64,000 nucleotides of DNA from an uncultured Ruminococcus sp. (GCA_900541505.1 UQKK01000007.1:2650-66649), one strand, 5' to 3'; positions 1 through 64,000 are shown, numbered from the stretch's first letter. Made by a program: numbers and translations. Notes: generated from the sequence alone by a model not told the origin.

Positions 1-580
1 AACATTCACACACATTTTTCACGAAATTATTAATCATTTTCGTGCCTTCTGCGGTGTGAAGCACCTCCGGGTGGAACTGGATTGCGTACAGCTTCTCCGC
101 CTCGTTTTCAGCCGCAGCCACCGGACAGTCCGCTGTGTGGGCGGAAATCTCAAATCCCGGAGCGGTTTGCTTGATATAATCGAAGTGACTCATCCAGCAG
201 ACGGTAGGAGTGGAAACTCCCTCAAACACTTTAGACTCTGTTTTATCGATGAGTACTTCTGTCTTTCCATATTCTCTGACATCCGCGCGGGTCACCTCGC
301 CGCCCAGCACATGCATCATAAGCTGTGCGCCGTAGCACAGTCCCAGCACGGGAATCCCAAGCTTGAACAGTTCATCTGTATAAGTCGGTGAATCTGCTTC
401 GTAGCAGCTGTTCGGACCTCCTGTAAGGATGATACCTTTTGGGTTCATTTTTTTGATGGTTTCGATGTCTGTCTTGTAGGAGTAGATTTCACAATATACA
501 TTGCACTCCCTGACACGTCTTGCGACCAATTGATTATACTGCCCGCCAAAATCAAGGACAATCACTAATTCATTCTTCAA
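1..580 (-). CDS. guaA: GMP synthase (glutamine-hydrolysing), N-terminal glutamine amidotransferase part. The gene continues beyond the window start.
   Basis: Minus-strand translation [35 protein letters not shown]...[14 protein letters not shown]...IQFHPEV is a classic GuaA class-I GATase N-terminus. TTG start at 578-580, preceded by AGGAGG at good spacing. The plus-strand ORF 56..391 is a shadow ORF. Confidence 0.85.
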
Positions 581-800
581 GGCTTTCCTCCTGTTATCCT
601 CAATATTTTCTTTTGTTTACAACGGAAATATCCCTGTCATCTCTGCCTGGCTCTCGTGTACTGACAGGACTCCTGTTCCTTTATTATAAGTGAGCCCAAG
701 CGGTTTTACAAGCTTTCTTTCCATTTCTCAAATGCTTTATCCTGCCGTTTTCTAAATGCCTCGCCCATTTGCCGCCCGGATACTGCTTTTTTACGATTTT

Positions 801-2162
801 CTATATACTCCGAATCAGCTTCCACTTTCCGTTCTTATACCGCAGGCTCATAAACAGAGCGCGCACGCACCAGTCTATGACCATGGCGACCCAGACTCCG
901 AATACGCCAAGTCCTAAGTATCCTCCCAGCACATAGCTGAAAGCGATACGGAAAATCCACATAGAAAGCAGTGCGATAATCATCGTAACCTGCGCATCTC
1001 CCGCTGCGCGTAAGGTCGCGGGAAGGGAGAATGATATGGGCCAGATAATCATACAGCTCACGCTGTGGAAATACAGGATTTTCTTTGTCATCTCTGCCGT
1101 GACATCCGACAGGTTATATGCGTGCAGGATTACCGGGAGCAGTAAGAATATAATCAGATTCACCGCCCAGATACACACATAGGTCAGTTTGATTAATTTC
1201 TTTGTAAAATACTGTGCCTGCTCGTAATCTCCTGCCCCTACGCACCTCGCAATGACCGCTGTGATGGCAAGACCGATTGCCATACCCGGCAGGATTTGAA
1301 AATTCGCTACCGCATTGCTGACCGCGTTTGCCGCAATCGCATAAGTGCCAAATGTGGAGACCAGACTCAGCACGATAATTTTTCCTAACTGAAACATGCT
1401 GTTCTCCAGACCGTTTGGAATCCCGATTCCCAGAATCCTGCGAATCATCCTCCAGTCCGGTCTGTAGCGCAGCGTTCTCTCTATATGTATCAATCTCTTT
1501 TCCTGTGCCAGCAGCGCAATGATAAGTACAGTCGCCGTGATTCTGGACACCAGTGTGGGGATAGCAACCCCTTCTGTCCCCCGGTGAAATCCATAGATTA
1601 AAATGGCATTTCCCGTGATATTGATGATATTCATGATGATAGATACCTGCATGGACACTTTGGAGTTGCCCATGACGCGGAAAATTGCCGCTCCGCCATT
1701 ATAGAGAGCGATAAATGGAATCGATGCCGTAACAATCAGCAGGTAAGTATTTGCGTGTCCCATCACGTCTGCATCAATCTGCCCGAACACCACATGCAGG
1801 ATAAACCATTTCGCCAGATAAATTCCCGCCATGATAATCAGCGATAGGATTGTGATAAACCATACCATCTGTGTCGCCGCCTTGCAGGACTCCTTCTCAT
1901 TTTTCTGTCCCAGATACTGTCCGGCGATAACCGCGCCGCCTGTCGCCAGCGCCGCAAACGCATTGATAAACAATATCATAATGTTGTCCACCAGGGAAAC
2001 CCCTGATACTGCCGCTTCCCCTACGCTGGCAACCATGATGGAATCCGCCATCCCCACAAACACCGCCAGAAGCTGTTCGATGATAAGCGGGATGATAAGC
2101 GCTGTCAGCGCCTTATTATCAAACAGCAGCTTTGACTTATCAATTTGATTCTTCCTCATCAT
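801..2162 (-). CDS. MATE family efflux transporter
   Basis: Twelve-TM-like hydrophobic protein with MATE-type motifs (IIPLIIEQLL..VGMADSIMVASVG..). Start taken at MMRKNQ, which has a GAAGGA RBS; the longer ORF has an arginine-rich, non-native-looking N-terminal extension. Confidence 0.85.
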   Translation of the reverse strand: MMRKNQIDKSKLLFDNKALTALIIPLIIEQLLAVFVGMADSIMVASVGEAAVSGVSLVDNIMILFINAFAALATGGAVIAGQYLGQKNEKESCKAATQMVWFITILSLIIMAGIYLAKWFILHVVFGQIDADVMGHANTYLLIVTASIPFIALYNGGAAIFRVMGNSKVSMQVSIIMNIINITGNAILIYGFHRGTEGVAIPTLVSRITATVLIIALLAQEKRLIHIERTLRYRPDWRMIRRILGIGIPNGLENSMFQLGKIIVLSLVSTFGTYAIAANAVSNAVANFQILPGMAIGLAITAVIARCVGAGDYEQAQYFTKKLIKLTYVCIWAVNLIIFLLLPVILHAYNLSDVTAEMTKKILYFHSVSCMIIWPISFSLPATLRAAGDAQVTMIIALLSMWIFRIAFSYVLGGYLGLGVFGVWVAMVIDWCVRALFMSLRYKNGKWKLIRSI

Positions 2163-2419
2163 TTTTCCTTCTCTCTTTATCCTTTTGATTCTGCGCCCCT
2201 GCCTGCGCAATCGCTTTAGCGACATGTTACCTCATGCGCTCGTGTGCTCTTCGTTCCACTTCGGTCGGCGCAGAACAAATGTCCCCCGGACATTTTGCGC
2301 CCCACCCGGAGGGCTTTTTATTGTATAGGAAATTCGGAATAATTTCCTATACAATAAAAAACTCCCCAACGTTTATCATACGCCGGGAAGCCTTTTTGTA
2401 CAAGCCTTACTTTGCAATG

Positions 2420-2647
2420 CTATGCCGCATATCTGGAAATTTCCTGTTTCAGTTCCTCACAGTTCTCTCCATATACCTGCAGCTCAATTATATTGTTAAT
2501 ACCAAGGTGCATGATGCCTAACAGGGATTTCGCATCTACCACGATTCTACCTTTCCTTAAGTCCATGTCGAAATCATATTTGGAAACTGTGTTTACAAAA
2601 TCAAGAATTTCCTCCGGATTTTTAAATGTAATTTTCATTTCACTCAT
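2420..2647 (-). CDS. HPr-like phosphocarrier-domain protein lacking the catalytic His15 (regulatory-Ser region retained)
   Basis: 75 aa. ...GRIVVDAKSLLGIMHLGINNIIEL resembles the HPr/Crh Ser46 region (KSIMGxMSLG). There is no GLHARP His motif. AAAGAGGAGAG RBS. Confidence 0.55.
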   Translation of the reverse strand: MSEMKITFKNPEEILDFVNTVSKYDFDMDLRKGRIVVDAKSLLGIMHLGINNIIELQVYGENCEELKQEISRYAA

Positions 2648-2673
2648 GATTCATCTCTCCTCTTTTTAACTTC

Positions 2674-2706
2674 TTCAAGACTCGCCCGCGAGTCTTGGCG
2701 CGGGAG
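2674..2706. repeat. 33-bp GC-rich hairpin repeat, copy 1 (ttcaagactcgcccgcgagtcttggcgcgggag)
   Basis: Identical 33-mer also at 28920-28952. Two overlapping, mutually exclusive inverted repeats (CAAGACTCG/CGAGTCTTG and CCCGCG/CGCGGG). Sits ~27 nt upstream of the HPr-like gene start. Confidence 0.7.
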
Positions 2707-2816
2707 TCATCTCCCTCTGATATAGTATTACGCAAGCTTTCCTCTCGAAGTTATTGGCATCATATCACAAATTTTGGAAATAAAAAGGGAGAAATTTCTA
2801 AAAAAGGGGGAATAAT

Positions 2817-4349
2817 TTAATGGACTGACTTCCGAAATTCGTTGGGAAGCACCCCCACTTCCTCTTTAAATACCTTACTCATGTACTTCGGGTCCGAGTA
2901 TCCTGAGAGCTCCGCAATCTGGTTTAATTTCAAATGTGTATTCAAAAGCAGCTCTTTGACCTTTTCAATGCGGTATCTGCGCACTGTCTCGCTGAAGCTC
3001 GCCCCGGTCTCTTTTTTAAACTGTTTGCTTAAATATTCTTCGGTCACGAAAAGGCGGTTGGCAATCTCCTCCAGGGTGATTCCTTGGTCATAATAGCGTC
3101 TTAAAAGTTTCTTTGCCTTGCGCACGAGCACACTGGTCTGTGCGTCCTCCTCTTCCTCATCTGTTCTAAACGGCAGGAGCTTAAAGAAGTTCTCCATAGC
3201 GCTCCGTATCTGTCCCCAGCTTATCGCCGCGGCGATGGTCTGCATGATTTCCTGAATCTCCAGCTCCGACTCAAGTTCTCTGATGGTCTTATAGGCGTTC
3301 ACCACCGAGAGATTATACCGGATGAGCGTCTCCTTGATTTCTCTGGGTTCATGGGGTTCTCCCTGAAAATAGTCATACAGTTTATAATAGCAGTTTGCCA
3401 GCTTCTTCGTATCAGCGCTAAGGACTGCCTGCCTCGCCTGCTCTTCCAGTTCAATCGGGTATTTCAGAGGAACCGGGCGGATAGATTCAATGTCTTCCTT
3501 GCGTATCAGAACCCCGCGGTCAAACAGAAGGTTCCACTCCCTGTCATTCTGTATGTCTTTGAGCACTTCCACCGCCTCCACCAGATGCTCTGCCTCACGC
3601 CAGATACAGATAACCGGGCATTTCAGAGAGACACACAGCATCGGGACAACGGATTTCTGGAAATACTCGAACCTGGATTTTCCGTCTGTGATACGGTACA
3701 GCACCATGATAAGCAAAGACCAGGCATCCGATTCTATGATATGTACAGAAAAATCCAGTGCATGTTCCCCCACCCTTTCTAACTGTGCCCTTACCTCCTG
3801 CTTGCAGTCATTGTACCGGTCTCCCATCCAGACAATAAAAAGCTGTGCCTTATCCTCCACGGTAAACCCGTATTTTTCCTTTGTCATCTCGTGAAATTTC
3901 TCATCCGGGTGGAGCTGTCCATTGAGGCAGCCCATGAAAATGTTATCCAGAGAGAAGGCGGACTCCTTGCTCTGCTCACGGGAACGTTTCTCTTCAATCA
4001 GAGACAAGGCATTCCTCAACTCCGCAATCTTGATGGGTTTTAACAGATAGTTTTCAATTCCCAGCTCAATTGCCTGCTTTGCGTAATTAAAGTCAGAGTA
4101 CGCAGTGAGCACCAGCACCCGGCAGTCTATTTTCTCCCGGCGCAGTTTCTCCAGCATCTGAAGTCCGTTCATCCCGGGCATCTGGATATCCAGTATCACC
4201 AGGTCGGGACATTCCTTTTTAATTAAGTCATACCCTTCTCTGCCGTCCTTTGCCGTGCCGACCACTTCATAGTCGGGATTAATCCTGGCGAGTATCTTCG
4301 CCATCCCTTCCCGGATGGGCGCCTCGTCCTCTATGACTGCGATTCGCAT
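2817..4349 (-). CDS. Two-component response regulator, REC + AraC-type HTH (YesN-like)
   Basis: N-terminal REC (MRIAVIEDEAPIREG...LVILDIQMPGMNG), C-terminal AraC HTH (IANRLFVTEEYLSKQFKKETG...). GGAAGGAGG RBS. Overlaps the upstream kinase stop. Confidence 0.85.
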   Translation of the reverse strand: MRIAVIEDEAPIREGMAKILARINPDYEVVGTAKDGREGYDLIKKECPDLVILDIQMPGMNGLQMLEKLRREKIDCRVLVLTAYSDFNYAKQAIELGIENYLLKPIKIAELRNALSLIEEKRSREQSKESAFSLDNIFMGCLNGQLHPDEKFHEMTKEKYGFTVEDKAQLFIVWMGDRYNDCKQEVRAQLERVGEHALDFSVHIIESDAWSLLIMVLYRITDGKSRFEYFQKSVVPMLCVSLKCPVICIWREAEHLVEAVEVLKDIQNDREWNLLFDRGVLIRKEDIESIRPVPLKYPIELEEQARQAVLSADTKKLANCYYKLYDYFQGEPHEPREIKETLIRYNLSVVNAYKTIRELESELEIQEIMQTIAAAISWGQIRSAMENFFKLLPFRTDEEEEDAQTSVLVRKAKKLLRRYYDQGITLEEIANRLFVTEEYLSKQFKKETGASFSETVRRYRIEKVKELLLNTHLKLNQIAELSGYSDPKYMSKVFKEEVGVLPNEFRKSVH

Positions 4350-6055
4350 GTTTCTTCCTCCTTCCCCGGAATGAACAGATGCACCTTTGTGAAACTGTCC
4401 TTTTCACTCTCAAAATAGAGCGTCGCCTGTCCTCCATAATAAAGCTTCAGACGCTTCCTCACATTTCCAACTCCCATATGCCCGTCCAGCTCGGTCTTTT
4501 CATCATTGAGCTCTGCAAGTTTCTCCGGCGGGATATGCCTGCCGCTGTTTCCTATCATAATGTGGAGCTGGTCTTCCGACTCTTTGATTTGAATCAAGAG
4601 GACATCCTGTTCTTCCTCTCCCGTAAATCCATGCCGGATGGCATTTTCCACCAGCGGCTGCAGCAATAGCTTATGGATTTTGTATCCGAGTAGCCTGTCC
4701 GGCACCTGTATCCTCACATCTATTTTTCTGCCCTTCTTCGCATCCTGGAGAAGGATGTATTCCTTCAGCCAGCTCAGTTCCTGCTGAATTGTGGTCTTTT
4801 CTCCCATGTTATACACGGTATACCTAAGGATGTCAGCCAGAGCGCCCACCATCTCGCTGATTTCATACTGTTCATTCTCAATCGCCTTCCAGTTGATAGT
4901 ATCCAGTGTATTATAGAGAAAATGAGGGTCTATCTGTGCCTCCAATGCGTAGAGTTCAGCGTTTTTCTGTTCCACGACCGCCTGCTTTACCTGCTCCATC
5001 AGCGTCTCAATGTGGGAGAGCATCTCATTAAATCCGCGCTCAATCTTTTGAATCTCCTCCGGCATTTTCTCATCTTCCCTGATTTTCACGGAGAAATCTC
5101 CATTTTCCACATTCGTCATAACAGTAAGACATTCCTCCACCACTCTGCTGTATGGTCTGGTCAGTCTGTAAATCAGTAAAACCATGGTAGAAATAGCGGC
5201 AATCGACACTAGAATCAGAAGCAGCAATTGTTTATCAAGCATTTGATGATAGACAGAAAGCGGCTGTACATTTAAAATCGTAAATCCGGTCATCTCATTT
5301 TCTGCCCCGGTATATCTGTAGTTTTTGTTGTCCGACACCTCTGACAAGTCCTTACCTATCAGAGACGTATCTGACGCGCTGATAACCGTCTCCCCATCCA
5401 GCAGATAGCTTTCCGTATTGATTCCCGCTGACAGTGCTTCCTGAATAATCTGTTCATTGATACTAAAGACCACGGTTCCCAGATTTCTGTTGATATCCCT
5501 TTCATCTATGAAATCTCTCGATATCTGAAACAGATAAATCTCCTGCCCGTTTGTCTCCACGGGAGCTGTCAGCCCCTGACAGATTTCCCCCTCTCCGTAT
5601 TCTGGAATATCCACAGCCCCTGCCCACGTACTGTCAACGGAGGATATATTCAGACGGTCATAGAAAAGGATGGTGCCGTCCGGCAGGCGCACTGTCACTC
5701 CCTCAATCCCGGAATTGCTGTTGCAGATATGGCTCATTTGCCTGCGGATAGCTGCTTTATCTTCATCAGAGAGCATACCCTGGGATTCGATTCTGTCCAA
5801 TATCATGATGACACCTTCATCTGTACAGAAATCATAGAGAAGTGTACGGTACTTGTCCACTGTCATATCAAAGCACTGATTCGAACTGAGCAGATTGCTT
5901 TCTATCTGCTGCTCTACATTTTCCCTCATTCCCATCCAGAAATTTATCTGAGAAAAAAGGGCAAATATCAAAACAGGAATCAAAGCCGCCAGCGCAAATC
6001 CCCGAATCAGTCTCTGTCTTAATGTTCTGTCTCTCTTAACTGCTCTCGTTATCAT
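4331..6055 (-). CDS. Sensor histidine kinase (YesM / LytS-type His_kinase + HATPase)
   Basis: TM segment, HAMP-like region, QIDPHFLYNTLDTI H-box (Pfam His_kinase-type), C-terminal HATPase. Start chosen at MITRAVKRDR, which has a GGTGAAAGAGG RBS; the ORF-track start at 6100 lacks an RBS. Confidence 0.8.
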   Translation of the reverse strand: MITRAVKRDRTLRQRLIRGFALAALIPVLIFALFSQINFWMGMRENVEQQIESNLLSSNQCFDMTVDKYRTLLYDFCTDEGVIMILDRIESQGMLSDEDKAAIRRQMSHICNSNSGIEGVTVRLPDGTILFYDRLNISSVDSTWAGAVDIPEYGEGEICQGLTAPVETNGQEIYLFQISRDFIDERDINRNLGTVVFSINEQIIQEALSAGINTESYLLDGETVISASDTSLIGKDLSEVSDNKNYRYTGAENEMTGFTILNVQPLSVYHQMLDKQLLLLILVSIAAISTMVLLIYRLTRPYSRVVEECLTVMTNVENGDFSVKIREDEKMPEEIQKIERGFNEMLSHIETLMEQVKQAVVEQKNAELYALEAQIDPHFLYNTLDTINWKAIENEQYEISEMVGALADILRYTVYNMGEKTTIQQELSWLKEYILLQDAKKGRKIDVRIQVPDRLLGYKIHKLLLQPLVENAIRHGFTGEEEQDVLLIQIKESEDQLHIMIGNSGRHIPPEKLAELNDEKTELDGHMGVGNVRKRLKLYYGGQATLYFESEKDSFTKVHLFIPGKEEETCESQS

Positions 6056-6282
6056 GTTTCCTCTTTCACCTTTTTGGAATCCGGTTCTGCGCCTCTTCAT
6101 TTCTTCTGTAACGCAGAACGCGGATTTTCAAACTATTTTTTGCCTGCGTTTATTATAGCATGCAATCTATCGGAAAATCACTCCTTTCGTGACAATACCG
6201 GAGGTTTTTTATTCTATAGGACAGTCCAAAGGACTTTCCTCTGAAAATAAAATAAGCCACAGCCTCCGCTGTGACTCATTTA

Positions 6283-7119
6283 TTATCCTTTTACCGCGCC
6301 TGCCGCCACGCCTTTGATGATATGTTTCTGGCAGGACAGGTAGAATATGATGACCGGTATGACCGCCAAAATCAATGCCGCCATAATTGCACCCATATCC
6401 ACGCGCCCGTAGCTTCCCTTCATATACTGGATTGCGATGGAAATTGTCTTATATTTATTCAAATCCAGCACAAGGTACGGAAGCAGGAAATCGTTCCAAA
6501 TCCACATGGTCTCCAGGATTCCCACGGAAATGTAAGTCGGCTTCATGATGGGGAGCACCACGTTGAAAAAGGTGCGCAGCGGCGTACAGCCGTCTATCAT
6601 TGCCGCCTCCTCGATTTCCAACGGTATGGATTTCACAAATCCGCAGAACATAAACACCGCCAGACCTGCTCCGAATCCCAGGTATATGATGATGATTCCC
6701 CAAGGTGTGTTGAGCCTTGTGCGGTCCGCCACCAGGGAAAGGGTGAACATTACCATCTGGAACGGTACAACCATGGAGAATACGCACAGCAGATACAGTG
6801 CCTTTGTAAATTTTGTCTTTACTCTTGTAATATACCATGCACACATGGAGGTACATACGAGAATGACCAGTACAGAGCCGACTGTGATGAACACGGTCCA
6901 TCCCACCGCGCTGAGCAGCTCATATTTGTCAATTGCCGTCAGATAGTTCTCTATGCTGTTCCAAGTCTTCTCTGTGGGCAGCGTAAACGGCTCTTTATTG
7001 ATATACACTTTTTTCTTAAAGGAGTTCATAAGTACAATCAGTATGGGCGCGATATATACCAGTCCCAGAATGGTAAACACAACTGTGCCAATCATACTCA
7101 GTCCCTGTTTCTTTTTCAT
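6283..7119 (-). CDS. Carbohydrate ABC transporter permease (MalG/AraQ-like)
   Basis: Six TM segments, EAAMIDGCTPLRTF signature (EAA loop). AGGAGGTG RBS. Confidence 0.9.
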   Translation of the reverse strand: MKKKQGLSMIGTVVFTILGLVYIAPILIVLMNSFKKKVYINKEPFTLPTEKTWNSIENYLTAIDKYELLSAVGWTVFITVGSVLVILVCTSMCAWYITRVKTKFTKALYLLCVFSMVVPFQMVMFTLSLVADRTRLNTPWGIIIIYLGFGAGLAVFMFCGFVKSIPLEIEEAAMIDGCTPLRTFFNVVLPIMKPTYISVGILETMWIWNDFLLPYLVLDLNKYKTISIAIQYMKGSYGRVDMGAIMAALILAVIPVIIFYLSCQKHIIKGVAAGAVKG

Positions 7120-7962
7120 TTACTGCTGCACCTCCTTTGAGCGTGTCGCCCGAAGCTGTATCATGCCAATAGCGACCACGATAACGAAGAAAATGACTGC
7201 CTTCGCCTGACCAACACCTTCCCATCCGGTACGCCCATAGAATGTATTAAAGATATTGAGCGCCATCAACTCTGACATCTTCGAAGGCTCTCCTGCTGTC
7301 AGAGACAGGTTCTGGTCGAACAGCTTAAATCCATTCGTGATGGACAGGAACATACATATCGTGATGGACGGCATCATCATGGGAATCGTCACCTTGAAAA
7401 GCCGCTGGATTCCGGAAGCTCCGTCAATCTGGGCTGCCTCCATCACGTCCCCCGGTATGGACTGGAGTCCGGCGATATAAATAATCATCATATATCCAAT
7501 CTGCTGCCAGCTCACCAGGATAATCAATCCCCAGAACCCGTACCACTCATTGAGACTGAGCGCTGTACTGTATTTCGCCAATACGCCGTTGAAAATCAAC
7601 TGCCAGATATAGCCCAGTACGATACCGCCAATCAGGTTCGGCATAAAGAAGATGGTTCGGAAAATATTAGTTCCGCGCATCTTCTGTGTCAGTGCCATGG
7701 CGAGCGCGAACGCAATCACATTGATGACCACAAGTGACACCACAGCAAACAGTGCCGTAAACCAGAAGGAATGTCTGAATACGGTATCTTTCAGTGCATC
7801 TACATAATTCGAGATTCCCACAAACTTTGCATCCGTGACTGTGGTAAATTTACAGAAGGACAGCCATATTCCCATAATAAACGGAATAATAAAGCCCAAA
7901 ATAAATGCGCAGAATGTAGGAAGTACAAAAATCGGCATGTAGCGCCGAATCGCTTTTTCCAT
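7120..7962 (-). CDS. Carbohydrate ABC transporter permease (MalF/AraP-like)
   Basis: EAAQIDGASGIQRLFKVTIP EAA loop, multiple TM segments. Translationally coupled to the downstream permease. Confidence 0.9.
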   Translation of the reverse strand: MEKAIRRYMPIFVLPTFCAFILGFIIPFIMGIWLSFCKFTTVTDAKFVGISNYVDALKDTVFRHSFWFTALFAVVSLVVINVIAFALAMALTQKMRGTNIFRTIFFMPNLIGGIVLGYIWQLIFNGVLAKYSTALSLNEWYGFWGLIILVSWQQIGYMMIIYIAGLQSIPGDVMEAAQIDGASGIQRLFKVTIPMMMPSITICMFLSITNGFKLFDQNLSLTAGEPSKMSELMALNIFNTFYGRTGWEGVGQAKAVIFFVIVVAIGMIQLRATRSKEVQQ

Positions 7963-8043
7963 TTCATTACCCTCTTTCTGAAAGAGCGGCGTTCAGTTCA
8001 CTCTGCCCGCCGCTCTTTAACGTCTCTACCCTCTTTGGTGCCT

Positions 8044-9345
8044 CTATTTCGCTGCCGCTGCCTCTGTTGCCCATCCGTCAACGAACGCGCTCACAACTTT
8101 ATCCCAGTTCTCGTCTGTCTGGTCTGCCGCATATGCGGTAAGTGCAGAGCCTACGCCGTTCTTCCATTCTTCGGAAGGCATAGTTGAGAATGCCCATGTT
8201 ACAGGAGTCTTCCCTTCTTCCAGATACTTGTTTGCCTCATTTACAAGGACATTTTCAGATTCCAGATTGGAGGAGAAAGGAATGACAAATCCCATTTCCT
8301 TGCACATTGCCTCTACACCTTCATCGGAAGTTACACACCAGTTCATGAAGTCCAGTGTCGCCTGAATATCATCCTCTGAAGCCTTGGCGTTTACACACCA
8401 GTAGTTCTCTGTTCCTGTGCACACGCCCTGATTTTCCTCACCTTCCACACCGATGTAGATAGGCAGGATACCCAGATTCTCATCGCCGACATCCGCGATA
8501 TTGTTGTACTCCCATGTTCCGTTCTGATAGAATACCGCTTCCTCTGTCACGAAATCTGCTGTAGCGTCATCCGCTGTCTTTGTGGAAATCTCTGTCGGTT
8601 CACAGGTCGCATTGTTGATGTACAAATCCCAAACCTGACGGTAGTTGTCAAGATATGTTCCCTTGATTGCGTCTGTATTATTGATTCCATCTGCCTGATA
8701 TTCATAGTAGATTGGAAGGTTTGCAAGGTGTGTCTTGAATCTCCAGTCAGAAGAGCCGTCCATACCTGCGGATGTAAACGCGGAGAATCCAAGCTCATCC
8801 TTTCTGTCTGTGATATCTTCCACAACCTCTTTGAAGCTGTCAAAATCTGTGATGTCATCCGCGGTATATCCTGCCTCTTTCAGAAGCGCCTTGTTATAGA
8901 TGATACCGTAGTTCTCAATGACATACGCGATACCTGCCATCTTGTCCCCATCCATCAGGGCGAAACTGTCGTCCGTCAGCTCTCCCGCGATGTCAGAACC
9001 GGACAGGTCATAGCAGTAATCTGTCCAGCTTGCCAGTCCCACCGGACCGTTTACCTGGAATAAGGTCGGCGCGTCTGTCTTTGCCATCTCAGATTTCAAT
9101 GTCTTCTCATATTCTCCGGAAGCGGCTGTCAGAACTGTCACCGGCACGCCGGTCTCATCTGTATAAGTTTCAGCCAGTTCCTGCCAGTATTCATCTGCCT
9201 CCGGTTTAAAGTTCAGATAATATACTTTTCCTTTCGCGTCTGATGAAGCTTTGCTTCCTGAATCAGAACTGCTTCCGCATCCTGCTGCCAGTCCCGCTAC
9301 CATTGTCGCGGCAAGTACCACCGATAATACTTTTTTCTTTTTCAT
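8044..9345 (-). CDS. ABC transporter extracellular solute-binding lipoprotein (family 1)
   Basis: Start MKKKKVLSVVLAATMVAGLAAGCGSS gives a lipobox signal peptide. AAAGGTGAGG RBS. SBP_bac_1-like length and composition. Confidence 0.85.
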   Translation of the reverse strand: MKKKKVLSVVLAATMVAGLAAGCGSSSDSGSKASSDAKGKVYYLNFKPEADEYWQELAETYTDETGVPVTVLTAASGEYEKTLKSEMAKTDAPTLFQVNGPVGLASWTDYCYDLSGSDIAGELTDDSFALMDGDKMAGIAYVIENYGIIYNKALLKEAGYTADDITDFDSFKEVVEDITDRKDELGFSAFTSAGMDGSSDWRFKTHLANLPIYYEYQADGINNTDAIKGTYLDNYRQVWDLYINNATCEPTEISTKTADDATADFVTEEAVFYQNGTWEYNNIADVGDENLGILPIYIGVEGEENQGVCTGTENYWCVNAKASEDDIQATLDFMNWCVTSDEGVEAMCKEMGFVIPFSSNLESENVLVNEANKYLEEGKTPVTWAFSTMPSEEWKNGVGSALTAYAADQTDENWDKVVSAFVDGWATEAAAAK

Positions 9346-9463
9346 CTTGTTCCTCACCTTTCTGAAAACCTCTGTTTTCTTTGTTTATGAGGAAATTATA
9401 ACAGTCATGGTCTTTTATCTGATAACAATTAAAAAACCATGACTGCCAAAAATCATACATCCC

Positions 9464-10771
9464 TTACTGTTCCTCTAAAAACTCCTGTATGCTCTCATCT
9501 TCCCTGACGGTAAATTCCTCCACACTCATCTTACCCTGTGCCAAATCCGGCAGTATCTCCCCCAATGTCTCCTCCTGCAAAATGGTATTCCACTTCACCT
9601 GGTAATTGGGGACAAGCTGCGGATTCTGCCTGTAAGCGGCTATGTAATCCCGCTCTGCCGGAATCATTTCCTCCGGGTCTTTTTCAAACAGTTCCTCCCT
9701 CTGTTCCATATTCATCTGGGTGCGCAGCTTCAGAAGCGCCGCCGCGCCTTCCTTTACATCGTCGCTGTAGCTGGACACCATCGCCCAGCCGAATGTCTCC
9801 GGAGAGGAAATCAGCTTATTCTCCGGGAATGCAGAGAACCGCACTTTCTCCTGAAAGTCCTCGGGAATCTGGTCCATCATCCAGTAACCGTTGGGAATCA
9901 TCGCCGCCTGCCCGGAAAAGAAATTCTCATAGGCAACATCGAAATCCACATAGAGCGCATTGTCCGTTGTATAGGAAAATAATCTCTGCAGAGTCTGCGC
10001 GATGCGCAGCCCGCTCTCATTCTGATAGGTGTCCGGATAAAATTCTTCCATAAATTCCGCGCCTTCCTCCGTGGAAGCCGCCTCCGCCGTGGCAATCAGC
10101 ATAGGAGCCCACGCTGTCCCCTCCGTGTGCAGCGCTAAAGGCGTGATACCCGCATTTTCAAGCCGCTCACAGCAGTTCCAGAACTCTTCCCACGTCTCCG
10201 GGAATGTTTCGATTCCCGCCTGGGCGAACAGCTCTTCATTCCAGAACATGCCCGAACAGGAAAATGCCGCCGTGCTGATGGGGCTTAAATAGATGCTGCC
10301 GTCCTCCTCGCTGCACGACTCAAGTACAGCGGGCTCTATCATATCCATCCACTCTTCGTCCCCGTAAATATAGTCCGTAAGCTCCTCCAGTCTGCCGTCC
10401 TGTATCATCATATAGTAAAAAGAAGGGAGCATCCTCACATCTGTGATGACTGCCGGAAGCGTGTCTGTCACATTCTGCCTCTTCAGATTCTGGCGGTATT
10501 CCTCCTCCGTCTCCATAACCCATTCCACATCTGCCTGCCATGTACCATCATACTTTTGATTGAAGGCGTTGATGACATCTTCCTCGTTGCGGATTCCGGA
10601 CGAAGAGTCCACGATGAGAACGATAGGTATGGATATCTCATCGCTGCCGCTTTCCGTTTGCACTGTCCTCTCTGCACAGCCCGCCGCTGTCAGCGCCAGG
10701 AACAGGGCGGCTGCGGCAGCCTGCAGTTTCCTCGCCTTAAGTTTTCCTATCCTTATTTTCCCCGCCTGCAT
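9464..10771 (-). CDS. Second extracellular solute-binding lipoprotein (possibly the sensing partner of the adjacent HK/RR)
   Basis: Signal peptide plus lipobox (LFLALTAAGCAE). The start is uncertain: ATG at 10771 was chosen; the longer ORF to 10849 overlaps the kinase gene and runs through a repeat tract. Confidence 0.7.
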   Translation of the reverse strand: MQAGKIRIGKLKARKLQAAAAALFLALTAAGCAERTVQTESGSDEISIPIVLIVDSSSGIRNEEDVINAFNQKYDGTWQADVEWVMETEEEYRQNLKRQNVTDTLPAVITDVRMLPSFYYMMIQDGRLEELTDYIYGDEEWMDMIEPAVLESCSEEDGSIYLSPISTAAFSCSGMFWNEELFAQAGIETFPETWEEFWNCCERLENAGITPLALHTEGTAWAPMLIATAEAASTEEGAEFMEEFYPDTYQNESGLRIAQTLQRLFSYTTDNALYVDFDVAYENFFSGQAAMIPNGYWMMDQIPEDFQEKVRFSAFPENKLISSPETFGWAMVSSYSDDVKEGAAALLKLRTQMNMEQREELFEKDPEEMIPAERDYIAAYRQNPQLVPNYQVKWNTILQEETLGEILPDLAQGKMSVEEFTVREDESIQEFLEEQ

Positions 10772-10817
10772 GTTTCGCCCCTGCAAGTTTCCTGCCCCCG
10801 TTTTTCCCGCTCTTCGT

Positions 10818-12614
10818 TTATGCCTGTCCTTTATCATCATTGCGCCCACTCCTTCCGGGAATCTTTATCGTGCACGTCGTCCCCTCTTTATCCGCCTCAC
10901 AGGTAAATGACGCCCCATCTCCGTATTTCAGGCGCAGCCTGGTGAGGACATTGACCACACCATACCCGTGCTTTTTATCCGGGAAATACTCTTTCAATGC
11001 TGAGACCGGAACATCGTTCATCCCATTGATTTTCTTCACCATTTCTTCCTGCATCGGCGTGCCGTTGTTGAACACACGCAAATATAAGTCTCCTGCTTCT
11101 TCTGTCACTGAAATGAAGATTCTGCCGCCCTCAAAGATATCCTGAAATCCGTATTTGACCGCATTTTCCACAAGGGGCTGCAAAATCAGTTTGAGAACGC
11201 TGGTGCCTGCCGCATCCACCTTACAGTCTATCTCATAGGTAAAAAGATTTTCATTGCGAATCTGCTGAATCTCCATATAGCTTTTGGCGTTTTCCAGTTC
11301 CTCCTCCACTGTCACGATGTCGCTGCCTTTGCTCAGACACAGACGCAAATATTTCGAAAGAGCCTGAATCATGCGCATGGTCGTTTCCTCCCCGTTGATA
11401 CGGGCGAGCATATAAATGGTATCCAGCGTATTGTAGAGAAAATGTGGATTAATCTGACTGATAAGCATATTGAGCTCTGTCGTCCGCAGTTCCTTTTCTT
11501 GGTCCTTGATTTCATTCAGCAGCCGCTCGATGTTCTTAAGCATCTCATTGTAGGAGTGTCCAATCTCATCCAGTTCTGTATTTGTGTGCAAATCAATGGT
11601 CCGGTCAAAGTTTGTTCCGTTGAACCCCGTCATCGCCTCCCTGATGGTCTCTATGGGGCTTGTAAATCTGCGGGAGAAATAAATACTCAAGACCACCGCC
11701 ACAACTGCCACAAACAGATAGATTCCCGCCAGCACGAGAAAAATCGGCACAATCCCCTGATTGAGGACCCGGTCAGGCACAAAGGAAAAGACCGTCAGAC
11801 CACTGTTTTCGTCCCGGTACGCGGACAAAACTCCGCCTTTTACCTTTTCCCCTGCAAGCACCATCCCCGCCGCCTGCTTCTGCGCCACTCGCCACGAAAT
11901 ATCGTCCGGCACGCTCTCCCCCTTCTCAAAGTCTTCCGGCGCATAAGACAGGCAAATTTGACCTTCCCCGTCTATGATACCCACCGCCGCCTCATCGGAG
12001 AGCTCCGGGCTCATGCCCGCGATTTCCTTAAGGAATCCGTCCTCCATTTTAAAAAACAACATCCCCGGCTCATGGGCGTACTCCAGACTTCTCACATAAC
12101 GTCCGATAAACAGCGCGTCATCTCCGGTTCCAAACAGTGTGTCCTTCGTCCAGAACCACTCTGTCTTGGCATAGCCCTCTTCCAGATATTTTTCAAATCC
12201 GCTTTCTTTTATCGTCTCATAGGACACATCGGAATAAGACTTGCTGTATACATTTCCCTTATTGTCCACATAACAGTAATCCGCCACATAATCTAAGTCA
12301 AGATAGGCAAAATACTTGCTCAGGGCAATGTGCCTGAAATCTTCCAATCCCTGCGTCTGCAGACTCTGCTGTACCTCCTCGTACAAAATACATTCCGCGG
12401 TCGCCTCGTCTGTCTTGCGAAAGGTATTTTCCAGGGCAATCCCCATCCGCTCTGTCATAAACTCGTATTTGTCAACTGTAGAGCGTGTCAGTCTGTCCCG
12501 CACACTTATGACAACGCCCAGGCTTGACAGAAGGAGGGCGAGCCCCAGAAGGACGCCCGTATATTTTAAATATCTGCGCTGTATACCCGACCTCTTTTTA
12601 CCGTTTTTCGTCAT
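10818..12614 (-). CDS. Sensor histidine kinase (YesM-type)
   Basis: N-terminal TM, large extracytoplasmic domain, second TM, HAMP, H-box (NPHFLYNTLDTIYMLARI), HATPase_c. Confidence 0.85.
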   Translation of the reverse strand: MTKNGKKRSGIQRRYLKYTGVLLGLALLLSSLGVVISVRDRLTRSTVDKYEFMTERMGIALENTFRKTDEATAECILYEEVQQSLQTQGLEDFRHIALSKYFAYLDLDYVADYCYVDNKGNVYSKSYSDVSYETIKESGFEKYLEEGYAKTEWFWTKDTLFGTGDDALFIGRYVRSLEYAHEPGMLFFKMEDGFLKEIAGMSPELSDEAAVGIIDGEGQICLSYAPEDFEKGESVPDDISWRVAQKQAAGMVLAGEKVKGGVLSAYRDENSGLTVFSFVPDRVLNQGIVPIFLVLAGIYLFVAVVAVVLSIYFSRRFTSPIETIREAMTGFNGTNFDRTIDLHTNTELDEIGHSYNEMLKNIERLLNEIKDQEKELRTTELNMLISQINPHFLYNTLDTIYMLARINGEETTMRMIQALSKYLRLCLSKGSDIVTVEEELENAKSYMEIQQIRNENLFTYEIDCKVDAAGTSVLKLILQPLVENAVKYGFQDIFEGGRIFISVTEEAGDLYLRVFNNGTPMQEEMVKKINGMNDVPVSALKEYFPDKKHGYGVVNVLTRLRLKYGDGASFTCEADKEGTTCTIKIPGRSGRNDDKGQA

Positions 12615-12712
12615 TTTTTGTACCTTTTACGATACCCTCTCTGTACAAGCGCATACACGCTCGATAACGAGTAAATTTTGAGACGTGTGTGCCTTGTAAA
12701 GAGAGGGTGCTG

Positions 12713-14305
12713 TTACCCTTCATATTCTTTTCTGTAATCGCTTGGCAGTTTTCCTGTATACTGCTTAAACAGATGAGAGAAATAGGAGGGATTGTGGATT
12801 CCCACCGCATCGCAGATATCCGCGATGCTCCCCTGTCCTGACTCCAACAATGCTTTCGCCTTTTCCATCCTCTGCTGCATCAGATATTTTTTAAAAGTCA
12901 TGTGAAATGTATTTTTAAAAACTCTCCCGAAATAGACCGGATTCAGATAAATATGTGCTGCCACAGACACAATCGACAAGTTTTCATCCTGCAGATGTTC
13001 TTCTATGTAAGCCACCGACTCTGACATATACTCCTTAAAATAGCCTGTCTCATCCTTCTCCGTTTCTTTCTCCCTCGTCTCAATGGCGTTGCACAGAATT
13101 TTATAGCACACATCCACTGACTTCGCGGCACTCAGATTTTCCAGATTATAATAATATCCGCGGAACTTGTCCTGAATCTCCTCCGTCAGCCCATAGGAAT
13201 CCCTCAGCATAAATTCCACCTTGAGCATAGCGCGGTGCAGATATCTGCACTGCTCCTCCTCTTTGTCCGGGAGGTTGTAAATGAGCTGGATGAAAGCCTC
13301 CTTTAATTCTTTTGTGCTGTTCCTGCGCACTGCGTTCACAATGATGTTGTCCATATCCGCGCCGGACTCTTCCGCCGGCGGTATTTCCGTCTCCCCCGAA
13401 GCCGTAAACGCGCTTGCCCCGGATATACTCGCCACCCCGAACAGGCGGCGTGCTTCCATGTAGCTCCGCTTGATACCGTCAATCTTCTTGTACGGTTTGG
13501 AAATAGCTGCCACCACCGGGCTCTTCTCATCCTTTTTCACATGCTCCAAAAGCTGCTTTAATTTTCTGACAGCCTCCTTGTCTTGTGTGCGGATGATAAA
13601 TGCGCTCCCCGACTCTTCCTCCTCTATCCGCCAGCAGAAGAACTCCCTGCCTACCACCTCTTCCAGCTTTTTCATAAGGGCAAACCGGGAAGCCTCGTAA
13701 TCCAGAGAGTTGGTAATCTTGTACGCCAGGTCAATACCTACGTACACCGTGATAAACCTGTCTTCATTTCCCGGCATGTCCCCGAATGTATGGAACACTT
13801 CCTCTACCTTCTCTTCCGGAATCCGGTTCTGTACATATTTCTGGACTACCACCTGCACAAAGCTGTCGCTGTCTTTTACCAGCAGTTTCTCCCAGCTCTC
13901 ATATTTTTCTTCACTCTCCATACGCTCCATGCAGGTCTGATAAGCTCCCTGCATCGTCTCCTTAAGCTTGTCATCCTCAATGGGCTTAAGCAGATAAGCG
14001 TACGCTCCCAAGTCACACGCCTGCTGCGCATAGTCAAACTCCCTGTACGCACTCAGCACAATAAACAGGCACTCCAAATCGGTCTTCTGAATCTCTTCCA
14101 TGACCATAAGTCCTGTAATCTGCTTCATCCTGATATCTGTCAGCACTACGTGCGGCTTCACTTCTTTGATGACCTCAATCGCCTGCTCTCCGCTTTGCGC
14201 GAATCCCGCAACCTCGAAGCCCATGTCCTCCCAGTCATAAGTATTTAAAAGTCCCTGCAGCAAAATCGGTTCGTCATCCACGATAACCAGCTTTAATAAT
14301 CTCAT
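12713..14305 (-). CDS. Response regulator, REC + AraC-type HTH (YesN-like)
   Basis: REC domain (LVIVDDEPILLQGL...LTDIRMKQITGL), C-terminal AraC HTH. ATG at 14305 with a GGAGAAGAG RBS; the ORF-track start at 14317 is a TTG. Confidence 0.85.
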   Translation of the reverse strand: MRLLKLVIVDDEPILLQGLLNTYDWEDMGFEVAGFAQSGEQAIEVIKEVKPHVVLTDIRMKQITGLMVMEEIQKTDLECLFIVLSAYREFDYAQQACDLGAYAYLLKPIEDDKLKETMQGAYQTCMERMESEEKYESWEKLLVKDSDSFVQVVVQKYVQNRIPEEKVEEVFHTFGDMPGNEDRFITVYVGIDLAYKITNSLDYEASRFALMKKLEEVVGREFFCWRIEEEESGSAFIIRTQDKEAVRKLKQLLEHVKKDEKSPVVAAISKPYKKIDGIKRSYMEARRLFGVASISGASAFTASGETEIPPAEESGADMDNIIVNAVRRNSTKELKEAFIQLIYNLPDKEEEQCRYLHRAMLKVEFMLRDSYGLTEEIQDKFRGYYYNLENLSAAKSVDVCYKILCNAIETREKETEKDETGYFKEYMSESVAYIEEHLQDENLSIVSVAAHIYLNPVYFGRVFKNTFHMTFKKYLMQQRMEKAKALLESGQGSIADICDAVGIHNPSYFSHLFKQYTGKLPSDYRKEYEG

Positions 14306-14454
14306 ACTCTTCTCCAATTCAGGACCCGCCGCCCGGAGGCGGAAGTCTTCTAGTGTCTGATATATACACTCATTCTATTTTAACATATTACCTGTATATT
14401 TTAACGGAGTAATTGGAGCAGACTGTAACAAAAAGCATACCTCACATGCCAAAA

Positions 14455-14500
14455 AACAAACTCCTGCGGAATTGCACTTGAAAAGCAGGAGCAGCCGTAT
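14455..14500 (-). terminator. Rho-independent terminator downstream of spoIIID
   Basis: Minus strand CTCCTGC-loop-GCAGGAG followed by TTTGTTTTTT. Confidence 0.5.
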
Positions 14501-14539
14501 CTTAATTCAAGACTCGCTTACTCCTGCTTTTCACTCTTT

Positions 14540-14794
14540 TTATCCATGCTGATGGAGGTATTTCTCTCTCGTAGCAAGTCCGCCCCGTATATGGCGCTCT
14601 GATTTGTTGGTATCCAGAATCTTCCTCGCTTCCCCCGCCAGCGACGGATTTATCAGAAGAAGACGTTCTGTCACATCTTTATGTACCGTAGACTTGGAAA
14701 TTCCAAATTTCTTAGCTGTCTGCCTCACGGTTGCGCTGTTTTCTATAATATAATTTGCAATCTCCACGGCTCTTTCCTCAATATAATCTTTCAA
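14540..14794 (-). CDS. spoIIID: Stage III sporulation transcriptional regulator SpoIIID
   Basis: MKDYIEERAVEIANYIIENSATVRQTAKKFGISKSTVHKDVTERL... is closely collinear with B. subtilis SpoIIID (MHDYIKERTIKIGKYIVETKKTVRVIAKEFGVSKSTVHKDLTERL). Confidence 0.85.
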   Translation of the reverse strand: MKDYIEERAVEIANYIIENSATVRQTAKKFGISKSTVHKDVTERLLLINPSLAGEARKILDTNKSERHIRGGLATREKYLHQHG

Positions 14795-15005
14795 AAAAAT
14801 CCCCCTGAAAACATTGTTTTTACAATGTATGCAAGGAAAGGAAAAGTCATTCTTTATACGGGACAGATTCGGGGATTTTTATATTTTCACCAGCGCAGAA
14901 TAGAATATAATTTATTTTCTATACTTTATAGTGCGAAACCCGCCATCCCGGAGGGAATGGGGTTACGGTGTGCCCTTTAGGGTATGCTTTATCCATGAAT
15001 ACTTT

Positions 15006-15899
15006 TCATGATTGAATTAAATAATCTATCGCATATTTAATTTGCGCCTCTAATTGTTCTACATTCCAAATCGCAACGGTTATATTATTTGTCGGCACAG
15101 TGTTTCTATCAGTACTGATTAAACTTATCTTTTCTTCATATTCATTATAATAAAACCTGTGTTCTTGATTCAGATAGTCATAAAAACCAAGCTCTAGTTC
15201 TCGTGTATTAGACACAACGATGTCTTCACCTGTTTTTTCAGATACATAATTTTTTAAATTTTCAAAAGCAATATCTTTATTAAATACTGCTGTCTTAGGT
15301 TCAAATATCAGTCTACTGTTATCACTGTTAAGATTATATTGATTATTTTGTTCACGATAGATTGCAACTAGACTAATTTCATATGCTTCTCCTTTATACT
15401 GGAAATTGTACCTTTCATAACTATTAAATGTCACATATGACGCCATCCCTTTTTCATTTACAATTTCATATCCATCTCTGTAAGGCTTAATACTCAATAA
15501 AGGGGCTGTTTCTCTATCTTCTATTTCAACCTGTTGCTTTGCTATTTCATTTGACTGAACAGTCATAGAAGTTGTTACCATTGACACTAATACGATTGAT
15601 GTCAAAAGGGTATTGATTGTACCCTTTTTTTGAACTTTATCTATGAATTGACTCAACCTTTCACTTCTAAAGCAATTCACTATGTACATGAGCATTATAT
15701 AGAGCACTAATATAACTATAAGGAAATTATCCTTTAATATTCTTATAAATTTGTTTTCTCCAACAGTAAGAAAATATATGATGGCTATTGTTGTTAAAGC
15801 TGTAGAAATAATTCCTTTTACATTCCAGATAATATTATATCTTTTATCATTGCATTGCATTTTCTCTTTTGTATTCACAAAACTTTTCCTCCTAAACAT
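15006..15899 (-). CDS. Hypothetical membrane protein: three N-terminal TM helices plus a ~190-aa soluble domain, in an AT-rich island
   Basis: Long ORF in a conspicuously AT-rich stretch. Three hydrophobic helices. No recognisable family. Adjacent to a TA pair. Confidence 0.55.
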   Translation of the reverse strand: MFRRKSFVNTKEKMQCNDKRYNIIWNVKGIISTALTTIAIIYFLTVGENKFIRILKDNFLIVILVLYIMLMYIVNCFRSERLSQFIDKVQKKGTINTLLTSIVLVSMVTTSMTVQSNEIAKQQVEIEDRETAPLLSIKPYRDGYEIVNEKGMASYVTFNSYERYNFQYKGEAYEISLVAIYREQNNQYNLNSDNSRLIFEPKTAVFNKDIAFENLKNYVSEKTGEDIVVSNTRELELGFYDYLNQEHRFYYNEYEEKISLISTDRNTVPTNNITVAIWNVEQLEAQIKYAIDYLIQS

Positions 15900-15947
15900 G
15901 AAAAATGGCTATATTGTCCGCATACAATATAACCACATCTTTCATTT

Positions 15948-16259
15948 TTATAAATATTTCTCTGTATCTCTCGCACCATAAAGAAATCTACGCACTTCCA
16001 TCACATCTCCGATAACCACATAATAAATCACATAATTTCTTATATAAATTCGATAATAAGGATATTTTCTTTTTTTCACAGACGGGTATGGTTCAAATGC
16101 CAATGGATTGTTCAATCGTTCCAGTATTGCTGTCTCTACATCATTTATAAGTTTCTCTGCCGCATCTGGATTTTTCAGCACATTGGTAATGTAACTCACG
16201 GTCTGCACAATATCCTGTTCAAACAGTGGCAAATACCGAAGTTTGTATTTTCTATTCAT
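15948..16259 (-). CDS. Type II toxin, RelE/ParE family
   Basis: 103 aa, C-terminal YYRIYIRNYVIYYVVIGDVMEVRRFLYGARD is typical of ParE/RelE. Overlaps the antitoxin gene by 8 nt. Confidence 0.8.
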   Translation of the reverse strand: MNRKYKLRYLPLFEQDIVQTVSYITNVLKNPDAAEKLINDVETAILERLNNPLAFEPYPSVKKRKYPYYRIYIRNYVIYYVVIGDVMEVRRFLYGARDTEKYL

Positions 16260-16512
16260 TATGAACTACACTCCTCACATTTCGGAACACATTCTCATGG
16301 CTTAATCTTTCTTCGGTCGTTTCCGCCACCCTGTCTGCTTCATCCAGTTTCATTTCTACATTATCTACGAGACTCGCATATTCTTGCAGACTTAACACCA
16401 CCATTGCTCCATATCCATTTTTGGTCAAATATACAGGTTGTCCCTCATTGACGAGCATCTCAATCTCAGGAAACTTATTTCTTAAGTCTGAAACAGGTCT
16501 AATCTGTATCAT
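16252..16512 (-). CDS. Type II antitoxin, Phd/YefM family
   Basis: 86 aa, MIQIRPVSDLRNKFPEIEMLVNEGQPVYLTKNGYGAMVVLSLQEY is a Phd/YefM fold signature. Located upstream of and overlapping the toxin. Confidence 0.8.
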   Translation of the reverse strand: MIQIRPVSDLRNKFPEIEMLVNEGQPVYLTKNGYGAMVVLSLQEYASLVDNVEMKLDEADRVAETTEERLSHENVFRNVRSVVHNE

Positions 16513-16748
16513 CTTATTTCGCTCCTTTCTTCTATATATTATCTTAATTTTATCATTATTTTATCATATGTGCAACTCTATATAAAATATCAGGTTTTAT
16601 GGCCTACAGCTTAAGGATACCCTTGTGCTTAGAGAACTTCTCCCGGGTATCTCCTATACTTACGGGCTGGAGTACAATAACCATCTCACCCGCAGCGAGG
16701 AAACCTTTGTCCGTTTCATTCGCCGCAAATTCAGCCAGCTAAAAAACT

Positions 16749-17681
16749 CTACAAAAGTTTTTTGATGTCATCCAGTACTTCCTGATATTTTTTGGAGATT
16801 GCCTTCGGGTTCCTTCTTAAAACCTTTGCAATCCGCTTAAATTCTTTTGTCCCTCTCTCGCTCATCCTGAGCCTCTCAGCGCGGATTCCGTCTCTAAGCT
16901 CCTGCAAATCCGGGAGACCGGCTCCCGCTTCTTTCATTGTCTCTGTCTTGCTCCACAGTTCTTCCAAAAGGCGCTCCTTCGCCTCTCTCAATGCTGCCAG
17001 ATTCTCGGCGAAACGCTCCCGTCTGTTTGATTTCTTCTCTTCTCTCTGTACAAGGTACTGCTGGTATTCATCCGCCGCAACCGCGGAAAGCACATCCAGA
17101 CGTTTCTGCATTCTGCGGATATAGTCCTTGCTCTCCTGCAGTTTTTCCAGTATATCCCGCATATCCATAGCAGCACGGAAAGAAAACGCCGTATCTACGC
17201 CCATATACGCCGTAAATATAAACGCCGCGCCTTCTCCTGCCACCGGGTGCAGGGCGAGCACTGCATATTCCACCGGAATGTGGATTCCCTTTATCATCGC
17301 CACGGAAAACAGCCCCCATCCAATGGACGCCATGGGGCAGATATATCCGTTGAGGTTAAAAGGCTGCCTGCTGTAGTCCCAGTATTTCACCTTGAAAAGC
17401 TTCTCCATGCCCCAGCCGGTAAAATACTCCAGAACCGTTGCCCCCGTCATACCGAAAACAAAAATAAGCACCACATTATCTCTGACCGGAATCGTGCTGA
17501 TAAGGACTGCAAGCGCTCCACATCCATAGATTGGCAGGAACGGACCATTTAAAAATCCCCGGTTTACCCAGCGGTGTTTCTGCACTGACACATAACAGCA
17601 CTCCCAAATCCAACCTATGAAACTGTAAATATAGAAAAACAGCAGCCACTGCCATAATGTATATATCATAAAGCTCTCCAT
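16749..17681 (-). CDS. CmpB-like membrane protein (putative ABC-transporter type IV, PF06541-like) with a ~150-aa C-terminal coiled-coil extension
   Basis: N-terminal YIYSFIGWIWE motif and four hydrophobic segments. C-terminal charged heptad-rich tail (QESKDYIRRMQKRLDVL...LREAKERLLEELW). Confidence 0.55.
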   Translation of the reverse strand: MESFMIYTLWQWLLFFYIYSFIGWIWECCYVSVQKHRWVNRGFLNGPFLPIYGCGALAVLISTIPVRDNVVLIFVFGMTGATVLEYFTGWGMEKLFKVKYWDYSRQPFNLNGYICPMASIGWGLFSVAMIKGIHIPVEYAVLALHPVAGEGAAFIFTAYMGVDTAFSFRAAMDMRDILEKLQESKDYIRRMQKRLDVLSAVAADEYQQYLVQREEKKSNRRERFAENLAALREAKERLLEELWSKTETMKEAGAGLPDLQELRDGIRAERLRMSERGTKEFKRIAKVLRRNPKAISKKYQEVLDDIKKLL

Positions 17682-17738
17682 TCCGCCGCCTCTGTACCTG
17701 CGGCAATGCTCTTTTTAGATTTATCCGCAAATTTCTGC

Positions 17739-18992
17739 CTACATCTCAAGACTATCTTCCTTCAGCAGAAAATCATATACACTCATCGTTGTGATTCCGT
17801 TTTCATCCCGCATTACATTCATTACATCTTTCACCAGAATCATTTTCTTAAAAGAATCTTTTACCTGGAGCAAAGACATTTTCTCCTGCCTTTGTTTTTC
17901 CTCTGTCGGCATGGAGAAAGCGGACTGAATGTAGTATCTCTGGCTTCCCCGATTTGCCACAAAATCTATCTCCAACTGTTTTCTTTCCGACTTTCCCGCT
18001 AAATTCAGTCCCCTCTTTTCTACCAGTCCCACATCTACGGAATACCCCCGGCTGCGAAGTTCATTATAAATAACATTTTCCATAAGATGATTCTCTTCCA
18101 CCTGGCGAAATCCGAGTCTGGCGTTTCTAAGTCCCACGTCTTCAAAATAATACTTCATGGGTGTCCCAATATATTTTCTTCCTTTCACATTATAACGGTT
18201 TGCTTTATGGATGATAAAAGCATCTTCCAAATACTCGATATATTGGCGGATGGTATTTCCACTTATCTTGGATTTAAGCACGCTCTTAAATGTTGCCTCA
18301 ATCTTCGGAACATTCGTAAGAGAACCGACAGCAGAAGCAAGGACATTGACTAAATCTTCCAGTTCCTGTGTCTTTTCGATGCGATGCCGCTCTATGATAT
18401 CTTTCAGATATGTCTCCTCAAACAGCCGGGTCAGATAAGAAATCTTCTGTTCCTCTGTCTTCATCATGGACACAAGGGGAAGACCGCCGTACAGCATATA
18501 ATCCGCCCATCCGTGATATATATCCCCCTCATATACCTGCATAAATTCGCGGAACGTCAGGGGAAAGATATGAATCTCGTCACCCCGCCCCCGGAATTCC
18601 GTAATTACATCCTTCGATAAAAACCGGGAATTACTTCCGGTTACATACACATCCGCATTGTCAATATGCAGCAGAGAATTCAGTACCTCTTCAAATTCGC
18701 TTAAAAGCTGAATCTCATCCAAAAGAATATAATATGGCTCATCATCCTCTATGCATGATTCAATATATTCCAAAATCACATCCGGATTCCGATATTTTCT
18801 GTGTTTCCTTTGGTCGAGCTCAATACTGATGATATGAGACTGCGGAGTTCCCTGTTCCAGCAGATATTTTTGAAAAATGTGAAAAATCAGATAGGATTTT
18901 CCCGACCTCCTGATACCAGTTACTACTTTAATCAGGCGATTATGCATCCGGTCAATCAAATCCTGTAAATATTTATCCCGTTTTATTTCCAT
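17739..18992 (-). CDS. AAA+ ATPase (AAA_14-like) with C-terminal DUF4143 (COG1373-type)
   Basis: Walker A GIRRSGKSY, Walker B ILLDEIQ, C-terminal DUF4143-like region. Start at MEIKRDKY with an AGGAGGG RBS. Confidence 0.75.
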   Translation of the reverse strand: MEIKRDKYLQDLIDRMHNRLIKVVTGIRRSGKSYLIFHIFQKYLLEQGTPQSHIISIELDQRKHRKYRNPDVILEYIESCIEDDEPYYILLDEIQLLSEFEEVLNSLLHIDNADVYVTGSNSRFLSKDVITEFRGRGDEIHIFPLTFREFMQVYEGDIYHGWADYMLYGGLPLVSMMKTEEQKISYLTRLFEETYLKDIIERHRIEKTQELEDLVNVLASAVGSLTNVPKIEATFKSVLKSKISGNTIRQYIEYLEDAFIIHKANRYNVKGRKYIGTPMKYYFEDVGLRNARLGFRQVEENHLMENVIYNELRSRGYSVDVGLVEKRGLNLAGKSERKQLEIDFVANRGSQRYYIQSAFSMPTEEKQRQEKMSLLQVKDSFKKMILVKDVMNVMRDENGITTMSVYDFLLKEDSLEM

Positions 18993-19324
18993 ATCGCCCT
19001 CCTGCATTGTTACTATTCACAGCACCCCACCTATATTGAATATTTTTGACATAATTACCACTTTTATTCAATATCATTATATACTCTCATGATGTATTTC
19101 ACAACCTGTTGTTGTGTGTTGATGTCATCCTTTTCGTAACAGTTCAGCCCGCGCCATTCGTAAAACCGCACTGCGTGCTAACTGCGGCTACCGCCGCTGT
19201 TTTACTCATGAACAGGCGCTCACCTCATACAGATGTCCACTCGCAAAAACATGCAAGCATGTTTGCTTCCTGTACACTGTATGGCTGAACTGTAACCCAT
19301 TTTTCCCTTCCCGCATATTTTTTT

Positions 19325-19354
19325 ATTGACAGCCAACATTTTGAGTGGTAACAT
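19325..19354 (+). promoter_or_regulatory. Putative sigma-A promoter for the trp leader
   Basis: TTGACA, 17 nt, TGgTAACAT (extended -10-like). Confidence 0.4.
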
Positions 19355-19359
19355 TGCTT

Positions 19360-19667
19360 TATAAATTTTAATTTGATATTGCTTTAAACCGATGAAGCGG
19401 AGATAAAAGCAGTCATGCGCGCACAGAGAGTCCGGGAAGGTGAGAGCCGGGTGGAAATGCAGTCTGCTAAATGGACCGCGGAGGGCGCAGTCAAAGGGCT
19501 TTTGCCTGAGTATTCTGCGACGTGTGGGCATACGTCAGTTGCCGGAGATATGTTGGTATCTCGCAGAGCGCGCGGAAACGATATGTTTACGTGAATCAAG
19601 GTGGCACCGCGGAAAATTTGATTTTACCGTCCTTGACAGAAGATGATTCTGTCAGGGACTTTTTTTG
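19360..19667 (+). promoter_or_regulatory. T-box riboswitch leader (tRNA-Trp; UGG specifier) with terminator
   Basis: AGAGA/GGUGAGA stem-I elements. Specifier-loop context ctaaaTGGa. T-box sequence AATCAAGGTGGCACCGCGG (~19594-19612). Terminator hairpin GTCCTTGACAGA/TCTGTCAGGGAC + TTTTTTT (19629-19667), immediately upstream of trpE. Confidence 0.75.
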
Positions 19668-19740
19668 TTCTACAGGAAATTTCCTCGCAGAACCGACAGT
19701 TTCAGACACAAATTCACCAACCAGGGAAGGAGGCATTTTC

Positions 19741-21240
19741 ATGGAACACACACTGGATATGATTAAGCAGTACGCCAAAAGCGGGGAATACCGCCGAGTC
19801 CCCATCAGCCGGGAGCTCTACGCGGATGCGTTTACCCCTATCGAGGTCATGCGCACCTTAAGGGCAGCCAGCAGACACTGCTATCTGCTGGAGAGCGCGG
19901 AGGATAAACAGCAGTGGGGCAGATACTCCTTTCTCGGATACGCGCCCACAATGGAAATCACCTGTACCAACGGAAGTCTAACCATCCGCGCCGGAAAAGA
20001 GGAGGAAGAAAAATCCGAGCAGGTCATTGAGACCCGTACCCCGGAAACTTTCATCCGACAGATTTTAGACGAATACAAAAGTCCCCGGTTGGACGCCATG
20101 CCTCCATTTACCGGCGGGCTGGTGGGATATTTCTCCTACGACTACATCAAATACGCAGAACCCGTCCTTCGCCCTCTGCTGGAGGAGGACACGGGAAGCC
20201 GGGAGTTTAGGGACATCGACCTGATGCTGTTTGACCGGGTCATCGTCTTCGACCACTACCGGCAGAAGCTCATCCTCATCATCGGGGTCAGCTTATCCGG
20301 CAGCCTGGAAGAAAACTATCAAAACGCGCTGGAAGAGCTCTCCGAGATGGAGCGTCTCATCCGCAGCGGGGCGAAGGCGGACTTTAAGCCCCTTGCACTG
20401 GAAGAAGCGTTCTCCCCCTGTATTCCCCAAGCGGATTACTGCCAAATAGTGGAGAAGGCAAAGAACTACATTTACGAGGGAGACATTTTTCAGGTGGTGC
20501 TCTCCAATCCCCTGACCGCAAAGGCGAAAGGAAGTCTTTTCGATACGTACCGGGTACTTAGAACGAGCAATCCTTCGCCCTACATGTTCTACTTCTCCAG
20601 CGATGACATTGAGGTGGCAGGCGCTTCCCCGGAAACACTGGTGAAGCTGGATAACGGGAAGCTTACCACCTTCCCCCTCGCCGGAACCCGCCCACGCGGA
20701 AAGACAGACGAGGAGGACAAAAGGCTGGAGGCGGAGCTGCTCTCAGACGAAAAAGAATGTGCGGAACACAACATGCTTGTGGATTTGGGACGCAACGATT
20801 TGGGGAAAATCAGTTTGCCGGGCAGTGTCCGCGTGGATAAATATATGGCGATTGAGCGTTTCTCTCATGTCATGCACATCGGCTCCACCGTTTCCGGCCG
20901 TCTCGCCCCTGACAAGGATGCGCTGGACGCCATACGTTCTGTCCTTCCCGCCGGAACCTTATCCGGCGCCCCGAAAATCCGCGCCTGCGAAATCATCGCC
21001 GAGCTGGAAGAACGCAAACGCGGCATCTATGGCGGCGCTATCGGTTACCTGGATTTCACGGGAAATATGGACACCTGCATTTCCATCCGGCTCGCCTATA
21101 AAAAGAACGGCATTGTTTGTGTTCAGTCCGGAGCAGGAATCGTGGCGGACAGCATCCCGGAAAACGAATTTCAGGAATGTCAAAACAAAGCCGGCGCAGT
21201 CATACAGGCGTTAAAGACAGCGGAAGGAGGACTGAAATGA
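19741..21240 (+). CDS. trpE: Anthranilate synthase component I
   Basis: MEHTLDMIKQYAKSGEYRRVPISREL...LSGAPKIRA...; GGAAGGAGG RBS. ATG at 19741; the ORF-track 5' extension covers the T-box. Confidence 0.9.
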   Translation: MEHTLDMIKQYAKSGEYRRVPISRELYADAFTPIEVMRTLRAASRHCYLLESAEDKQQWGRYSFLGYAPTMEITCTNGSLTIRAGKEEEEKSEQVIETRTPETFIRQILDEYKSPRLDAMPPFTGGLVGYFSYDYIKYAEPVLRPLLEEDTGSREFRDIDLMLFDRVIVFDHYRQKLILIIGVSLSGSLEENYQNALEELSEMERLIRSGAKADFKPLALEEAFSPCIPQADYCQIVEKAKNYIYEGDIFQVVLSNPLTAKAKGSLFDTYRVLRTSNPSPYMFYFSSDDIEVAGASPETLVKLDNGKLTTFPLAGTRPRGKTDEEDKRLEAELLSDEKECAEHNMLVDLGRNDLGKISLPGSVRVDKYMAIERFSHVMHIGSTVSGRLAPDKDALDAIRSVLPAGTLSGAPKIRACEIIAELEERKRGIYGGAIGYLDFTGNMDTCISIRLAYKKNGIVCVQSGAGIVADSIPENEFQECQNKAGAVIQALKTAEGGLK

Positions 21241-21812
21241 TACTCTTTATCGACAATTACGACAGCTTCGTATACAACCTTTACCAGGCGGCAGCCCAGG
21301 TGGACCCCGACATCCGGGTCGTGCGAAACGATGAAATTACAGTGGAAGAAGCCCTGGCGCTTTCTCCTGATTCCATCATCCTTTCCCCCGGTCCCGGAAG
21401 ACCGGAACAGGCAGGTATCTGTATCGACCTCATCCGCGCGGCGAAAGGGCGCATCCCTATCTTAGGCATTTGCCTTGGACATCAGGCAATCGCCTGCGCC
21501 TTTGGAGCAACGGTGGGGCACGCGAAGGAACTCATGCACGGAAAGACCTCTTTTCTCACCGATGTAAAAGAGGATTTGATTTTTCATGGGATTTCCGCTC
21601 CCATCCAGGTGGCACGGTACCATTCCCTCTCCATTGAGGAGGGCTCGCTGCCGGAGGAACTTTATGTCACCGCCCGCACAGAGGACGGCGAAATCATGGC
21701 AGTTTCGCATAAGGGCTATCCTATTTACGGACTCCAGTTTCACCCCGAATCCGTCATGACACCGGAGGGATTTGCTATGATAAAAAATTTCATCACACAC
21801 TTCCAAAAATGA
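21237..21812 (+). CDS. trpG: Anthranilate synthase component II (glutamine amidotransferase)
   Basis: MILFIDNYDSFVYNLYQ...GICLGHQAI...LQFHPES. ATGA overlap with the trpE stop. Confidence 0.9.
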   Translation: MILFIDNYDSFVYNLYQAAAQVDPDIRVVRNDEITVEEALALSPDSIILSPGPGRPEQAGICIDLIRAAKGRIPILGICLGHQAIACAFGATVGHAKELMHGKTSFLTDVKEDLIFHGISAPIQVARYHSLSIEEGSLPEELYVTARTEDGEIMAVSHKGYPIYGLQFHPESVMTPEGFAMIKNFITHFQK

Positions 21813-21827
21813 CAGGAGGTTTTTCAT

Positions 21828-22838
21828 ATGATTAAAGAAGCAATTATCAAACTTTCACAGAAACAGGATTTGACTTACCAGGAGGCAGAGCAGGTCATGG
21901 ATGAAATCATGGAAGGGCAGGCGACTGATGTACAGAAATCTGCCTACTTGACTGCTCTCTCCCTTAAAGGGGAGACCATCGATGAGATTACCGCCTCTGC
22001 CGCCGGTATGCGCTCCCACTGCATCAAATTACTCCACAACATGGATGTGCTGGAAATCGTGGGAACAGGCGGCGACGGAGCCAATTCCTTCAACATCTCC
22101 ACCACCTCCGCGATGGTCATTGCCGCGGCAGGCGTTCCGGTGGCAAAGCACGGCAACCGCGCCGCTTCCTCCAAATCAGGAGCCGCTGACGTGCTGGAGG
22201 CTCTGGGTGTGAAGATTGATTTGGTCCCGGAAAAGAGCGCCTCCCTTTTGAAAGATATCAACATCTGCTTTTTATTCGCACAGAACTATCATATTGCCAT
22301 GAAATATGTGGCGCCTATCCGCAAAGAGTTGGGAATCCGCACCGTGTTCAACATTTTAGGACCTCTCTCCAACCCGGCGGGCGCTAACATGGAACTCATG
22401 GGCGTGTACGAAAAAGATTTGGTGGAGCCTTTGGCGCAGGTCATGACAAAGCTCGGCGTTGTCCGCGGCATGGTCGTATACGGAGAAGACAAACTGGATG
22501 AGATTTCCATGAGCGCTCCCACCTTCGTCTGCGAGATTCGGGACGGATGGTTCCAGTCCTACGAAATCACCCCGGAGCAATTCGGGTATACCCGCTGCGA
22601 TAAGAGCGAGCTGACCGGAGGTTCCCCGGAGGAAAACGCCGCCATCACCCGCGCCATCTTAAACGGGGAGGAACGGGGAGCGAAACGCTGCGCCGTATGT
22701 TTAAACGCCGGAGCCGCCATCTACATCGCCGGAAAAGCAGCCAGCATGGAAGAGGGTGTGCGTATGGCGGAGCGCATCATAGACGAAGGACTTGCCGCGA
22801 AAAAATTAGAGCAGTTTATTGAGGAGAGCCATAAATGA
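21828..22838 (+). CDS. trpD: Anthranilate phosphoribosyltransferase
   Basis: [44 protein letters not shown] motif. AGGAGG RBS. Confidence 0.9.
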
Positions 22839-23791
22839 ACATACTGGAAACCATCACAGAACGCACAAGAGAACGCATTGCCGAAGAAAAGCGAAACATC
22901 CCGCTGACAGAAATCCGGACGCGCGCGGAGCAAGCCGCACAGACAGAAACCCGCAAGCGAGCGGAGCAAGCCGCGCAGACGGAAACCCGCAAGCGAGCGG
23001 AGCAAGCCGCGCAGGTGACGCAGAAATCAGCCGCGAAAAAGGAGCCGCCCTGCGCGAAACACTGTGAAGCAGACTTATCCGCTTTTCTTCCCTTTGAGGC
23101 TGCTTTGCGTGCGCCGGGACTTTCCTTCATCTGTGAGGTGAAGAAGGCGTCCCCCTCCAAAGGACTCATTGCCCCGGATTTCCCCTATCTGAACATTGCG
23201 CGGGACTATGAGGCGGCGGGAGCTGCCGCCATCTCCTGTCTCACAGAGCCCTACTGGTTCAAAGGAAGCGACCGCTATCTGGAGGAAATCGTCTCACAGG
23301 TCTCCATCCCCGTACTGCGGAAGGATTTCACCTATGACGAGTACATGATTTACCAGGCGAAAGCCCTGGGTGCCTCCGCCATCCTGCTCATTTGTTCTGT
23401 GCTGGATGACGCACAGCTTAAGGCATTTCACAGTCTCGCTTGGGAGCTTGGCTTAAGCGCTCTGGTGGAGACGCACAGCGAGGAGGAGATTGAACGGGCG
23501 CAGAGAATCGGCGCCTCCATCATCGGAGTCAACAACCGGAATCTCAAAGATTTCACTGTGGATATCCAAAACAGCATCCGCTTGAGGAAACTGGTGGACA
23601 GCGATACCGTATTTGTTTCCGAGAGCGGAATCACAGGCGCAAAAGACATGCGCGCCCTATATGAAAACGGCACCGACGCGGTGTTGATTGGGGAACTGCT
23701 CATGCGCTCCGGTGACCGCAGGGCAGCGCTTGCAGCATTAAAAATGGATGTAGATTTAAACACAGATGTAGATATGGGGAAAATGGAATGA
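22835..23791 (+). CDS. trpC: Indole-3-glycerol-phosphate synthase with a repeat-encoded N-terminal insertion
   Basis: C-terminal ~250 aa is a typical IGPS ([12 protein letters not shown]...[14 protein letters not shown]). N-terminal region contains ~2.6 copies of a 12-aa repeat ([12 protein letters not shown]). Confidence 0.85.
22925..23020 (+). repeat. In-frame 36-bp tandem repeat (~2.6 units) inside trpC
   Basis: gcggagcaagccgcacagacagaaacccgcaagcga / gcggagcaagccgcgcagacggaaacccgcaagcga / gcggagcaagccgcgcaggtgacg. Confidence 0.85.
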
Positions 23792-24432
23792 CAGAAAACA
23801 GAAAAACAAAGATTAAAATCTGTGGTCTGAGCCGCGCGGAGGACATCGAATATGTCAACAAATCGTTGCCCGACTATTGCGGATTCATCATCGAAGTGCC
23901 TTTCAGCCGGCGCAGCGTCACCGTTTCCGGACTCCGGGAACTGAAATCCCTGCTCTGCCCGCAGATTCAGGCGGTGGGCGTCTTTGTCAACGCCCCGGAA
24001 AGCCTGGTGATTGATTTGCTGAACGAAGGGGTCATTGACATCGCCCAGCTTCACGGTCAGGAAACGGAAAACTATATAAGCCGTATCCGCGAAAAATCAA
24101 AAGCGCCCATCTGGAAGGCATTTTCCATCTCCGATGAGGAGGACTGTCTGGCGGCGCTTCAAAGCAGCGCAGACATGGTTATTTTGGACCATGGCAGAGG
24201 AGGCACCGGCTCCGCATTTGACTGGGATATCCTAAAAAGGACCTTTCAAGATAAGGGACGCAGGCGTCCTTTCATCCTCGCCGGAGGACTGACCGCAGAA
24301 AATATCCCTCACGTTATACAGACATACCATCCCTGGAGTATTGACTTGAGCAGTTCTGTGGAAACGGACGGGAAAAAAGATAAAGATAAAATAATGGCAG
24401 CGGTAGCTGCAGTAAGGAGTGCCAGCATATGA
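23788..24432 (+). CDS. trpF: Phosphoribosylanthranilate isomerase
   Basis: [15 protein letters not shown]...GVFVNAPE...ILAGGL. ATGA overlap with trpC. Confidence 0.85.
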
Positions 24433-25613
24433 CAAAAGGAAGATATGGCGTGCACGGGGGACAGTATATACCGGAGACCCTGATGAACGCAGTAAATGAA
24501 TTGGAGGAAGCCTATCGCTTCTACAAAAATGACAAAGCCTTTCAGGAGGAATTAAACACTCTGCTCAATGAATACGCGGGGAGACCGTCCCGCCTCTATT
24601 TCGCCAGGCGGATGACGGAGGATTTGGGCGGAGCAAAAATTTACCTGAAACGGGAGGATTTGAACCACACCGGAGCACACAAAATCAACAACGTCTTAGG
24701 ACAGGTGCTCCTGGCAAAGAAAATGGGAAAGACCCGCGTCATCGCCGAGACGGGCGCCGGGCAGCACGGCGTCGCCACTGCCACTGCCGCGGCGCTGATG
24801 GGGATGGAATGTGAAGTCTTCATGGGAAAAGAGGACACCGAGCGTCAGGCGCTCAACGTCTACCGTATGAGGCTTTTAGGAGCCACTGTCCATGCGGTCA
24901 CCTCCGGCACCGCCACCTTGAAGGACGCGGTTTCCGAGACCATGCGGGAGTGGACGAGACGGATTGACGACACCCACTATGTGCTCGGCTCCTGCATGGG
25001 TCCCCACCCCTTCCCGGAAATCGTCCGCGACTTCCAGGCGGTCATTTCCAAAGAAATCAAGGAGCAGCTCATGGAAAAAGAGGGGAAGCTCCCCGATGCC
25101 GTGCTCGCCTGCGTGGGCGGCGGCTCCAATGCCATCGGCGCTTTCTATCATTTCATAGAAGATAAAAGCGTACGCCTCATCGGATGCGAGGCGGCAGGAC
25201 GGGGCATTGACACAGCGGAGACGGCGGCGACCATCGCCACCGGAAAGCTGGGAATCTTCCACGGCATGAAATCTTATTTCTGCCAGGACGAATACGGACA
25301 GATTGCTCCCGTCTACTCCATCTCCGCTGGGCTGGATTATCCGGGAATCGGACCGGAACACGCCCATCTCTACGATACCGGACGGGCAGAATACGTGGCG
25401 GTCACGGACGATGAGGCGGTGGACGCTTTCGAGTATCTCTCCCGGATGGAGGGCGTCATCCCGGCAATCGAGAGCGCCCATGCGGTGGCATACGCCCGTC
25501 AGCTGGCGCCGCAGATGGGAAAAGACCAGATACTCGTCATCAATATTTCCGGCAGGGGCGACAAAGACTGCGCCGCCATTGCAAGATACAGAGGGGAGGA
25601 TATCTATGAGTAA
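24429..25613 (+). CDS. trpB: Tryptophan synthase beta chain
   Basis: [10 protein letters not shown]...HTGAHKINN...[13 protein letters not shown]-enzyme motifs. Confidence 0.9.
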
Positions 25614-26376
25614 CATACAGAAAGCATTTGAAAAGGGCAAGGCGTTCATTCCGTTTATCACCTGCGGGGACCCGGACCTTGCCGCCACAGAACAGCTCGT
25701 ATACGCCATGGAGGAGGCAGGCGCTTCCCTCATCGAACTGGGGATTCCCTTCTCCGACCCCACTGCCGAGGGACCGGTCATCCAGGGAGCAAATCTCCGG
25801 GCATTGTCCGGCGGTGTCACCACAGATTCTATTTTTGAGATGGTGGAACGGATTCGCAGACGCACGCAGATTCCTCTGGTCTTCATGACCTATGCAAATG
25901 TAGTCTTCTCCTACGGCACCGAGAAATTTATCCGCAGGGCGGCGGAGTGCGGAATGGATGGGCTCATTCTGCCCGATGTCCCCTTTGAGGAAAAGGAAGA
26001 ATTTGCCCCTGTGTGTGAAACATACGGACTGGATTTTATTTCCCTCATCGCGCCCACATCCCACGAGAGAATCCGCATGATAGCCGAGAAAGCCTCCGGC
26101 TTTGTGTACTGCGTCTCCTCCCTGGGCGTCACCGGAACGAGAAGCGCCATCACCACAGACATCGGTTCCATGGTCTCCCTTGTGAGAAAATACACGGAAG
26201 TCCCCTGCGCTGTGGGCTTTGGCATCTCCACCCCGGAACAGGCGGCGAAAATTGGCGCGGACTGTGACGGTGTCATTGTAGGGAGCGCTATCGTCAAGCT
26301 GTGCGCGAAATATGGAAAAGACTGCGTACCGCATGTGGCGCAGTATGTAAAAGAAATGACCGACAGCCTGAAATGA
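25606..26376 (+). CDS. trpA: Tryptophan synthase alpha chain
   Basis: [25 protein letters not shown]...[17 protein letters not shown]. 8-nt overlap with trpB. The ORF-track 5' extension lies inside trpB. Confidence 0.9.
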
Positions 26377-26389
26377 CAGCCTAATGGCA

Positions 26390-26482
26390 AAAATCCCCCG
26401 GCAGGACAGTGCAGACTCAATACCCCTTGCTGCAAGGGTATGTATCCTGCAAAGTCCCGCCGGGGGATTCTTTTTCTGTTTT
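26390..26482 (+). terminator. Rho-independent terminator after the trp operon (compound hairpin)
   Basis: AATCCCCCGGC...GCCGGGGGATT stem with an inner CCCTTGC/GCAAGGG hairpin, followed by CTTTTTCTGTTTT. Confidence 0.6.
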
Positions 26483-26577
26483 ATAAGGGCACTGTTTTTC
26501 GCAGACAGTGCCCTGTGCAGGGAGCAGCACGCCGCTCCCTTTGACAATCTATATCCTGAAAATAGAAATCGTCCGTT

Positions 26578-28677
26578 TTAGAAGATGTGGTAATTTACTA
26601 CCAGAGCCGCAAATACGATGGATACCATCGAAAGCAGCTTAATCAGGATGTTGATGGACGGTCCTGACGTATCTTTGAACGGGTCTCCAACGGTATCGCC
26701 TACGACAGCCGCCTTGTGGCTCTCGCTTCCCTTACCGCCGTAAGCGCCGCCCTCAATATATTTCTTCGCGTTATCCCACGCGCCGCCGGCATTGGACATA
26801 AAGACTGCCATCAAAAATCCGGTGGATGTGGAACCTGCCAGCATACCGATAACTCCATTGTACCCCAGAACAAGTCCGGTGATGACCGGTGTGATGATTG
26901 CCAGCAGAGTCGGTGTCACCATCTCTTTTAAGCTTGCCTTTGTACAGATGTCCACGCATGTCTCATAGTCTGCTTCTGCCTTTCCTTCCATCAGCCCTGT
27001 AATCTCGTGGAACTGACGCCTTACCTCCACAACGATGCTCTGCGCCGCACGTCCTACGGAGGACATGGTGAGCGCCGCAAATACAAACGGCAGACACGCT
27101 CCGATAAAGATACCTACCAGAACAGTCGGGTTCATAACGCTCATGTCAAGGTCACTTGCCTTAACGCCCACTTCCTGTATCTTTTCCACATAGGAAGCAA
27201 TCAGCGCGAGGGCGGTCAATGCCGCAGAACCGATAGCAAACCCTTTTCCGGTCGCTGCGGTTGTATTTCCGAGAGAATCCAGGGCGTCTGTACGCTTTCT
27301 GACTTCCGGCTCAAGTCCCGCCATCTCCGCAATACCGCCGGCATTGTCTGCGATAGGACCGTATGCGTCCGTTGCCAGTGTAATACCCAGCGTGGAGAGC
27401 ATGCCGACTGCCGCCAGCGCGATTCCGTAAAGTCCTCTTGTGGCCTCAATAAATCCGCCGGAAAGTGCGTATGCAGCCATAACGCACACTGCGATGATGA
27501 TAATCGGGATTGCTGTGGACAGCATACCCAGGCTCAGCCCGCCGATGATAATCGTCGCGGAACCTGTCTCTGATTTTGCCGCCAGATTCTTGGTCGGGTT
27601 ATACGTATCAGAAGTAAAGTACTCTGTGAAGAATCCAATCAGTACACCTGCCAGGAGTCCTCCCAGGATTGCGAAATAAAATCCGATGAAATCTTTCCCT
27701 AAGATGAACCATACAAGCGGGAAAGCAACCACTGCGATAATGACCGCACTGGTATTTGTTCCTCTTCTGAGCGCTTTTAACAGTGTGCTCTGGTCTGTAC
27801 TCTCACCCGTCTTAACGAGCAGGGAGCCCAGAATAGAAGCAAGCACGCCGACTGCTGCCAGAATCATAGGGATAACGACCGCATTGACACGGTCCACTGC
27901 CTCAATCTTGTTGAACGCGATAACGCCCAGTGCGCACGCTGACAAAATAGAACCAACATAGGACTCATACAGGTCTGCACCCATTCCGGCAACGTCCCCC
28001 ACATTATCTCCTACGTTGTCCGCAATAACTGCCGGGTTTCTGGGGTCATCCTCCGGGATTCCCGCCTCTACCTTTCCGACCAGGTCAGCGCCCACGTCCG
28101 CTGCCTTCGTGTAGATTCCGCCTCCGACACGGGCAAAGAGCGCCATCGAAGATGCACCCATTCCGAAGGTAAGCATGGTGCTTGTGATGTCCTCGATTGG
28201 AAGGTCAAACACAAGACGAAGCAGCAGATACCATATCGAGATATCCAAAAGCCCCAGACCTACCACTGTAAAGCCCATGACAGAACCTGCGGAAAACGCG
28301 ACTCTCAGTCCTTTGTTCAGTCCGCTCTGGCATGCCGCAGCCGTTCTCGCGTTCGCCCTTGTCGCAATCTGCATCCCGACAAATCCGGAAAGACCTGAGA
28401 AGAATCCGCCGGTGATAAACGCGAATGGTACGAACCATGTCAGAAGGTCCAGCGCCGCCATCACCGTCAGGATGACAAACATCCCCGCAAAGAAGATAAT
28501 CAGTATCCGATACTGTCTCTTCAGATACGCCATCGCTCCTCTGTGGATGGATGCGGAAATCTTCTTCATTACATCCGTCCCTTCCGGGAAGCGCAGTACC
28601 TTCTGCGCTCGCGATGCCGCGAACAGAAGCGCGATGATGGAACCGCATAGTGTCAGTAGTGCCAATTGATTGTCCAT
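26578..28677 (-). CDS. hppA: Membrane-bound proton/sodium-translocating pyrophosphatase
   Basis: 699 aa polytopic protein with H+-PPase motifs ([39 protein letters not shown]). Confidence 0.9.
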
Positions 28678-28877
28678 TTCAATCTTCCTCCATTCCTTTT
28701 TTATATTTAGACCTACGTCATTTATTGTACCACTTTAGAGAGCTAAAGGATAGATTTTCTGAAAACATTTTGATTATTTTTTTATTTTTAGCGAAATCTT
28801 TATCCGCATTTTTTAGGCAGCAGCAAATGTTCACTTTTTTATTCCGGCAAATATATTGGTTTCCGGCGCTTGTATCC

Positions 28878-28907
28878 TTGTCAACTGCGGGGAAATTATT
28901 TTATAAT
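28878..28907 (+). promoter_or_regulatory. Putative sigma-A promoter of rpoN
   Basis: TTGTCA, 18 nt, TATAAT. The 33-bp repeat element begins ~13 nt downstream of the -10. Confidence 0.45.
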
Positions 28908-28919
28908 AGAGTTTAGGCA

Positions 28920-28952
28920 TTCAAGACTCGCCCGCGAGTCTTGGCGCGGGAG
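28920..28952. repeat. 33-bp GC-rich hairpin repeat, copy 2, at the rpoN transcription start region
   Basis: Exact 33/33 match to 2674-2706. Located between the rpoN -10 element and the rpoN RBS. Confidence 0.7.
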
Positions 28953-29023
28953 AAAACGACAGAGATTCCTTTTCATTTGCTTGCCTTCCCTCAATGAAGA
29001 TAGAATACGAAAGTGGTGTTTTT

Positions 29024-30403
29024 ATGGCTTTAGAACTTACATTACAGCAGAAACAGCAATTGTCACAGTCTCAGATTCAGTCTCTGGAAATCCTGTCCAT
29101 GGACAGTCTGGAGCTGAACCAGTTTTTAAAAAATGAATATCTGGAGAATCCTCTGATGGAGCACACCGAAGGCGGCGCAGAGAGCGAACCGGAAAACAGC
29201 GCAGAGCATGAGGCGAATGGCGGTTCCGAAAGCCCACAGGCAGAGCCTTTGACTTCCTATTATGAACCGGGGAATGGCTCTTACCTGTCCACAGACGATG
29301 ACGACAACAGCAGGCGCCGGGATTTCTCAGCGCCTAAAGAGAACAGTCTGCGGGATTACCTGCTCTCCCAGCTCGACAGCCGGCTCTACTCCCGTCAGGA
29401 ATGGGATTTATTCATCTACATGACAGGCTGCCTGGATGACAGCGGCTTCTTCACCATGCCGGTCAGTGAGGTGGCAGAGAAGAACGATGTTCCCGAGGAG
29501 CTCGTCAACCGCTGTCTCTACACCCTGCAGCAGTTGGAGCCGTACGGAATCTTCGCGGCAAACTTACAGGAATGTCTGCTCCATCAATTAGAGGCGCTGG
29601 ATTTGAACAACGAAACACTGACGCAGATGATTCTCTGTCATTTAGACGACATCGCCGGCGGAAAAATCAGCAATATCTCCCGCGCGCTCCACATCTCCAC
29701 AGCGGAAGTGCGCAGGAATATCGAGGTCATCACCCGGCTGAACCCCCGTCCCTTGTCCGGATTCGGCAGCGGAACCAACACCTACATCATACCCGATATC
29801 ATTTTCCAGAAGGAGCACGATGACTGGAGCATCCGGCTCAACGACTCCTGGGTGGAGAACTACCACCTCAACGATTATTACATAAAAATGATGCAGACCT
29901 CCTCCGATGAGGAACTCATTGCCTATTTTAAAGAAAAACTCCGCCGCGTCCAGTTTATCTTAAGCTGCATTGAGCAGCGGCGGCAGACGATTCTCTCCAT
30001 CTCGCGAATTATTCTTGACATTCAGCGGGATTTCTTCGAGAACCGCTCCGCCCTCGTTCCCATGACCATGGCGGACGTCGCCTCCCGCGCCGGAATCCAC
30101 ACCTCCACCGTGAGCCGTGCCATCAAGGGGAAATATCTGCAGTATACCGGGGGCAGTATCTTTGTGAAAAGTCTCTTCAGCGCATCGGTCTCCTCCCACG
30201 ATACGGGAAGTGTCACACCGATGATGGTGAAGCAGTATATCAAGGAGTTTATTGAATCCGAGAATCGGCAAAAGCCTTACAGCGACCAGGCATTGACAAA
30301 ACTTTTGGAAGAAAAGAATATCCATGTGTCCAGAAGAGTCATCGCGAAATACAGAGAAGAGATGGGGATAAAAGGAAGCTTTGACAGAAAGATGCTGATT
30401 TGA
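29024..30403 (+). CDS. rpoN: RNA polymerase sigma-54 factor
   Basis: N-terminal LTLQQKQQLSQSQIQSLEILSM (region I), core-binding and HTH regions, C-terminal RpoN box HVSRRVIAKYREEMGI. Start at MALEL with an AAAGTGGTG RBS. Confidence 0.9.
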   Translation: MALELTLQQKQQLSQSQIQSLEILSMDSLELNQFLKNEYLENPLMEHTEGGAESEPENSAEHEANGGSESPQAEPLTSYYEPGNGSYLSTDDDDNSRRRDFSAPKENSLRDYLLSQLDSRLYSRQEWDLFIYMTGCLDDSGFFTMPVSEVAEKNDVPEELVNRCLYTLQQLEPYGIFAANLQECLLHQLEALDLNNETLTQMILCHLDDIAGGKISNISRALHISTAEVRRNIEVITRLNPRPLSGFGSGTNTYIIPDIIFQKEHDDWSIRLNDSWVENYHLNDYYIKMMQTSSDEELIAYFKEKLRRVQFILSCIEQRRQTILSISRIILDIQRDFFENRSALVPMTMADVASRAGIHTSTVSRAIKGKYLQYTGGSIFVKSLFSASVSSHDTGSVTPMMVKQYIKEFIESENRQKPYSDQALTKLLEEKNIHVSRRVIAKYREEMGIKGSFDRKMLI

Positions 30404-30451
30404 GACAAGAACGGGACTAGCAGCCCTATCATTTAACGGCATGGTCGATTG

Positions 30452-30540
30452 TTGACAACACAGTAGATAAGAGGGTATCGCTTCATTTGACCAATATGCT
30501 CCCTTGGGGCAGACTAGATGATTTTGCGATACCCTCCTTA
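30452..30540. terminator. Convergent hairpin between rpoN and the YheO-like gene
   Basis: GAGGGTATCGC ... GCGATACCCTC long inverted repeat. Confidence 0.4.
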
Positions 30541-30542
30541 CT

Positions 30543-31193
30543 TTATTCTTCATTCATTGATTTCTTTACAATCTCAAGGTAACTGTAGATAGTAACTTTC
30601 GCCGTGCCAAGCCTCTCTGCCACCATATCCACGGTGCCTTTGATGAGGAAGATTCCCTTTTCATTCATAAACCGGATAATCCGAATCTTATCCTCACGGC
30701 TCAATTTTCTTCCCTGATATTCCTGTAAAATATGGTCGATGACATCCTCCGCGATGGAGAGTACGTTTTCTTCTTCGTCATGCTTTTTCCCCTTCTTCAT
30801 GAGAAGCTGAACCTCCGAGTCTCCCGCCAAATCCAGAAGGAGCTGCATCGCCTCATCCCTCCCGGTGATGTCCTTCATGATACACAGACAGCCTGCCACC
30901 CTGCCATTTTCGTCTCTTAAGAACTGCACGTTTACTTTGACCCTTTTCCCGTCCGGCAGTGTCTTAATTTTGTTGCAGTTACGGTCTCCCTCATACTCGC
31001 CGAGTCCCAGAGATTCAAAGATATTGGAGAAGGAATCTCCCACCTTTTTGCCGCTGATTCCCGGATTGGCTATGTAGATGATGGACTCTTTGGGACGCGA
31101 AAAGTCCTGAAGGAGAATCTCATACTTCTCCCCCAGAACTTCACCTAAAAATTCAACAACAGGTATATAACTCTCTATCTTATTATGTCCCAT
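30543..31193 (-). CDS. YheO-like transcriptional regulator (PAS_6 + HTH_22)
   Basis: N-terminal YheO-like PAS region, C-terminal IFLIKGTVDMVAERLGTAKVTIYSYLEIV HTH. Confidence 0.55.
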   Translation of the reverse strand: MGHNKIESYIPVVEFLGEVLGEKYEILLQDFSRPKESIIYIANPGISGKKVGDSFSNIFESLGLGEYEGDRNCNKIKTLPDGKRVKVNVQFLRDENGRVAGCLCIMKDITGRDEAMQLLLDLAGDSEVQLLMKKGKKHDEEENVLSIAEDVIDHILQEYQGRKLSREDKIRIIRFMNEKGIFLIKGTVDMVAERLGTAKVTIYSYLEIVKKSMNEE

Positions 31194-31239
31194 CCTGCCG
31201 CCACCTCACTGCTTTTTTATGTCTTTTATCATATCAAAA

Positions 31240-32430
31240 TCAAGTTTTCACTTCAATAGCGTACTTCCGATTTCTAAAAGACTCAAAACATCCAAGCAGC
31301 AGACACCAGATAACCCAGGCAAGAAACTCCTCTCCGTAAGTGTGGATAACGCCTGTACTCCACAATGTCTTCATCCATATCCCGGACAAAAACTGTCCCG
31401 CGAAGGTGGCGATGATAACCATGGAAATAATTCTGCCTCGTACTTCCGCAGACTGCGCACCCGCTTTTGCGTACAGATAAATACTCGGATAAATAAGACT
31501 ATAACTGCCTCCCACGACAGATGCCCCTGCCAGAATCATAACAGAGGATGTGTGTCTCCACAAAAGGAGATAGCCGATTCCCATCAGCATATATCCCAAA
31601 AACAGAACCAATTTCTCTGCGCGCCTGCGGATTTTCTCATATATGACCCCCATCAGAAATCCCACCAGCATAAAGCAGGCATTGACACAGGAAGCAAAGA
31701 CACTATCGTCTCTCCCGGTCTCGCCTAAAAACAGAGATAAATTCGTAGTCAATCCATAAAATGCCATATTGGCAAAACACATTTCCAGCACAATCAGCCA
31801 GGTCTTTCCCGAAATTCCTCTTATTTCCGGGTTCCTGATATTCTTTCTGCTTCCGTCATTTTCCGGGATATTACTCTTTTTCTCCATTGCGGGAAGAAAA
31901 AGATACACAGCGATTCCAATCACTATGCCGATTCCATAGATGAGAAATGCCATCCTCCACCTTTCCGACGGCAGTACTGCAATAAGAAGCGAAGTAAAAA
32001 TACCGCTCAAATAAGTCATGGCTGCTGTAAGCCCGGTAAGTCGTACCGCTATTTTCCCGCTGAAAAGTTCTGTGATGAGGAGCTGCGCAAAGGGCATCAC
32101 CAAACCGCAGCCAATCCCCAATAGCATCCTCACTGTGATAAGCTGCCAGTACGCCGTACACCATATACCTCCCACTCCACCCACTGTATAGAGTAAAAGC
32201 CCGGTAAGCAGCAGAGATTTCTGCCTGAATCTTGCCATAAGCCCAGGCATACAGATATTCACTGCCATAATACAAAATGGTGGCAACAATACCACCATTT
32301 GTATTCCCATATCGGAAACCGAGGGAAATTCCTCGCGGATTGAGCCCAGAAGAGGCGCGATTGCCTGGGAGCAAAGGACGGTGAGCATGGACAGAGATAA
32401 CACCGTCGCCGCCTTTATTCTCTCTCTCAT
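31240..32430 (-). CDS. MFS transporter
   Basis: Twelve predicted TM helices, MFS-type loop motifs. Start at MRERIK with a GGAGAAGG RBS. Confidence 0.8.
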   Translation of the reverse strand: MRERIKAATVLSLSMLTVLCSQAIAPLLGSIREEFPSVSDMGIQMVVLLPPFCIMAVNICMPGLMARFRQKSLLLTGLLLYTVGGVGGIWCTAYWQLITVRMLLGIGCGLVMPFAQLLITELFSGKIAVRLTGLTAAMTYLSGIFTSLLIAVLPSERWRMAFLIYGIGIVIGIAVYLFLPAMEKKSNIPENDGSRKNIRNPEIRGISGKTWLIVLEMCFANMAFYGLTTNLSLFLGETGRDDSVFASCVNACFMLVGFLMGVIYEKIRRRAEKLVLFLGYMLMGIGYLLLWRHTSSVMILAGASVVGGSYSLIYPSIYLYAKAGAQSAEVRGRIISMVIIATFAGQFLSGIWMKTLWSTGVIHTYGEEFLAWVIWCLLLGCFESFRNRKYAIEVKT

Positions 32431-33467
32431 CTGCCTTCTCCTATACCACTTTGTAGATGAAATTCCGGACATATTCTGCCAATCACATCTCCCTGGTTAT
32501 TATATATCTTTTCATCGAACAGTTCATCCAAACGCTTTTCCAGCATTGGATTTACATAACCAATCTGCCGGAACAGCTCTTTGACAACAGCGGGCATTGT
32601 ATGCTCGCTTCCGTCTTCTATTTTGATGGCAATACCCATCTTCTCTTTTTTCATACCAATTCCAAGGACACCCTGGGAGCCGTCTTTTACTATGAGGTTT
32701 TTATCCTCATTGAGCACAGAGCAGATGTGACCGGTCCGGCGTACCAGTACGGGATTCTCATTCATCGCAGTCTGGATTCTCATCACACCTTCGCGCCATT
32801 TGGCGCCTTCCTTTCCCATCCCCTGAAATGCCTCCTGAGGGGCTGCCAGTTTTTGGTAAGCCGATGCAATTGCGTAGAAGGGCACTGCAAAAACCGGAAC
32901 GCCGCATCCGTCTATCCCCAATTTGATATCCTGAGGCGGTATCCTACAGAATTTACTGATATACTTAAGGATGCACTGCTGTGCCGCAGCCTCTGTTTTC
33001 CAGTATCCTGCCGTATCATTTGTCAAATATTTCTGTAATATCATGGCTGCAAGATGCTTCCCCGCGCAGAGATGATAGAGGCTGCGCATCTGTCCGCCGC
33101 TGCGCAGCACTTCTTCCCGTGCCGTTGTTTCCTCCGGCAGACAGGGCTTTATGATGAAATCTTCTTCTCGGAATCCCGTCTTTTTCAAGATACTTTCCAA
33201 CACTTCGATGTGTTCCGGCTCCCCTCCCTGGGAACCGGACATCACGGCAATCTCTTTTTTATTCAGATGGTATGCTGCATCCAGTCCTTCTACCAGGAGA
33301 GGAAGCACCTGGACAGGCTTTGACGCAGAGCGAAAATAGGTGACCGCCTCTATCTCATCTGTATGCCACAGCAATCTGCCACCTTCTCCGACTACCGCAA
33401 TCCTGCCTCTGTGTATACACTCTTTCAATTCATTTCTGTACTCAACAGTCAAACATTCCATTTCCAT
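32427..33467 (-). CDS. Asparaginase_II-family (PF06089-like) protein
   Basis: ~346 aa soluble protein whose length and GCGVP / glycine-rich motifs fit the Asparaginase_II family. Co-oriented with the transporter and M20 hydrolase genes. Confidence 0.5.
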   Translation of the reverse strand: MEMECLTVEYRNELKECIHRGRIAVVGEGGRLLWHTDEIEAVTYFRSASKPVQVLPLLVEGLDAAYHLNKKEIAVMSGSQGGEPEHIEVLESILKKTGFREEDFIIKPCLPEETTAREEVLRSGGQMRSLYHLCAGKHLAAMILQKYLTNDTAGYWKTEAAAQQCILKYISKFCRIPPQDIKLGIDGCGVPVFAVPFYAIASAYQKLAAPQEAFQGMGKEGAKWREGVMRIQTAMNENPVLVRRTGHICSVLNEDKNLIVKDGSQGVLGIGMKKEKMGIAIKIEDGSEHTMPAVVKELFRQIGYVNPMLEKRLDELFDEKIYNNQGDVIGRICPEFHLQSGIGEGR

Positions 33468-33534
33468 CTTTCCTTTTTCTATGGTATCATCGCATTTATT
33501 TTCTTACTTAAATGCTATTGCTACAATCACTTCT

Positions 33535-34719
33535 TTATTTAAATATCATCGGCGCAATCACTGCGGCAATCATGGCAGAGGTGATGCTGACGGAAACAAC
33601 TGCGGCAATAATCATCTTCGGCATAAGATGTCCTGTAAGCCTTTCTTCTCCTGTCTCATCCAGATTGTGCTCTGCCACCGCCACACGGATTGCTTCCTGT
33701 GTCAGGGCGTAGTTCAGAGGATAGCCCGCCATGCAGGTGATACAGACAGCAGTGGAAAGGTAAGGTGTCCATTTGAACACTTTTCCCAGGATGATTGCGA
33801 AAATGGAGCAGGCAACCGCTCCCAGCAGGAGCAACCCAATAATTGGCACCAGCATTTTCAAGAGTTCCTGGAACGGGAACTGTAAGAAACTTGCCAGAAC
33901 CGCTACAAAGGACCCCAGCAGAACCAGACCTTCCGCTCCCGCTTTTTTCAGACTTCCCTTCTCCAGGAAACCAATCTGCGCAAAGATAAATCCCATGAGC
34001 AGGAAACTGATTGTGTTTAAAAGTCCTGTCACATTTGTGACAACTTCCGCTAAAAGTGCAACCAACGCCATCTTACACATATAGATATTGGCAGTCTGGT
34101 ACTGTTTCGGCATATCCGGGATAAACTTAATGTTAAATTTGCTCTTCTTCTCCTCCGCCTTCACTAAAAATTCCGGTGATGCAGTAAAACGCTTAGATTC
34201 TTTTCTCAGACAGAAGGAGGCAATCGGAATACCAATCAGATTCTGTATGGACATCATCGTTGTGACAAACGCCACGATGTCCGCTCTTCCATAACTATTT
34301 GCGACTTCCGTTGTCACCAGTGTCGCCGGAAGCCCTCCGCAGATAATCGCAATGGAACTCAATCCGTACTCTCTGCCGAAAATGGCAGAACCGATGGTGA
34401 AGCCCATGATTACAATGCCCACCATGGAAAACAGGACAAGGACGATTGTCTTCCACTCATTGATAAGTTCTCTTGTATTCAGAGAGGAACCGATATTTAC
34501 AAACACCAGAGCAAGCCCATAAGTTCCCAGGATATTGCCGAGACCGGATACGTCAATCATATCCGCCGGCAGGATTCCCATCGCTCCTCCAAAAACAGAA
34601 AATATAATAATCGCTACAATCATTGCCGATACGATTCCTTTTGTTTTTAAAGAAATCACATCGCCAAGCGCAAATATAACCAATATCACCGCAAATGCTA
34701 CAACAGGCGTCCAACTCAT
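33535..34719 (-). CDS. Polytopic membrane transporter (family uncertain)
   Basis: ~394 aa, more than ten hydrophobic helices with an internal duplication-like architecture. ATG at 34719 with an AGGAGGG RBS; the ORF-track start is a TTG six nt upstream. Confidence 0.55.
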   Translation of the reverse strand: MSWTPVVAFAVILVIFALGDVISLKTKGIVSAMIVAIIIFSVFGGAMGILPADMIDVSGLGNILGTYGLALVFVNIGSSLNTRELINEWKTIVLVLFSMVGIVIMGFTIGSAIFGREYGLSSIAIICGGLPATLVTTEVANSYGRADIVAFVTTMMSIQNLIGIPIASFCLRKESKRFTASPEFLVKAEEKKSKFNIKFIPDMPKQYQTANIYMCKMALVALLAEVVTNVTGLLNTISFLLMGFIFAQIGFLEKGSLKKAGAEGLVLLGSFVAVLASFLQFPFQELLKMLVPIIGLLLLGAVACSIFAIILGKVFKWTPYLSTAVCITCMAGYPLNYALTQEAIRVAVAEHNLDETGEERLTGHLMPKMIIAAVVSVSITSAMIAAVIAPMIFK

Positions 34720-34734
34720 ACTCAAACCCTCCTC

Positions 34735-36171
34735 TTATTTCTTATAGGGGCAGCAGTCTTTCGGAAGAATCGACTGGTATCTTATCCCCTTTGTGCGTCT
34801 CTCAAATTCCTCTTTTATCTCTTTTAATTTCTCCGGATTTTCCAACAGTTCGATGGCAGACATCCCCATAATCTTCCCCGCATGAACAGCAGATTTTTTC
34901 ATAAGGGGCGTCTTGCCCTGCAGCGTCACCATCCAGGAATGATTTGTAGTACCCGCTGCCCTGCCTGCAGTACTGATTTGCGCTGTCGGCGCCACTTGAC
35001 TGACATCGCCCACATCTGTGGACCCAAACAGGAGCCCTGCCGGTTCGTGATAAGGAAGTATCGTATCCTGTATCACTTTATCTTTCATGTGGGCTGCCAT
35101 TTCCTCTGTAACCTGCTCTCCGTAGAGCGCAACCATCCTCTTAAAGTCGGAATCCTTCTCCTCATCTGTGAGAATCTCTCTGACCTTCTCCGCAAAGACC
35201 AAATCTTCCTCATCAATGGGAAACATCCCTATTTCCTCAAATGTTTTATGTATGAGACGTTCCAGTGTATAATTGGGAAGCAAATCCGCCACTGCAGTGT
35301 CAATCTTTACTTCCACTTCTGTTTCCGTCATCATCGCAGCGCCCTGCGCGATTTTTTCAATACGCGCTAAGAGCTGCCTGCATTCCTCCATCTTCGGCGC
35401 CCGAAGCTGATACAGCATTTTCGTGTGGTCCTGCACGACATTGGCGTACTCGCCGCCCGCATCTAAAAACGCATAGTGAATCCTGGCATTGGAACTCATA
35501 TGTTCTCTCAAAAAGTTTGCTCCCACATTCATCAGTTCTGCCGCATCCAGCGCGCTTCTGCCCTTATCTGGTTCCAGCGCGGCATGTGCGGGCTTCCCCT
35601 TAAATGTTACATGAATCAAAATGGTCGCCAGCAGTGCCGCGGGAGCGATATAATTCATATTGTCCGGATGCCACGCGAGCACGGCGTCTACATCCTCAAA
35701 TTTTCCATCCCGCACAAGAAACGCCTTGCTGAATCCGCCTTCCTCCGCAGGACAACCGTATAGTCTCACCGTACCGCTGTGCCCTGTCTTTTCCAGATAG
35801 TCCTTCAGCACCAGCGCTCCCGCATAGGAACCCATTCCCAGCGCATTGTGGCTGCATCCATGCCCGCTGGTATTCTCGTCATGTCGTTTCTTTGTCAGAC
35901 ATCCAGCCTCTTGTCCCAGATTCGGCAGCGCATCATATTCTGCCAGAAATGCAATCACCGGACTGCCGGAACCATATTCCGCCAAAAACGCTGTGGGAAT
36001 CTCACTGTAATTTCTTTCTACTTCAAAGCCATCCTCTTCCAAACATTTACAGAAATATTCTGCCGACTGTGTCTCCTGATAGTTTGTTTCCGCAAATTCC
36101 CAGATAGCATCATTCAAATCATAGAGCTTCTGCTGCTTTTCCTCTAAAATCTTAAAATATCGGGTGTCCAC
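34735..36171 (-). CDS. M20 family amidohydrolase (AbgB / hippurate-hydrolase-like)
   Basis: M20D metal-binding region ...SGHGCSHNALGMGS...GCPAEEGG. GTG start with a GGAGGTG RBS. Confidence 0.8.
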   Translation of the reverse strand: MDTRYFKILEEKQQKLYDLNDAIWEFAETNYQETQSAEYFCKCLEEDGFEVERNYSEIPTAFLAEYGSGSPVIAFLAEYDALPNLGQEAGCLTKKRHDENTSGHGCSHNALGMGSYAGALVLKDYLEKTGHSGTVRLYGCPAEEGGFSKAFLVRDGKFEDVDAVLAWHPDNMNYIAPAALLATILIHVTFKGKPAHAALEPDKGRSALDAAELMNVGANFLREHMSSNARIHYAFLDAGGEYANVVQDHTKMLYQLRAPKMEECRQLLARIEKIAQGAAMMTETEVEVKIDTAVADLLPNYTLERLIHKTFEEIGMFPIDEEDLVFAEKVREILTDEEKDSDFKRMVALYGEQVTEEMAAHMKDKVIQDTILPYHEPAGLLFGSTDVGDVSQVAPTAQISTAGRAAGTTNHSWMVTLQGKTPLMKKSAVHAGKIMGMSAIELLENPEKLKEIKEEFERRTKGIRYQSILPKDCCPYKK

Positions 36172-36357
36172 TTTTTCACCTCCGCATTCTTAATTTATAA
36201 ATATAACCGCGCGATTTATATTTTTTTATATATTTTTAAATTTATATATAATTTTTTCTAAATTCCTTGTTATAATTATACTATCGGATGATAAATACCG
36301 GAAATATATAATTTTTATGGAAATAGATAGAAATTTTAATTAAGGGGGTTTTTCATC

Positions 36358-37293
36358 ATGAAAATGGAACAATTGCAGCATTTAATAGAAATTTCCAGAA
36401 CAGGGTCATTTAGTCAGGCTGCCCGCAATCTTTATATCTCCCAGCCAAACTTAAGCCACTCCGTCAAACAGATAGAAACCGAACTGGGACATCCTGTCTT
36501 TGAGCGGACTCCCAGCGGGATTATGACTACAGAATTTGGAAAAAATATCATTTCTTACGCCGCCACACTGCAAAAACAGTATGAGGATTTTCAATATTAC
36601 TGCGAACACGTATCCCGAAAACCGGGGATTTCGCTTCGCATAGCCTCTTTAAACTTAAACTCCGCAACCCCTGCTTTCCTGGAACTTATCAAAGAATACA
36701 CCGGGGATTCCACCCATTTTTCCTACCTGCATTTTCTGTCTCTGGACCAGATTATTGAGCAGATTTCCACTTTTCAGGCAGATTTGGCGGTCATCGGGAT
36801 TCTCTCCCCTTTTCAGAAGAGCAGCCTTGTAAAGCTTTCCAATCATCTGATGGAATACCATCCTCTTATGAAGACCGGGATAGCCGCCATTGTAGGGAAA
36901 CAGCACCCTCTCTATGAGACAGAGGCAGATGCCATTTTGCTGGAAGATATTCTGAACCAGAGAATCATCTTCTGTGGTGACTCTGCCAGCGACCCCAGTT
37001 TTTCCATGCCTATGGCGCTTGGTATCTATAACCGGGCATCCAGCCATATCCGCGTAAACAGCCTGTCCATGTTTTATAAAATATTGGAACAGACTGCCGC
37101 TGTGGGATTGTTGACATGTAATCTGGATATGGTGGGAAAAAGCCACACCGAAGGCAGAGAATTACGCCTTTTGCCGATAAAAGACACTTCCATCCACGGC
37201 GAGATAGGCTGGATAAAATTGCAGCAGTTTCGCTTACCGGAACCGGCATATGCTTTTCTGGAAAAGTTAAAAGAATTGTATGGAAGTGAATAG
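36358..37293 (+). CDS. LysR family transcriptional regulator, divergent from the M20/transporter/asparaginase cluster
   Basis: N-terminal HTH MEQLQHLIEISRTGSFSQAARNLYISQPNLSHSVKQIE. C-terminal LysR substrate-binding domain. AT-rich divergent promoter region. Confidence 0.85.
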   Translation: MKMEQLQHLIEISRTGSFSQAARNLYISQPNLSHSVKQIETELGHPVFERTPSGIMTTEFGKNIISYAATLQKQYEDFQYYCEHVSRKPGISLRIASLNLNSATPAFLELIKEYTGDSTHFSYLHFLSLDQIIEQISTFQADLAVIGILSPFQKSSLVKLSNHLMEYHPLMKTGIAAIVGKQHPLYETEADAILLEDILNQRIIFCGDSASDPSFSMPMALGIYNRASSHIRVNSLSMFYKILEQTAAVGLLTCNLDMVGKSHTEGRELRLLPIKDTSIHGEIGWIKLQQFRLPEPAYAFLEKLKELYGSE

Positions 37294-37316
37294 AGCAATC
37301 CATACTTTCACATTAC

Positions 37317-37391
37317 CAAAAAGGAACCCTTATGACCTTTGATGCGTCCCTTAGCTTTTGGAGACACTTCTGTCAATGGGTTCCTTTTTTA
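37317..37391. terminator. Bidirectional rho-independent terminator between LysR and glgB
   Basis: AAAAAGGAACCC ... GGGTTCCTTTTTT, with A/T runs on both flanks. Confidence 0.65.
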
Positions 37392-37431
37392 TACCATTTC
37401 AGAGTTTCAATCTCTTATTCTTAATTTCTTT

Positions 37432-39357
37432 CTAAAATTCAAATACTGCCACGCCATACGCGGGAAGCGGATACGCAAAGGAATATTTCCTGCCGTCACA
37501 CTCCTGTTTGACAGCCTTGTACACCTGCGGTCTCTCCTCGCCCTTGCCGCCGTATTTTACATCATCACTGTTCAATATCAGCTTATACTGCTTTCTCCTC
37601 GGCACGCCCACGCGGTAATCCTCCCGCTCCATAGGCGTAAAATTGCAGACAAAGAGGAGATTCTTCTTTCCGTCCTTAGAATGTCTGACAAAGCTGTAAA
37701 TGCTGCGGAACCCGTCATTGGGGTTAATCCACTCGAAGCCTTCCGGCTCGTTATCCAGCTCATACATCGCCTTATTCTTCCTGTATAAATGAAGCAAATC
37801 GCGGTACCATGCCTGTATCTGCTGGTGCGGCTCTTCCGCCAGCAAGAACCAGTCCAGCTCTCTCTCCTCGCTCCATTCCCGAAGCTGCGCGAACTCCTGT
37901 CCCATGAACAAAAGCTTCTTGCCGGGATGTCCCATCATGAAAGCGTAACCTGCTTTCAGATTGGCGAACTTGTCAAACCCAAGCCCCGGCATCTTATTTA
38001 TCATAGAGCATTTCAGATGCACGACCTCATCATGAGAGAGCACCAGGATATAATTCTCACTGTACGCGTAGGACATGGCGAATGTCATCATATGGTGAGC
38101 GTTCTTGCGGAACAGCGGGTCTAATTTCATATATTCTGTGAAATCATGCATCCAGCCCATGTTCCACTTCAGGCTGAAGCCCAGCCCGTCATCCTCCGGC
38201 GCCCCTGTCACCTTGGGCCATGCGGTGGACTCTTCCGCAATCATCACACAGCCATGGTTTCGTCCCAGGACTACGGAATTTAAGTGCTTGAAGAAAGCGA
38301 TGGCTTCCAGATTCTCATTGCCGCCGTATTTGTTCGCCACCCACTGTCCGTCCTGCTTGCCATAGTCCAGATACAGCATAGAAGCGACCGCATCCACGCG
38401 CAGCCCGTCCACATGGTAGTGCTCAATCCAGAACAGGGCATTGGCAATGAGGAAGTTCTGCACCTCCGGTTTCCCGTAGTCGAAAATCTTCGTTCCCCAG
38501 TCAGGGTGTTCTCCCATCCTGGGGTCTGCGTATTCAAATGTCGGTGTACCGTCAAAATCAGCCAGTCCGTGTGCATCCCTCGGGAAATGTGCGGGTACCC
38601 AGTCCAGTATGACGCCTATCTTATTTCTGTGAAGGTAATTAATCATATAGGCAAAGTCTTCCGGCGTCCCGTATCTGGAAGTGGGCGCATAGTATCCGGT
38701 TACCTGATAACCCCAGGAACCGTCAAAGGGATGTTCTGCCATTCCCATCAATTCTACGTGGGTATATCCCATCTCTTTCACATATTTTGTGATTGCCTTC
38801 GCGAACTCGCGGTAAGTATAAAATCCCTCGTCCTCTCTGCCGGGGTGACGCATCCAGGAGCCCAAGTGTACTTCATAGATGGACATGGGATTCTTCTTAT
38901 TGTCCCATTCCTTGCGCGCTTCCATCCAGGCGCTGTCTGTCCACTTCAAATTGGAGATATCCGTAATCCTCGAAGCAGTCCCCGGTCTTAACTCCGCGTA
39001 ATTGGCGAAGGGGTCTGCCTTGAAAATCCGGCTGCCCTTCTTCGTCTCAATGCAGAATTTGTAGAGGTCACCTTCTTTCACACCGGGAATGAAGCAGGTA
39101 TAGATTCCCACCGGCTCCTGCCGCTCCATATAATCCGCCTCAAAATCCCAGTTATTAAAGTCTCCCACCACGGAAACTCTTCTCGCATGGGGCGCCCACA
39201 CGGCAAAGTACACGCCTTCCTTTTTGTTCTTTACCGCCTTGTGCGCTCCCATTTTCTGATAGATTTCATAGTGTGTCCCCTGCCCGAAAAGATACTGGTC
39301 AAGCTCTCCTATCTCGAAGGGGAGGACTTTCTTTTTTTTGGTTGTTTTCTTTCCCAT
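37432..39357 (-). CDS. glgB: 1,4-alpha-glucan branching enzyme
   Basis: 641 aa GH13 with N-terminal CBM48, catalytic motifs (GVILDWVPAHF, GLRVDAV), C-terminal alpha-amylase_C. Confidence 0.9.
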   Translation of the reverse strand: MGKKTTKKKKVLPFEIGELDQYLFGQGTHYEIYQKMGAHKAVKNKKEGVYFAVWAPHARRVSVVGDFNNWDFEADYMERQEPVGIYTCFIPGVKEGDLYKFCIETKKGSRIFKADPFANYAELRPGTASRITDISNLKWTDSAWMEARKEWDNKKNPMSIYEVHLGSWMRHPGREDEGFYTYREFAKAITKYVKEMGYTHVELMGMAEHPFDGSWGYQVTGYYAPTSRYGTPEDFAYMINYLHRNKIGVILDWVPAHFPRDAHGLADFDGTPTFEYADPRMGEHPDWGTKIFDYGKPEVQNFLIANALFWIEHYHVDGLRVDAVASMLYLDYGKQDGQWVANKYGGNENLEAIAFFKHLNSVVLGRNHGCVMIAEESTAWPKVTGAPEDDGLGFSLKWNMGWMHDFTEYMKLDPLFRKNAHHMMTFAMSYAYSENYILVLSHDEVVHLKCSMINKMPGLGFDKFANLKAGYAFMMGHPGKKLLFMGQEFAQLREWSEERELDWFLLAEEPHQQIQAWYRDLLHLYRKNKAMYELDNEPEGFEWINPNDGFRSIYSFVRHSKDGKKNLLFVCNFTPMEREDYRVGVPRRKQYKLILNSDDVKYGGKGEERPQVYKAVKQECDGRKYSFAYPLPAYGVAVFEF

Positions 39358-39476
39358 AAGTCCACCTCACAGCTCGTTTTTATATATCCCCATTATACTT
39401 GATATGCAGGAAAAATAAAAGGATAAAACAATACCATGAGCAAAAATAGACATACACATTTTATCCGTCCAATATA

Positions 39477-41141
39477 TTACGCTTTATACCATACCATTGT
39501 CTCATATGGTCTCAATTTCCATACGCCGTTTTCCGGTTTTTCCGTGTTTTCATAATTTTTCAGGATACACTCATAGCCTTCCAAATCTGTACTGTATTTC
39601 CACTCATACTCCGTACCGTAGAAGTTCGCCGCCACAATCATCTCCTGTCCCTCATAGGTCCTCCTGTAGGCGAATACTTTCGCATCGTTAAAGGCGAGCG
39701 GCTCAATGGAGCCGAAAGCGATGATATCCATCTCTTTTCTGAGGGCAACCAGCTTCTTATAGTAACGGAAAATGGAATCCTCCTCATCAACCTGTGACTT
39801 GGCATTGATAACTGTATGATTCTGATTTACAGCAATCCAGGGCTTTTCCCCTCCTTCTGCAGTAAAGCCTGCATATTTCGACTCATCCCACTGCATGGGG
39901 GTGCGCCCGTTGTCGCGGGAATGAACCTGCACGATACGCAAGGCGTCAGACGCGCACATTCCTTTTTCCTGCAAAATACGGTAATGGTTCAGACTCTCCA
40001 CATCCCGGTATTGAGAAATATCGTGAAAGTCAGCATTTGTCATGCCAATCTCCTCCCCCTGGTAGATGTAGGGAGTTCCCCGCATAAGATGCATGATTGT
40101 GGCAAGCATTTTCGCGGATTCCTTCCAGTACTTCCCTTCATCCCCGAAACGGGATACCACTCTGGGCTGGTCGTGATTGCACCAGAACAGGGCATTCCAC
40201 GCGCGGTGCTCCTGCATTTTCGTCTGCCACTCAAACAGGATACGTTTCAGTTTCCCGAAATCCGCCGGAACAAGTACCCATTTCTCATTTCCCATGAAAT
40301 CCACTTTCAGATGGTGGAAACTGAAAACCATGGAAAGCTCCCCGGTATCCTCGCCGGCATATTTATAGCAGTTCTCAATGGATGTGCTGGACATCTCGCC
40401 CACTGTGACAATCCTGGCATCCGTTCCAAATGTCATATCGTGCAGTTCTTTTAAATACTGGTGAATCTTCGGTCCGTCCGTATAATATTTCCTGCCGTCG
40501 CCTGTCTCATCGTCCTCGAACACACTCTTGCTGATGAGGTTAATGACATCAAAGCGGAATCCTTTGACCCCTTTGTCCATCCAGAATCTGACGATTTTCT
40601 GTATCTCCCGGCGGACATTTTCATTCTCCCAGTTCAAATCCGCCTGTGTCACATCGAAAAGATGGAGATAGTACTCATCGAATTTCTCCACATACTCCCA
40701 TGCATTTCCTCCGAACTTGCTCTCCCAGTTGGTGGGCGGTTCCCCGTTCTCTTTTCCCTTGCGGAAAAAGAAGAAATCCTTATAGTAAGGGTCGCCCTCC
40801 ATCGCCTTTTTAAACCACTCATTCTCGGTAGATACGTGGTTGAACACCATGTCGAACATCAGCCCCATGCCGCGCTTATCCGCCTCTGCAATCAACTCCT
40901 CCACGTCCTCCATAGTACCGTAACGGGGGTCGATGCGGTAATAGTCCGCCACATCATACCCGTTGTCGTTCTGGGGAGAAACATAAAATGGCGTCAGCCA
41001 GATATAGTCAGCCCCCAGTTCCTTTATATAATCCAGTTTGGAGATAACTCCCCGCAAATCTCCGAATCCATCCTGATTGCTGTCGCAGAATGATTTGGGG
41101 TAAACCTGGTACACTGTGCTCTTGCGAAAATCTCTTTCCAT
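39477..41141 (-). CDS. treC: GH13 alpha,alpha-phosphotrehalase / oligo-1,6-glucosidase family enzyme (likely trehalose-6-phosphate hydrolase)
   Basis: YQVYPKSFCDSNQDGFGDLRGV...GADYIWLTP, GH13_29/31-like motifs. Immediately downstream of the PTS EIIBCA gene and with a divergent GntR/TreR gene nearby. Confidence 0.75.
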   Translation of the reverse strand: MERDFRKSTVYQVYPKSFCDSNQDGFGDLRGVISKLDYIKELGADYIWLTPFYVSPQNDNGYDVADYYRIDPRYGTMEDVEELIAEADKRGMGLMFDMVFNHVSTENEWFKKAMEGDPYYKDFFFFRKGKENGEPPTNWESKFGGNAWEYVEKFDEYYLHLFDVTQADLNWENENVRREIQKIVRFWMDKGVKGFRFDVINLISKSVFEDDETGDGRKYYTDGPKIHQYLKELHDMTFGTDARIVTVGEMSSTSIENCYKYAGEDTGELSMVFSFHHLKVDFMGNEKWVLVPADFGKLKRILFEWQTKMQEHRAWNALFWCNHDQPRVVSRFGDEGKYWKESAKMLATIMHLMRGTPYIYQGEEIGMTNADFHDISQYRDVESLNHYRILQEKGMCASDALRIVQVHSRDNGRTPMQWDESKYAGFTAEGGEKPWIAVNQNHTVINAKSQVDEEDSIFRYYKKLVALRKEMDIIAFGSIEPLAFNDAKVFAYRRTYEGQEMIVAANFYGTEYEWKYSTDLEGYECILKNYENTEKPENGVWKLRPYETMVWYKA

Positions 41142-41188
41142 TGATATTGTCCTTTCTGTATTGCCAAACTCGTCTCCTACCCGGAGGC

Positions 41189-43231
41189 TTATTTATAGGA
41201 AATAACGGTTGTCTCGCCGGCGATTGCATCGATACCTGCGTGCATACTAACTTCAGAAGTATTTCCTTCTGCTGTGACAATCAGCATGGTCGTGCAAGGA
41301 TGTCCTGCCGCCTTAATCTTCTCCGGGTCAAACTCTATCAGCGGCGCGCCGCATTTCACACGGTCGCCCTCTTTTACGAGCAGTTTAAATCCGTCTCCGT
41401 TCATATCCACGGTATCCACACCTACATGGATGAGGAGCTCCAGTCCGTTGTCCAGGGTCAGACCGCATGCGTGACCTGTCTCCGCCATCACCACACTGAC
41501 CTCTACATCCGCCGGAGCCGTCACAACGGTATTTTCCGGCTCAAACGCGATTCCATCGCCCATAATCTTCTGAGAAAATACATCGTCCGGCACTTCCTCG
41601 ATAGGGATGACCTTACCTGTCAAAATTGCTTTCAGTTCCCCGGCGGAAGCCGCTGCTTTCTCCTCTGCTGCCCCACTGTTTGTTTCCGCTGCCCCACTGT
41701 CATCTGCTCCTGCCGCCGCGCTGCTGACTGTACCTGCCGCATTGCCGTCTGTCAGGGCTGCGCCTTCTGCTGTTTCTTTTGTATCAGCCGCCTGGTCTTT
41801 TCCGAATCTGTCTGCTGCGGACAGTTTGATTCTACCCACGATAAATGTGAGGATAAACGGAATCACAATCGCCACTGCCATGGCAAGCAGGAAAATTCCA
41901 TAGTAGCTTGATTTAATGGAAAGGATACCTGGCAGACCGCCCACGCCGATACTCAGCGCCTCAACGCCGAATCCGACGGAGATGACAGCCGCGCACGCGG
42001 AACCTATCATACCGCAAATGAGCGGGAATCCGTATTTTAAGTTGACACCGAACAGCGCCGGCTCTGTGACGCCCAGGTAACAGGAGATACATGCCGGAAC
42101 ATTTACCTGCTGCGCGCGTTCGTTTTTCTTCTGCAATACACTCATCGCCAGCACACTGGAGCCCTGCGCGATATTGGACAGCGCAATCATGGGCCAGAGG
42201 ATGGTGCTCTTAGCCGGAAGCGCGAGCATCTGGGAATCAATGGCATTGGTCATATGGTGCAGACCTGTCATAACGACCGGAGCATACAAAAGACCGAATA
42301 CACCCGCGAATATAAATCTGTAATTAGAGGTAAGTCCTGCATATACAACATCAGCAATCGCATTTCCCACTGTCCAGCCAATGGGTCCGACTACCATGTG
42401 CGCGATAAATACAGCGGGAACCAATGAACAGAACGGTACAACAATCATGCTGATAACTGCCGGGCAGATTTTCCGGAAAAATTTCTCCAGATAAACGAGC
42501 ACGAAGCCTGCCATCATCGCCGCGATGACCTGTCCCTGATACCCAATCATCTCCACCTTCGCAAACCCGAAATCCCACACCGGTATCTCGCCTGCCGGGG
42601 TGCTGGATACGTCAAATCCGTTTAAAAGCTGGGAGGATACAAGAGTAAGACCCAGGATGATACCTAAAATCTGCGTGGTACCCATTTTCTTCGTGATGGA
42701 CCAGACAATTCCCACCGGGAGCAGCCAGAACACGGCTTCTCCGATAAGCCAGAGGAAGCTGTCTACCCCTGCCCAGAACTGGGAAATCTCAATCAGTGTC
42801 TTGGTTCCGTCCTCAAAAAACTTAATCCCGTCAATCACATTGCGGAAACCCAGGACAAGACCGCCGCAGATGAGCGCAGGGATGATGGGCGCGAATATCT
42901 CACCCAAATTGCTCATAATCTTCTGGATGACATTCTGGTTATTCTTCGCCGCCTGTTTTGCCGCATCCTTGCTCACACCTTCAATACCCGCATATGCCGT
43001 AAATTCATTGTAGAAGGTAGACACGTCGTTTCCGATAATTACCTGATACTGTCCTGCCTGTGTAAATGTCCCCTTGACGCTGGGCAGTTCTTCAATCGCC
43101 TTTTCATCTGCCTTCTTCGCATCCACAAGGACAAAACGCATTCTCGTCATGCAGTGGGAAACTGCCTGGATATTTTCTTTCCCTCCGACGAGTGTCAGCA
43201 GACGCTGTACATCATTCTCATACTTTCCCAT
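41189..43231 (-). CDS. treP: PTS EIIBCA component, glucose/trehalose family (EIIB-EIIC-Ala-rich linker-EIIA)
   Basis: EIIB CMTRMRF-type cysteine motif, EIIC, C-terminal EIIA-Glc domain (GDGIAFEP...HVGVDTV). Start MGKYEND with a GAAAGGAAGG RBS. The linker DNA contains short GCTGCCCCACTGT repeats (~41640-41700). Confidence 0.85.
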   Translation of the reverse strand: MGKYENDVQRLLTLVGGKENIQAVSHCMTRMRFVLVDAKKADEKAIEELPSVKGTFTQAGQYQVIIGNDVSTFYNEFTAYAGIEGVSKDAAKQAAKNNQNVIQKIMSNLGEIFAPIIPALICGGLVLGFRNVIDGIKFFEDGTKTLIEISQFWAGVDSFLWLIGEAVFWLLPVGIVWSITKKMGTTQILGIILGLTLVSSQLLNGFDVSSTPAGEIPVWDFGFAKVEMIGYQGQVIAAMMAGFVLVYLEKFFRKICPAVISMIVVPFCSLVPAVFIAHMVVGPIGWTVGNAIADVVYAGLTSNYRFIFAGVFGLLYAPVVMTGLHHMTNAIDSQMLALPAKSTILWPMIALSNIAQGSSVLAMSVLQKKNERAQQVNVPACISCYLGVTEPALFGVNLKYGFPLICGMIGSACAAVISVGFGVEALSIGVGGLPGILSIKSSYYGIFLLAMAVAIVIPFILTFIVGRIKLSAADRFGKDQAADTKETAEGAALTDGNAAGTVSSAAAGADDSGAAETNSGAAEEKAAASAGELKAILTGKVIPIEEVPDDVFSQKIMGDGIAFEPENTVVTAPADVEVSVVMAETGHACGLTLDNGLELLIHVGVDTVDMNGDGFKLLVKEGDRVKCGAPLIEFDPEKIKAAGHPCTTMLIVTAEGNTSEVSMHAGIDAIAGETTVISYK

Positions 43232-43405
43232 CGTATTGCCTTCCTTTCTCATTTTCCTTTTCCATGTTATTCCAACTTGTTTGAACAACTTAAATATACC
43301 ACGCTTGTTTAAACATGTCAATAAAAAAGTAACAAATTGCTTGCATTTTACAATTGACATTTATATAATGTCCTTAAGATGTTTAAACAAGAAGAGGTGG
43401 GGAAG

Positions 43406-44131
43406 ATGCCCAAAGCAAAGTACGACCATATTTATAAGGATTTGAAGGAAAAGATTGAGACAGAGTTCTACCTTTACCAGGAACTGCTGCCCTCAGAAAA
43501 TACACTGATAAAGGAATATGACTGTTCCCGCAACACCGTGCGCCGGGCAATCGCCGGGCTGACAGCGGACGGTTATGTCAAGCCCATGCACGGCAAAGGC
43601 GTGCGCAATATTTTCCGTCCAATCGAGCAGACTGCATTTACTGTAGGCGGGATTGAGTCCTTTCAGGAGTCCGCCGTGAGGAACAATCAGAGACCCTTTA
43701 CAAAAGTACTGCAGTTCTCCGAAATCACCGCGGATGCCAAGGTGGAGAAAAGAACCGGTTTCCGGCAGGGGGACGTTCTCTATTATATCCAGCGCCTCCG
43801 GTATTTAGACGGGGAACCGCTGATTCTGGACCACAATTATTTTTTGAAGGAAATGACTCCGGGACTGACAAGGGAGATTGCAGAGCACTCCGTCTATGAT
43901 TTTCTGGAAAATACACTGAATATCACCATTTCCACGAGCAAACGGACCCTGACTGTGGAAAAGATGACGCAGGTAGATGAAGCCTACCTGGATATGAAAG
44001 ATTACAACTGCATGGCTGTGATATCAAGCCAGACCTATGATGACAACGGGATTCAGTTCGAGTATACCCAGTCCCGCCACCGCCCCGATTACTTCCGTTT
44101 CCAGGACGTGGCATCGAGAAAACACCTCTAA
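43406..44131 (+). CDS. treR: GntR family regulator with UTRA domain (TreR-like)
   Basis: HTH ...LPSENTLIKEYDCSRNTVRRAIAGL..., UbiC/UTRA C-terminal domain. Divergent from the PTS operon. GAGGTGGGG RBS. Confidence 0.8.
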   Translation: MPKAKYDHIYKDLKEKIETEFYLYQELLPSENTLIKEYDCSRNTVRRAIAGLTADGYVKPMHGKGVRNIFRPIEQTAFTVGGIESFQESAVRNNQRPFTKVLQFSEITADAKVEKRTGFRQGDVLYYIQRLRYLDGEPLILDHNYFLKEMTPGLTREIAEHSVYDFLENTLNITISTSKRTLTVEKMTQVDEAYLDMKDYNCMAVISSQTYDDNGIQFEYTQSRHRPDYFRFQDVASRKHL

Positions 44132-44200
44132 ACAAAGATGGCGGACATTGCATAAGACAGGCAGGGATTACATGAAACGAGCGGGATTGCGTGAAACAAG

Positions 44201-44285
44201 CAGGAATTGTACGAAACGAGCGGGTATTGCTTCTCCTTCTCCGGCTGTACCGGAATTTCAGGGGAAGCAATACCCGCCCGTTTTC
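44201..44285. terminator. Convergent terminator between treR and metG
   Basis: GAAACGAGCGGGTATTGCTTC ... GAAGCAATACCCGCCCGTTTTCTT. Preceded by three 20-bp tandem repeats (44161-44220). Confidence 0.6.
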
Positions 44286-44328
44286 TTATGTCTGTCTCAT
44301 CTTCTCAGTTTGTCTATCTCCTATCCGC

Positions 44329-46230
44329 CTAGCAGATTTCCGCTCCCGCCGGCATATCCTTTTCCGGTGTGACAAGTGCCAGATTTCCCTTGTCATCCTC
44401 CGCGCAGAGGAGCATACCTTCTGACAAGACTCCCGCCAGCTTCGCAGGTTTTAAATTTACCAGTACCATGACTTTTTTGCCTACCATCTCTTCCGGAGTG
44501 TAGTGGGCTTTGATACCGGACACAATCTGTTTTACCTGACTGCCAATCTTTACCTGGGAGCAGAGCAGTTTTTTCGATTTTTTCACTTCCTCGCAGGCGA
44601 TAATCTCTCCTACCTGGAACTGCATTGCCCCGAACTGCTCAAATGTAATTTCCGGCTTCGCCTCGATATCAATGACCGGACCTTCCTCTTTTTCTTCTTC
44701 CACCGGAGGATGGAGTTCTTCTACCTTTTTCAGCACTTCTTCTACGTCCAGTCTCTGGAACAGAATCTCCGGCTTCTCTGTCACATGTCCGTCTCCGAGC
44801 TGCTCCGCGATTTTCTCACTGGTGGACGGCATGAAGGACTCCAGAAGTTTTGCTCCCGCAGAAATTCCCTGTATCAGATTCCAGAGAACTGTCTCCAGAC
44901 GGTCCTTTTTCGCCTCGTCTTTTGCCAGTACCCACGGCATCGTCTCGTCAATATATTTGTTGCAGCGTTTGAACAGGTTGAAGATTTCTGTGATGGCATC
45001 TGCCACGCGCAGTTCCTCCATCTTCGCCTCCACCGCTTTGGGAGTCTCCTCGATAACGCGCTTCAAATCCGCGTCCACTTCCTCGGCTGCGCCTTTATCT
45101 GTCACGGTTCCGCCGAAATATTTGTTTGTCATGGATACCGTACGGTTTACCAGGTTTCCGAGGGTATTCGCCAAGTCGGAATTTAAACGCTCTACCATCA
45201 GTTCCCAGGAAATAACCCCGTCATTCTCAAAGGGCATCTCATGGAGTACGAAATAACGCACCGCATCCACTCCGAAGAAATCTACCAGCTCATCCGCATA
45301 CAGTACATTTCCTTTGGATTTGCTCATCTTGCCGTCCCCCTGCAAAAGCCACGGATGTCCGAAGACCTGTTTCGGCAGAGGCAGTCCCAGTGCCATCAGG
45401 AAAATTGGCCAGTAAATCGTATGGAAACGGATGATGTCTTTTCCAATCAAATGCAAATCCGCCGGCCACAGCTTGTTGAACTGCTCTGTACTGCCGCCCT
45501 CACAGTCATACCCGATTCCTGTGATATAGTTTGTCAGCGCATCCAGCCATACATAAATCACGTGTTTATCGTCAAAATCCACCGGGATTCCCCATTTGAA
45601 GGAGGTTCTGGATACACAGAGGTCCTGCAGACCCGGCAGAAGGAAGTTATTCATCATTTCGTTCTTGCGGGAAACAGGCTGTATAAATTCCGGGTGGGTG
45701 TTGATATGCTCAATCAGTCTGTCCGCATATTTGCTCATTTTAAAGAAATAAGCCTCTTCTTTGGCAGGCTGAACCTCCCGCCCGCAGTCCGGACATTTGC
45801 CGTCCACAAGCTGGGACTCTGTAAAGAAGGATTCACAGGGAGTACAGTACATTCCCTCGTAGTACCCTTTGTAGATATCCCCCTGCTCATACAGCTTTTT
45901 GAAAATCTTCTGCACCTGCTTCTCATGGTCGTCGTCCGTTGTACGGATGAATTTGTCATAGGAGGTATCCATCAAATCCCAGATTCTCTTAATCTCCGCA
46001 GATACATTGTCTACAAATTCCTTTGGCGTGATTCCCGCTTCCTCCGCCTTTAATTCAATCTTCTGCCCGTGTTCATCCGTCCCTGTCTGGAAGAATACAT
46101 CGTATCCCTGACTCCTCTTGTAACGTGCAATCGCATCGGCGAGCACAATCTCGTATGTGTTCCCGATATGCGGTTTGCCGGATGTGTAGGCAATCGCCGT
46201 TGTGATATAATATTTTGGTTTCTCTGACAT
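44329..46230 (-). CDS. metG: Methionyl-tRNA synthetase with C-terminal tRNA-binding (EMAP/Trbp111-like) domain
   Basis: MSEKPKYYITTAIAYTSGKPHIGN (HIGH), KMSKS, Zn knuckle CPDCG, C-terminal ...FGAMQFQVGEIIACEEV. Start at 46230 with an AAGGAGAG RBS; the ORF-track 5' extension is leader sequence. Confidence 0.9.
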   Translation of the reverse strand: MSEKPKYYITTAIAYTSGKPHIGNTYEIVLADAIARYKRSQGYDVFFQTGTDEHGQKIELKAEEAGITPKEFVDNVSAEIKRIWDLMDTSYDKFIRTTDDDHEKQVQKIFKKLYEQGDIYKGYYEGMYCTPCESFFTESQLVDGKCPDCGREVQPAKEEAYFFKMSKYADRLIEHINTHPEFIQPVSRKNEMMNNFLLPGLQDLCVSRTSFKWGIPVDFDDKHVIYVWLDALTNYITGIGYDCEGGSTEQFNKLWPADLHLIGKDIIRFHTIYWPIFLMALGLPLPKQVFGHPWLLQGDGKMSKSKGNVLYADELVDFFGVDAVRYFVLHEMPFENDGVISWELMVERLNSDLANTLGNLVNRTVSMTNKYFGGTVTDKGAAEEVDADLKRVIEETPKAVEAKMEELRVADAITEIFNLFKRCNKYIDETMPWVLAKDEAKKDRLETVLWNLIQGISAGAKLLESFMPSTSEKIAEQLGDGHVTEKPEILFQRLDVEEVLKKVEELHPPVEEEKEEGPVIDIEAKPEITFEQFGAMQFQVGEIIACEEVKKSKKLLCSQVKIGSQVKQIVSGIKAHYTPEEMVGKKVMVLVNLKPAKLAGVLSEGMLLCAEDDKGNLALVTPEKDMPAGAEIC

Positions 46231-46249
46231 ACTTCTCTCTCCTTTGAAT

Positions 46250-46380
46250 CTAAAATAAATCGTTCCGTTTACGGAACTTTCGCGCCGGGCGCGGTCGCTT
46301 CGGCGACACCTTTTCCTCTTCGCGCCCGTGCGCATCGCACGGATTTTTTATTCAATGGGGAACGAAGTTTCCCATTGAAT
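46250..46380 (-). promoter_or_regulatory. Unclassified conserved structured 5'UTR element, copy A (between the metG T-box terminator and the metG RBS)
   Basis: ~125 nt with 4-5 hairpins. Collinear at nucleotide level with 52378-52500, including compensatory changes in hairpin 1. Confidence 0.5.
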
Positions 46381-46722
46381 AAAAAAATCCCGTCTTCTAT
46401 AAAGAAGACGGGTCATAACCGTGGTACCACTTCTTGGTTCATCCCTGCCTCTCGGCAGAGACCTCAGTAAGTGCCTGAACACTTGCCGCTGTAATGGGCG
46501 GACCCATCACATACTTACATGGAAAATTCACATGTGCAGAACTCTCTGCTGCTTTTCGTTCCTTTCCAGCTCGTATGTGCTGCTCAAAAGCCATCTTCCG
46601 CCAGTCTCCATACATCCCCTCTCACCTGCCGGGATTCTCTGTGATATATCCAAAGGCGTACTCTCTTTTTCATCGCTTTTCGTTATTGTAGTGAAAATCG
46701 TAACACAAAAAACTTTCGTTTG
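46381..46722 (-). promoter_or_regulatory. T-box riboswitch leader (tRNA-Met; AUG specifier) with its promoter
   Basis: Minus strand: promoter TTGACA-17-TACGAT (~46722-46690). AGAGA/GGUGAGAGG stem I. Specifier context gcggaagATGg. T-box GTGGTACCACGG (~46419-46431). Terminator GACCCGTCTTC/GAAGACGGG + TTTTTTT (46381-46413). Confidence 0.7.
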
Positions 46723-46811
46723 TCAAGCCCAAAGGCAGCCCCTATTTCAAATCCGTATTTTGAAGTCTTCGTATCAGCAGACGCAAAACGCCGCTGTGAA
46801 CTTTCAAAATT

Positions 46812-47963
46812 CTAAATCCGCATTTTAAAGTCCTCATACCCGAAGCGCTTCACAACTTCAAAGCTTCCGTCCCCTTTTTCCAGAACGATGTCGGGAAGTT
46901 TCATACCGTTAAAGGTATTATTCTTCACCATCGTATAAATCGCCATATCCTGAAATTCCAGCCGGTCGCCGCATTTTAGAGGAGCGGCAAACGCATAGTC
47001 CCCGATTACGTCCCCTGCCAGGCAGGTGGGACCTGCCAGCCGGTATACATAGGGCTTGTCTTTCATGCTCTCTTTTTCCGCCGGGTTTCCGGAACCTTTT
47101 AGAGGCGGACGATACGGCATCTCCAGCACGTCGGGCATATGGCAGGCTGCGGAGGCATCCAGGATGGCAATGGAAATGTCGTTTTCCACTATCTCCATCA
47201 CTTCTGTCAGCAGGATTCCCGCATTTAAGGCAACCGCCTCCCCCGGCTCCAGATAGACGGAAACGCCGTAAGTATCCTGCATATGCCGGATACATGTTTT
47301 CAGCAATTCCTTGTCATACCCTTCTCTGGTGATATGGTGCCCGCCGCCGAAATTCAGCCATTTCATCTGGCGCAGCCAGCCGCCGAACTTTTCTTCCACC
47401 GCATCCAGCGTGGTTTTTAAGTCATCCGCGTCCTGCTCGCAGAGGGTATGGAAATGCAGTCCATCTACCCCCTCCAGCAGCTCGTCTGTTATCTGTTCCG
47501 CCGTTGTTCCCAGGCGCGAACCCGGAGCGCAGGGGTCATAAATGGCATGCCCCTCCTGGGTGGAGCATTGGGGATTGATGCGCAGCCCCACGCTCTTTCC
47601 CGCGCTTAAGACTCTCTCTTTATATTTCTGAAGCTGTCCCGGAGAATTGAAAATAATATGGTCACAGTAACGGATGATATCATCCATTTCCTCCTCCCGG
47701 TATGACGGAGAGAAGATATGATTTTCCTTTCCCATCTCCTCAAATCCCAGCCGCGCTTCATAAAGCCCGCTGGCTGTCGTACCGTCCAGATACTCTCCAA
47801 TCAGAGGGTACAGGCTGTACATGGAAAATGCTTTCTGCGCCAGCAGAATCTTACATCCGGTCTCCCGGCAGATTTCCTGAAGCTGTCTTACATTCTCCCG
47901 GATTTTTGCTTCCTGTATGATATAGCAGGGCGTGCGCAGCCCGCTCTTTGTCAGTACGCTCAT
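46812..47963 (-). CDS. nspC: Carboxynorspermidine / carboxyspermidine decarboxylase
   Basis: PLP-dependent fold III decarboxylase with an NspC-like N-terminus (TPCYIIQEAKIRENV). ATG at 47963 with a GGTGGAG RBS; the upstream GTG gives an alternative longer form. Confidence 0.8.
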   Translation of the reverse strand: MSVLTKSGLRTPCYIIQEAKIRENVRQLQEICRETGCKILLAQKAFSMYSLYPLIGEYLDGTTASGLYEARLGFEEMGKENHIFSPSYREEEMDDIIRYCDHIIFNSPGQLQKYKERVLSAGKSVGLRINPQCSTQEGHAIYDPCAPGSRLGTTAEQITDELLEGVDGLHFHTLCEQDADDLKTTLDAVEEKFGGWLRQMKWLNFGGGHHITREGYDKELLKTCIRHMQDTYGVSVYLEPGEAVALNAGILLTEVMEIVENDISIAILDASAACHMPDVLEMPYRPPLKGSGNPAEKESMKDKPYVYRLAGPTCLAGDVIGDYAFAAPLKCGDRLEFQDMAIYTMVKNNTFNGMKLPDIVLEKGDGSFEVVKRFGYEDFKMRI

Positions 47964-47967
47964 ATGA

Positions 47968-49170
47968 TTACTCCACCAAGTCAGGATTTTCACTGATTTC
48001 CCAGGGCAGTCCCCAGCGATTCAGGGCATCCATGAACGGGTCGGGGTCGAATTCTTCCATGTTGTAGACGCCCGGCTTTTTCCATGTCCCGGTCATCACC
48101 ATCATTGCCCCAATCATCGCCGGCACTCCAGTCGTGTACGCCACTGCCTGGGAGCCGACTTCCTTATAGCACTCCTGGTGGTCGCATGTATTGTAAATGT
48201 AGAGCTTCTTTTCCTGTCCGTCTTTCTTTCCGATGAAAATACATCCAATGTTTGTCTTACCCTTTGTGCGCGGACCAAGTGATGACGGGTCCGGGAGCAC
48301 TGCCTTTAAAAACTGCAAAGGCACGATTTCCTGTCCGTTGTACATGATAGGCTCGATAGAGGTCATTCCCACATTCTCCAGACAGCGCAGATGGGTCAGA
48401 TAGCTCTCCCCGAATGTCATGAAGAAACGGATTCTCTTGATTCCCGGAATATTGAGAGCGAGTGATTCTATCTCCTCGTGATGGAGCAGATACATATCCT
48501 TTTCCCCGATTTCCGGGAAATCATAGACTCTCTTGATTTCCATGGGCTTTGTCTCCACCCAGTGCCCGTCCTCCCAGTAGGAGCCGTTTGCCGACACTTC
48601 CCGGATGTTAATTTCCGGGTTGAAATTGGTGGCGAAGGGATAGCCATGGTCTCCTGCATTGCAGTCCAGGATATCAATATAGTTTATTTCGTCAAAATAA
48701 TGTTTCAGCGCATAGGCGGAGAAAACACTCGTTACCCCTGGGTCAAATCCACTGCCGAGCAGCGCCGTAAGCCCTGCTTTCTCGAATTTCTCCCGGTAAG
48801 CCCACTGCCATTTATACTCAAATTTCGCCGTATCCTCCGGCTCGTAATTCGCCGTGTCAATATAATGCACTCCCGCAGCAAGGCAGGCATCCATAATCGT
48901 CAAATCCTGATAGGGGAGCGCCAGATTCAGCACTACTTCCGGTTTCTCTCGTTTTATCAGCTCTGTGAGTTCCTCTGCATTGTCCGCATCTACCTGCGCG
49001 GTCGTAATCTTTGTCTTTGTACTTCCCTGAAGCTTCTCCTTGAGCGCGTCACATTTTGACACGGTTCTGCTGGCAATGCACAGCTCTGAAAACACCTCAT
49101 CATTCTGACAAATCTTATGAATCGCCACACTCGCTACGCCGCCGCAGCCAATCACCATAACTTTTCCCAT
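47968..49170 (-). CDS. Carboxynorspermidine dehydrogenase (saccharopine dehydrogenase family)
   Basis: MGKVMVIGCGGVASVAIHKI Rossmann fold, Sacchrp_dh N- and C-terminal domains. GAAGGAG RBS. Confidence 0.8.
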   Translation of the reverse strand: MGKVMVIGCGGVASVAIHKICQNDEVFSELCIASRTVSKCDALKEKLQGSTKTKITTAQVDADNAEELTELIKREKPEVVLNLALPYQDLTIMDACLAAGVHYIDTANYEPEDTAKFEYKWQWAYREKFEKAGLTALLGSGFDPGVTSVFSAYALKHYFDEINYIDILDCNAGDHGYPFATNFNPEINIREVSANGSYWEDGHWVETKPMEIKRVYDFPEIGEKDMYLLHHEEIESLALNIPGIKRIRFFMTFGESYLTHLRCLENVGMTSIEPIMYNGQEIVPLQFLKAVLPDPSSLGPRTKGKTNIGCIFIGKKDGQEKKLYIYNTCDHQECYKEVGSQAVAYTTGVPAMIGAMMVMTGTWKKPGVYNMEEFDPDPFMDALNRWGLPWEISENPDLVE

Positions 49171-49192
49171 ATTTTCCACTCCTTCTTCATTT

Positions 49193-50050
49193 TTATATTG
49201 CTATCAGCATTTCCCGGATAATCTTACACGCCACCGCTGTCGATACCCCGCTCTGGTCATAGGGCGGACACAGCTCGTTGACATCGCAGCCAATCAGATG
49301 ACACTGGCTTACCACTTTTGTCACCGCATGCATAAGGCTCATGAAGCTGACTCCGCCCGGTTCCGGCGTCCCTGTGCCGGGGAAAAAGGACGGGTCCAGC
49401 ACATCCAAATCCACAGTAAAATACACCGGAACATGTTCTTTCTTCAATGCAGCAAGGGTATCCTCCAGCCCTTCCAGACAAAACGGATGGAAGTCGGTGT
49501 GTCCTGCCTTCGCCCACTCAAACTCCTCTTTCTCACCGGAACGGATTCCAAACTGATGGATACGCCCGTCCCCCAAAATGTCCCAGCAGCGGCGAAGTAC
49601 ACATGCATGGGAGAGTTCCACGCCCAGATAGTCTTGCCGCAAATCAGTATGCGCATCAAAATGGATGATGTGCATGTCCGGATATTTCTCTGCCGCCGCG
49701 CGCACGCTTCCCAGTGTCACCAGATGTTCCCCGCCAATCATAAAGGGGAGCTTTTCATCTTTCAGAATCTGCGCGGTGCACGCCTCAATCTCTTTTAACA
49801 CCAGCGAAGAGTCCCCGATAGCCAGTTCCAAATCTCCGCAGTCAAAAATTCTTTTCTCTGTCAAATCCGCATCCTGGTAGGGACTGTATGTCTCTAATCC
49901 ATAAGAGTCGCTGCGGATGGACTGCCCGGCAAAACGGGTTCCCGGACGGAAGGATGTGGTTGAGTCAAAGGGCGCTCCGAACAGCACAATATCCGCCTCC
50001 TCATATTCCGCATCACATCCCATAAAGTTTGTAATATTCTTATTCCACAT
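49193..50050 (-). CDS. speB: Agmatinase
   Basis: Ureohydrolase motifs GGEHLVT, DAHTDL, DLDVLDP. Confidence 0.85.
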   Translation of the reverse strand: MWNKNITNFMGCDAEYEEADIVLFGAPFDSTTSFRPGTRFAGQSIRSDSYGLETYSPYQDADLTEKRIFDCGDLELAIGDSSLVLKEIEACTAQILKDEKLPFMIGGEHLVTLGSVRAAAEKYPDMHIIHFDAHTDLRQDYLGVELSHACVLRRCWDILGDGRIHQFGIRSGEKEEFEWAKAGHTDFHPFCLEGLEDTLAALKKEHVPVYFTVDLDVLDPSFFPGTGTPEPGGVSFMSLMHAVTKVVSQCHLIGCDVNELCPPYDQSGVSTAVACKIIREMLIAI

Positions 50051-50891
50051 CTCTTAACAATTCCTCCACATACACAGGCAGGGCGAACACGCCCGCATGG
50101 AGCCTGGGTTCATAGTATCTCGTCTTAATGCCCAGCAGCTTCCACTCCACCTTCTTCAAATCATCCAGGGGATGATAGACCTTCGAGGCAAAACCAAACA
50201 GCCAGTGTCCCGATGGATAGGAAGGCAGATGCGCCTGATACACCCGGCAAATCGGGAAGGTACTCACAATCCGCTTGTGCATGCGCTGGCACTGGTATGC
50301 CTCCTCCTCATAGAAGGGGCTTTCATTCTGATTTATCATGATACCGTCTTCCCGCAGCGCATTGTAGCAGTTCCCGTAAAATTCCTTGGTAAACAAGCCC
50401 TCGCCCGCGCCGAATGGGTTGGGGGAATCAATAATAATCAAGTCATAGCTGTCCGCTTTGGAGCGGATGTAGCGCACCCCGTCCTCGTGGAAAATGCTCA
50501 CGCGGCTGTCCGTGAGACTGTTGGCAATCTCCGGCAGATATTTCCGGCAGACCTCCACCAAGAGCGGGTCAATCTCTACCACATCAATGGTGCGAACGGA
50601 ATCATACTTGATGAGTTCCCTCACAACGCCGCCGTCTCCTCCGCCCATGACAAGTACGTCCTTAATCTCCGGGTTTACGGCAAAGGGTACATGGGTAATC
50701 ATCTCGTGGTAGATGAACTCGTCCTTCTCCGTGAGCATCAAATCCCCGTCCACCACCAGTATTTTTCCAAATTCTTTCGACTCCAGCACGTCAATCCTCT
50801 GAAACTCACTCTGCGCGCTGAATAACTGTTCCTCAATACGGATGGAGAGCTTCACCCCGTCCGTATGCATGTCTGAAAACCACATTTCCAT
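50040..50891 (-). CDS. speE: Spermidine synthase
   Basis: VLVMGGGDGGVVREL...IIDSPNPFG. Start MEMWFSD with a GAGGGT RBS. Confidence 0.85.
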   Translation of the reverse strand: MEMWFSDMHTDGVKLSIRIEEQLFSAQSEFQRIDVLESKEFGKILVVDGDLMLTEKDEFIYHEMITHVPFAVNPEIKDVLVMGGGDGGVVRELIKYDSVRTIDVVEIDPLLVEVCRKYLPEIANSLTDSRVSIFHEDGVRYIRSKADSYDLIIIDSPNPFGAGEGLFTKEFYGNCYNALREDGIMINQNESPFYEEEAYQCQRMHKRIVSTFPICRVYQAHLPSYPSGHWLFGFASKVYHPLDDLKKVEWKLLGIKTRYYEPRLHAGVFALPVYVEELLRDVE

Positions 50892-50896
50892 AATTC

Positions 50897-52348
50897 TTAC
50901 CCTCTTACTACATTCAAACACTCTATTTTTTCATCTTCCGGTCCGGTCAGGGAACATCCCTTCTCCTTGGCGTAGAGGATGTAGTCGATGATTTCATCTG
51001 TAATCTCCTCCCCCGGCGCCAGAATCGGGATTCCAGGCGGATAACACATGACAAACTCACTGCAGACACGCCCCTTGGCTTCCCGGATAGGAAGCGCTTC
51101 CTTCTGTGCGTAAAAGGACTCCTGAGGTGTCATCACCACTTTCGGAGAAATATATTCCTGAGAGAGCATACCCGTCTTATCCTTCTGATATCTGCGCCGC
51201 AAATCCGCTAAGGCACTCACCAGACGCTCCACCTCCAGCTTCCTGTCCCCAATGGAAAGGTAAGCCAGCACATTTCCCAAATCTCCGAACTCAATCTGGA
51301 TGTCGTACTCATCCCGCAGAATGTCGTAAACCTCAATCCCGGCAAGTCCGATGTCCAGCGTGTGAATGGACAGCTTGGTGGGGTCAAAATCATAGATACT
51401 GTCACCGTTTATCAGTTCTCTGCCAAAGGCATAATAATTCTCAATCTGGTTAATCTCCATCCGGGCGTACTCCGCAAGATTTACCACCCGCTCAAAGGAC
51501 TCCTCCCCCCGGAGCGCTAAGTTTCTCCTGGAAATATCCAGACTGGATAAAAGCAGGTAAGAACCGCTGGTGGTCTGTGTCAAGTTGATAATCTGCCGCA
51601 CATAGCCCGGATTCATGCCATTTCCTGTCAGCAAAAAGGAACTCTGGGTGAGACTTCCGCCCGATTTATGCATGCTCACCGACGCCATATCCGCCCCCGC
51701 TTCCATTGCGGACACCGGCAGATTTTTTCCGAAATAAAAATGCGTCCCGTGCGCCTCGTCCACCAGCACCTTCATGCCCTTCTCATGAGCTTTCTTTACA
51801 ATCGCCTTTAAGTTAGAACAGATTCCGTAATAGGTGGGATTGTTGACAAATACCGCCACCGCATCAGGATTTTCCTCGATGGCGCGCTCCACCGCGTCCA
51901 TCTTCATCCCCAGCGAGATTCCCAGCTTCTGGTCCACATCCGGGTTCACGTAAATCGGTTTCGCGCCGCAGAGCACCAGCGCATTGATGGCGCTGCGGTG
52001 TACATTCCTGGGCAGGATGATTTTATCGTCCTTCTTACAGCACCCTAAAATCATGGACTGTACCGACGAGGTGGTTCCCCCTACCATCAAAAAGGCGTGC
52101 TCCGCGCCAAACGCTTCCGCCGCCAGTTCCTCCGCCTCCTTGATGACAGAGATGGGATGACAGAGATTGTCCAGCGGTTTCATGGAATTGACGTCAATAC
52201 TGACGCACCGCTCCCCCAAAAGCCCTACCAGCTCCGGGTTCCCCCTGCCGTGTTTATGTCCCGGAACGTCAAAAGGTACGACCCGGTTTCTCCTGAATTT
52301 TTCCAATGCCTCATAGATTGGGGCGCTTTTCTGTGATAATTTTGCCAT
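50897..52348 (-). CDS. speA: Orn/Lys/Arg decarboxylase family I enzyme (SpeA-type arginine decarboxylase by operon context)
   Basis: OKR_DC_1 major domain (PLP Lys in SMHKSGGSLTQSS). First gene of the speE-speB-CANSDH-nspC operon. GGGAGGAG RBS. Confidence 0.8.
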   Translation of the reverse strand: MAKLSQKSAPIYEALEKFRRNRVVPFDVPGHKHGRGNPELVGLLGERCVSIDVNSMKPLDNLCHPISVIKEAEELAAEAFGAEHAFLMVGGTTSSVQSMILGCCKKDDKIILPRNVHRSAINALVLCGAKPIYVNPDVDQKLGISLGMKMDAVERAIEENPDAVAVFVNNPTYYGICSNLKAIVKKAHEKGMKVLVDEAHGTHFYFGKNLPVSAMEAGADMASVSMHKSGGSLTQSSFLLTGNGMNPGYVRQIINLTQTTSGSYLLLSSLDISRRNLALRGEESFERVVNLAEYARMEINQIENYYAFGRELINGDSIYDFDPTKLSIHTLDIGLAGIEVYDILRDEYDIQIEFGDLGNVLAYLSIGDRKLEVERLVSALADLRRRYQKDKTGMLSQEYISPKVVMTPQESFYAQKEALPIREAKGRVCSEFVMCYPPGIPILAPGEEITDEIIDYILYAKEKGCSLTGPEDEKIECLNVVRG

Positions 52349-52377
52349 GTTTCTCCTCCCAGAGGTTTCCTATGAAT

Positions 52378-52500
52378 AAAGAGTTCCGCTTGCGGAACTC
52401 TCGCGCCGAGCGCGGTCGCTTTAGCGACAAACTTCCACTGCGCGCGAGTGCGCATCAGCGGAGCGTTTTATTTAATAGGGAACGAAGTTTCCTATTAAGT
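52378..52500 (-). promoter_or_regulatory. Unclassified conserved structured 5'UTR element, copy B (between the speA leader terminator and the speA RBS)
   Basis: See copy A. Shared blocks: GGAAACTTCGTTCC hairpin, GATGCGCAC..GCGCG, GTCGCNNAAGCGACCGCGCYCGGCGCGARAGTTCCGYAARCGGAAC. Confidence 0.5.
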
Positions 52501-52551
52501 AAAAAACACAGGTGAGTCAGCTTACGCTTCGTGCCGCTTCACCTGTGTTTA
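52501..52551 (-). terminator. Intrinsic terminator inside the speA leader
   Basis: Minus strand AACACAGGTGA-loop-TCACCTGTGTT + TTTTT. Confidence 0.65.
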
Positions 52552-52819
52552 TATCCTGTATCATTCTTCGTTTTATTCCTACGGATGTAACAGATATTGG
52601 ACTTAGAGTCTATATAGCAAATATTTTTACTTTTACTACTCTTATTGACCGTTTCACAAGCTTCGTTTGTCACGAATATAGCGCCGGGATACACCGGCGA
52701 TACCGGTTATAAAGTAACCAACTTATAAAATCTGAGTTCCTCACTCAATCAATAATGCAGCTTGCGCCGCGTAAAATATTTGCATGGAGAACTTTCCAAC
52801 TACCTGCTTTCCATACATT

Positions 52820-52855
52820 CTGTATAGTAGCACAGAAAATCATAAAATTCAAGAA
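52820..52855 (-). promoter_or_regulatory. Putative sigma-A promoter of the speA operon
   Basis: Minus strand TTGAAT, 17 nt, TACTAT. This gives a ~465-nt 5'UTR. Confidence 0.5.
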
Positions 52856-53040
52856 GTTTTACTGCTGTTTTTATACATGTTACAGTTCGCAGGTACCTGC
52901 GAACTGTAACGATTTCAGCCCATTTAAAATGCATCTTCGATGCATGGGGCTGAAATCCTGCGATTCGCCATACTGGCGCATAGCTTGACAGCTAGTGTCA
53001 AGCTTGCGAGTGAACAGTACCCATCTTTCCCTTCCCTGCG

Positions 53041-55629
53041 TCACTCTGCTTTGGGAAAGATGACTTCCACTTTAAACAAATCCCCATCCAGATAGAGATT
53101 CATCTCTCCGCCCTGGAGTTTTGTGAGGCTCTGGGCGATGGAAAGTCCCAGACCGCTGCCTTCGGTGCTCCGTGAGAGGTCTCCCCGGATAAAGCGTTCC
53201 GTCAGTTCATCGGCGGAAATGTTAAGCTGCTGCTCGGAAATGTTTTTCAGGGAGAAGCGGACATGTTTCTCATCCGTCATTAAATCCGCATAAACTCTGG
53301 TGCCCGGCATAGCATATTTTGCCGCGTTGCCGAAAATATTTTCCAGCACCCTCCAAAGTCTCCTGCCGTCTGCGTACACAACCGCCTTTTCTTCGGGAAG
53401 TGTGGTTATCATGGTCAGGTTTCTCGCTGCGAATTTTTCTTCAAATTCTCCTTCTGTCTGCTGTACCATCTCCACCAAATCAACATTCATAAGCTCCAGA
53501 CTGATATTGCCGCTGCTGACTTTGGACGCTTCCACCACATCCTCTGTCAGTATCTTTAAGCGCTGCGCCTTCGCCTCCAAAATCTCCAGGTATCCGCGTA
53601 TCTTCTCATCCTGAAAATTCTCCCTCTTTAAAAGGTCCACATAGTTGATGATAGAAGTCAGCGGTGTCTTGATATCATGAGATACATTGGTAATCAAATC
53701 GGTTTTCAGGCGTTCGCTCTTTACGCTCTCCTCCACCGCGCGGTTCAAACCATTTCCGATATCATTTACTCGCTCTGCCAGCTCCCGGTTGACCCCTCTC
53801 AATCCCTGAGTAGAAATCTGATAGTTCAAATCACCTGAAGCAATCTTTTCAATCCCCTTCTTGAGGCGGTTCTTTGCCACGGCGTTTGTCACAACATAAT
53901 AGATAACTGCCAAATCCGCCGCAATTGCCGGAATCACGAAAAATGGATGCCATCCCGTGGCGACACACATGAAATGCAGTGCGAACAGCCCCGCTAATGC
54001 CACAACCTCTCTCCAAGTGACAGAACGATTCCTCCAGAACAGTGCAAGGAATTTTATCATCAAGCGGAGCAGGCTGTCCTTCCACAGCGACCTTGCCTTG
54101 ATTCTCCTGACAAGACTCAAATACCCTGCCAGGAAGCAGCATCCGGTGATAAATCCATATATACTCAGCACAATAACATCTCCCGTATCTGCATAGATTG
54201 TGGAAAGTCCACTGAAATACACATAAGGTCCGTGATTATAAACATTATCGGGATAATAATAGTTCATCGAGGAAATCCCTGTCCAGGCTGAGGACAGCAG
54301 TGCCGTAAAGCCCAGCCATATACCGATAACGACCGCAGCAGCGATTTCCGTTTTCCATCTGTCAAAACCATTCAGATGTACTTCTTCATCCTCCGCTCTT
54401 CTCCCGGCGATACATGTCAGCCATACGAGGCTTAAGATAAGACCAGACACCGCCGCGATTTCCAGAAGCAGGCTCGCCTTCAAGTAGGGAAGATTCTGCT
54501 CATAGCTTTTTTTGAGGTTGTAAAATTCATCCTGTATGGGGAAATCAGTATCCACCCATGCGGCAAATACAAAGTTGTCGTCCTTCGCCCCATCTCCGAT
54601 ATAGTGTTCCGCCATATCATGATAAGTGCCCGCAGAGATTGCTGTATTTGTCTGGAAATCCACGAGTTTCGGGTAGATGACCACATACTTGTTGTTCTCC
54701 GCCGCCATCATCTCCTCAATATGTTTCTCTGCCTGTGCATAATCCTGATACTCTGCTCTGTTGGTAAACACCTGCTTCGTATCTGTCTTCACATACATAT
54801 AAGTAAAGTTTGTATTGCCTTCCTCGTAAACCTCGGAATTATTCAGATACGTATAGAGTGGACTGTATAAGGTATAAAGTGCGTTGTCCAACATCTGGTA
54901 TATATCTGTCAGCCTTCCGTTGAGAGCCGGCGTCTCATTTACAATATCCAGCAGATTTTCTGCTCCTATGGGAGCATACTCCTCCTTTAAGGAAGACCCG
55001 AAGTTCCAGCAGTCCGTATATAATACTTTCCCTTCAGAATCCTCCACACGGATTTCCCCATATCCGGGAGATGTGCGGTATCCGTTTTTCAGTTCTTCCA
55101 GAACTTCCCCCAGAGGTTCTCCATCTGACACAATGCGGATTGCCCCCGCCTCTGTCATTTCCATAAATTCGTCCAGATAATAATAGTAGTAGCCTCCCTC
55201 TGGTTTTTCGCAGACAATGACGCCGGTCTCTGTATAAAGAGGGTCGGAAGAATTCACGTATTTCTTGCCCCAGTCGTATAAATCCCCCAGATAATACGCC
55301 ACTTTGGATTCATTTTCCCCTGAAATGGTCCCCTCCTCCGCATACTCCATGATATCTACGATTTTCTTCTCATCATATTTTCCGTCTGTCTCAAAATTCT
55401 CTTTCCAATACTGCTGGTCCAGTATTGTATATATGGCGTTTTCCATCGCGTTCTGAAAGTCTGCGGATTCCTCATATTCCGGCTTGTTAAGACTCCATGT
55501 CTCTTTCTGGAACAGATTGCCGGAAAACGCCGCCAGCAAAACAGTGCTTATCATCAGCATCGTCACACTCGCAATTGCCAGCAATACAAGCACTGTTTTT
55601 ATAAGAGGTTTTCTATACCACTTTTTCAT
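53041..55629 (-). CDS. Sensor histidine kinase with large N-terminal extracellular domain and multi-TM region (HisKA + HATPase_c)
   Basis: 862 aa. H-box NVSHDIKTPLTSIINYVDLL. G-boxes GSGLGLSIAQSL. AAAGGAG RBS. Confidence 0.85.
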   Translation of the reverse strand: MKKWYRKPLIKTVLVLLAIASVTMLMISTVLLAAFSGNLFQKETWSLNKPEYEESADFQNAMENAIYTILDQQYWKENFETDGKYDEKKIVDIMEYAEEGTISGENESKVAYYLGDLYDWGKKYVNSSDPLYTETGVIVCEKPEGGYYYYYLDEFMEMTEAGAIRIVSDGEPLGEVLEELKNGYRTSPGYGEIRVEDSEGKVLYTDCWNFGSSLKEEYAPIGAENLLDIVNETPALNGRLTDIYQMLDNALYTLYSPLYTYLNNSEVYEEGNTNFTYMYVKTDTKQVFTNRAEYQDYAQAEKHIEEMMAAENNKYVVIYPKLVDFQTNTAISAGTYHDMAEHYIGDGAKDDNFVFAAWVDTDFPIQDEFYNLKKSYEQNLPYLKASLLLEIAAVSGLILSLVWLTCIAGRRAEDEEVHLNGFDRWKTEIAAAVVIGIWLGFTALLSSAWTGISSMNYYYPDNVYNHGPYVYFSGLSTIYADTGDVIVLSIYGFITGCCFLAGYLSLVRRIKARSLWKDSLLRLMIKFLALFWRNRSVTWREVVALAGLFALHFMCVATGWHPFFVIPAIAADLAVIYYVVTNAVAKNRLKKGIEKIASGDLNYQISTQGLRGVNRELAERVNDIGNGLNRAVEESVKSERLKTDLITNVSHDIKTPLTSIINYVDLLKRENFQDEKIRGYLEILEAKAQRLKILTEDVVEASKVSSGNISLELMNVDLVEMVQQTEGEFEEKFAARNLTMITTLPEEKAVVYADGRRLWRVLENIFGNAAKYAMPGTRVYADLMTDEKHVRFSLKNISEQQLNISADELTERFIRGDLSRSTEGSGLGLSIAQSLTKLQGGEMNLYLDGDLFKVEVIFPKAE

Positions 55630-55650
55630 AATGCTCCTTTCCGGGAGATG

Positions 55651-56346
55651 TTATATCTTTTCTATCTTATATCCGACTCCCCAGACCACTTTTAAATATC
55701 TGGGCTCTTTCGGATTGATTTCTATCTTTTCCCGTATATGCCGGATGTGCACGGCTACCGTGTTGTCCGCGCCTATGGCATCTTCATTCCAGATAGATTC
55801 GTAAATCTGATTGATGGAAAAGACTCTCCCCTGGTTTTTCATCAATAACAGTAAAATATTGTATTCAATCGGCGTCAGCTTTACCGGCTCTCCGTCAACC
55901 GTCACTTCCTTCAAATCATCGTTGATTCGTAAGCCTCCGGTCTCATATACCGTGTCTTCATTTTCCTTTTTGCTTCCGCCAAGCTGGTTGTAACGCCGAA
56001 GCTGTGACTTCACGCGCGCTACCAGTTCCAGCGGGTTAAAGGGCTTTGTCACGTAGTCGTCCGCTCCGATATTCAGTCCCAGAATCTTATCCGCATCCTC
56101 TGACTTCGCCGACAAGATAATAATCGGGATACTGTTCTTTTCCCGGATTTTCAGCGTTGCCCGGATTCCGTCAAGACGAGGCATCATCACGTCCAGAATC
56201 AGGAGATTGACCTCCTCCTTCTCCAGAACTTCCAAAGCCTCGATTCCGTCATATGCCTTCAGGATGTGATACCCTTCCTGGGATAAATATATCTCAATCG
56301 CCTCGACGATTTCTTTGTCATCGTCACATACCAAAATATTATACAT
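55651..56346 (-). CDS. OmpR-family response regulator
   Basis: REC (ILVCDDDKEIVE...LLILDVMMPRLDG) + winged-helix trans_reg_C (VDGEPVKLTPIEYNILLLLMKNQGRVFS). ATG at 56346 with a GGGAGGTG RBS. Confidence 0.85.
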   Translation of the reverse strand: MYNILVCDDDKEIVEAIEIYLSQEGYHILKAYDGIEALEVLEKEEVNLLILDVMMPRLDGIRATLKIREKNSIPIIILSAKSEDADKILGLNIGADDYVTKPFNPLELVARVKSQLRRYNQLGGSKKENEDTVYETGGLRINDDLKEVTVDGEPVKLTPIEYNILLLLMKNQGRVFSINQIYESIWNEDAIGADNTVAVHIRHIREKIEINPKEPRYLKVVWGVGYKIEKI

Positions 56347-56729
56347 TTTCATCACCTCCCTTACAGTATACATGATACGGGAGATTTTTTAAGGTCTGAT
56401 TGGGGAAAATCTTATGAAATTATTAATTATGGAATAGAACCGCCAAAAATCATATTATGGCACCAGTCAAAAACGGCGTATTTACGGACTTTTCTGCATG
56501 GTGTGTACCATTGATATCGGCATTGGTTTTCTCTACTAGTATCACGATAGTGACATTTTTGGACGCTTTTACTAGTGACATTTTACTAGTGTCACTGGAA
56601 AGCCCGGAACCTCTCCGATTCGATAGGTCAAAGGTCGCGTTTTTCTGCTCCTTCTACTCCTCTTTAGTCTGTCTGCTCGCCTAATTGCCTTCCCCGCGGT
56701 CATGTCTGTATATCCTTCATGGTTCTTCA

Positions 56730-57620
56730 TCATAAACATCCCAGCTCCTTCTCCGCCCATCTCAATGCTTCTCTTTCTACCTCACTTGTCCATGTCTCAT
56801 TGAATCGCTGTACTCCTATATGACGAACAGAGGCAGAAGAAAGATATTCCTCATAGTATCGGCGGTATTTATATCTGTGTGAGCGCTGTTTAAGCGTCCG
56901 CACAGCTTTGTCTTGAATCTTCTTTACATTCTGTAGGCTTATTCCGAAACGCTCACCCGTCTCTTTCAACGTCTTCCCTTCCTGGTATCTCAACCGGATA
57001 ACAGCGGGCTGATTGTTTGGCAGACCATCCACAGCAAGCCATAACTCCCGCTTCATTTCCTCTGTATCCATTGCTTCGATAACATTCTCCTCTATTTCCA
57101 CATCCGATGAAATGGTGTCCCCTATGGTAACATCTTCATCCATTCCCGGCATAGGTTCATCAAGGCTGCGTATCTGCCTCATATGAGCCACTTTCTTAAT
57201 CTGGTCGAGTTTTTCCTCACTGACACCTAAAAGTGTGCTCATTTCACTGTCTGTGGCTTCATGACCGTAATACTTGCAATATTCTCCGGCAATCTTCTTA
57301 TATCGCTGCGCCTCGTCCACAGCATGAGAAGGAAGTCGCACCATCCGGCAGCAATTATCTACATAGCGCCGCATACGCTGCTTTATCCAAAAGGCAGCAT
57401 AATTGATGAACAAAATCCCTTTATCTGCCTCATAATGGCGAGCAGCTTCATAAAGTCCGATGAATCCCTCTTGCTGTAAGTCCTCCATTTCTGCAATTGA
57501 GGAATACCTTCGGGCAATCATGGCTACAAACGCCTTATTTTTCTCCCAAAGATTCAGCATGTCCTCCGAGCTCTGTCCCTCTGATTTTATTCTGGCAACC
57601 AATTGTTCATTGTCCATCAT
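56730..57620 (-). CDS. Sigma-70 family RNA polymerase sigma factor (regions 2 and 4) with a ~60-aa C-terminal extension, carried by the satellite element
   Basis: Region 2 FIGLYEAARHYEADKGILFINYAAFWIKQRMRRYV. Region 4 LPNNQPAVIRLRYQEGKTLKETGERFGISLQNVKKIQDKAVRTLK. ATG ATG start with a GAAAGGTGG RBS; the ORF-track start is a GTG. Confidence 0.75.
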   Translation of the reverse strand: MMDNEQLVARIKSEGQSSEDMLNLWEKNKAFVAMIARRYSSIAEMEDLQQEGFIGLYEAARHYEADKGILFINYAAFWIKQRMRRYVDNCCRMVRLPSHAVDEAQRYKKIAGEYCKYYGHEATDSEMSTLLGVSEEKLDQIKKVAHMRQIRSLDEPMPGMDEDVTIGDTISSDVEIEENVIEAMDTEEMKRELWLAVDGLPNNQPAVIRLRYQEGKTLKETGERFGISLQNVKKIQDKAVRTLKQRSHRYKYRRYYEEYLSSASVRHIGVQRFNETWTSEVEREALRWAEKELGCL

Positions 57621-57647
57621 ACAGACCACCTTTCAAAAAATGCCCCA

Positions 57648-57700
57648 GGCGCAAGGAGAAAAAACGCCCAGGGCACTCTTATTCGATTTTCAGCGTGTGT
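57648..57700 (-). terminator. Terminator between the capsid gene and the sigma factor gene
   Basis: Minus strand TGCCCTGGGCG-loop-CGCCTGGGGCA + TTTTTT. Confidence 0.45.
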
Positions 57701-57788
57701 TTTTTTTCGCAGTGACGGCGGGTAGGGCGATTTCATCCGTGGTGGGGGAGGTATGCCCCCTATTGTTCAACGGATTCACAACCTCCGC

Positions 57789-58649
57789 CTATGCTTCTGT
57801 CCCTGTCGGGTAGTAGTAGATACCCTTCTTTTTATTATCCATTACAAAACAGTCGTAGCAGATACGCCCTGTCACAATCGTCCCACTTGACAGCGGTGTG
57901 TCGTTATGAGTCCCATAGTCCTCTAATTTTACGGGTGCCACTGTCGCGCTGGGGTGCGCAATCATAAAACCAAAATATTTAGGTAATCTGTTTGCCGGAA
58001 CCTTCACGACTTGGCAGCCGTCAATTGTCCCCACTACACCCAGCTTCCTCATTTCCGCTGCTACTTCTGTATTGTCGAATACATCCGCTTGCTTTAGCAG
58101 CTTATAACTTGCGGGTGGGACTACAATAACTCTGTCTGTGTCCGGGACTTCTGCGTCATCCAGCGTCTCACTTCCTGCAAGGATGGCATCGTAGATGTTC
58201 GACTTTGTAAGTGCTGCCGCTGTTGCTGTGGTTCCTGCACCTGCAACCATCTTTGCATACACATAAGTATCTACCTCTGGAATGACTACCTCCCTTAATT
58301 CTCTGGAAAGAGCGGAAGCTGCCGCTACCTGTCCCTCTGTCTCATCCTCATCCAACTTATCCACATTAAAGATAAAACTGCGGTCTTTGGAAAGTACCAT
58401 TTCTTCTGTCTGCGCGCTTAAATCCTTCAGTACGCCATACCGTGAAATGCTCTCGGTCTCGCTGTCATCCCCGCTGCGGTTCCTTGAATAATCATTGAGT
58501 CCTACTGTACTAATCTTCCAAATGGCTACTGTGTGAGCCCCTGTCCAATCAAAATCCTGGTTCGTCAATAATGACGTTTTACTCTCTTCTTTAAATGCTT
58601 CATCTGTATATGGTGCGAATTTTTTTGCTAATTCTATAGACAATGTCAA
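57789..58649 (-). CDS. Putative phage major capsid protein
   Basis: 286 aa, immediately downstream of a DUF4355 scaffold gene (canonical scaffold-capsid order). Composition and size resemble small HK97-fold / N4-gp56-type capsid proteins. TTG start with AGGAGG only 2 nt upstream. Confidence 0.5.
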   Translation of the reverse strand: MTLSIELAKKFAPYTDEAFKEESKTSLLTNQDFDWTGAHTVAIWKISTVGLNDYSRNRSGDDSETESISRYGVLKDLSAQTEEMVLSKDRSFIFNVDKLDEDETEGQVAAASALSRELREVVIPEVDTYVYAKMVAGAGTTATAAALTKSNIYDAILAGSETLDDAEVPDTDRVIVVPPASYKLLKQADVFDNTEVAAEMRKLGVVGTIDGCQVVKVPANRLPKYFGFMIAHPSATVAPVKLEDYGTHNDTPLSSGTIVTGRICYDCFVMDNKKKGIYYYPTGTEA

Positions 58650-58655
58650 AACCTC

Positions 58656-59129
58656 CTATTCATCATCGCCCAGTATTTCATAGGGCTTAGGCTTATGTTT
58701 CGGATTGCGGAAAGCGCTTGCGACTGCACCCTCGCCGTACATGTTCGGCTCTGTTGAAGCCAACGGCGCACTCTGATGACCGTACCCTTTGAATACCTCC
58801 ATCACTCGCCCCGCCTTTTCCTGAAACGCCTTGCTGTCATCTGTATCAATTACATCCAGAAGCTCCACAGGCAAACCTTTGTCCAACAGGTACTCTTTAC
58901 AGTCCAGCCTGCTCTCTTTCCGTCTTATGCCCGTCTCCATTTCAGCAAGTTCTTGAGCCCTGGCTTCATTTTCACTGTTCTTCTCCGCTGCCGCTGTTGC
59001 CTTCTGACGGCTCAATCGTTCTCTGACAATCCGATCAACGTCTGCCTGTGTGAATTTCTTTTCATCAGCGCCCTGCGGCTCATTTTTAGATTCAACCTGT
59101 TCTTCTGTCACATTCTGTCTTTCTTCCAT
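58656..59129 (-). CDS. Phage capsid scaffolding protein (DUF4355-like)
   Basis: FTQADVDRIVRERLSRQKA motif is typical of DUF4355 scaffolding proteins. Acidic/coiled composition. Confidence 0.6.
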   Translation of the reverse strand: MEERQNVTEEQVESKNEPQGADEKKFTQADVDRIVRERLSRQKATAAAEKNSENEARAQELAEMETGIRRKESRLDCKEYLLDKGLPVELLDVIDTDDSKAFQEKAGRVMEVFKGYGHQSAPLASTEPNMYGEGAVASAFRNPKHKPKPYEILGDDE

Positions 59130-59558
59130 CTTTTCTCTCCTCCATTTTTCCGTTCGAGTTACGTGTTACCAATACAAAAGGCGCGGAAACAATCGCAGTC
59201 ATGGCACACTGCAATCATTCCCACGCCCTAAGGCTTACACTATCAAAGCAAGGAGTTAAGCTTCTTTAGTGCGGTCTCTGTATTGTTACATAAATTATAC
59301 AACACCTATATCTTTATTGCAATCTCTTTGTTTCGATATATGCCCTTTTATACTGTCCCTTCTGGGGCTGTAGCTTCCAGGACTTCACTACAGGGAGCAG
59401 CAGCCGAATCACTTTCGCCAGTTCTTTATCTTCTGTATAGGATATCCTTATTTTTACGCTCACACTCTTCCTCCTCTTCATCCAGCAGCATAATATACGC
59501 TGTATCTTCGTCCACTCCGTAAATATCCATGATTTCATACAATCTGAATCTTCTTACT

Positions 59559-59810
59559 TCATTCATGCATCTGCCCCTTCCTTCTTGCGCGCTCTGCTCG
59601 CTTACCGTATATATAGCCAAGCACAAAAATGTCACTCGCTGCAGCTAATGTGAACGAATACGGTCTTGCTTCGCTAATCTGTCGAACCTGTTTTCTCGCT
59701 TCATCATTCAGCCAAAAGATTTCAGAGCCGCGCTGCTCTCCCAACAGTCTCATTGTATCGTTCTTCTGATAAAGGCTCGGCGGGAGTTCTCTTCCATATA
59801 CATCTTTCAT
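59559..59810 (-). CDS. Small hypothetical protein of the satellite element
   Basis: 83 aa ORF with an AGAGGAAAT RBS. Followed by an overlapping 46-aa acidic ORF (59426-59566, ATGCATGAATGA overlap). Confidence 0.35.
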   Translation of the reverse strand: MKDVYGRELPPSLYQKNDTMRLLGEQRGSEIFWLNDEARKQVRQISEARPYSFTLAAASDIFVLGYIYGKRAERARRKGQMHE

Positions 59811-59896
59811 ATTTCCTCTTGCTCCTCTCCTCAAATTTCTGTTATTATGTAGCTGTATCCTTTCTAATGCCCTGCCCGGCTTTAGGGATATATCAC

Positions 59897-59935
59897 CCTG
59901 TAGGAAGTTATTGCTCCCTACAGGGCTTTTTTTTA
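59897..59935 (+). terminator. Hairpin + T8 (CCCTGTAGG-loop-CCTACAGGG TTTTTTTT)
   Basis: Perfect 9-bp stem followed by eight T on the plus strand. Lies just beyond the iteron block. Confidence 0.4.
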
Positions 59936-59989
59936 CGTTTAACTACATACATTGTAAACTTTATAGTTTACTCTTACTCGTCAACCACT

Positions 59990-60165
59990 CCTATATACAG
60001 TGGAGAAACCGTCCAGTACGGTGCAAACCCTTGTAAATACTGGGCTTCATTTACTCGGCGGTCACCGTCCAGTACGGTAACTTGTACTTGCGTACTCGGC
60101 GGTCACCGTCTAGTACGGTAACCCCTTGTAAAATAAGGCTTTTAACCGTACTCGGCGGTTTTCCC
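59990..60165. repeat. Iteron array (putative replication origin of the satellite)
   Basis: At least three direct repeats of ACTCGGCGGTCACCGTC(C/T)AGTACGGTAAC plus partial copies (CCGTCCAGTACGGTGCAAACCCTTGTAAATA / ...GTAACCCCTTGTAAAATA). Immediately 3' of the Rep ATPase gene. Confidence 0.6.
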
Positions 60166-61152
60166 AGTGTCTTTAAGAGCAATGATAAATTTCTTGGGTT
60201 TAAATCCTACAGACCACACCCTAGTGACATCATCTTTCTTCAATGCCGTTTTTGCGTCTTTTAATGCATGTTTACTGATACTGTTCGCCGCTGCCAATTC
60301 GTCCAGCTCTGAAACCTCCATTTCTTTGTGCTCCGTGAGTGTCTCAATGATAAACTCTTTCGCGTCTTCCACTACTGGACGAGTATTCCGATTCCGCACG
60401 TCCTCCTCTATAAACTCCCGGTCTTTCTTCGGTGTATAGGCTTTGAATACCGGGACGCACTCGTCAAGTTCGTACAAAACAGACCTCTCCAGTCTTCCCC
60501 AGTTTGATTTTTCATGCGATATATAGCGAATGTCACTGTCCTGTGTTATTCCAGTCATCAAGACCGACCTGGAAGAATCCCATATATCCGAGCTATCCGC
60601 TATCCGCTTCCTTCCCCACACACCAGACTGCTTATTTGCGTGCGCTATAATGATTGTTGTAAGTCCATACTTCTCACCGTAGCCTATCAGAGGGGAAAAG
60701 CACTTCCTCATGGCGTTTCTGTCTCCCATGCGTAAATTCGCAGGGACGAACGCCTGTAATGGGTCAAATACGATGACTCCCGGCTTATGCGTTTCGACAA
60801 TCTCCCGCAGCAGCTCCCCGTCAAAATTGAGGTCAACAAACCTGTCATCTTCTGGAGATATAAAACTGATACGCTCCAAGTCTGCGCCGTTCACCTCAAG
60901 CCTTGCCCGCAAAACATACGACCAGGAGTCTTCTGCTGATAACACAAGAACGTCCTCCGGCTCACTATTGAAGGGGACTTGTCCACCAAGGAGGAACGAC
61001 GGTCTCCCTGTCGTTATGCTCGCCACAAGAGAGCACCATATTGATGTCTTCCCTACACCGCCCTCGCCCGCTATGGTGGTGATTCCGTATCTGGGGATGT
61101 ACCCAGGTATGAGCCATTCCGGTTCTTTTATGCTTACTGCACTGGCTTTCAC
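60142..61152 (-). CDS. AAA_25 / RecA-like ATPase (plasmid/PICI RepA-type replication protein)
   Basis: Walker A TIAGEGGVGKTS, Walker B GVIVFDPLQA, AAA_25-like core. Upstream of the iterons. Confidence 0.7.
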   Translation of the reverse strand: MKASAVSIKEPEWLIPGYIPRYGITTIAGEGGVGKTSIWCSLVASITTGRPSFLLGGQVPFNSEPEDVLVLSAEDSWSYVLRARLEVNGADLERISFISPEDDRFVDLNFDGELLREIVETHKPGVIVFDPLQAFVPANLRMGDRNAMRKCFSPLIGYGEKYGLTTIIIAHANKQSGVWGRKRIADSSDIWDSSRSVLMTGITQDSDIRYISHEKSNWGRLERSVLYELDECVPVFKAYTPKKDREFIEEDVRNRNTRPVVEDAKEFIIETLTEHKEMEVSELDELAAANSISKHALKDAKTALKKDDVTRVWSVGFKPKKFIIALKDTGKTAEYG

Positions 61153-61169
61153 AATTGTCGGCGGCTTCT

Positions 61170-61697
61170 TTAGTTGTCTGGCTTTTCCTTTGTCGCAGAC
61201 AATGCCGTTTTTTTCTGCTTCAATAATTCTAATTTCTTGTTCAATAGCTTCAATTTCTTCGTCGATAGTCCCGATAGTCCCGTTTCTTGTTGCTTCCGTG
61301 ACTCATTCACCACCTTTCTTTTCAGATTTTCAAATTCCTTCACACATTGCCCTCTGTACCACTGTGCAGCACTCTTCATTTCCTTGTCATGCTCTTCCTG
61401 CCACTCTGACCGGACAGCCTCGTAATGTTTCCATGCCCTACGACACCCAAGACTTTCGAGCCGTGTGAGTGCGCCCTCTGCGAATCCCGGCGTTGTAATT
61501 TCATAACCGAGGATTTTCTTAAATGTACTCTTATAGAGCTTCATTCCAGGCACCAAGGACTCTATGAATGTTTCCGCATTTGTCTGACTGTCTGGTGCGC
61601 GAGGTTTCCACTCAAACATCTCCTCCAGTTTCCCGGACTGCTCCAGCATGTCCATTTCTGCGCAGATTTGAGCGAAAACATCGTTAGACACTCTCAT
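61170..61697 (-). CDS. Hypothetical protein (satellite replication/regulation module)
   Basis: 175 aa, no recognisable family, lysine-rich coiled C-terminus. Translationally coupled to the upstream HTH gene (ATGA). Confidence 0.45.
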   Translation of the reverse strand: MRVSNDVFAQICAEMDMLEQSGKLEEMFEWKPRAPDSQTNAETFIESLVPGMKLYKSTFKKILGYEITTPGFAEGALTRLESLGCRRAWKHYEAVRSEWQEEHDKEMKSAAQWYRGQCVKEFENLKRKVVNESRKQQETGLSGLSTKKLKLLNKKLELLKQKKTALSATKEKPDN

Positions 61698-61927
61698 GAC
61701 CTGCTCCTCTCTTTAAATGCTCTCATGCGCTCATGGTCGATGGCGTCCTCCGGCTTGAGCCCTAAAGCCCGGCAGACCTTCCCGAATCGCTCCATCTTAA
61801 CCATATATCCCTTGCGTACCCGGTACACAATACTGACAGATACCCCGGCTTTGTCCGCAATCTCCTGCGGAGACATGCAGGACGCCACCATTGCATTAAT
61901 AATCACTTCTACTCTTCCGCATACCAT
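61694..61927 (-). CDS. Small HTH DNA-binding protein (excisionase / regulator-like)
   Basis: 77 aa, SPQEIADKAGVSVSIVYRVRKG HTH. Confidence 0.5.
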   Translation of the reverse strand: MVCGRVEVIINAMVASCMSPQEIADKAGVSVSIVYRVRKGYMVKMERFGKVCRALGLKPEDAIDHERMRAFKERSRS

Positions 61928-62109
61928 GTTGTTTCCTCCTCTCTCATGCCAATGTCAGTGCAACCTTCATGACTCAACTGGTTAATAATGCCCCATGCTT
62001 GAAAATCACTGTATGCTGTCCGGGTGATTTTCCTGCCCTTATACTTCGCCGTTATAATATGTTTCATGTCCTGCTCCTTTCAAAAAATCCATGCCCTACG
62101 TGAGGATTT

Positions 62110-62331
62110 TTAATCTGAATCGGTTTCTTTGGTAACTTCTCCGCTTTTTGGTCTATGCCCGTGTCTATACGCATAAAGAGGGCACTTTTTCACAGTGCAT
62201 AGCCTAACTTCTCTTGTCTGCCCGTTACAGCAATCAAGGCACTTCGCCCGAATTGCTTTCATTGGTGTAAGCTTTGTCACATCCTGCTCCTTTCTGTTGC
62301 GATGTCGCAACAACTCATCTTCTGACCTCAT
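62110..62331 (-). CDS. Small zinc-ribbon protein
   Basis: 73 aa, CLDCC...CTVKKCPLYAYRHG four-Cys cluster. Start lies inside a 25-bp repeat (MRSEDE...). Confidence 0.45.
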   Translation of the reverse strand: MRSEDELLRHRNRKEQDVTKLTPMKAIRAKCLDCCNGQTREVRLCTVKKCPLYAYRHGHRPKSGEVTKETDSD

Positions 62332-62346
62332 GCCCTGCCCGCTATG

Positions 62347-62544
62347 TCAGATTTCTGTGTCAATAATTTCCGTTACATCTACGCCGAGAGCCTTGGCAAT
62401 CTTTCCGGCTGTCTCTGGTCTAATTCCTTTGCCTCCTATCGCGCTGCAAAGCGTTCCTTTTGCTATTCCAGCCGCCTCAAGGTCTTTCTGTCCCATGCAC
62501 GCCCTTGCTCTAGCAAGCTCATACTTCTGTCTATTGATTTTCAT
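62347..62544 (-). CDS. XRE-family HTH regulator (Cro-like), divergent from the cI-like gene
   Basis: MKINRQKYELARARACMGQKDLEAAGIAKGTLCSAIGGKGIRPETAGKIAKALGVDVTEII HTH_3. AGAGGTGA RBS. Confidence 0.6.
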   Translation of the reverse strand: MKINRQKYELARARACMGQKDLEAAGIAKGTLCSAIGGKGIRPETAGKIAKALGVDVTEIIDTEI

Positions 62545-62694
62545 TTTATTTTTTTCACCTCTCTTCTCTAACACACACTTTTGATTGTTACAATAACATT
62601 CTAACACCTTCATTTGATTGTGTCAACACGCAAACACAAACTTTTGATTGCGTTTCATAGGTCTGGATGTTATACTTATTTTGAGGTGAATAAA

Positions 62695-63171
62695 ATGGAG
62701 AACGGAAAAAATATAAAAGCTGCCCGCATTTACAGAGGACTAACACAACAAAAGTTGGGTGAGCTCTGCGGACTCGCAACCGGCACGATACAACAATATG
62801 AATTAAACAAACGAAATCCTAAAATTGAACAAGTTGCAAAAATAGCAGACGCGCTAAATCTGGCGTATAATATTTCAGGACATGGCGCAATATCTTTTTA
62901 TGACTTTGTAGATACAACCAACCCAGACTCAAAAGCCGTTGATTTCAATAATCAACAATTATCTTCTGCACCTGCTACCAAAGAAAAAAAAGAAGCTATG
63001 CAAAAAGAAATGCAAGAAATAATACGGAATGGCATTTCGATGGATTTGACAGCTAAAGAACTCAGTATTGTCAATAAAATGAAGGAGCTGAATGACGCCG
63101 GACAGGATAAGGCTGTTGAACAGGTGGAAATGCTTGCCAAAATCCCTGAATACCGCAAAGACGCCGAATAA
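62695..63171 (+). CDS. XRE-family repressor (CI-like)
   Basis: MENGKNIKAARIYRGLTQQKLGELCGLATGTIQQYELNKRNPKIEQVAKIADAL HTH_3 + ~100-aa C-terminal domain. GAGGTGAA RBS. Divergent from the Cro-like gene. Confidence 0.65.
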   Translation: MENGKNIKAARIYRGLTQQKLGELCGLATGTIQQYELNKRNPKIEQVAKIADALNLAYNISGHGAISFYDFVDTTNPDSKAVDFNNQQLSSAPATKEKKEAMQKEMQEIIRNGISMDLTAKELSIVNKMKELNDAGQDKAVEQVEMLAKIPEYRKDAE

Positions 63172-63232
63172 CCGCACCAATTTCATCTTCTGACCTCATG
63201 CCCTGCCCGGTAGAGAAAAGGAGAATGATAAC

Positions 63233-64000
63233 ATGGCACTGATAACATGCCCGGAGTGCTCCGGGAAGGTGTCTGATAAGGCATATTCTTGCCCTCATTG
63301 CGGTTATCCCATGAAAGACGGGATAAGCTCACCCTCACAACTGAAACGCCCAGGAAAGAGGCGTAAGAACGGTACAGGGACAATAGTAAAGTTATCCGGC
63401 AAGAGACGGAATCCCTTCCAGGTGCGTGTAAATACTCGCATTGATGAGTGGGGATATCCCCGGTATGATGTGCTGGGGACCTTCCCGGACCGTGTATCTG
63501 CGGACATTGCTCTCGCGGAGTACAATAAGAGCCCTTATGATGTCGGCAATAGAAAAAAGACGTTTGAAGAGGTCTTCCGCGAATGGTATAAGTGGAAGTA
63601 CAAGAAGTCTGTGGATACTCCAAGCAGAAAGACAAACTCTCAATACTGCTGCATAGCTGCTTATAAACACTGTGAGGCTTTGCACCATCGCAAATTGTCC
63701 GAGCTCACCGTTCTGGAGCTTCAAGCGACACTCGACCAGTACAACCTCTCACACTCTATGCTTGAGCACATTAAAACTCTGCTAAATCAGATGTACAAAT
63801 ATGCTCTGCAGTTTGAGATTGTGGATAAGAATCGCGCAGAGTTCGTCCAGATTACCAAAGAGGATGATACAGAGAAAGGCGTCCCTTTCACGAAGGAAGA
63901 ACGTCAAAAGTTATGGAATCACAAGGACGAGCCTTTTGTAGACACCATCCTAATTTACATTTATTCTGGCTGGCGTATCAATGAATTGGCAAGGATGCCG
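63233..64000 (+). CDS. int: Tyrosine-type site-specific integrase (3' end beyond the window). Missing from the ORF track because it is open at the edge.
   Basis: MALITCPECSGKVSDKAYSCPHCGYP (Zn ribbon) ...KRPGKRRKNGTGTIVKLSGKRRNPFQVRV (AP2-like N-terminal DNA-binding), then SAM-like core-binding region (...LQATLDQYNLSHSMLEHIKTLLNQMYKYAL). AAGGAG RBS. Confidence 0.75.
   Translation, partial: MALITCPECSGKVSDKAYSCPHCGYPMKDGISSPSQLKRPGKRRKNGTGTIVKLSGKRRNPFQVRVNTRIDEWGYPRYDVLGTFPDRVSADIALAEYNKSPYDVGNRKKTFEEVFREWYKWKYKKSVDTPSRKTNSQYCCIAAYKHCEALHHRKLSELTVLELQATLDQYNLSHSMLEHIKTLLNQMYKYALQFEIVDKNRAEFVQITKEDDTEKGVPFTKEERQKLWNHKDEPFVDTILIYIYSGWRINELARMP

Follow-up and report, generated by a model that had tools for sequence, protein, structure and literature searches.

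An 8.1-kb integrative element of gut Clostridia with its own capsid protein and scaffold, most likely a helper-dependent phage satellite

At the right end of the window (the whole 64,000-nucleotide stretch of DNA analysed here), integrase, repressor and replication genes lie beside two structural genes, for a scaffold and an HK97-fold capsid protein, and only these two. Is this locus a complete mobile element, and how might an element with so few virion genes spread? Its missing right end was taken from L001, a 111-kb contig that is 100% identical to window positions 52001-64000. Searches with Pfam and PHROGs, extended to the L001 flanks, found no terminase, portal, connector, tail or lysis gene inside the element or adjoining it. 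The genes listed in an earlier description made from the window alone (the sequence-only reading) are all present where it had placed them.

Boundaries and gene content

The element is 8,150 bp long, from window position 56411 to ~560 bp beyond the window edge. In L001, the 3′ end of the integrase gene is followed by a second, perfect copy of a 48-bp att core.

56411..56458, no strand: 48-bp att core, left copy (perfect 48-bp direct repeat)
56531..56594, minus: clustered TG(W)CACTAGTAAAA-type repeats, candidate arm-type sites for the integrase (repeat matches in L001)
63233..64000, plus: tyrosine integrase, first 256 of 387 aa, with a CxxC...CxxC motif at the N-terminus, cut by the window edge
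L001 4570-4617, ~510-560 bp past the window end: 48-bp att core, second copy (perfect repeat)

The sequence-only reading had expected the right att site beyond the window, and the contig extension that it proposed recovered both the integrase 3′ end and a direct repeat matching the left core. It had put the left boundary in the region of 56.40-56.73 kb next to a two-component system, where the core at 56411-56458 does lie; its start of the element at 56530 has to be moved. The ACTAGTG(A/T)CA cluster that it noted in this boundary region falls inside the element, at 56531-56594. In L001, TG(W)CACTAGTAAAA-type repeats match 10 times where 2.98 matches are expected, and five of them cluster by the two att cores, all in identical orientation. 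Because the repeats at 56531-56594 match those by the other att core, they are candidate arm sites and not a boundary.

An empty site was found in strain record L019, where the 48-bp core is present once and the insertion is seen to be precise. The integration spot is the spacer that separates a DUF4143 ATPase gene from the two-component system. Two findings had been named as speaking against a mobile satellite: terminase, portal or tail genes past the right edge, and missing att repeats. Only the att copy and host genes (AAA_14/DUF4143, GH25-LysM, Zn-ribbon protein and FAA hydrolase) lie to the right of the integrase, and the repeats are present, with an empty site that reports precise insertion. 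In most of the sampled host strains, one att site is occupied by copies of the element. The best explanation is a complete, excisable integrative element in a gut Clostridia chromosome; its att sites and arm-type repeats are new in this analysis.

The full-length integrase in L001 (387 aa) matches PF00589 and phrog_1 (E 1e-40). Its description as a tyrosine integrase with a Zn-ribbon and AP2-type N-terminus stands for the first part; the Zn-ribbon matches did not reach the cut-offs of Pfam, and searches did not bear out an AP2-type arm-binding domain. The other genes are as follows.

62695..63171, plus: cI-like XRE repressor, 158 aa as called (HTH_3, E 1e-11; phrog_8, 3 and 4)
62570..62650, no strand: genetic switch, three 18-bp operators around Pcro (repeat family D4)
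62347..62613, minus: Cro-like regulator (HTH_26, phrog_4)
61694..62331, minus: small early genes, the three ORFs that follow
62110-62331, minus: 73-aa 4-Cys protein
61909-62067, minus: 52-aa ORF
61694-61927, minus: 77-aa HTH protein (HTH_26/HTH_3)
61170..61697, minus: 175-aa protein co-occurring with the AAA_25 gene
60142..61152, minus: RepA/DnaB-like AAA_25 ATPase, predicted replication initiator or helicase (PF13481, E 1e-27; primase/helicase PHROGs)
59925..60159, no strand: putative replication origin with an AT-rich stretch and three to four 30-nt iterons (TTACCGTACTGGACGGTGACCGCCGAGTA)
58656..59129, minus: head scaffolding protein, DUF4355, 157 aa (Pfam E 1.9e-9; phrog_172/233)
57789..58649, minus: HK97-fold major capsid protein, 284-286 aa (phrog_422, E 3.7e-59)
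57635..57674, minus: terminator-like hairpin with U6 between the capsid and sigma genes (RNAfold -27.3 kcal/mol, z -4.7)
56730..57617 (ORF to 57629), minus: sigma-70 family sigma factor, 295 aa as called (Pfam r2/r3/r4; phrog_351, E 3e-50)

The cI-like repressor has no recognisable peptidase domain. The true start of Cro is probably 62544, giving 65 aa; this start falls behind the consensus promoter Pcro (TTGACA at 62626-62621, TAGAAT at 62603-62598), which is flanked by the three operators. The 52-aa ORF and the 4-Cys protein had no matches in family profile searches (including Pfam and PHROGs), and an excisionase may be among the small early genes.

The iterons, at 59996-60159 and belonging to repeat families D2 and D9, lie directly 3′ of the rep gene. 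The 175-aa protein has no family match in Pfam, PHROGs or NCBIfam; 7 relatives have a homologue of it beside an AAA_25 gene. The AAA_25 rep module is not shared by copies at the same att site, which have a non-homologous one in its place; such swapping between copies at one site is new in this analysis.

The capsid call of the sequence-only reading survived checks of sequence and structure. The AF2 model (pLDDT 86) was compared with PDB by Foldseek, and its top matches were exclusively HK97 capsid proteins of tailed phages (Che8, E 1.6e-14); the top 50 were all virus capsids, with no encapsulin among them. The protein is 40-46% identical to capsid proteins of ordinary portal-bearing siphophages of 35-38 kb and has > 7,400 homologues. 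It had no match in Pfam-A by hmmscan even at E <= 10, and weak precomputed matches to PF25209 (Phage_capsid_4). Its dN/dS was 0.02-0.04, that of the scaffold 0.04-0.14, and that of the sigma factor 0.17-0.33.

The sigma factor has regions 2, 3 and 4 and a C-terminal extension of ~45 aa; among families and solved chains it comes closest to RpoD/SigA/SigB/RpoS, with every match under the curated cut-offs. It had been called unusual for such elements. Within the family it is not: of the 30 classifiable relatives, 21 have a full sigma or sigma-region-4-like gene after the capsid gene. That this slot usually holds a sigma or sigma-like gene is new here. Virome-like records sharing a sigma factor proved unrelated and give no evidence of encapsidation.

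A leader RNA and a small protein upstream of the capsid genes

The capsid operon is preceded by a conserved RNA, a promoter and several small ORFs.

59172..59279, minus: conserved capsid-operon leader RNA (covariance model R1, 42.3 bits, E 3e-7)
59294..59322, minus: predicted sigma-A-type promoter driving the leader (TTGCAA-17-TATAAT)
59314..59463, minus: p49, a conserved small protein with a core of ~45 aa (homologues at the equal position in 19 relatives)
59426..59810, minus: two small ORFs, 46 aa and 83 aa (called in L001)

The leader consists of the P1 hairpin, the terminator-like P2 hairpin (59178-59229) with a U-run, and the outer helix P0. Both leader and terminator are conserved with covariation (RNAfold z -6.7 for the leader). 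The covariance model matched 66 of 81 sources, once per element, and found nothing in control sequence totalling 0.96 Mb; Rfam gave no match. At the matching place, relatives have consensus TTGAC-17-TGnTATAAT promoters. p49 always lies directly upstream of the leader promoter and is a candidate regulator of the leader RNA. Its AF2 model has a beta-alpha-beta-beta fold (pLDDT 82.6), for which a fold search gave no clear match. The 46-aa and 83-aa ORFs matched no Pfam or PHROGs family and are unconserved across the family. A three-helix leader RNA with a terminator hairpin before capsid genes, preceded by a 45-aa protein, is new here.

The arrangement resembles the lambda Q/pR'/tR' gate in having a small regulator gene, a strong promoter of constitutive type, a short structured transcript that ends in a terminator, and late structural genes. 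p49 shows no sequence or detectable fold relation to Q, and the leader is a three-helix RNA with covariation. Antitermination at this gate would be putative. The leader motif was absent from every large viral contig searched; co-regulation with a helper through the leader is therefore unsupported.

Relatives and known systems

The family is large and widespread in gut Clostridia. Elements of the same architecture occupy tmRNA, tRNA and further sites in many genera, their att repeats lying 8.1-9.8 kb apart. Dozens of genera carry the minimal gene set, its ORFs intact and under strong purifying selection. Relatives in IMG/VR are contigs of 7.5-12.5 kb. Two of them, of 8.6 and 9.4 kb, were assembled as circles and have no packaging, tail or lysis genes; their direct terminal repeats (46 bp in L088, 77 bp in L095) have break points within genes. 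The copy in the window is the integrated form, and closure by terminal repeats was seen in relatives only. Replication proteins across the element and its relatives are of the AAA_25, DUF3987, D5_N and IstB-like types, with no rolling-circle HUH enzyme among them.

A 13.9-kb cousin (L060) has the same leader, scaffold and capsid protein, together with a gp6 connector, TerS, TerL, an SPP1-type portal and a sigma factor, and no tail genes. Portal and connector genes were found only there; these and a head maturation protease were absent from the element and its circular relatives.

To our knowledge, such minimal capsid-encoding elements are metagenome finds of 2025 and have never been studied experimentally. 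Elements of such gene content are already described in a 2025 preprint as gut 'mini viral genomes' (Aguilar et al., bioRxiv 10.1101/2025.06.18.659913). These are 5-11.6 kb long (8.9 +/- 0.6 kb in the dominant clade) and have an HK97 capsid protein and scaffold as sole structural genes, without terminase, portal or tail; they carry sigma factors, repressors, RepA/helicase/DnaC-like replication genes and an integrase. Compared by described gene content and size, our element matches in its 8.15 kb, gut origin, capsid and scaffold pair, sigma factor, repressors, RepA-like ATPase and integrase. The agreement may not extend to their criterion of Pfam encapsulin-type domains in the capsid protein ('encapsulin-enriched'): the capsid protein of the element had no hmmscan match in Pfam-A, and its fold matches are all phage. 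The preprint favours an evolutionary reading from encapsulins or procapsids over a satellite reading, and has nothing on att or empty sites, the leader RNA, p49 or larger cousins.

The sequence-only reading had called the element PICI-like. As in PICIs, an integrase lies at one end with specific att sites, and a divergent switch is followed by a rep gene with adjacent origin and a late module. This order upholds the resemblance. The element falls outside the definitions of both PICIs and cf-PICIs. PICIs are defined as having no phage structural genes, and the element encodes two; none of its ORFs matched a packaging-hijack gene (terS, ppi, cpmAB, ccm or rpp) in Pfam, PHROGs or NCBIfam. The capsid-forming cf-PICIs (EcCIEDL933 and Firmicutes members; Alqurainy et al., bioRxiv 10.1101/2022.09.08.507074) combine an integrase/regulation/replication backbone with their own capsid protein and no tail. 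The element is likewise integrative and tail-less with its own capsid protein, but is about half the size, carries a sigma factor and has no portal, protease, head-tail connectors, HNH, TerS or TerL; it would thus need to steal far more than tails. The supposed echo of capsid-forming PICIs is reinforced by the 13.9-kb cousin, whose connector, TerS, TerL and portal are like those of cf-PICIs and link the family to them.

Classical Gram-positive PICIs and SaPIs share with the element the gene order, from integrase through divergent repressor switch and rep gene with its 3′ iteron origin to the late operon; site-specific integration and a repressor lacking an SOS-cleavage domain are common to them as well. 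SaPIs remodel helper-encoded shells by CpmAB or Ccm, usually have TerS or a cos site, and encode no complete capsid protein together with a scaffold. The element is smaller and has none of the SaPI hijack genes. Satellite P4 is an 11.6-kb integrative replicon of Gram-negative hosts that needs the morphogenetic genes of its helper P2, using the P2 capsid protein with the external scaffold Sid. It has no homology to the element; its Delta, a transcription factor that turns on helper late genes, is like the role proposed below for the sigma factor.

Life cycle and alternatives

We consider a helper-dependent phage satellite the most likely identity of the element, with moderate confidence, and infer helper dependence from gene content only. 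An integrase, a switch, replication genes, a capsid-shell pair and a sigma factor suggest that it most likely makes its own small shell and borrows the rest from a helper. An induction signal would lift repression; a helper phage would be its probable source, since the repressor lacks a domain for self-cleavage. Int and some Xis would then excise the element, which would replicate from the iterons, and the terminator gate would open, with p49 or a helper factor as candidate trigger. Scaffold and capsid protein may form a shell for ~8-10 kb around a borrowed portal; completing and releasing the particles would fall to terminase, connectors, tail and lysis system supplied by the helper. The size of the element fits the ~10-kb capacity projected for the largest encapsulin shells in bioRxiv 10.1101/2025.06.18.659913. 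The sigma factor would probably steer RNA polymerase late, to promoters of the helper or the element whose -35 element is non-standard. No helper phage was found in the window, the flanks in the 111-kb contig or the neighbours of relatives; the 8-kb form yielded neither a cos or pac site nor TerS or any further hijack gene, and the phage collection contained no near-identical DNA. We know of no experimental precedent for a capsid protein and scaffold co-assembling with a foreign portal.

Alternatively, capsid protein and scaffold might not package the element's own genome and serve as an anti-phage assembly decoy or an encapsulin-like compartment, the element spreading otherwise or vertically. 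Satellites are known to disturb helper assembly, which makes decoy shell proteins conceivable, and the occupancy of one site in most host strains would fit. An encapsulin link has been argued (bioRxiv 10.1101/2025.06.18.659913). We regard this alternative as unlikely, given a fold search whose top 50 matches were all virus capsids with no encapsulin among them, and the lack of a cargo-type gene. Circular forms and the many different att sites speak for active mobility, and the portal and terminase of the 13.9-kb cousin point to DNA packaging. That sizes stay within a narrow 8.1-9.8 kb although rep and accessory modules differ widely suggests a limit set by packaging.

An autonomous, tailless virus or procapsid would spread without a helper, its genome being loaded into its own shell without portal or terminase, for example as Rep-delivered ssDNA. 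This option was raised by the authors of bioRxiv 10.1101/2025.06.18.659913 and agrees with complete circular relatives that have no packaging gene and with the failure to find a helper in the sequence examined here. However, the replication proteins are of iteron and helicase-primase types rather than rolling-circle HUH types, the element has no lysis or exit gene, its capsid protein is 40-46% identical to those of portal-bearing siphophages, and the cousin's SPP1-type portal, TerS, TerL and head-tail connector are parts of a tailed-particle pathway. We therefore find it quite improbable.

A degraded prophage that by chance kept two head genes along with its integrase, switch and replication genes would account for the small size and the many missing virion genes, but is a most improbable reading and already contradicted by the recurrence of the same intact, selected gene set in dozens of genera, perfect att cores at both ends with a known empty site, circular assemblies among relatives and a family-specific regulatory RNA.

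The element and its attachment sites

All genes that the sequence-only reading had listed were present at 56.4-64.0 kb. The products whose families were confirmed by Pfam, PHROGs and NCBIfam are listed here with other features on which the analysis depends; L001 is a 111-kb metagenome contig that supplies the right end missing from the window.

Features of the element and the adjoining host operon (window coordinates)
53041-55629: HK gene of the host two-component operon
55651-56346: response-regulator (RR) gene of the host two-component operon
59172-59322, minus strand: leader region with its promoter, at the same position in the relatives' contigs L021 and L029-L107
59314-59463, minus strand: p49, a conserved small protein, directly upstream of the leader promoter
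Sigma-70-family protein: regions 2, 3 and 4 (Pfam, PHROGs, NCBIfam)
Major head protein: phrog_422, E 3.7e-59
Scaffolding protein: DUF4355 family
RepA/DnaB-like ATPase: AAA_25
XRE/HTH regulators: three in the element
Tyrosine integrase: truncated by the window edge, 387 aa at full length in L001

The 175-aa, 83-aa and 52-aa proteins and the 73-aa protein with four cysteines had no family match in the same three databases. The capsid protein had no match in Pfam. When compared with capsid proteins from ordinary siphophages (35-38 kb) that infect Streptococcus, Bacillus and Geobacillus, it showed 40-46% identity. An AlphaFold model built from 60 homologues (pLDDT 86, pTM 0.82) was used for a fold search of the PDB, and the top matches were only HK97 capsid proteins of tailed viruses (Che8, E 1.6e-14). 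The earlier assignment of this protein as a capsid protein was thus borne out by both the phrog_422 match and the structural match to the HK97 fold.

The origin region directly behind the rep gene contains iterons of 30 nt, three or four in number, as well as an AT-rich stretch. The switch consists of a consensus promoter, TTGACA-17-TAGAAT, surrounded by three 18-bp operators; given the position of this promoter, Cro probably starts at 62544 and not at 62613. Rfam detected no RNA family anywhere in the window, and tRNA genes were also absent.

An exact look-up of the capsid protein gave no record; one of the scaffold protein led to L001, which is 100% identical to window 52001-64000 and extends beyond the edge. 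In L001, 117 bp past the integrase stop, lies a second 48-bp core that perfectly matches window 56411-56458. This is the direct repeat that had been predicted beyond the right edge. With both cores located, the element is 8,150 bp long, both cores included; the element that the sequence-only reading had delimited was confirmed, with its left end 120 bp further left than proposed. Terminase, portal or tail genes past the right edge had been considered a sign of an ordinary or degraded prophage. None was found past the second core in L001, where host genes follow: a DUF4143 ATPase, GH25-LysM, a Zn-ribbon protein and an FAA hydrolase. In L019, a contig from a different sample that can be aligned to both L001 flanks, the site is empty: the DUF4143 gene is directly followed by the response regulator and the 48-bp core is single-copy. 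Comparison of the two contigs shows that the insertion is precise. An 8,113-bp Logan contig (L003) was considered as an excised circle and was rejected, as it is an assembly unitig that reaches k-1 = 30 nt into each att repeat.

The repeats at 56.53-56.60 kb, previously taken to mark the left boundary, belong to a repeat family, TG(W)CACTAGTAAAA, which is clustered at both att cores in a single orientation. Their clustering resembles that of arm sites, so that they are candidate integrase arm sites rather than the boundary. An arginine-rich 62-aa ORF (window 56572-56760, minus strand) extends over both the arm-site cluster and the stop codon of sigma. In L012, a same-site relative, it is annotated as a gene, and L066 contains a homologue.

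Only 65 nt separate the start codon of the response regulator from the att core upstream of it, and sigma is oriented towards the response regulator. No terminator was detected between the two genes (window 56346-56730); therefore, transcription of the element might enter the host two-component operon. A host polyamine cluster adjoins this operon (window ~46800-52350, minus strand). According to the Pfam labels of the identical contig L001, it encodes an Orn/Lys/Arg decarboxylase, a spermidine synthase, and arginase-family and saccharopine-dehydrogenase-like enzymes.

A 30-45-nt motif, TCTACCGGGCAGGGCATGAGGTCAGAAGATG, occurs three times in the element in uniform orientation (window 62315-62344, 63183-63212 and 59864-59879). 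It is also present in host DNA, as a single copy right behind the DUF4143 gene (L001 4345-4390), and in the empty-site strain (L019 5665-5700), in the same orientation as the other copies. No further copies were found in the 64-kb window at ≤3 mismatches.

A family of small capsid-encoding elements

More than 7,400 homologues of the capsid protein were found in a large protein collection, many of them from 7-9-kb contigs. The cluster of one of them, P0052 (76% identical), is listed in 427 blocks of the assembly collection. P0052 is found in the gene order int - cI - cro - HTH - DUF3987 helicase - small ORFs - scaffold - capsid - sigma. The P0052 elements adjoin smpB in at least 5 distinct chromosomal backgrounds and are bounded by 27-31-bp repeats resembling the tmRNA 3′ end. 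A scan of species-representative genomes, one per species, gave 51 loci in Lachnospiraceae, Oscillospiraceae, Acutalibacteraceae, Erysipelotrichaceae, Acetobacterium and others, with capsid proteins only 49-62% identical to that of the window. In most of these loci cI/cro lie ~4-5 kb upstream of the capsid gene, and direct repeats, where detected, are 8.1-9.8 kb apart and often lie in tRNA 3′ ends. Two relatives in IMG/VR are circular assemblies (L088, 9,453 bp with a 46-bp terminal repeat; L095, 8,632 bp with a 77-bp repeat). Their break points are inside genes, and no genes besides rep, scaffold, capsid protein, sigma, int, cI and cro are present.

Copies at the att site used in the window (L012 and L015 compared with L001/L011) had scaffold, capsid and sigma genes 96-100% identical, and their replication modules were non-homologous. 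In one form the module comprises the 175-aa protein and AAA_25, in the other 156-aa, 383/390-aa and 88-aa proteins; this difference is modular exchange. The capsid protein had a dN/dS of 0.02-0.04 among these copies, the scaffold 0.04-0.14 and sigma 0.17-0.33, all estimated from small counts.

We classified the 51 loci by the first recognizable gene 3′ of the capsid gene. A sigma or sigma-like gene is the commonest recognizable occupant of this slot and is not universal.

Post-capsid slot in 51 loci
Full sigma factor: 13 loci
~150-aa DUF1492 / sigma-region-4-like protein: 8 loci
215-aa Zn-ribbon protein: 6 loci
Other recognizable genes: 3 loci
No recognizable gene: 21 loci

The sigma factor of the window, preceded by a strong hairpin with U6, is nearest, over regions 2-4, to the primary and group-2 sigmas (RpoD, SigA, SigB, RpoS), for all of which it scored far under the curated cut-offs. 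It has a C-terminal extension of ~45 aa (window 56730-56870), in which the motif FN(R/E)TWTS(S/E)(T/V)E is common to the closest homologues in other elements. The region-4.2 residues that read the -35 element in sigma-70 are replaced, and the region-2.4 aromatics are largely retained. This combination suggests that the promoters of this sigma have a -10-like element and a non-standard -35. 'Bacteriophage sp.' records from Mexican faecal samples were rejected as relatives: they have only the sigma gene in common, with no capsid protein and no leader.

A larger cousin was found in Acetobacterium fimetarium DSM 8238 (L060, ~1443-15323), where 13.9 kb lie between 23-bp tRNA-end repeats. The genes behind scaffold and capsid are those for a gp6-like head-tail connector, TerS, TerL, an SPP1-type portal and finally sigma; tail genes are absent. 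This gene set corresponds to that of a cf-PICI, a capsid-forming PICI, under the published definition (bioRxiv 10.1101/2022.09.08.507074). L060 also has the leader RNA and p49 of the family; therefore, the 8-kb elements look like a head-making satellite that has been reduced further.

The elements also match, in size and gene content and as compared by description only, a human-gut clade whose terminal-repeat contigs measure 8.9 ± 0.6 kb (bioRxiv 10.1101/2025.06.18.659913). In that clade capsid protein and scaffold are the only structural genes, with no terminase, portal or tail, alongside sigma factors, repressors, RepA/helicase/primosomal genes and an integrase. No other description of such elements was found in full-text literature searches. 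This kind of element is only recently described and experimentally unexplored. The present analysis adds the att sites and the arm sites, the swapping of replication modules, the post-capsid slot with its sigma-like genes, a cousin with a portal, the leader RNA and p49.

A conserved leader RNA upstream of the shell genes

Directly upstream of the scaffold gene is a promoter, TTGCAA-17-TATAAT (59322-59294, minus strand), followed by a 21-bp hairpin with a U-run (59178-59229). Nearly all relatives conform to one consensus: a TTGAC-17-TGnTATAAT promoter, GAGUACC, a variable hairpin P1, (U/G)(U/A)AGCC, a hairpin P2 and a U-run. P2 resembles a terminator, and its 5′ arm, GGC(R)(Y)GGGAA, is almost invariant; the promoter is of the consensus sigma-A type. 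Covariation in P2 was clear, with 94% of cells paired as against 44-60% with a slid partner; one pair alternates between AU (19 sequences) and GC (15), and G-U pairing is common. This pattern points to an RNA read from the sense strand. The base of P1 also covaries. A third helix, P0, pairs the A-rich 5′ end with the U-run in 33 of the 40 minimum-energy folds. Cognate 5′/3′ pairs were more stable than non-cognate ones (-7.7 vs -5.4 kcal/mol), and the cognate mean was reached in 0 of 5,000 permutations, a result that kinship among the sequences may inflate.

A covariance model of the leader gave a single sense-strand match per element in 66 of the 81 sources, non-seed members included (42.3 bits, E 3e-7 for the window), and no match in 0.96 Mb of unrelated viral contigs. 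The leader had no match in Rfam, and such a three-helix leader RNA has apparently not been described before. A loose motif scan of IMG/VR (GAGTACCGC...GTTAGYC) gave ~120 matches, which we attribute to chance, as the covariance model found 0 of the 100 tested. The strict terminator motif was confined to small contigs of 6-17 kb; thus there was no sign of a helper sharing the terminator.

The small protein p49 occupies the equivalent position in 19 relatives, including L060. Its core of ~45 aa reads K-I-R-I-S-Y..EL..V..LL.P..KS.K..KG.YKRAYIE, and the predicted fold is beta-alpha-beta-beta. No family match was found, and the best hits of a fold search (NikR C-domain, NusE/S10, KH) were not significant (E 0.11).

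The order p49 - promoter - leader/terminator - scaffold/capsid parallels the lambda layout Q - pR′ - tR′ - late genes. From its position and conservation, we propose that the leader acts as a terminator gate on shell production. It could equally be a stable small RNA.

A probable satellite with its own shell, and the alternatives

The sequence-only reading had interpreted the element as a phage satellite. The analysis supports this interpretation, and the element is real and well bounded. It has integration and excision signals, a switch, an origin, functional capsid genes and a conserved leader, and it encodes no packaging, tail or lysis function. The reading we favour, with some reservation, is a helper-dependent satellite that supplies its own shell. 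On this reading a helper would derepress the element and the leader gate would open; the shell would co-assemble with a foreign portal, the helper terminase would package the element DNA, and sigma would probably act on late transcription. The main weakness of this reading is that sequence analysis yielded no helper, no cos site and no evidence of particles. Compared by megablast with 50,697 phage records, the element had no matches.

P4, SaPI and PLE only remodel the shells of their helpers, and cf-PICI makes whole heads. The satellite reading could be developed into a third mode of capsid piracy, possible in our view and still tentative. The satellite would provide only a shell of capsid protein and scaffold, sized for an 8-10-kb genome; portal, terminase, connectors, tail and lysis would come from a helper or partly from larger portal/terminase-bearing cousins. 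Shell production would be held back by the leader RNA with its terminator, a gate that p49 or a helper factor would open. The terminal sigma would redirect RNA polymerase and turn on the helper late genes; Delta of P4 also activates helper late genes, by means other than a sigma factor.

A shell without a packaging role, serving as a defence decoy or a compartment, seems unlikely to us. The authors of the gut-clade preprint stress an evolutionary link between encapsulins and procapsids (10.1101/2025.06.18.659913). Encapsulin was absent from the first 50 matches of our PDB search with the capsid model, and the link to L060 provides the strongest argument that DNA would be packaged in tailed particles with outside help. 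Still less probable is an autonomous tailless entity. For their clade the same authors name ssDNA packaging or a satellite lifestyle as possibilities (10.1101/2025.06.18.659913). A decaying prophage remnant is effectively excluded by the abundance of the family, its recurrent architecture, the circular relatives, module swapping and low dN/dS.

If they are satellites, these would be the smallest capsid-encoding mobile elements known, and they would bridge the gap between shell remodellers (P4, SaPI, PLE) and whole-head makers (cf-PICI). Given their abundance in human-gut Clostridia (one capsid cluster in 427 blocks), they could have a large influence on phage dynamics and gene flow in the gut. 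They offer a natural test for the incorporation of a foreign portal into a shell, a compact pair of scaffold and capsid protein for nanocontainer work, and, in the leader and p49, a candidate for a new regulatory RNA and its small partner protein. Family elements are carried by bacteria in culture, namely Roseburia zhanii BX1005, Parablautia muri D42-62, Parablautia intestinalis, Lachnoclostridium sp. An14 and Acetobacterium fimetarium DSM 8238, which makes the question raised by the preprint (10.1101/2025.06.18.659913) directly testable.

Two further contigs carry a family element beside other mobile or phage genes. L091, a 43.8-kb IMG/VR contig, was considered as a satellite with an adjoining helper and was rejected, as the neighbour has no phage head or tail genes in its readable part. 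The mini-element there has D5_N/DUF5906, scaffold, capsid protein and sigma; the neighbour has a second integrase and cI-type repressors, then a VirB11/TadA-like ATPase and a membrane protein (L091 1-16478, L227). The contig looks like tandem mobile elements. L098, of 7.6 kb (coordinates 26-1432 and 1915-7618), carries genes for a capsid protein of 388 aa with 55% identity and for a DUF4355 scaffold, a Xis-like HTH_17 gene and the leader; directly beside this element are split Terminase_6N/6C genes. It may represent either an insertion beside a phage terminase gene or a terminase-carrying variant.
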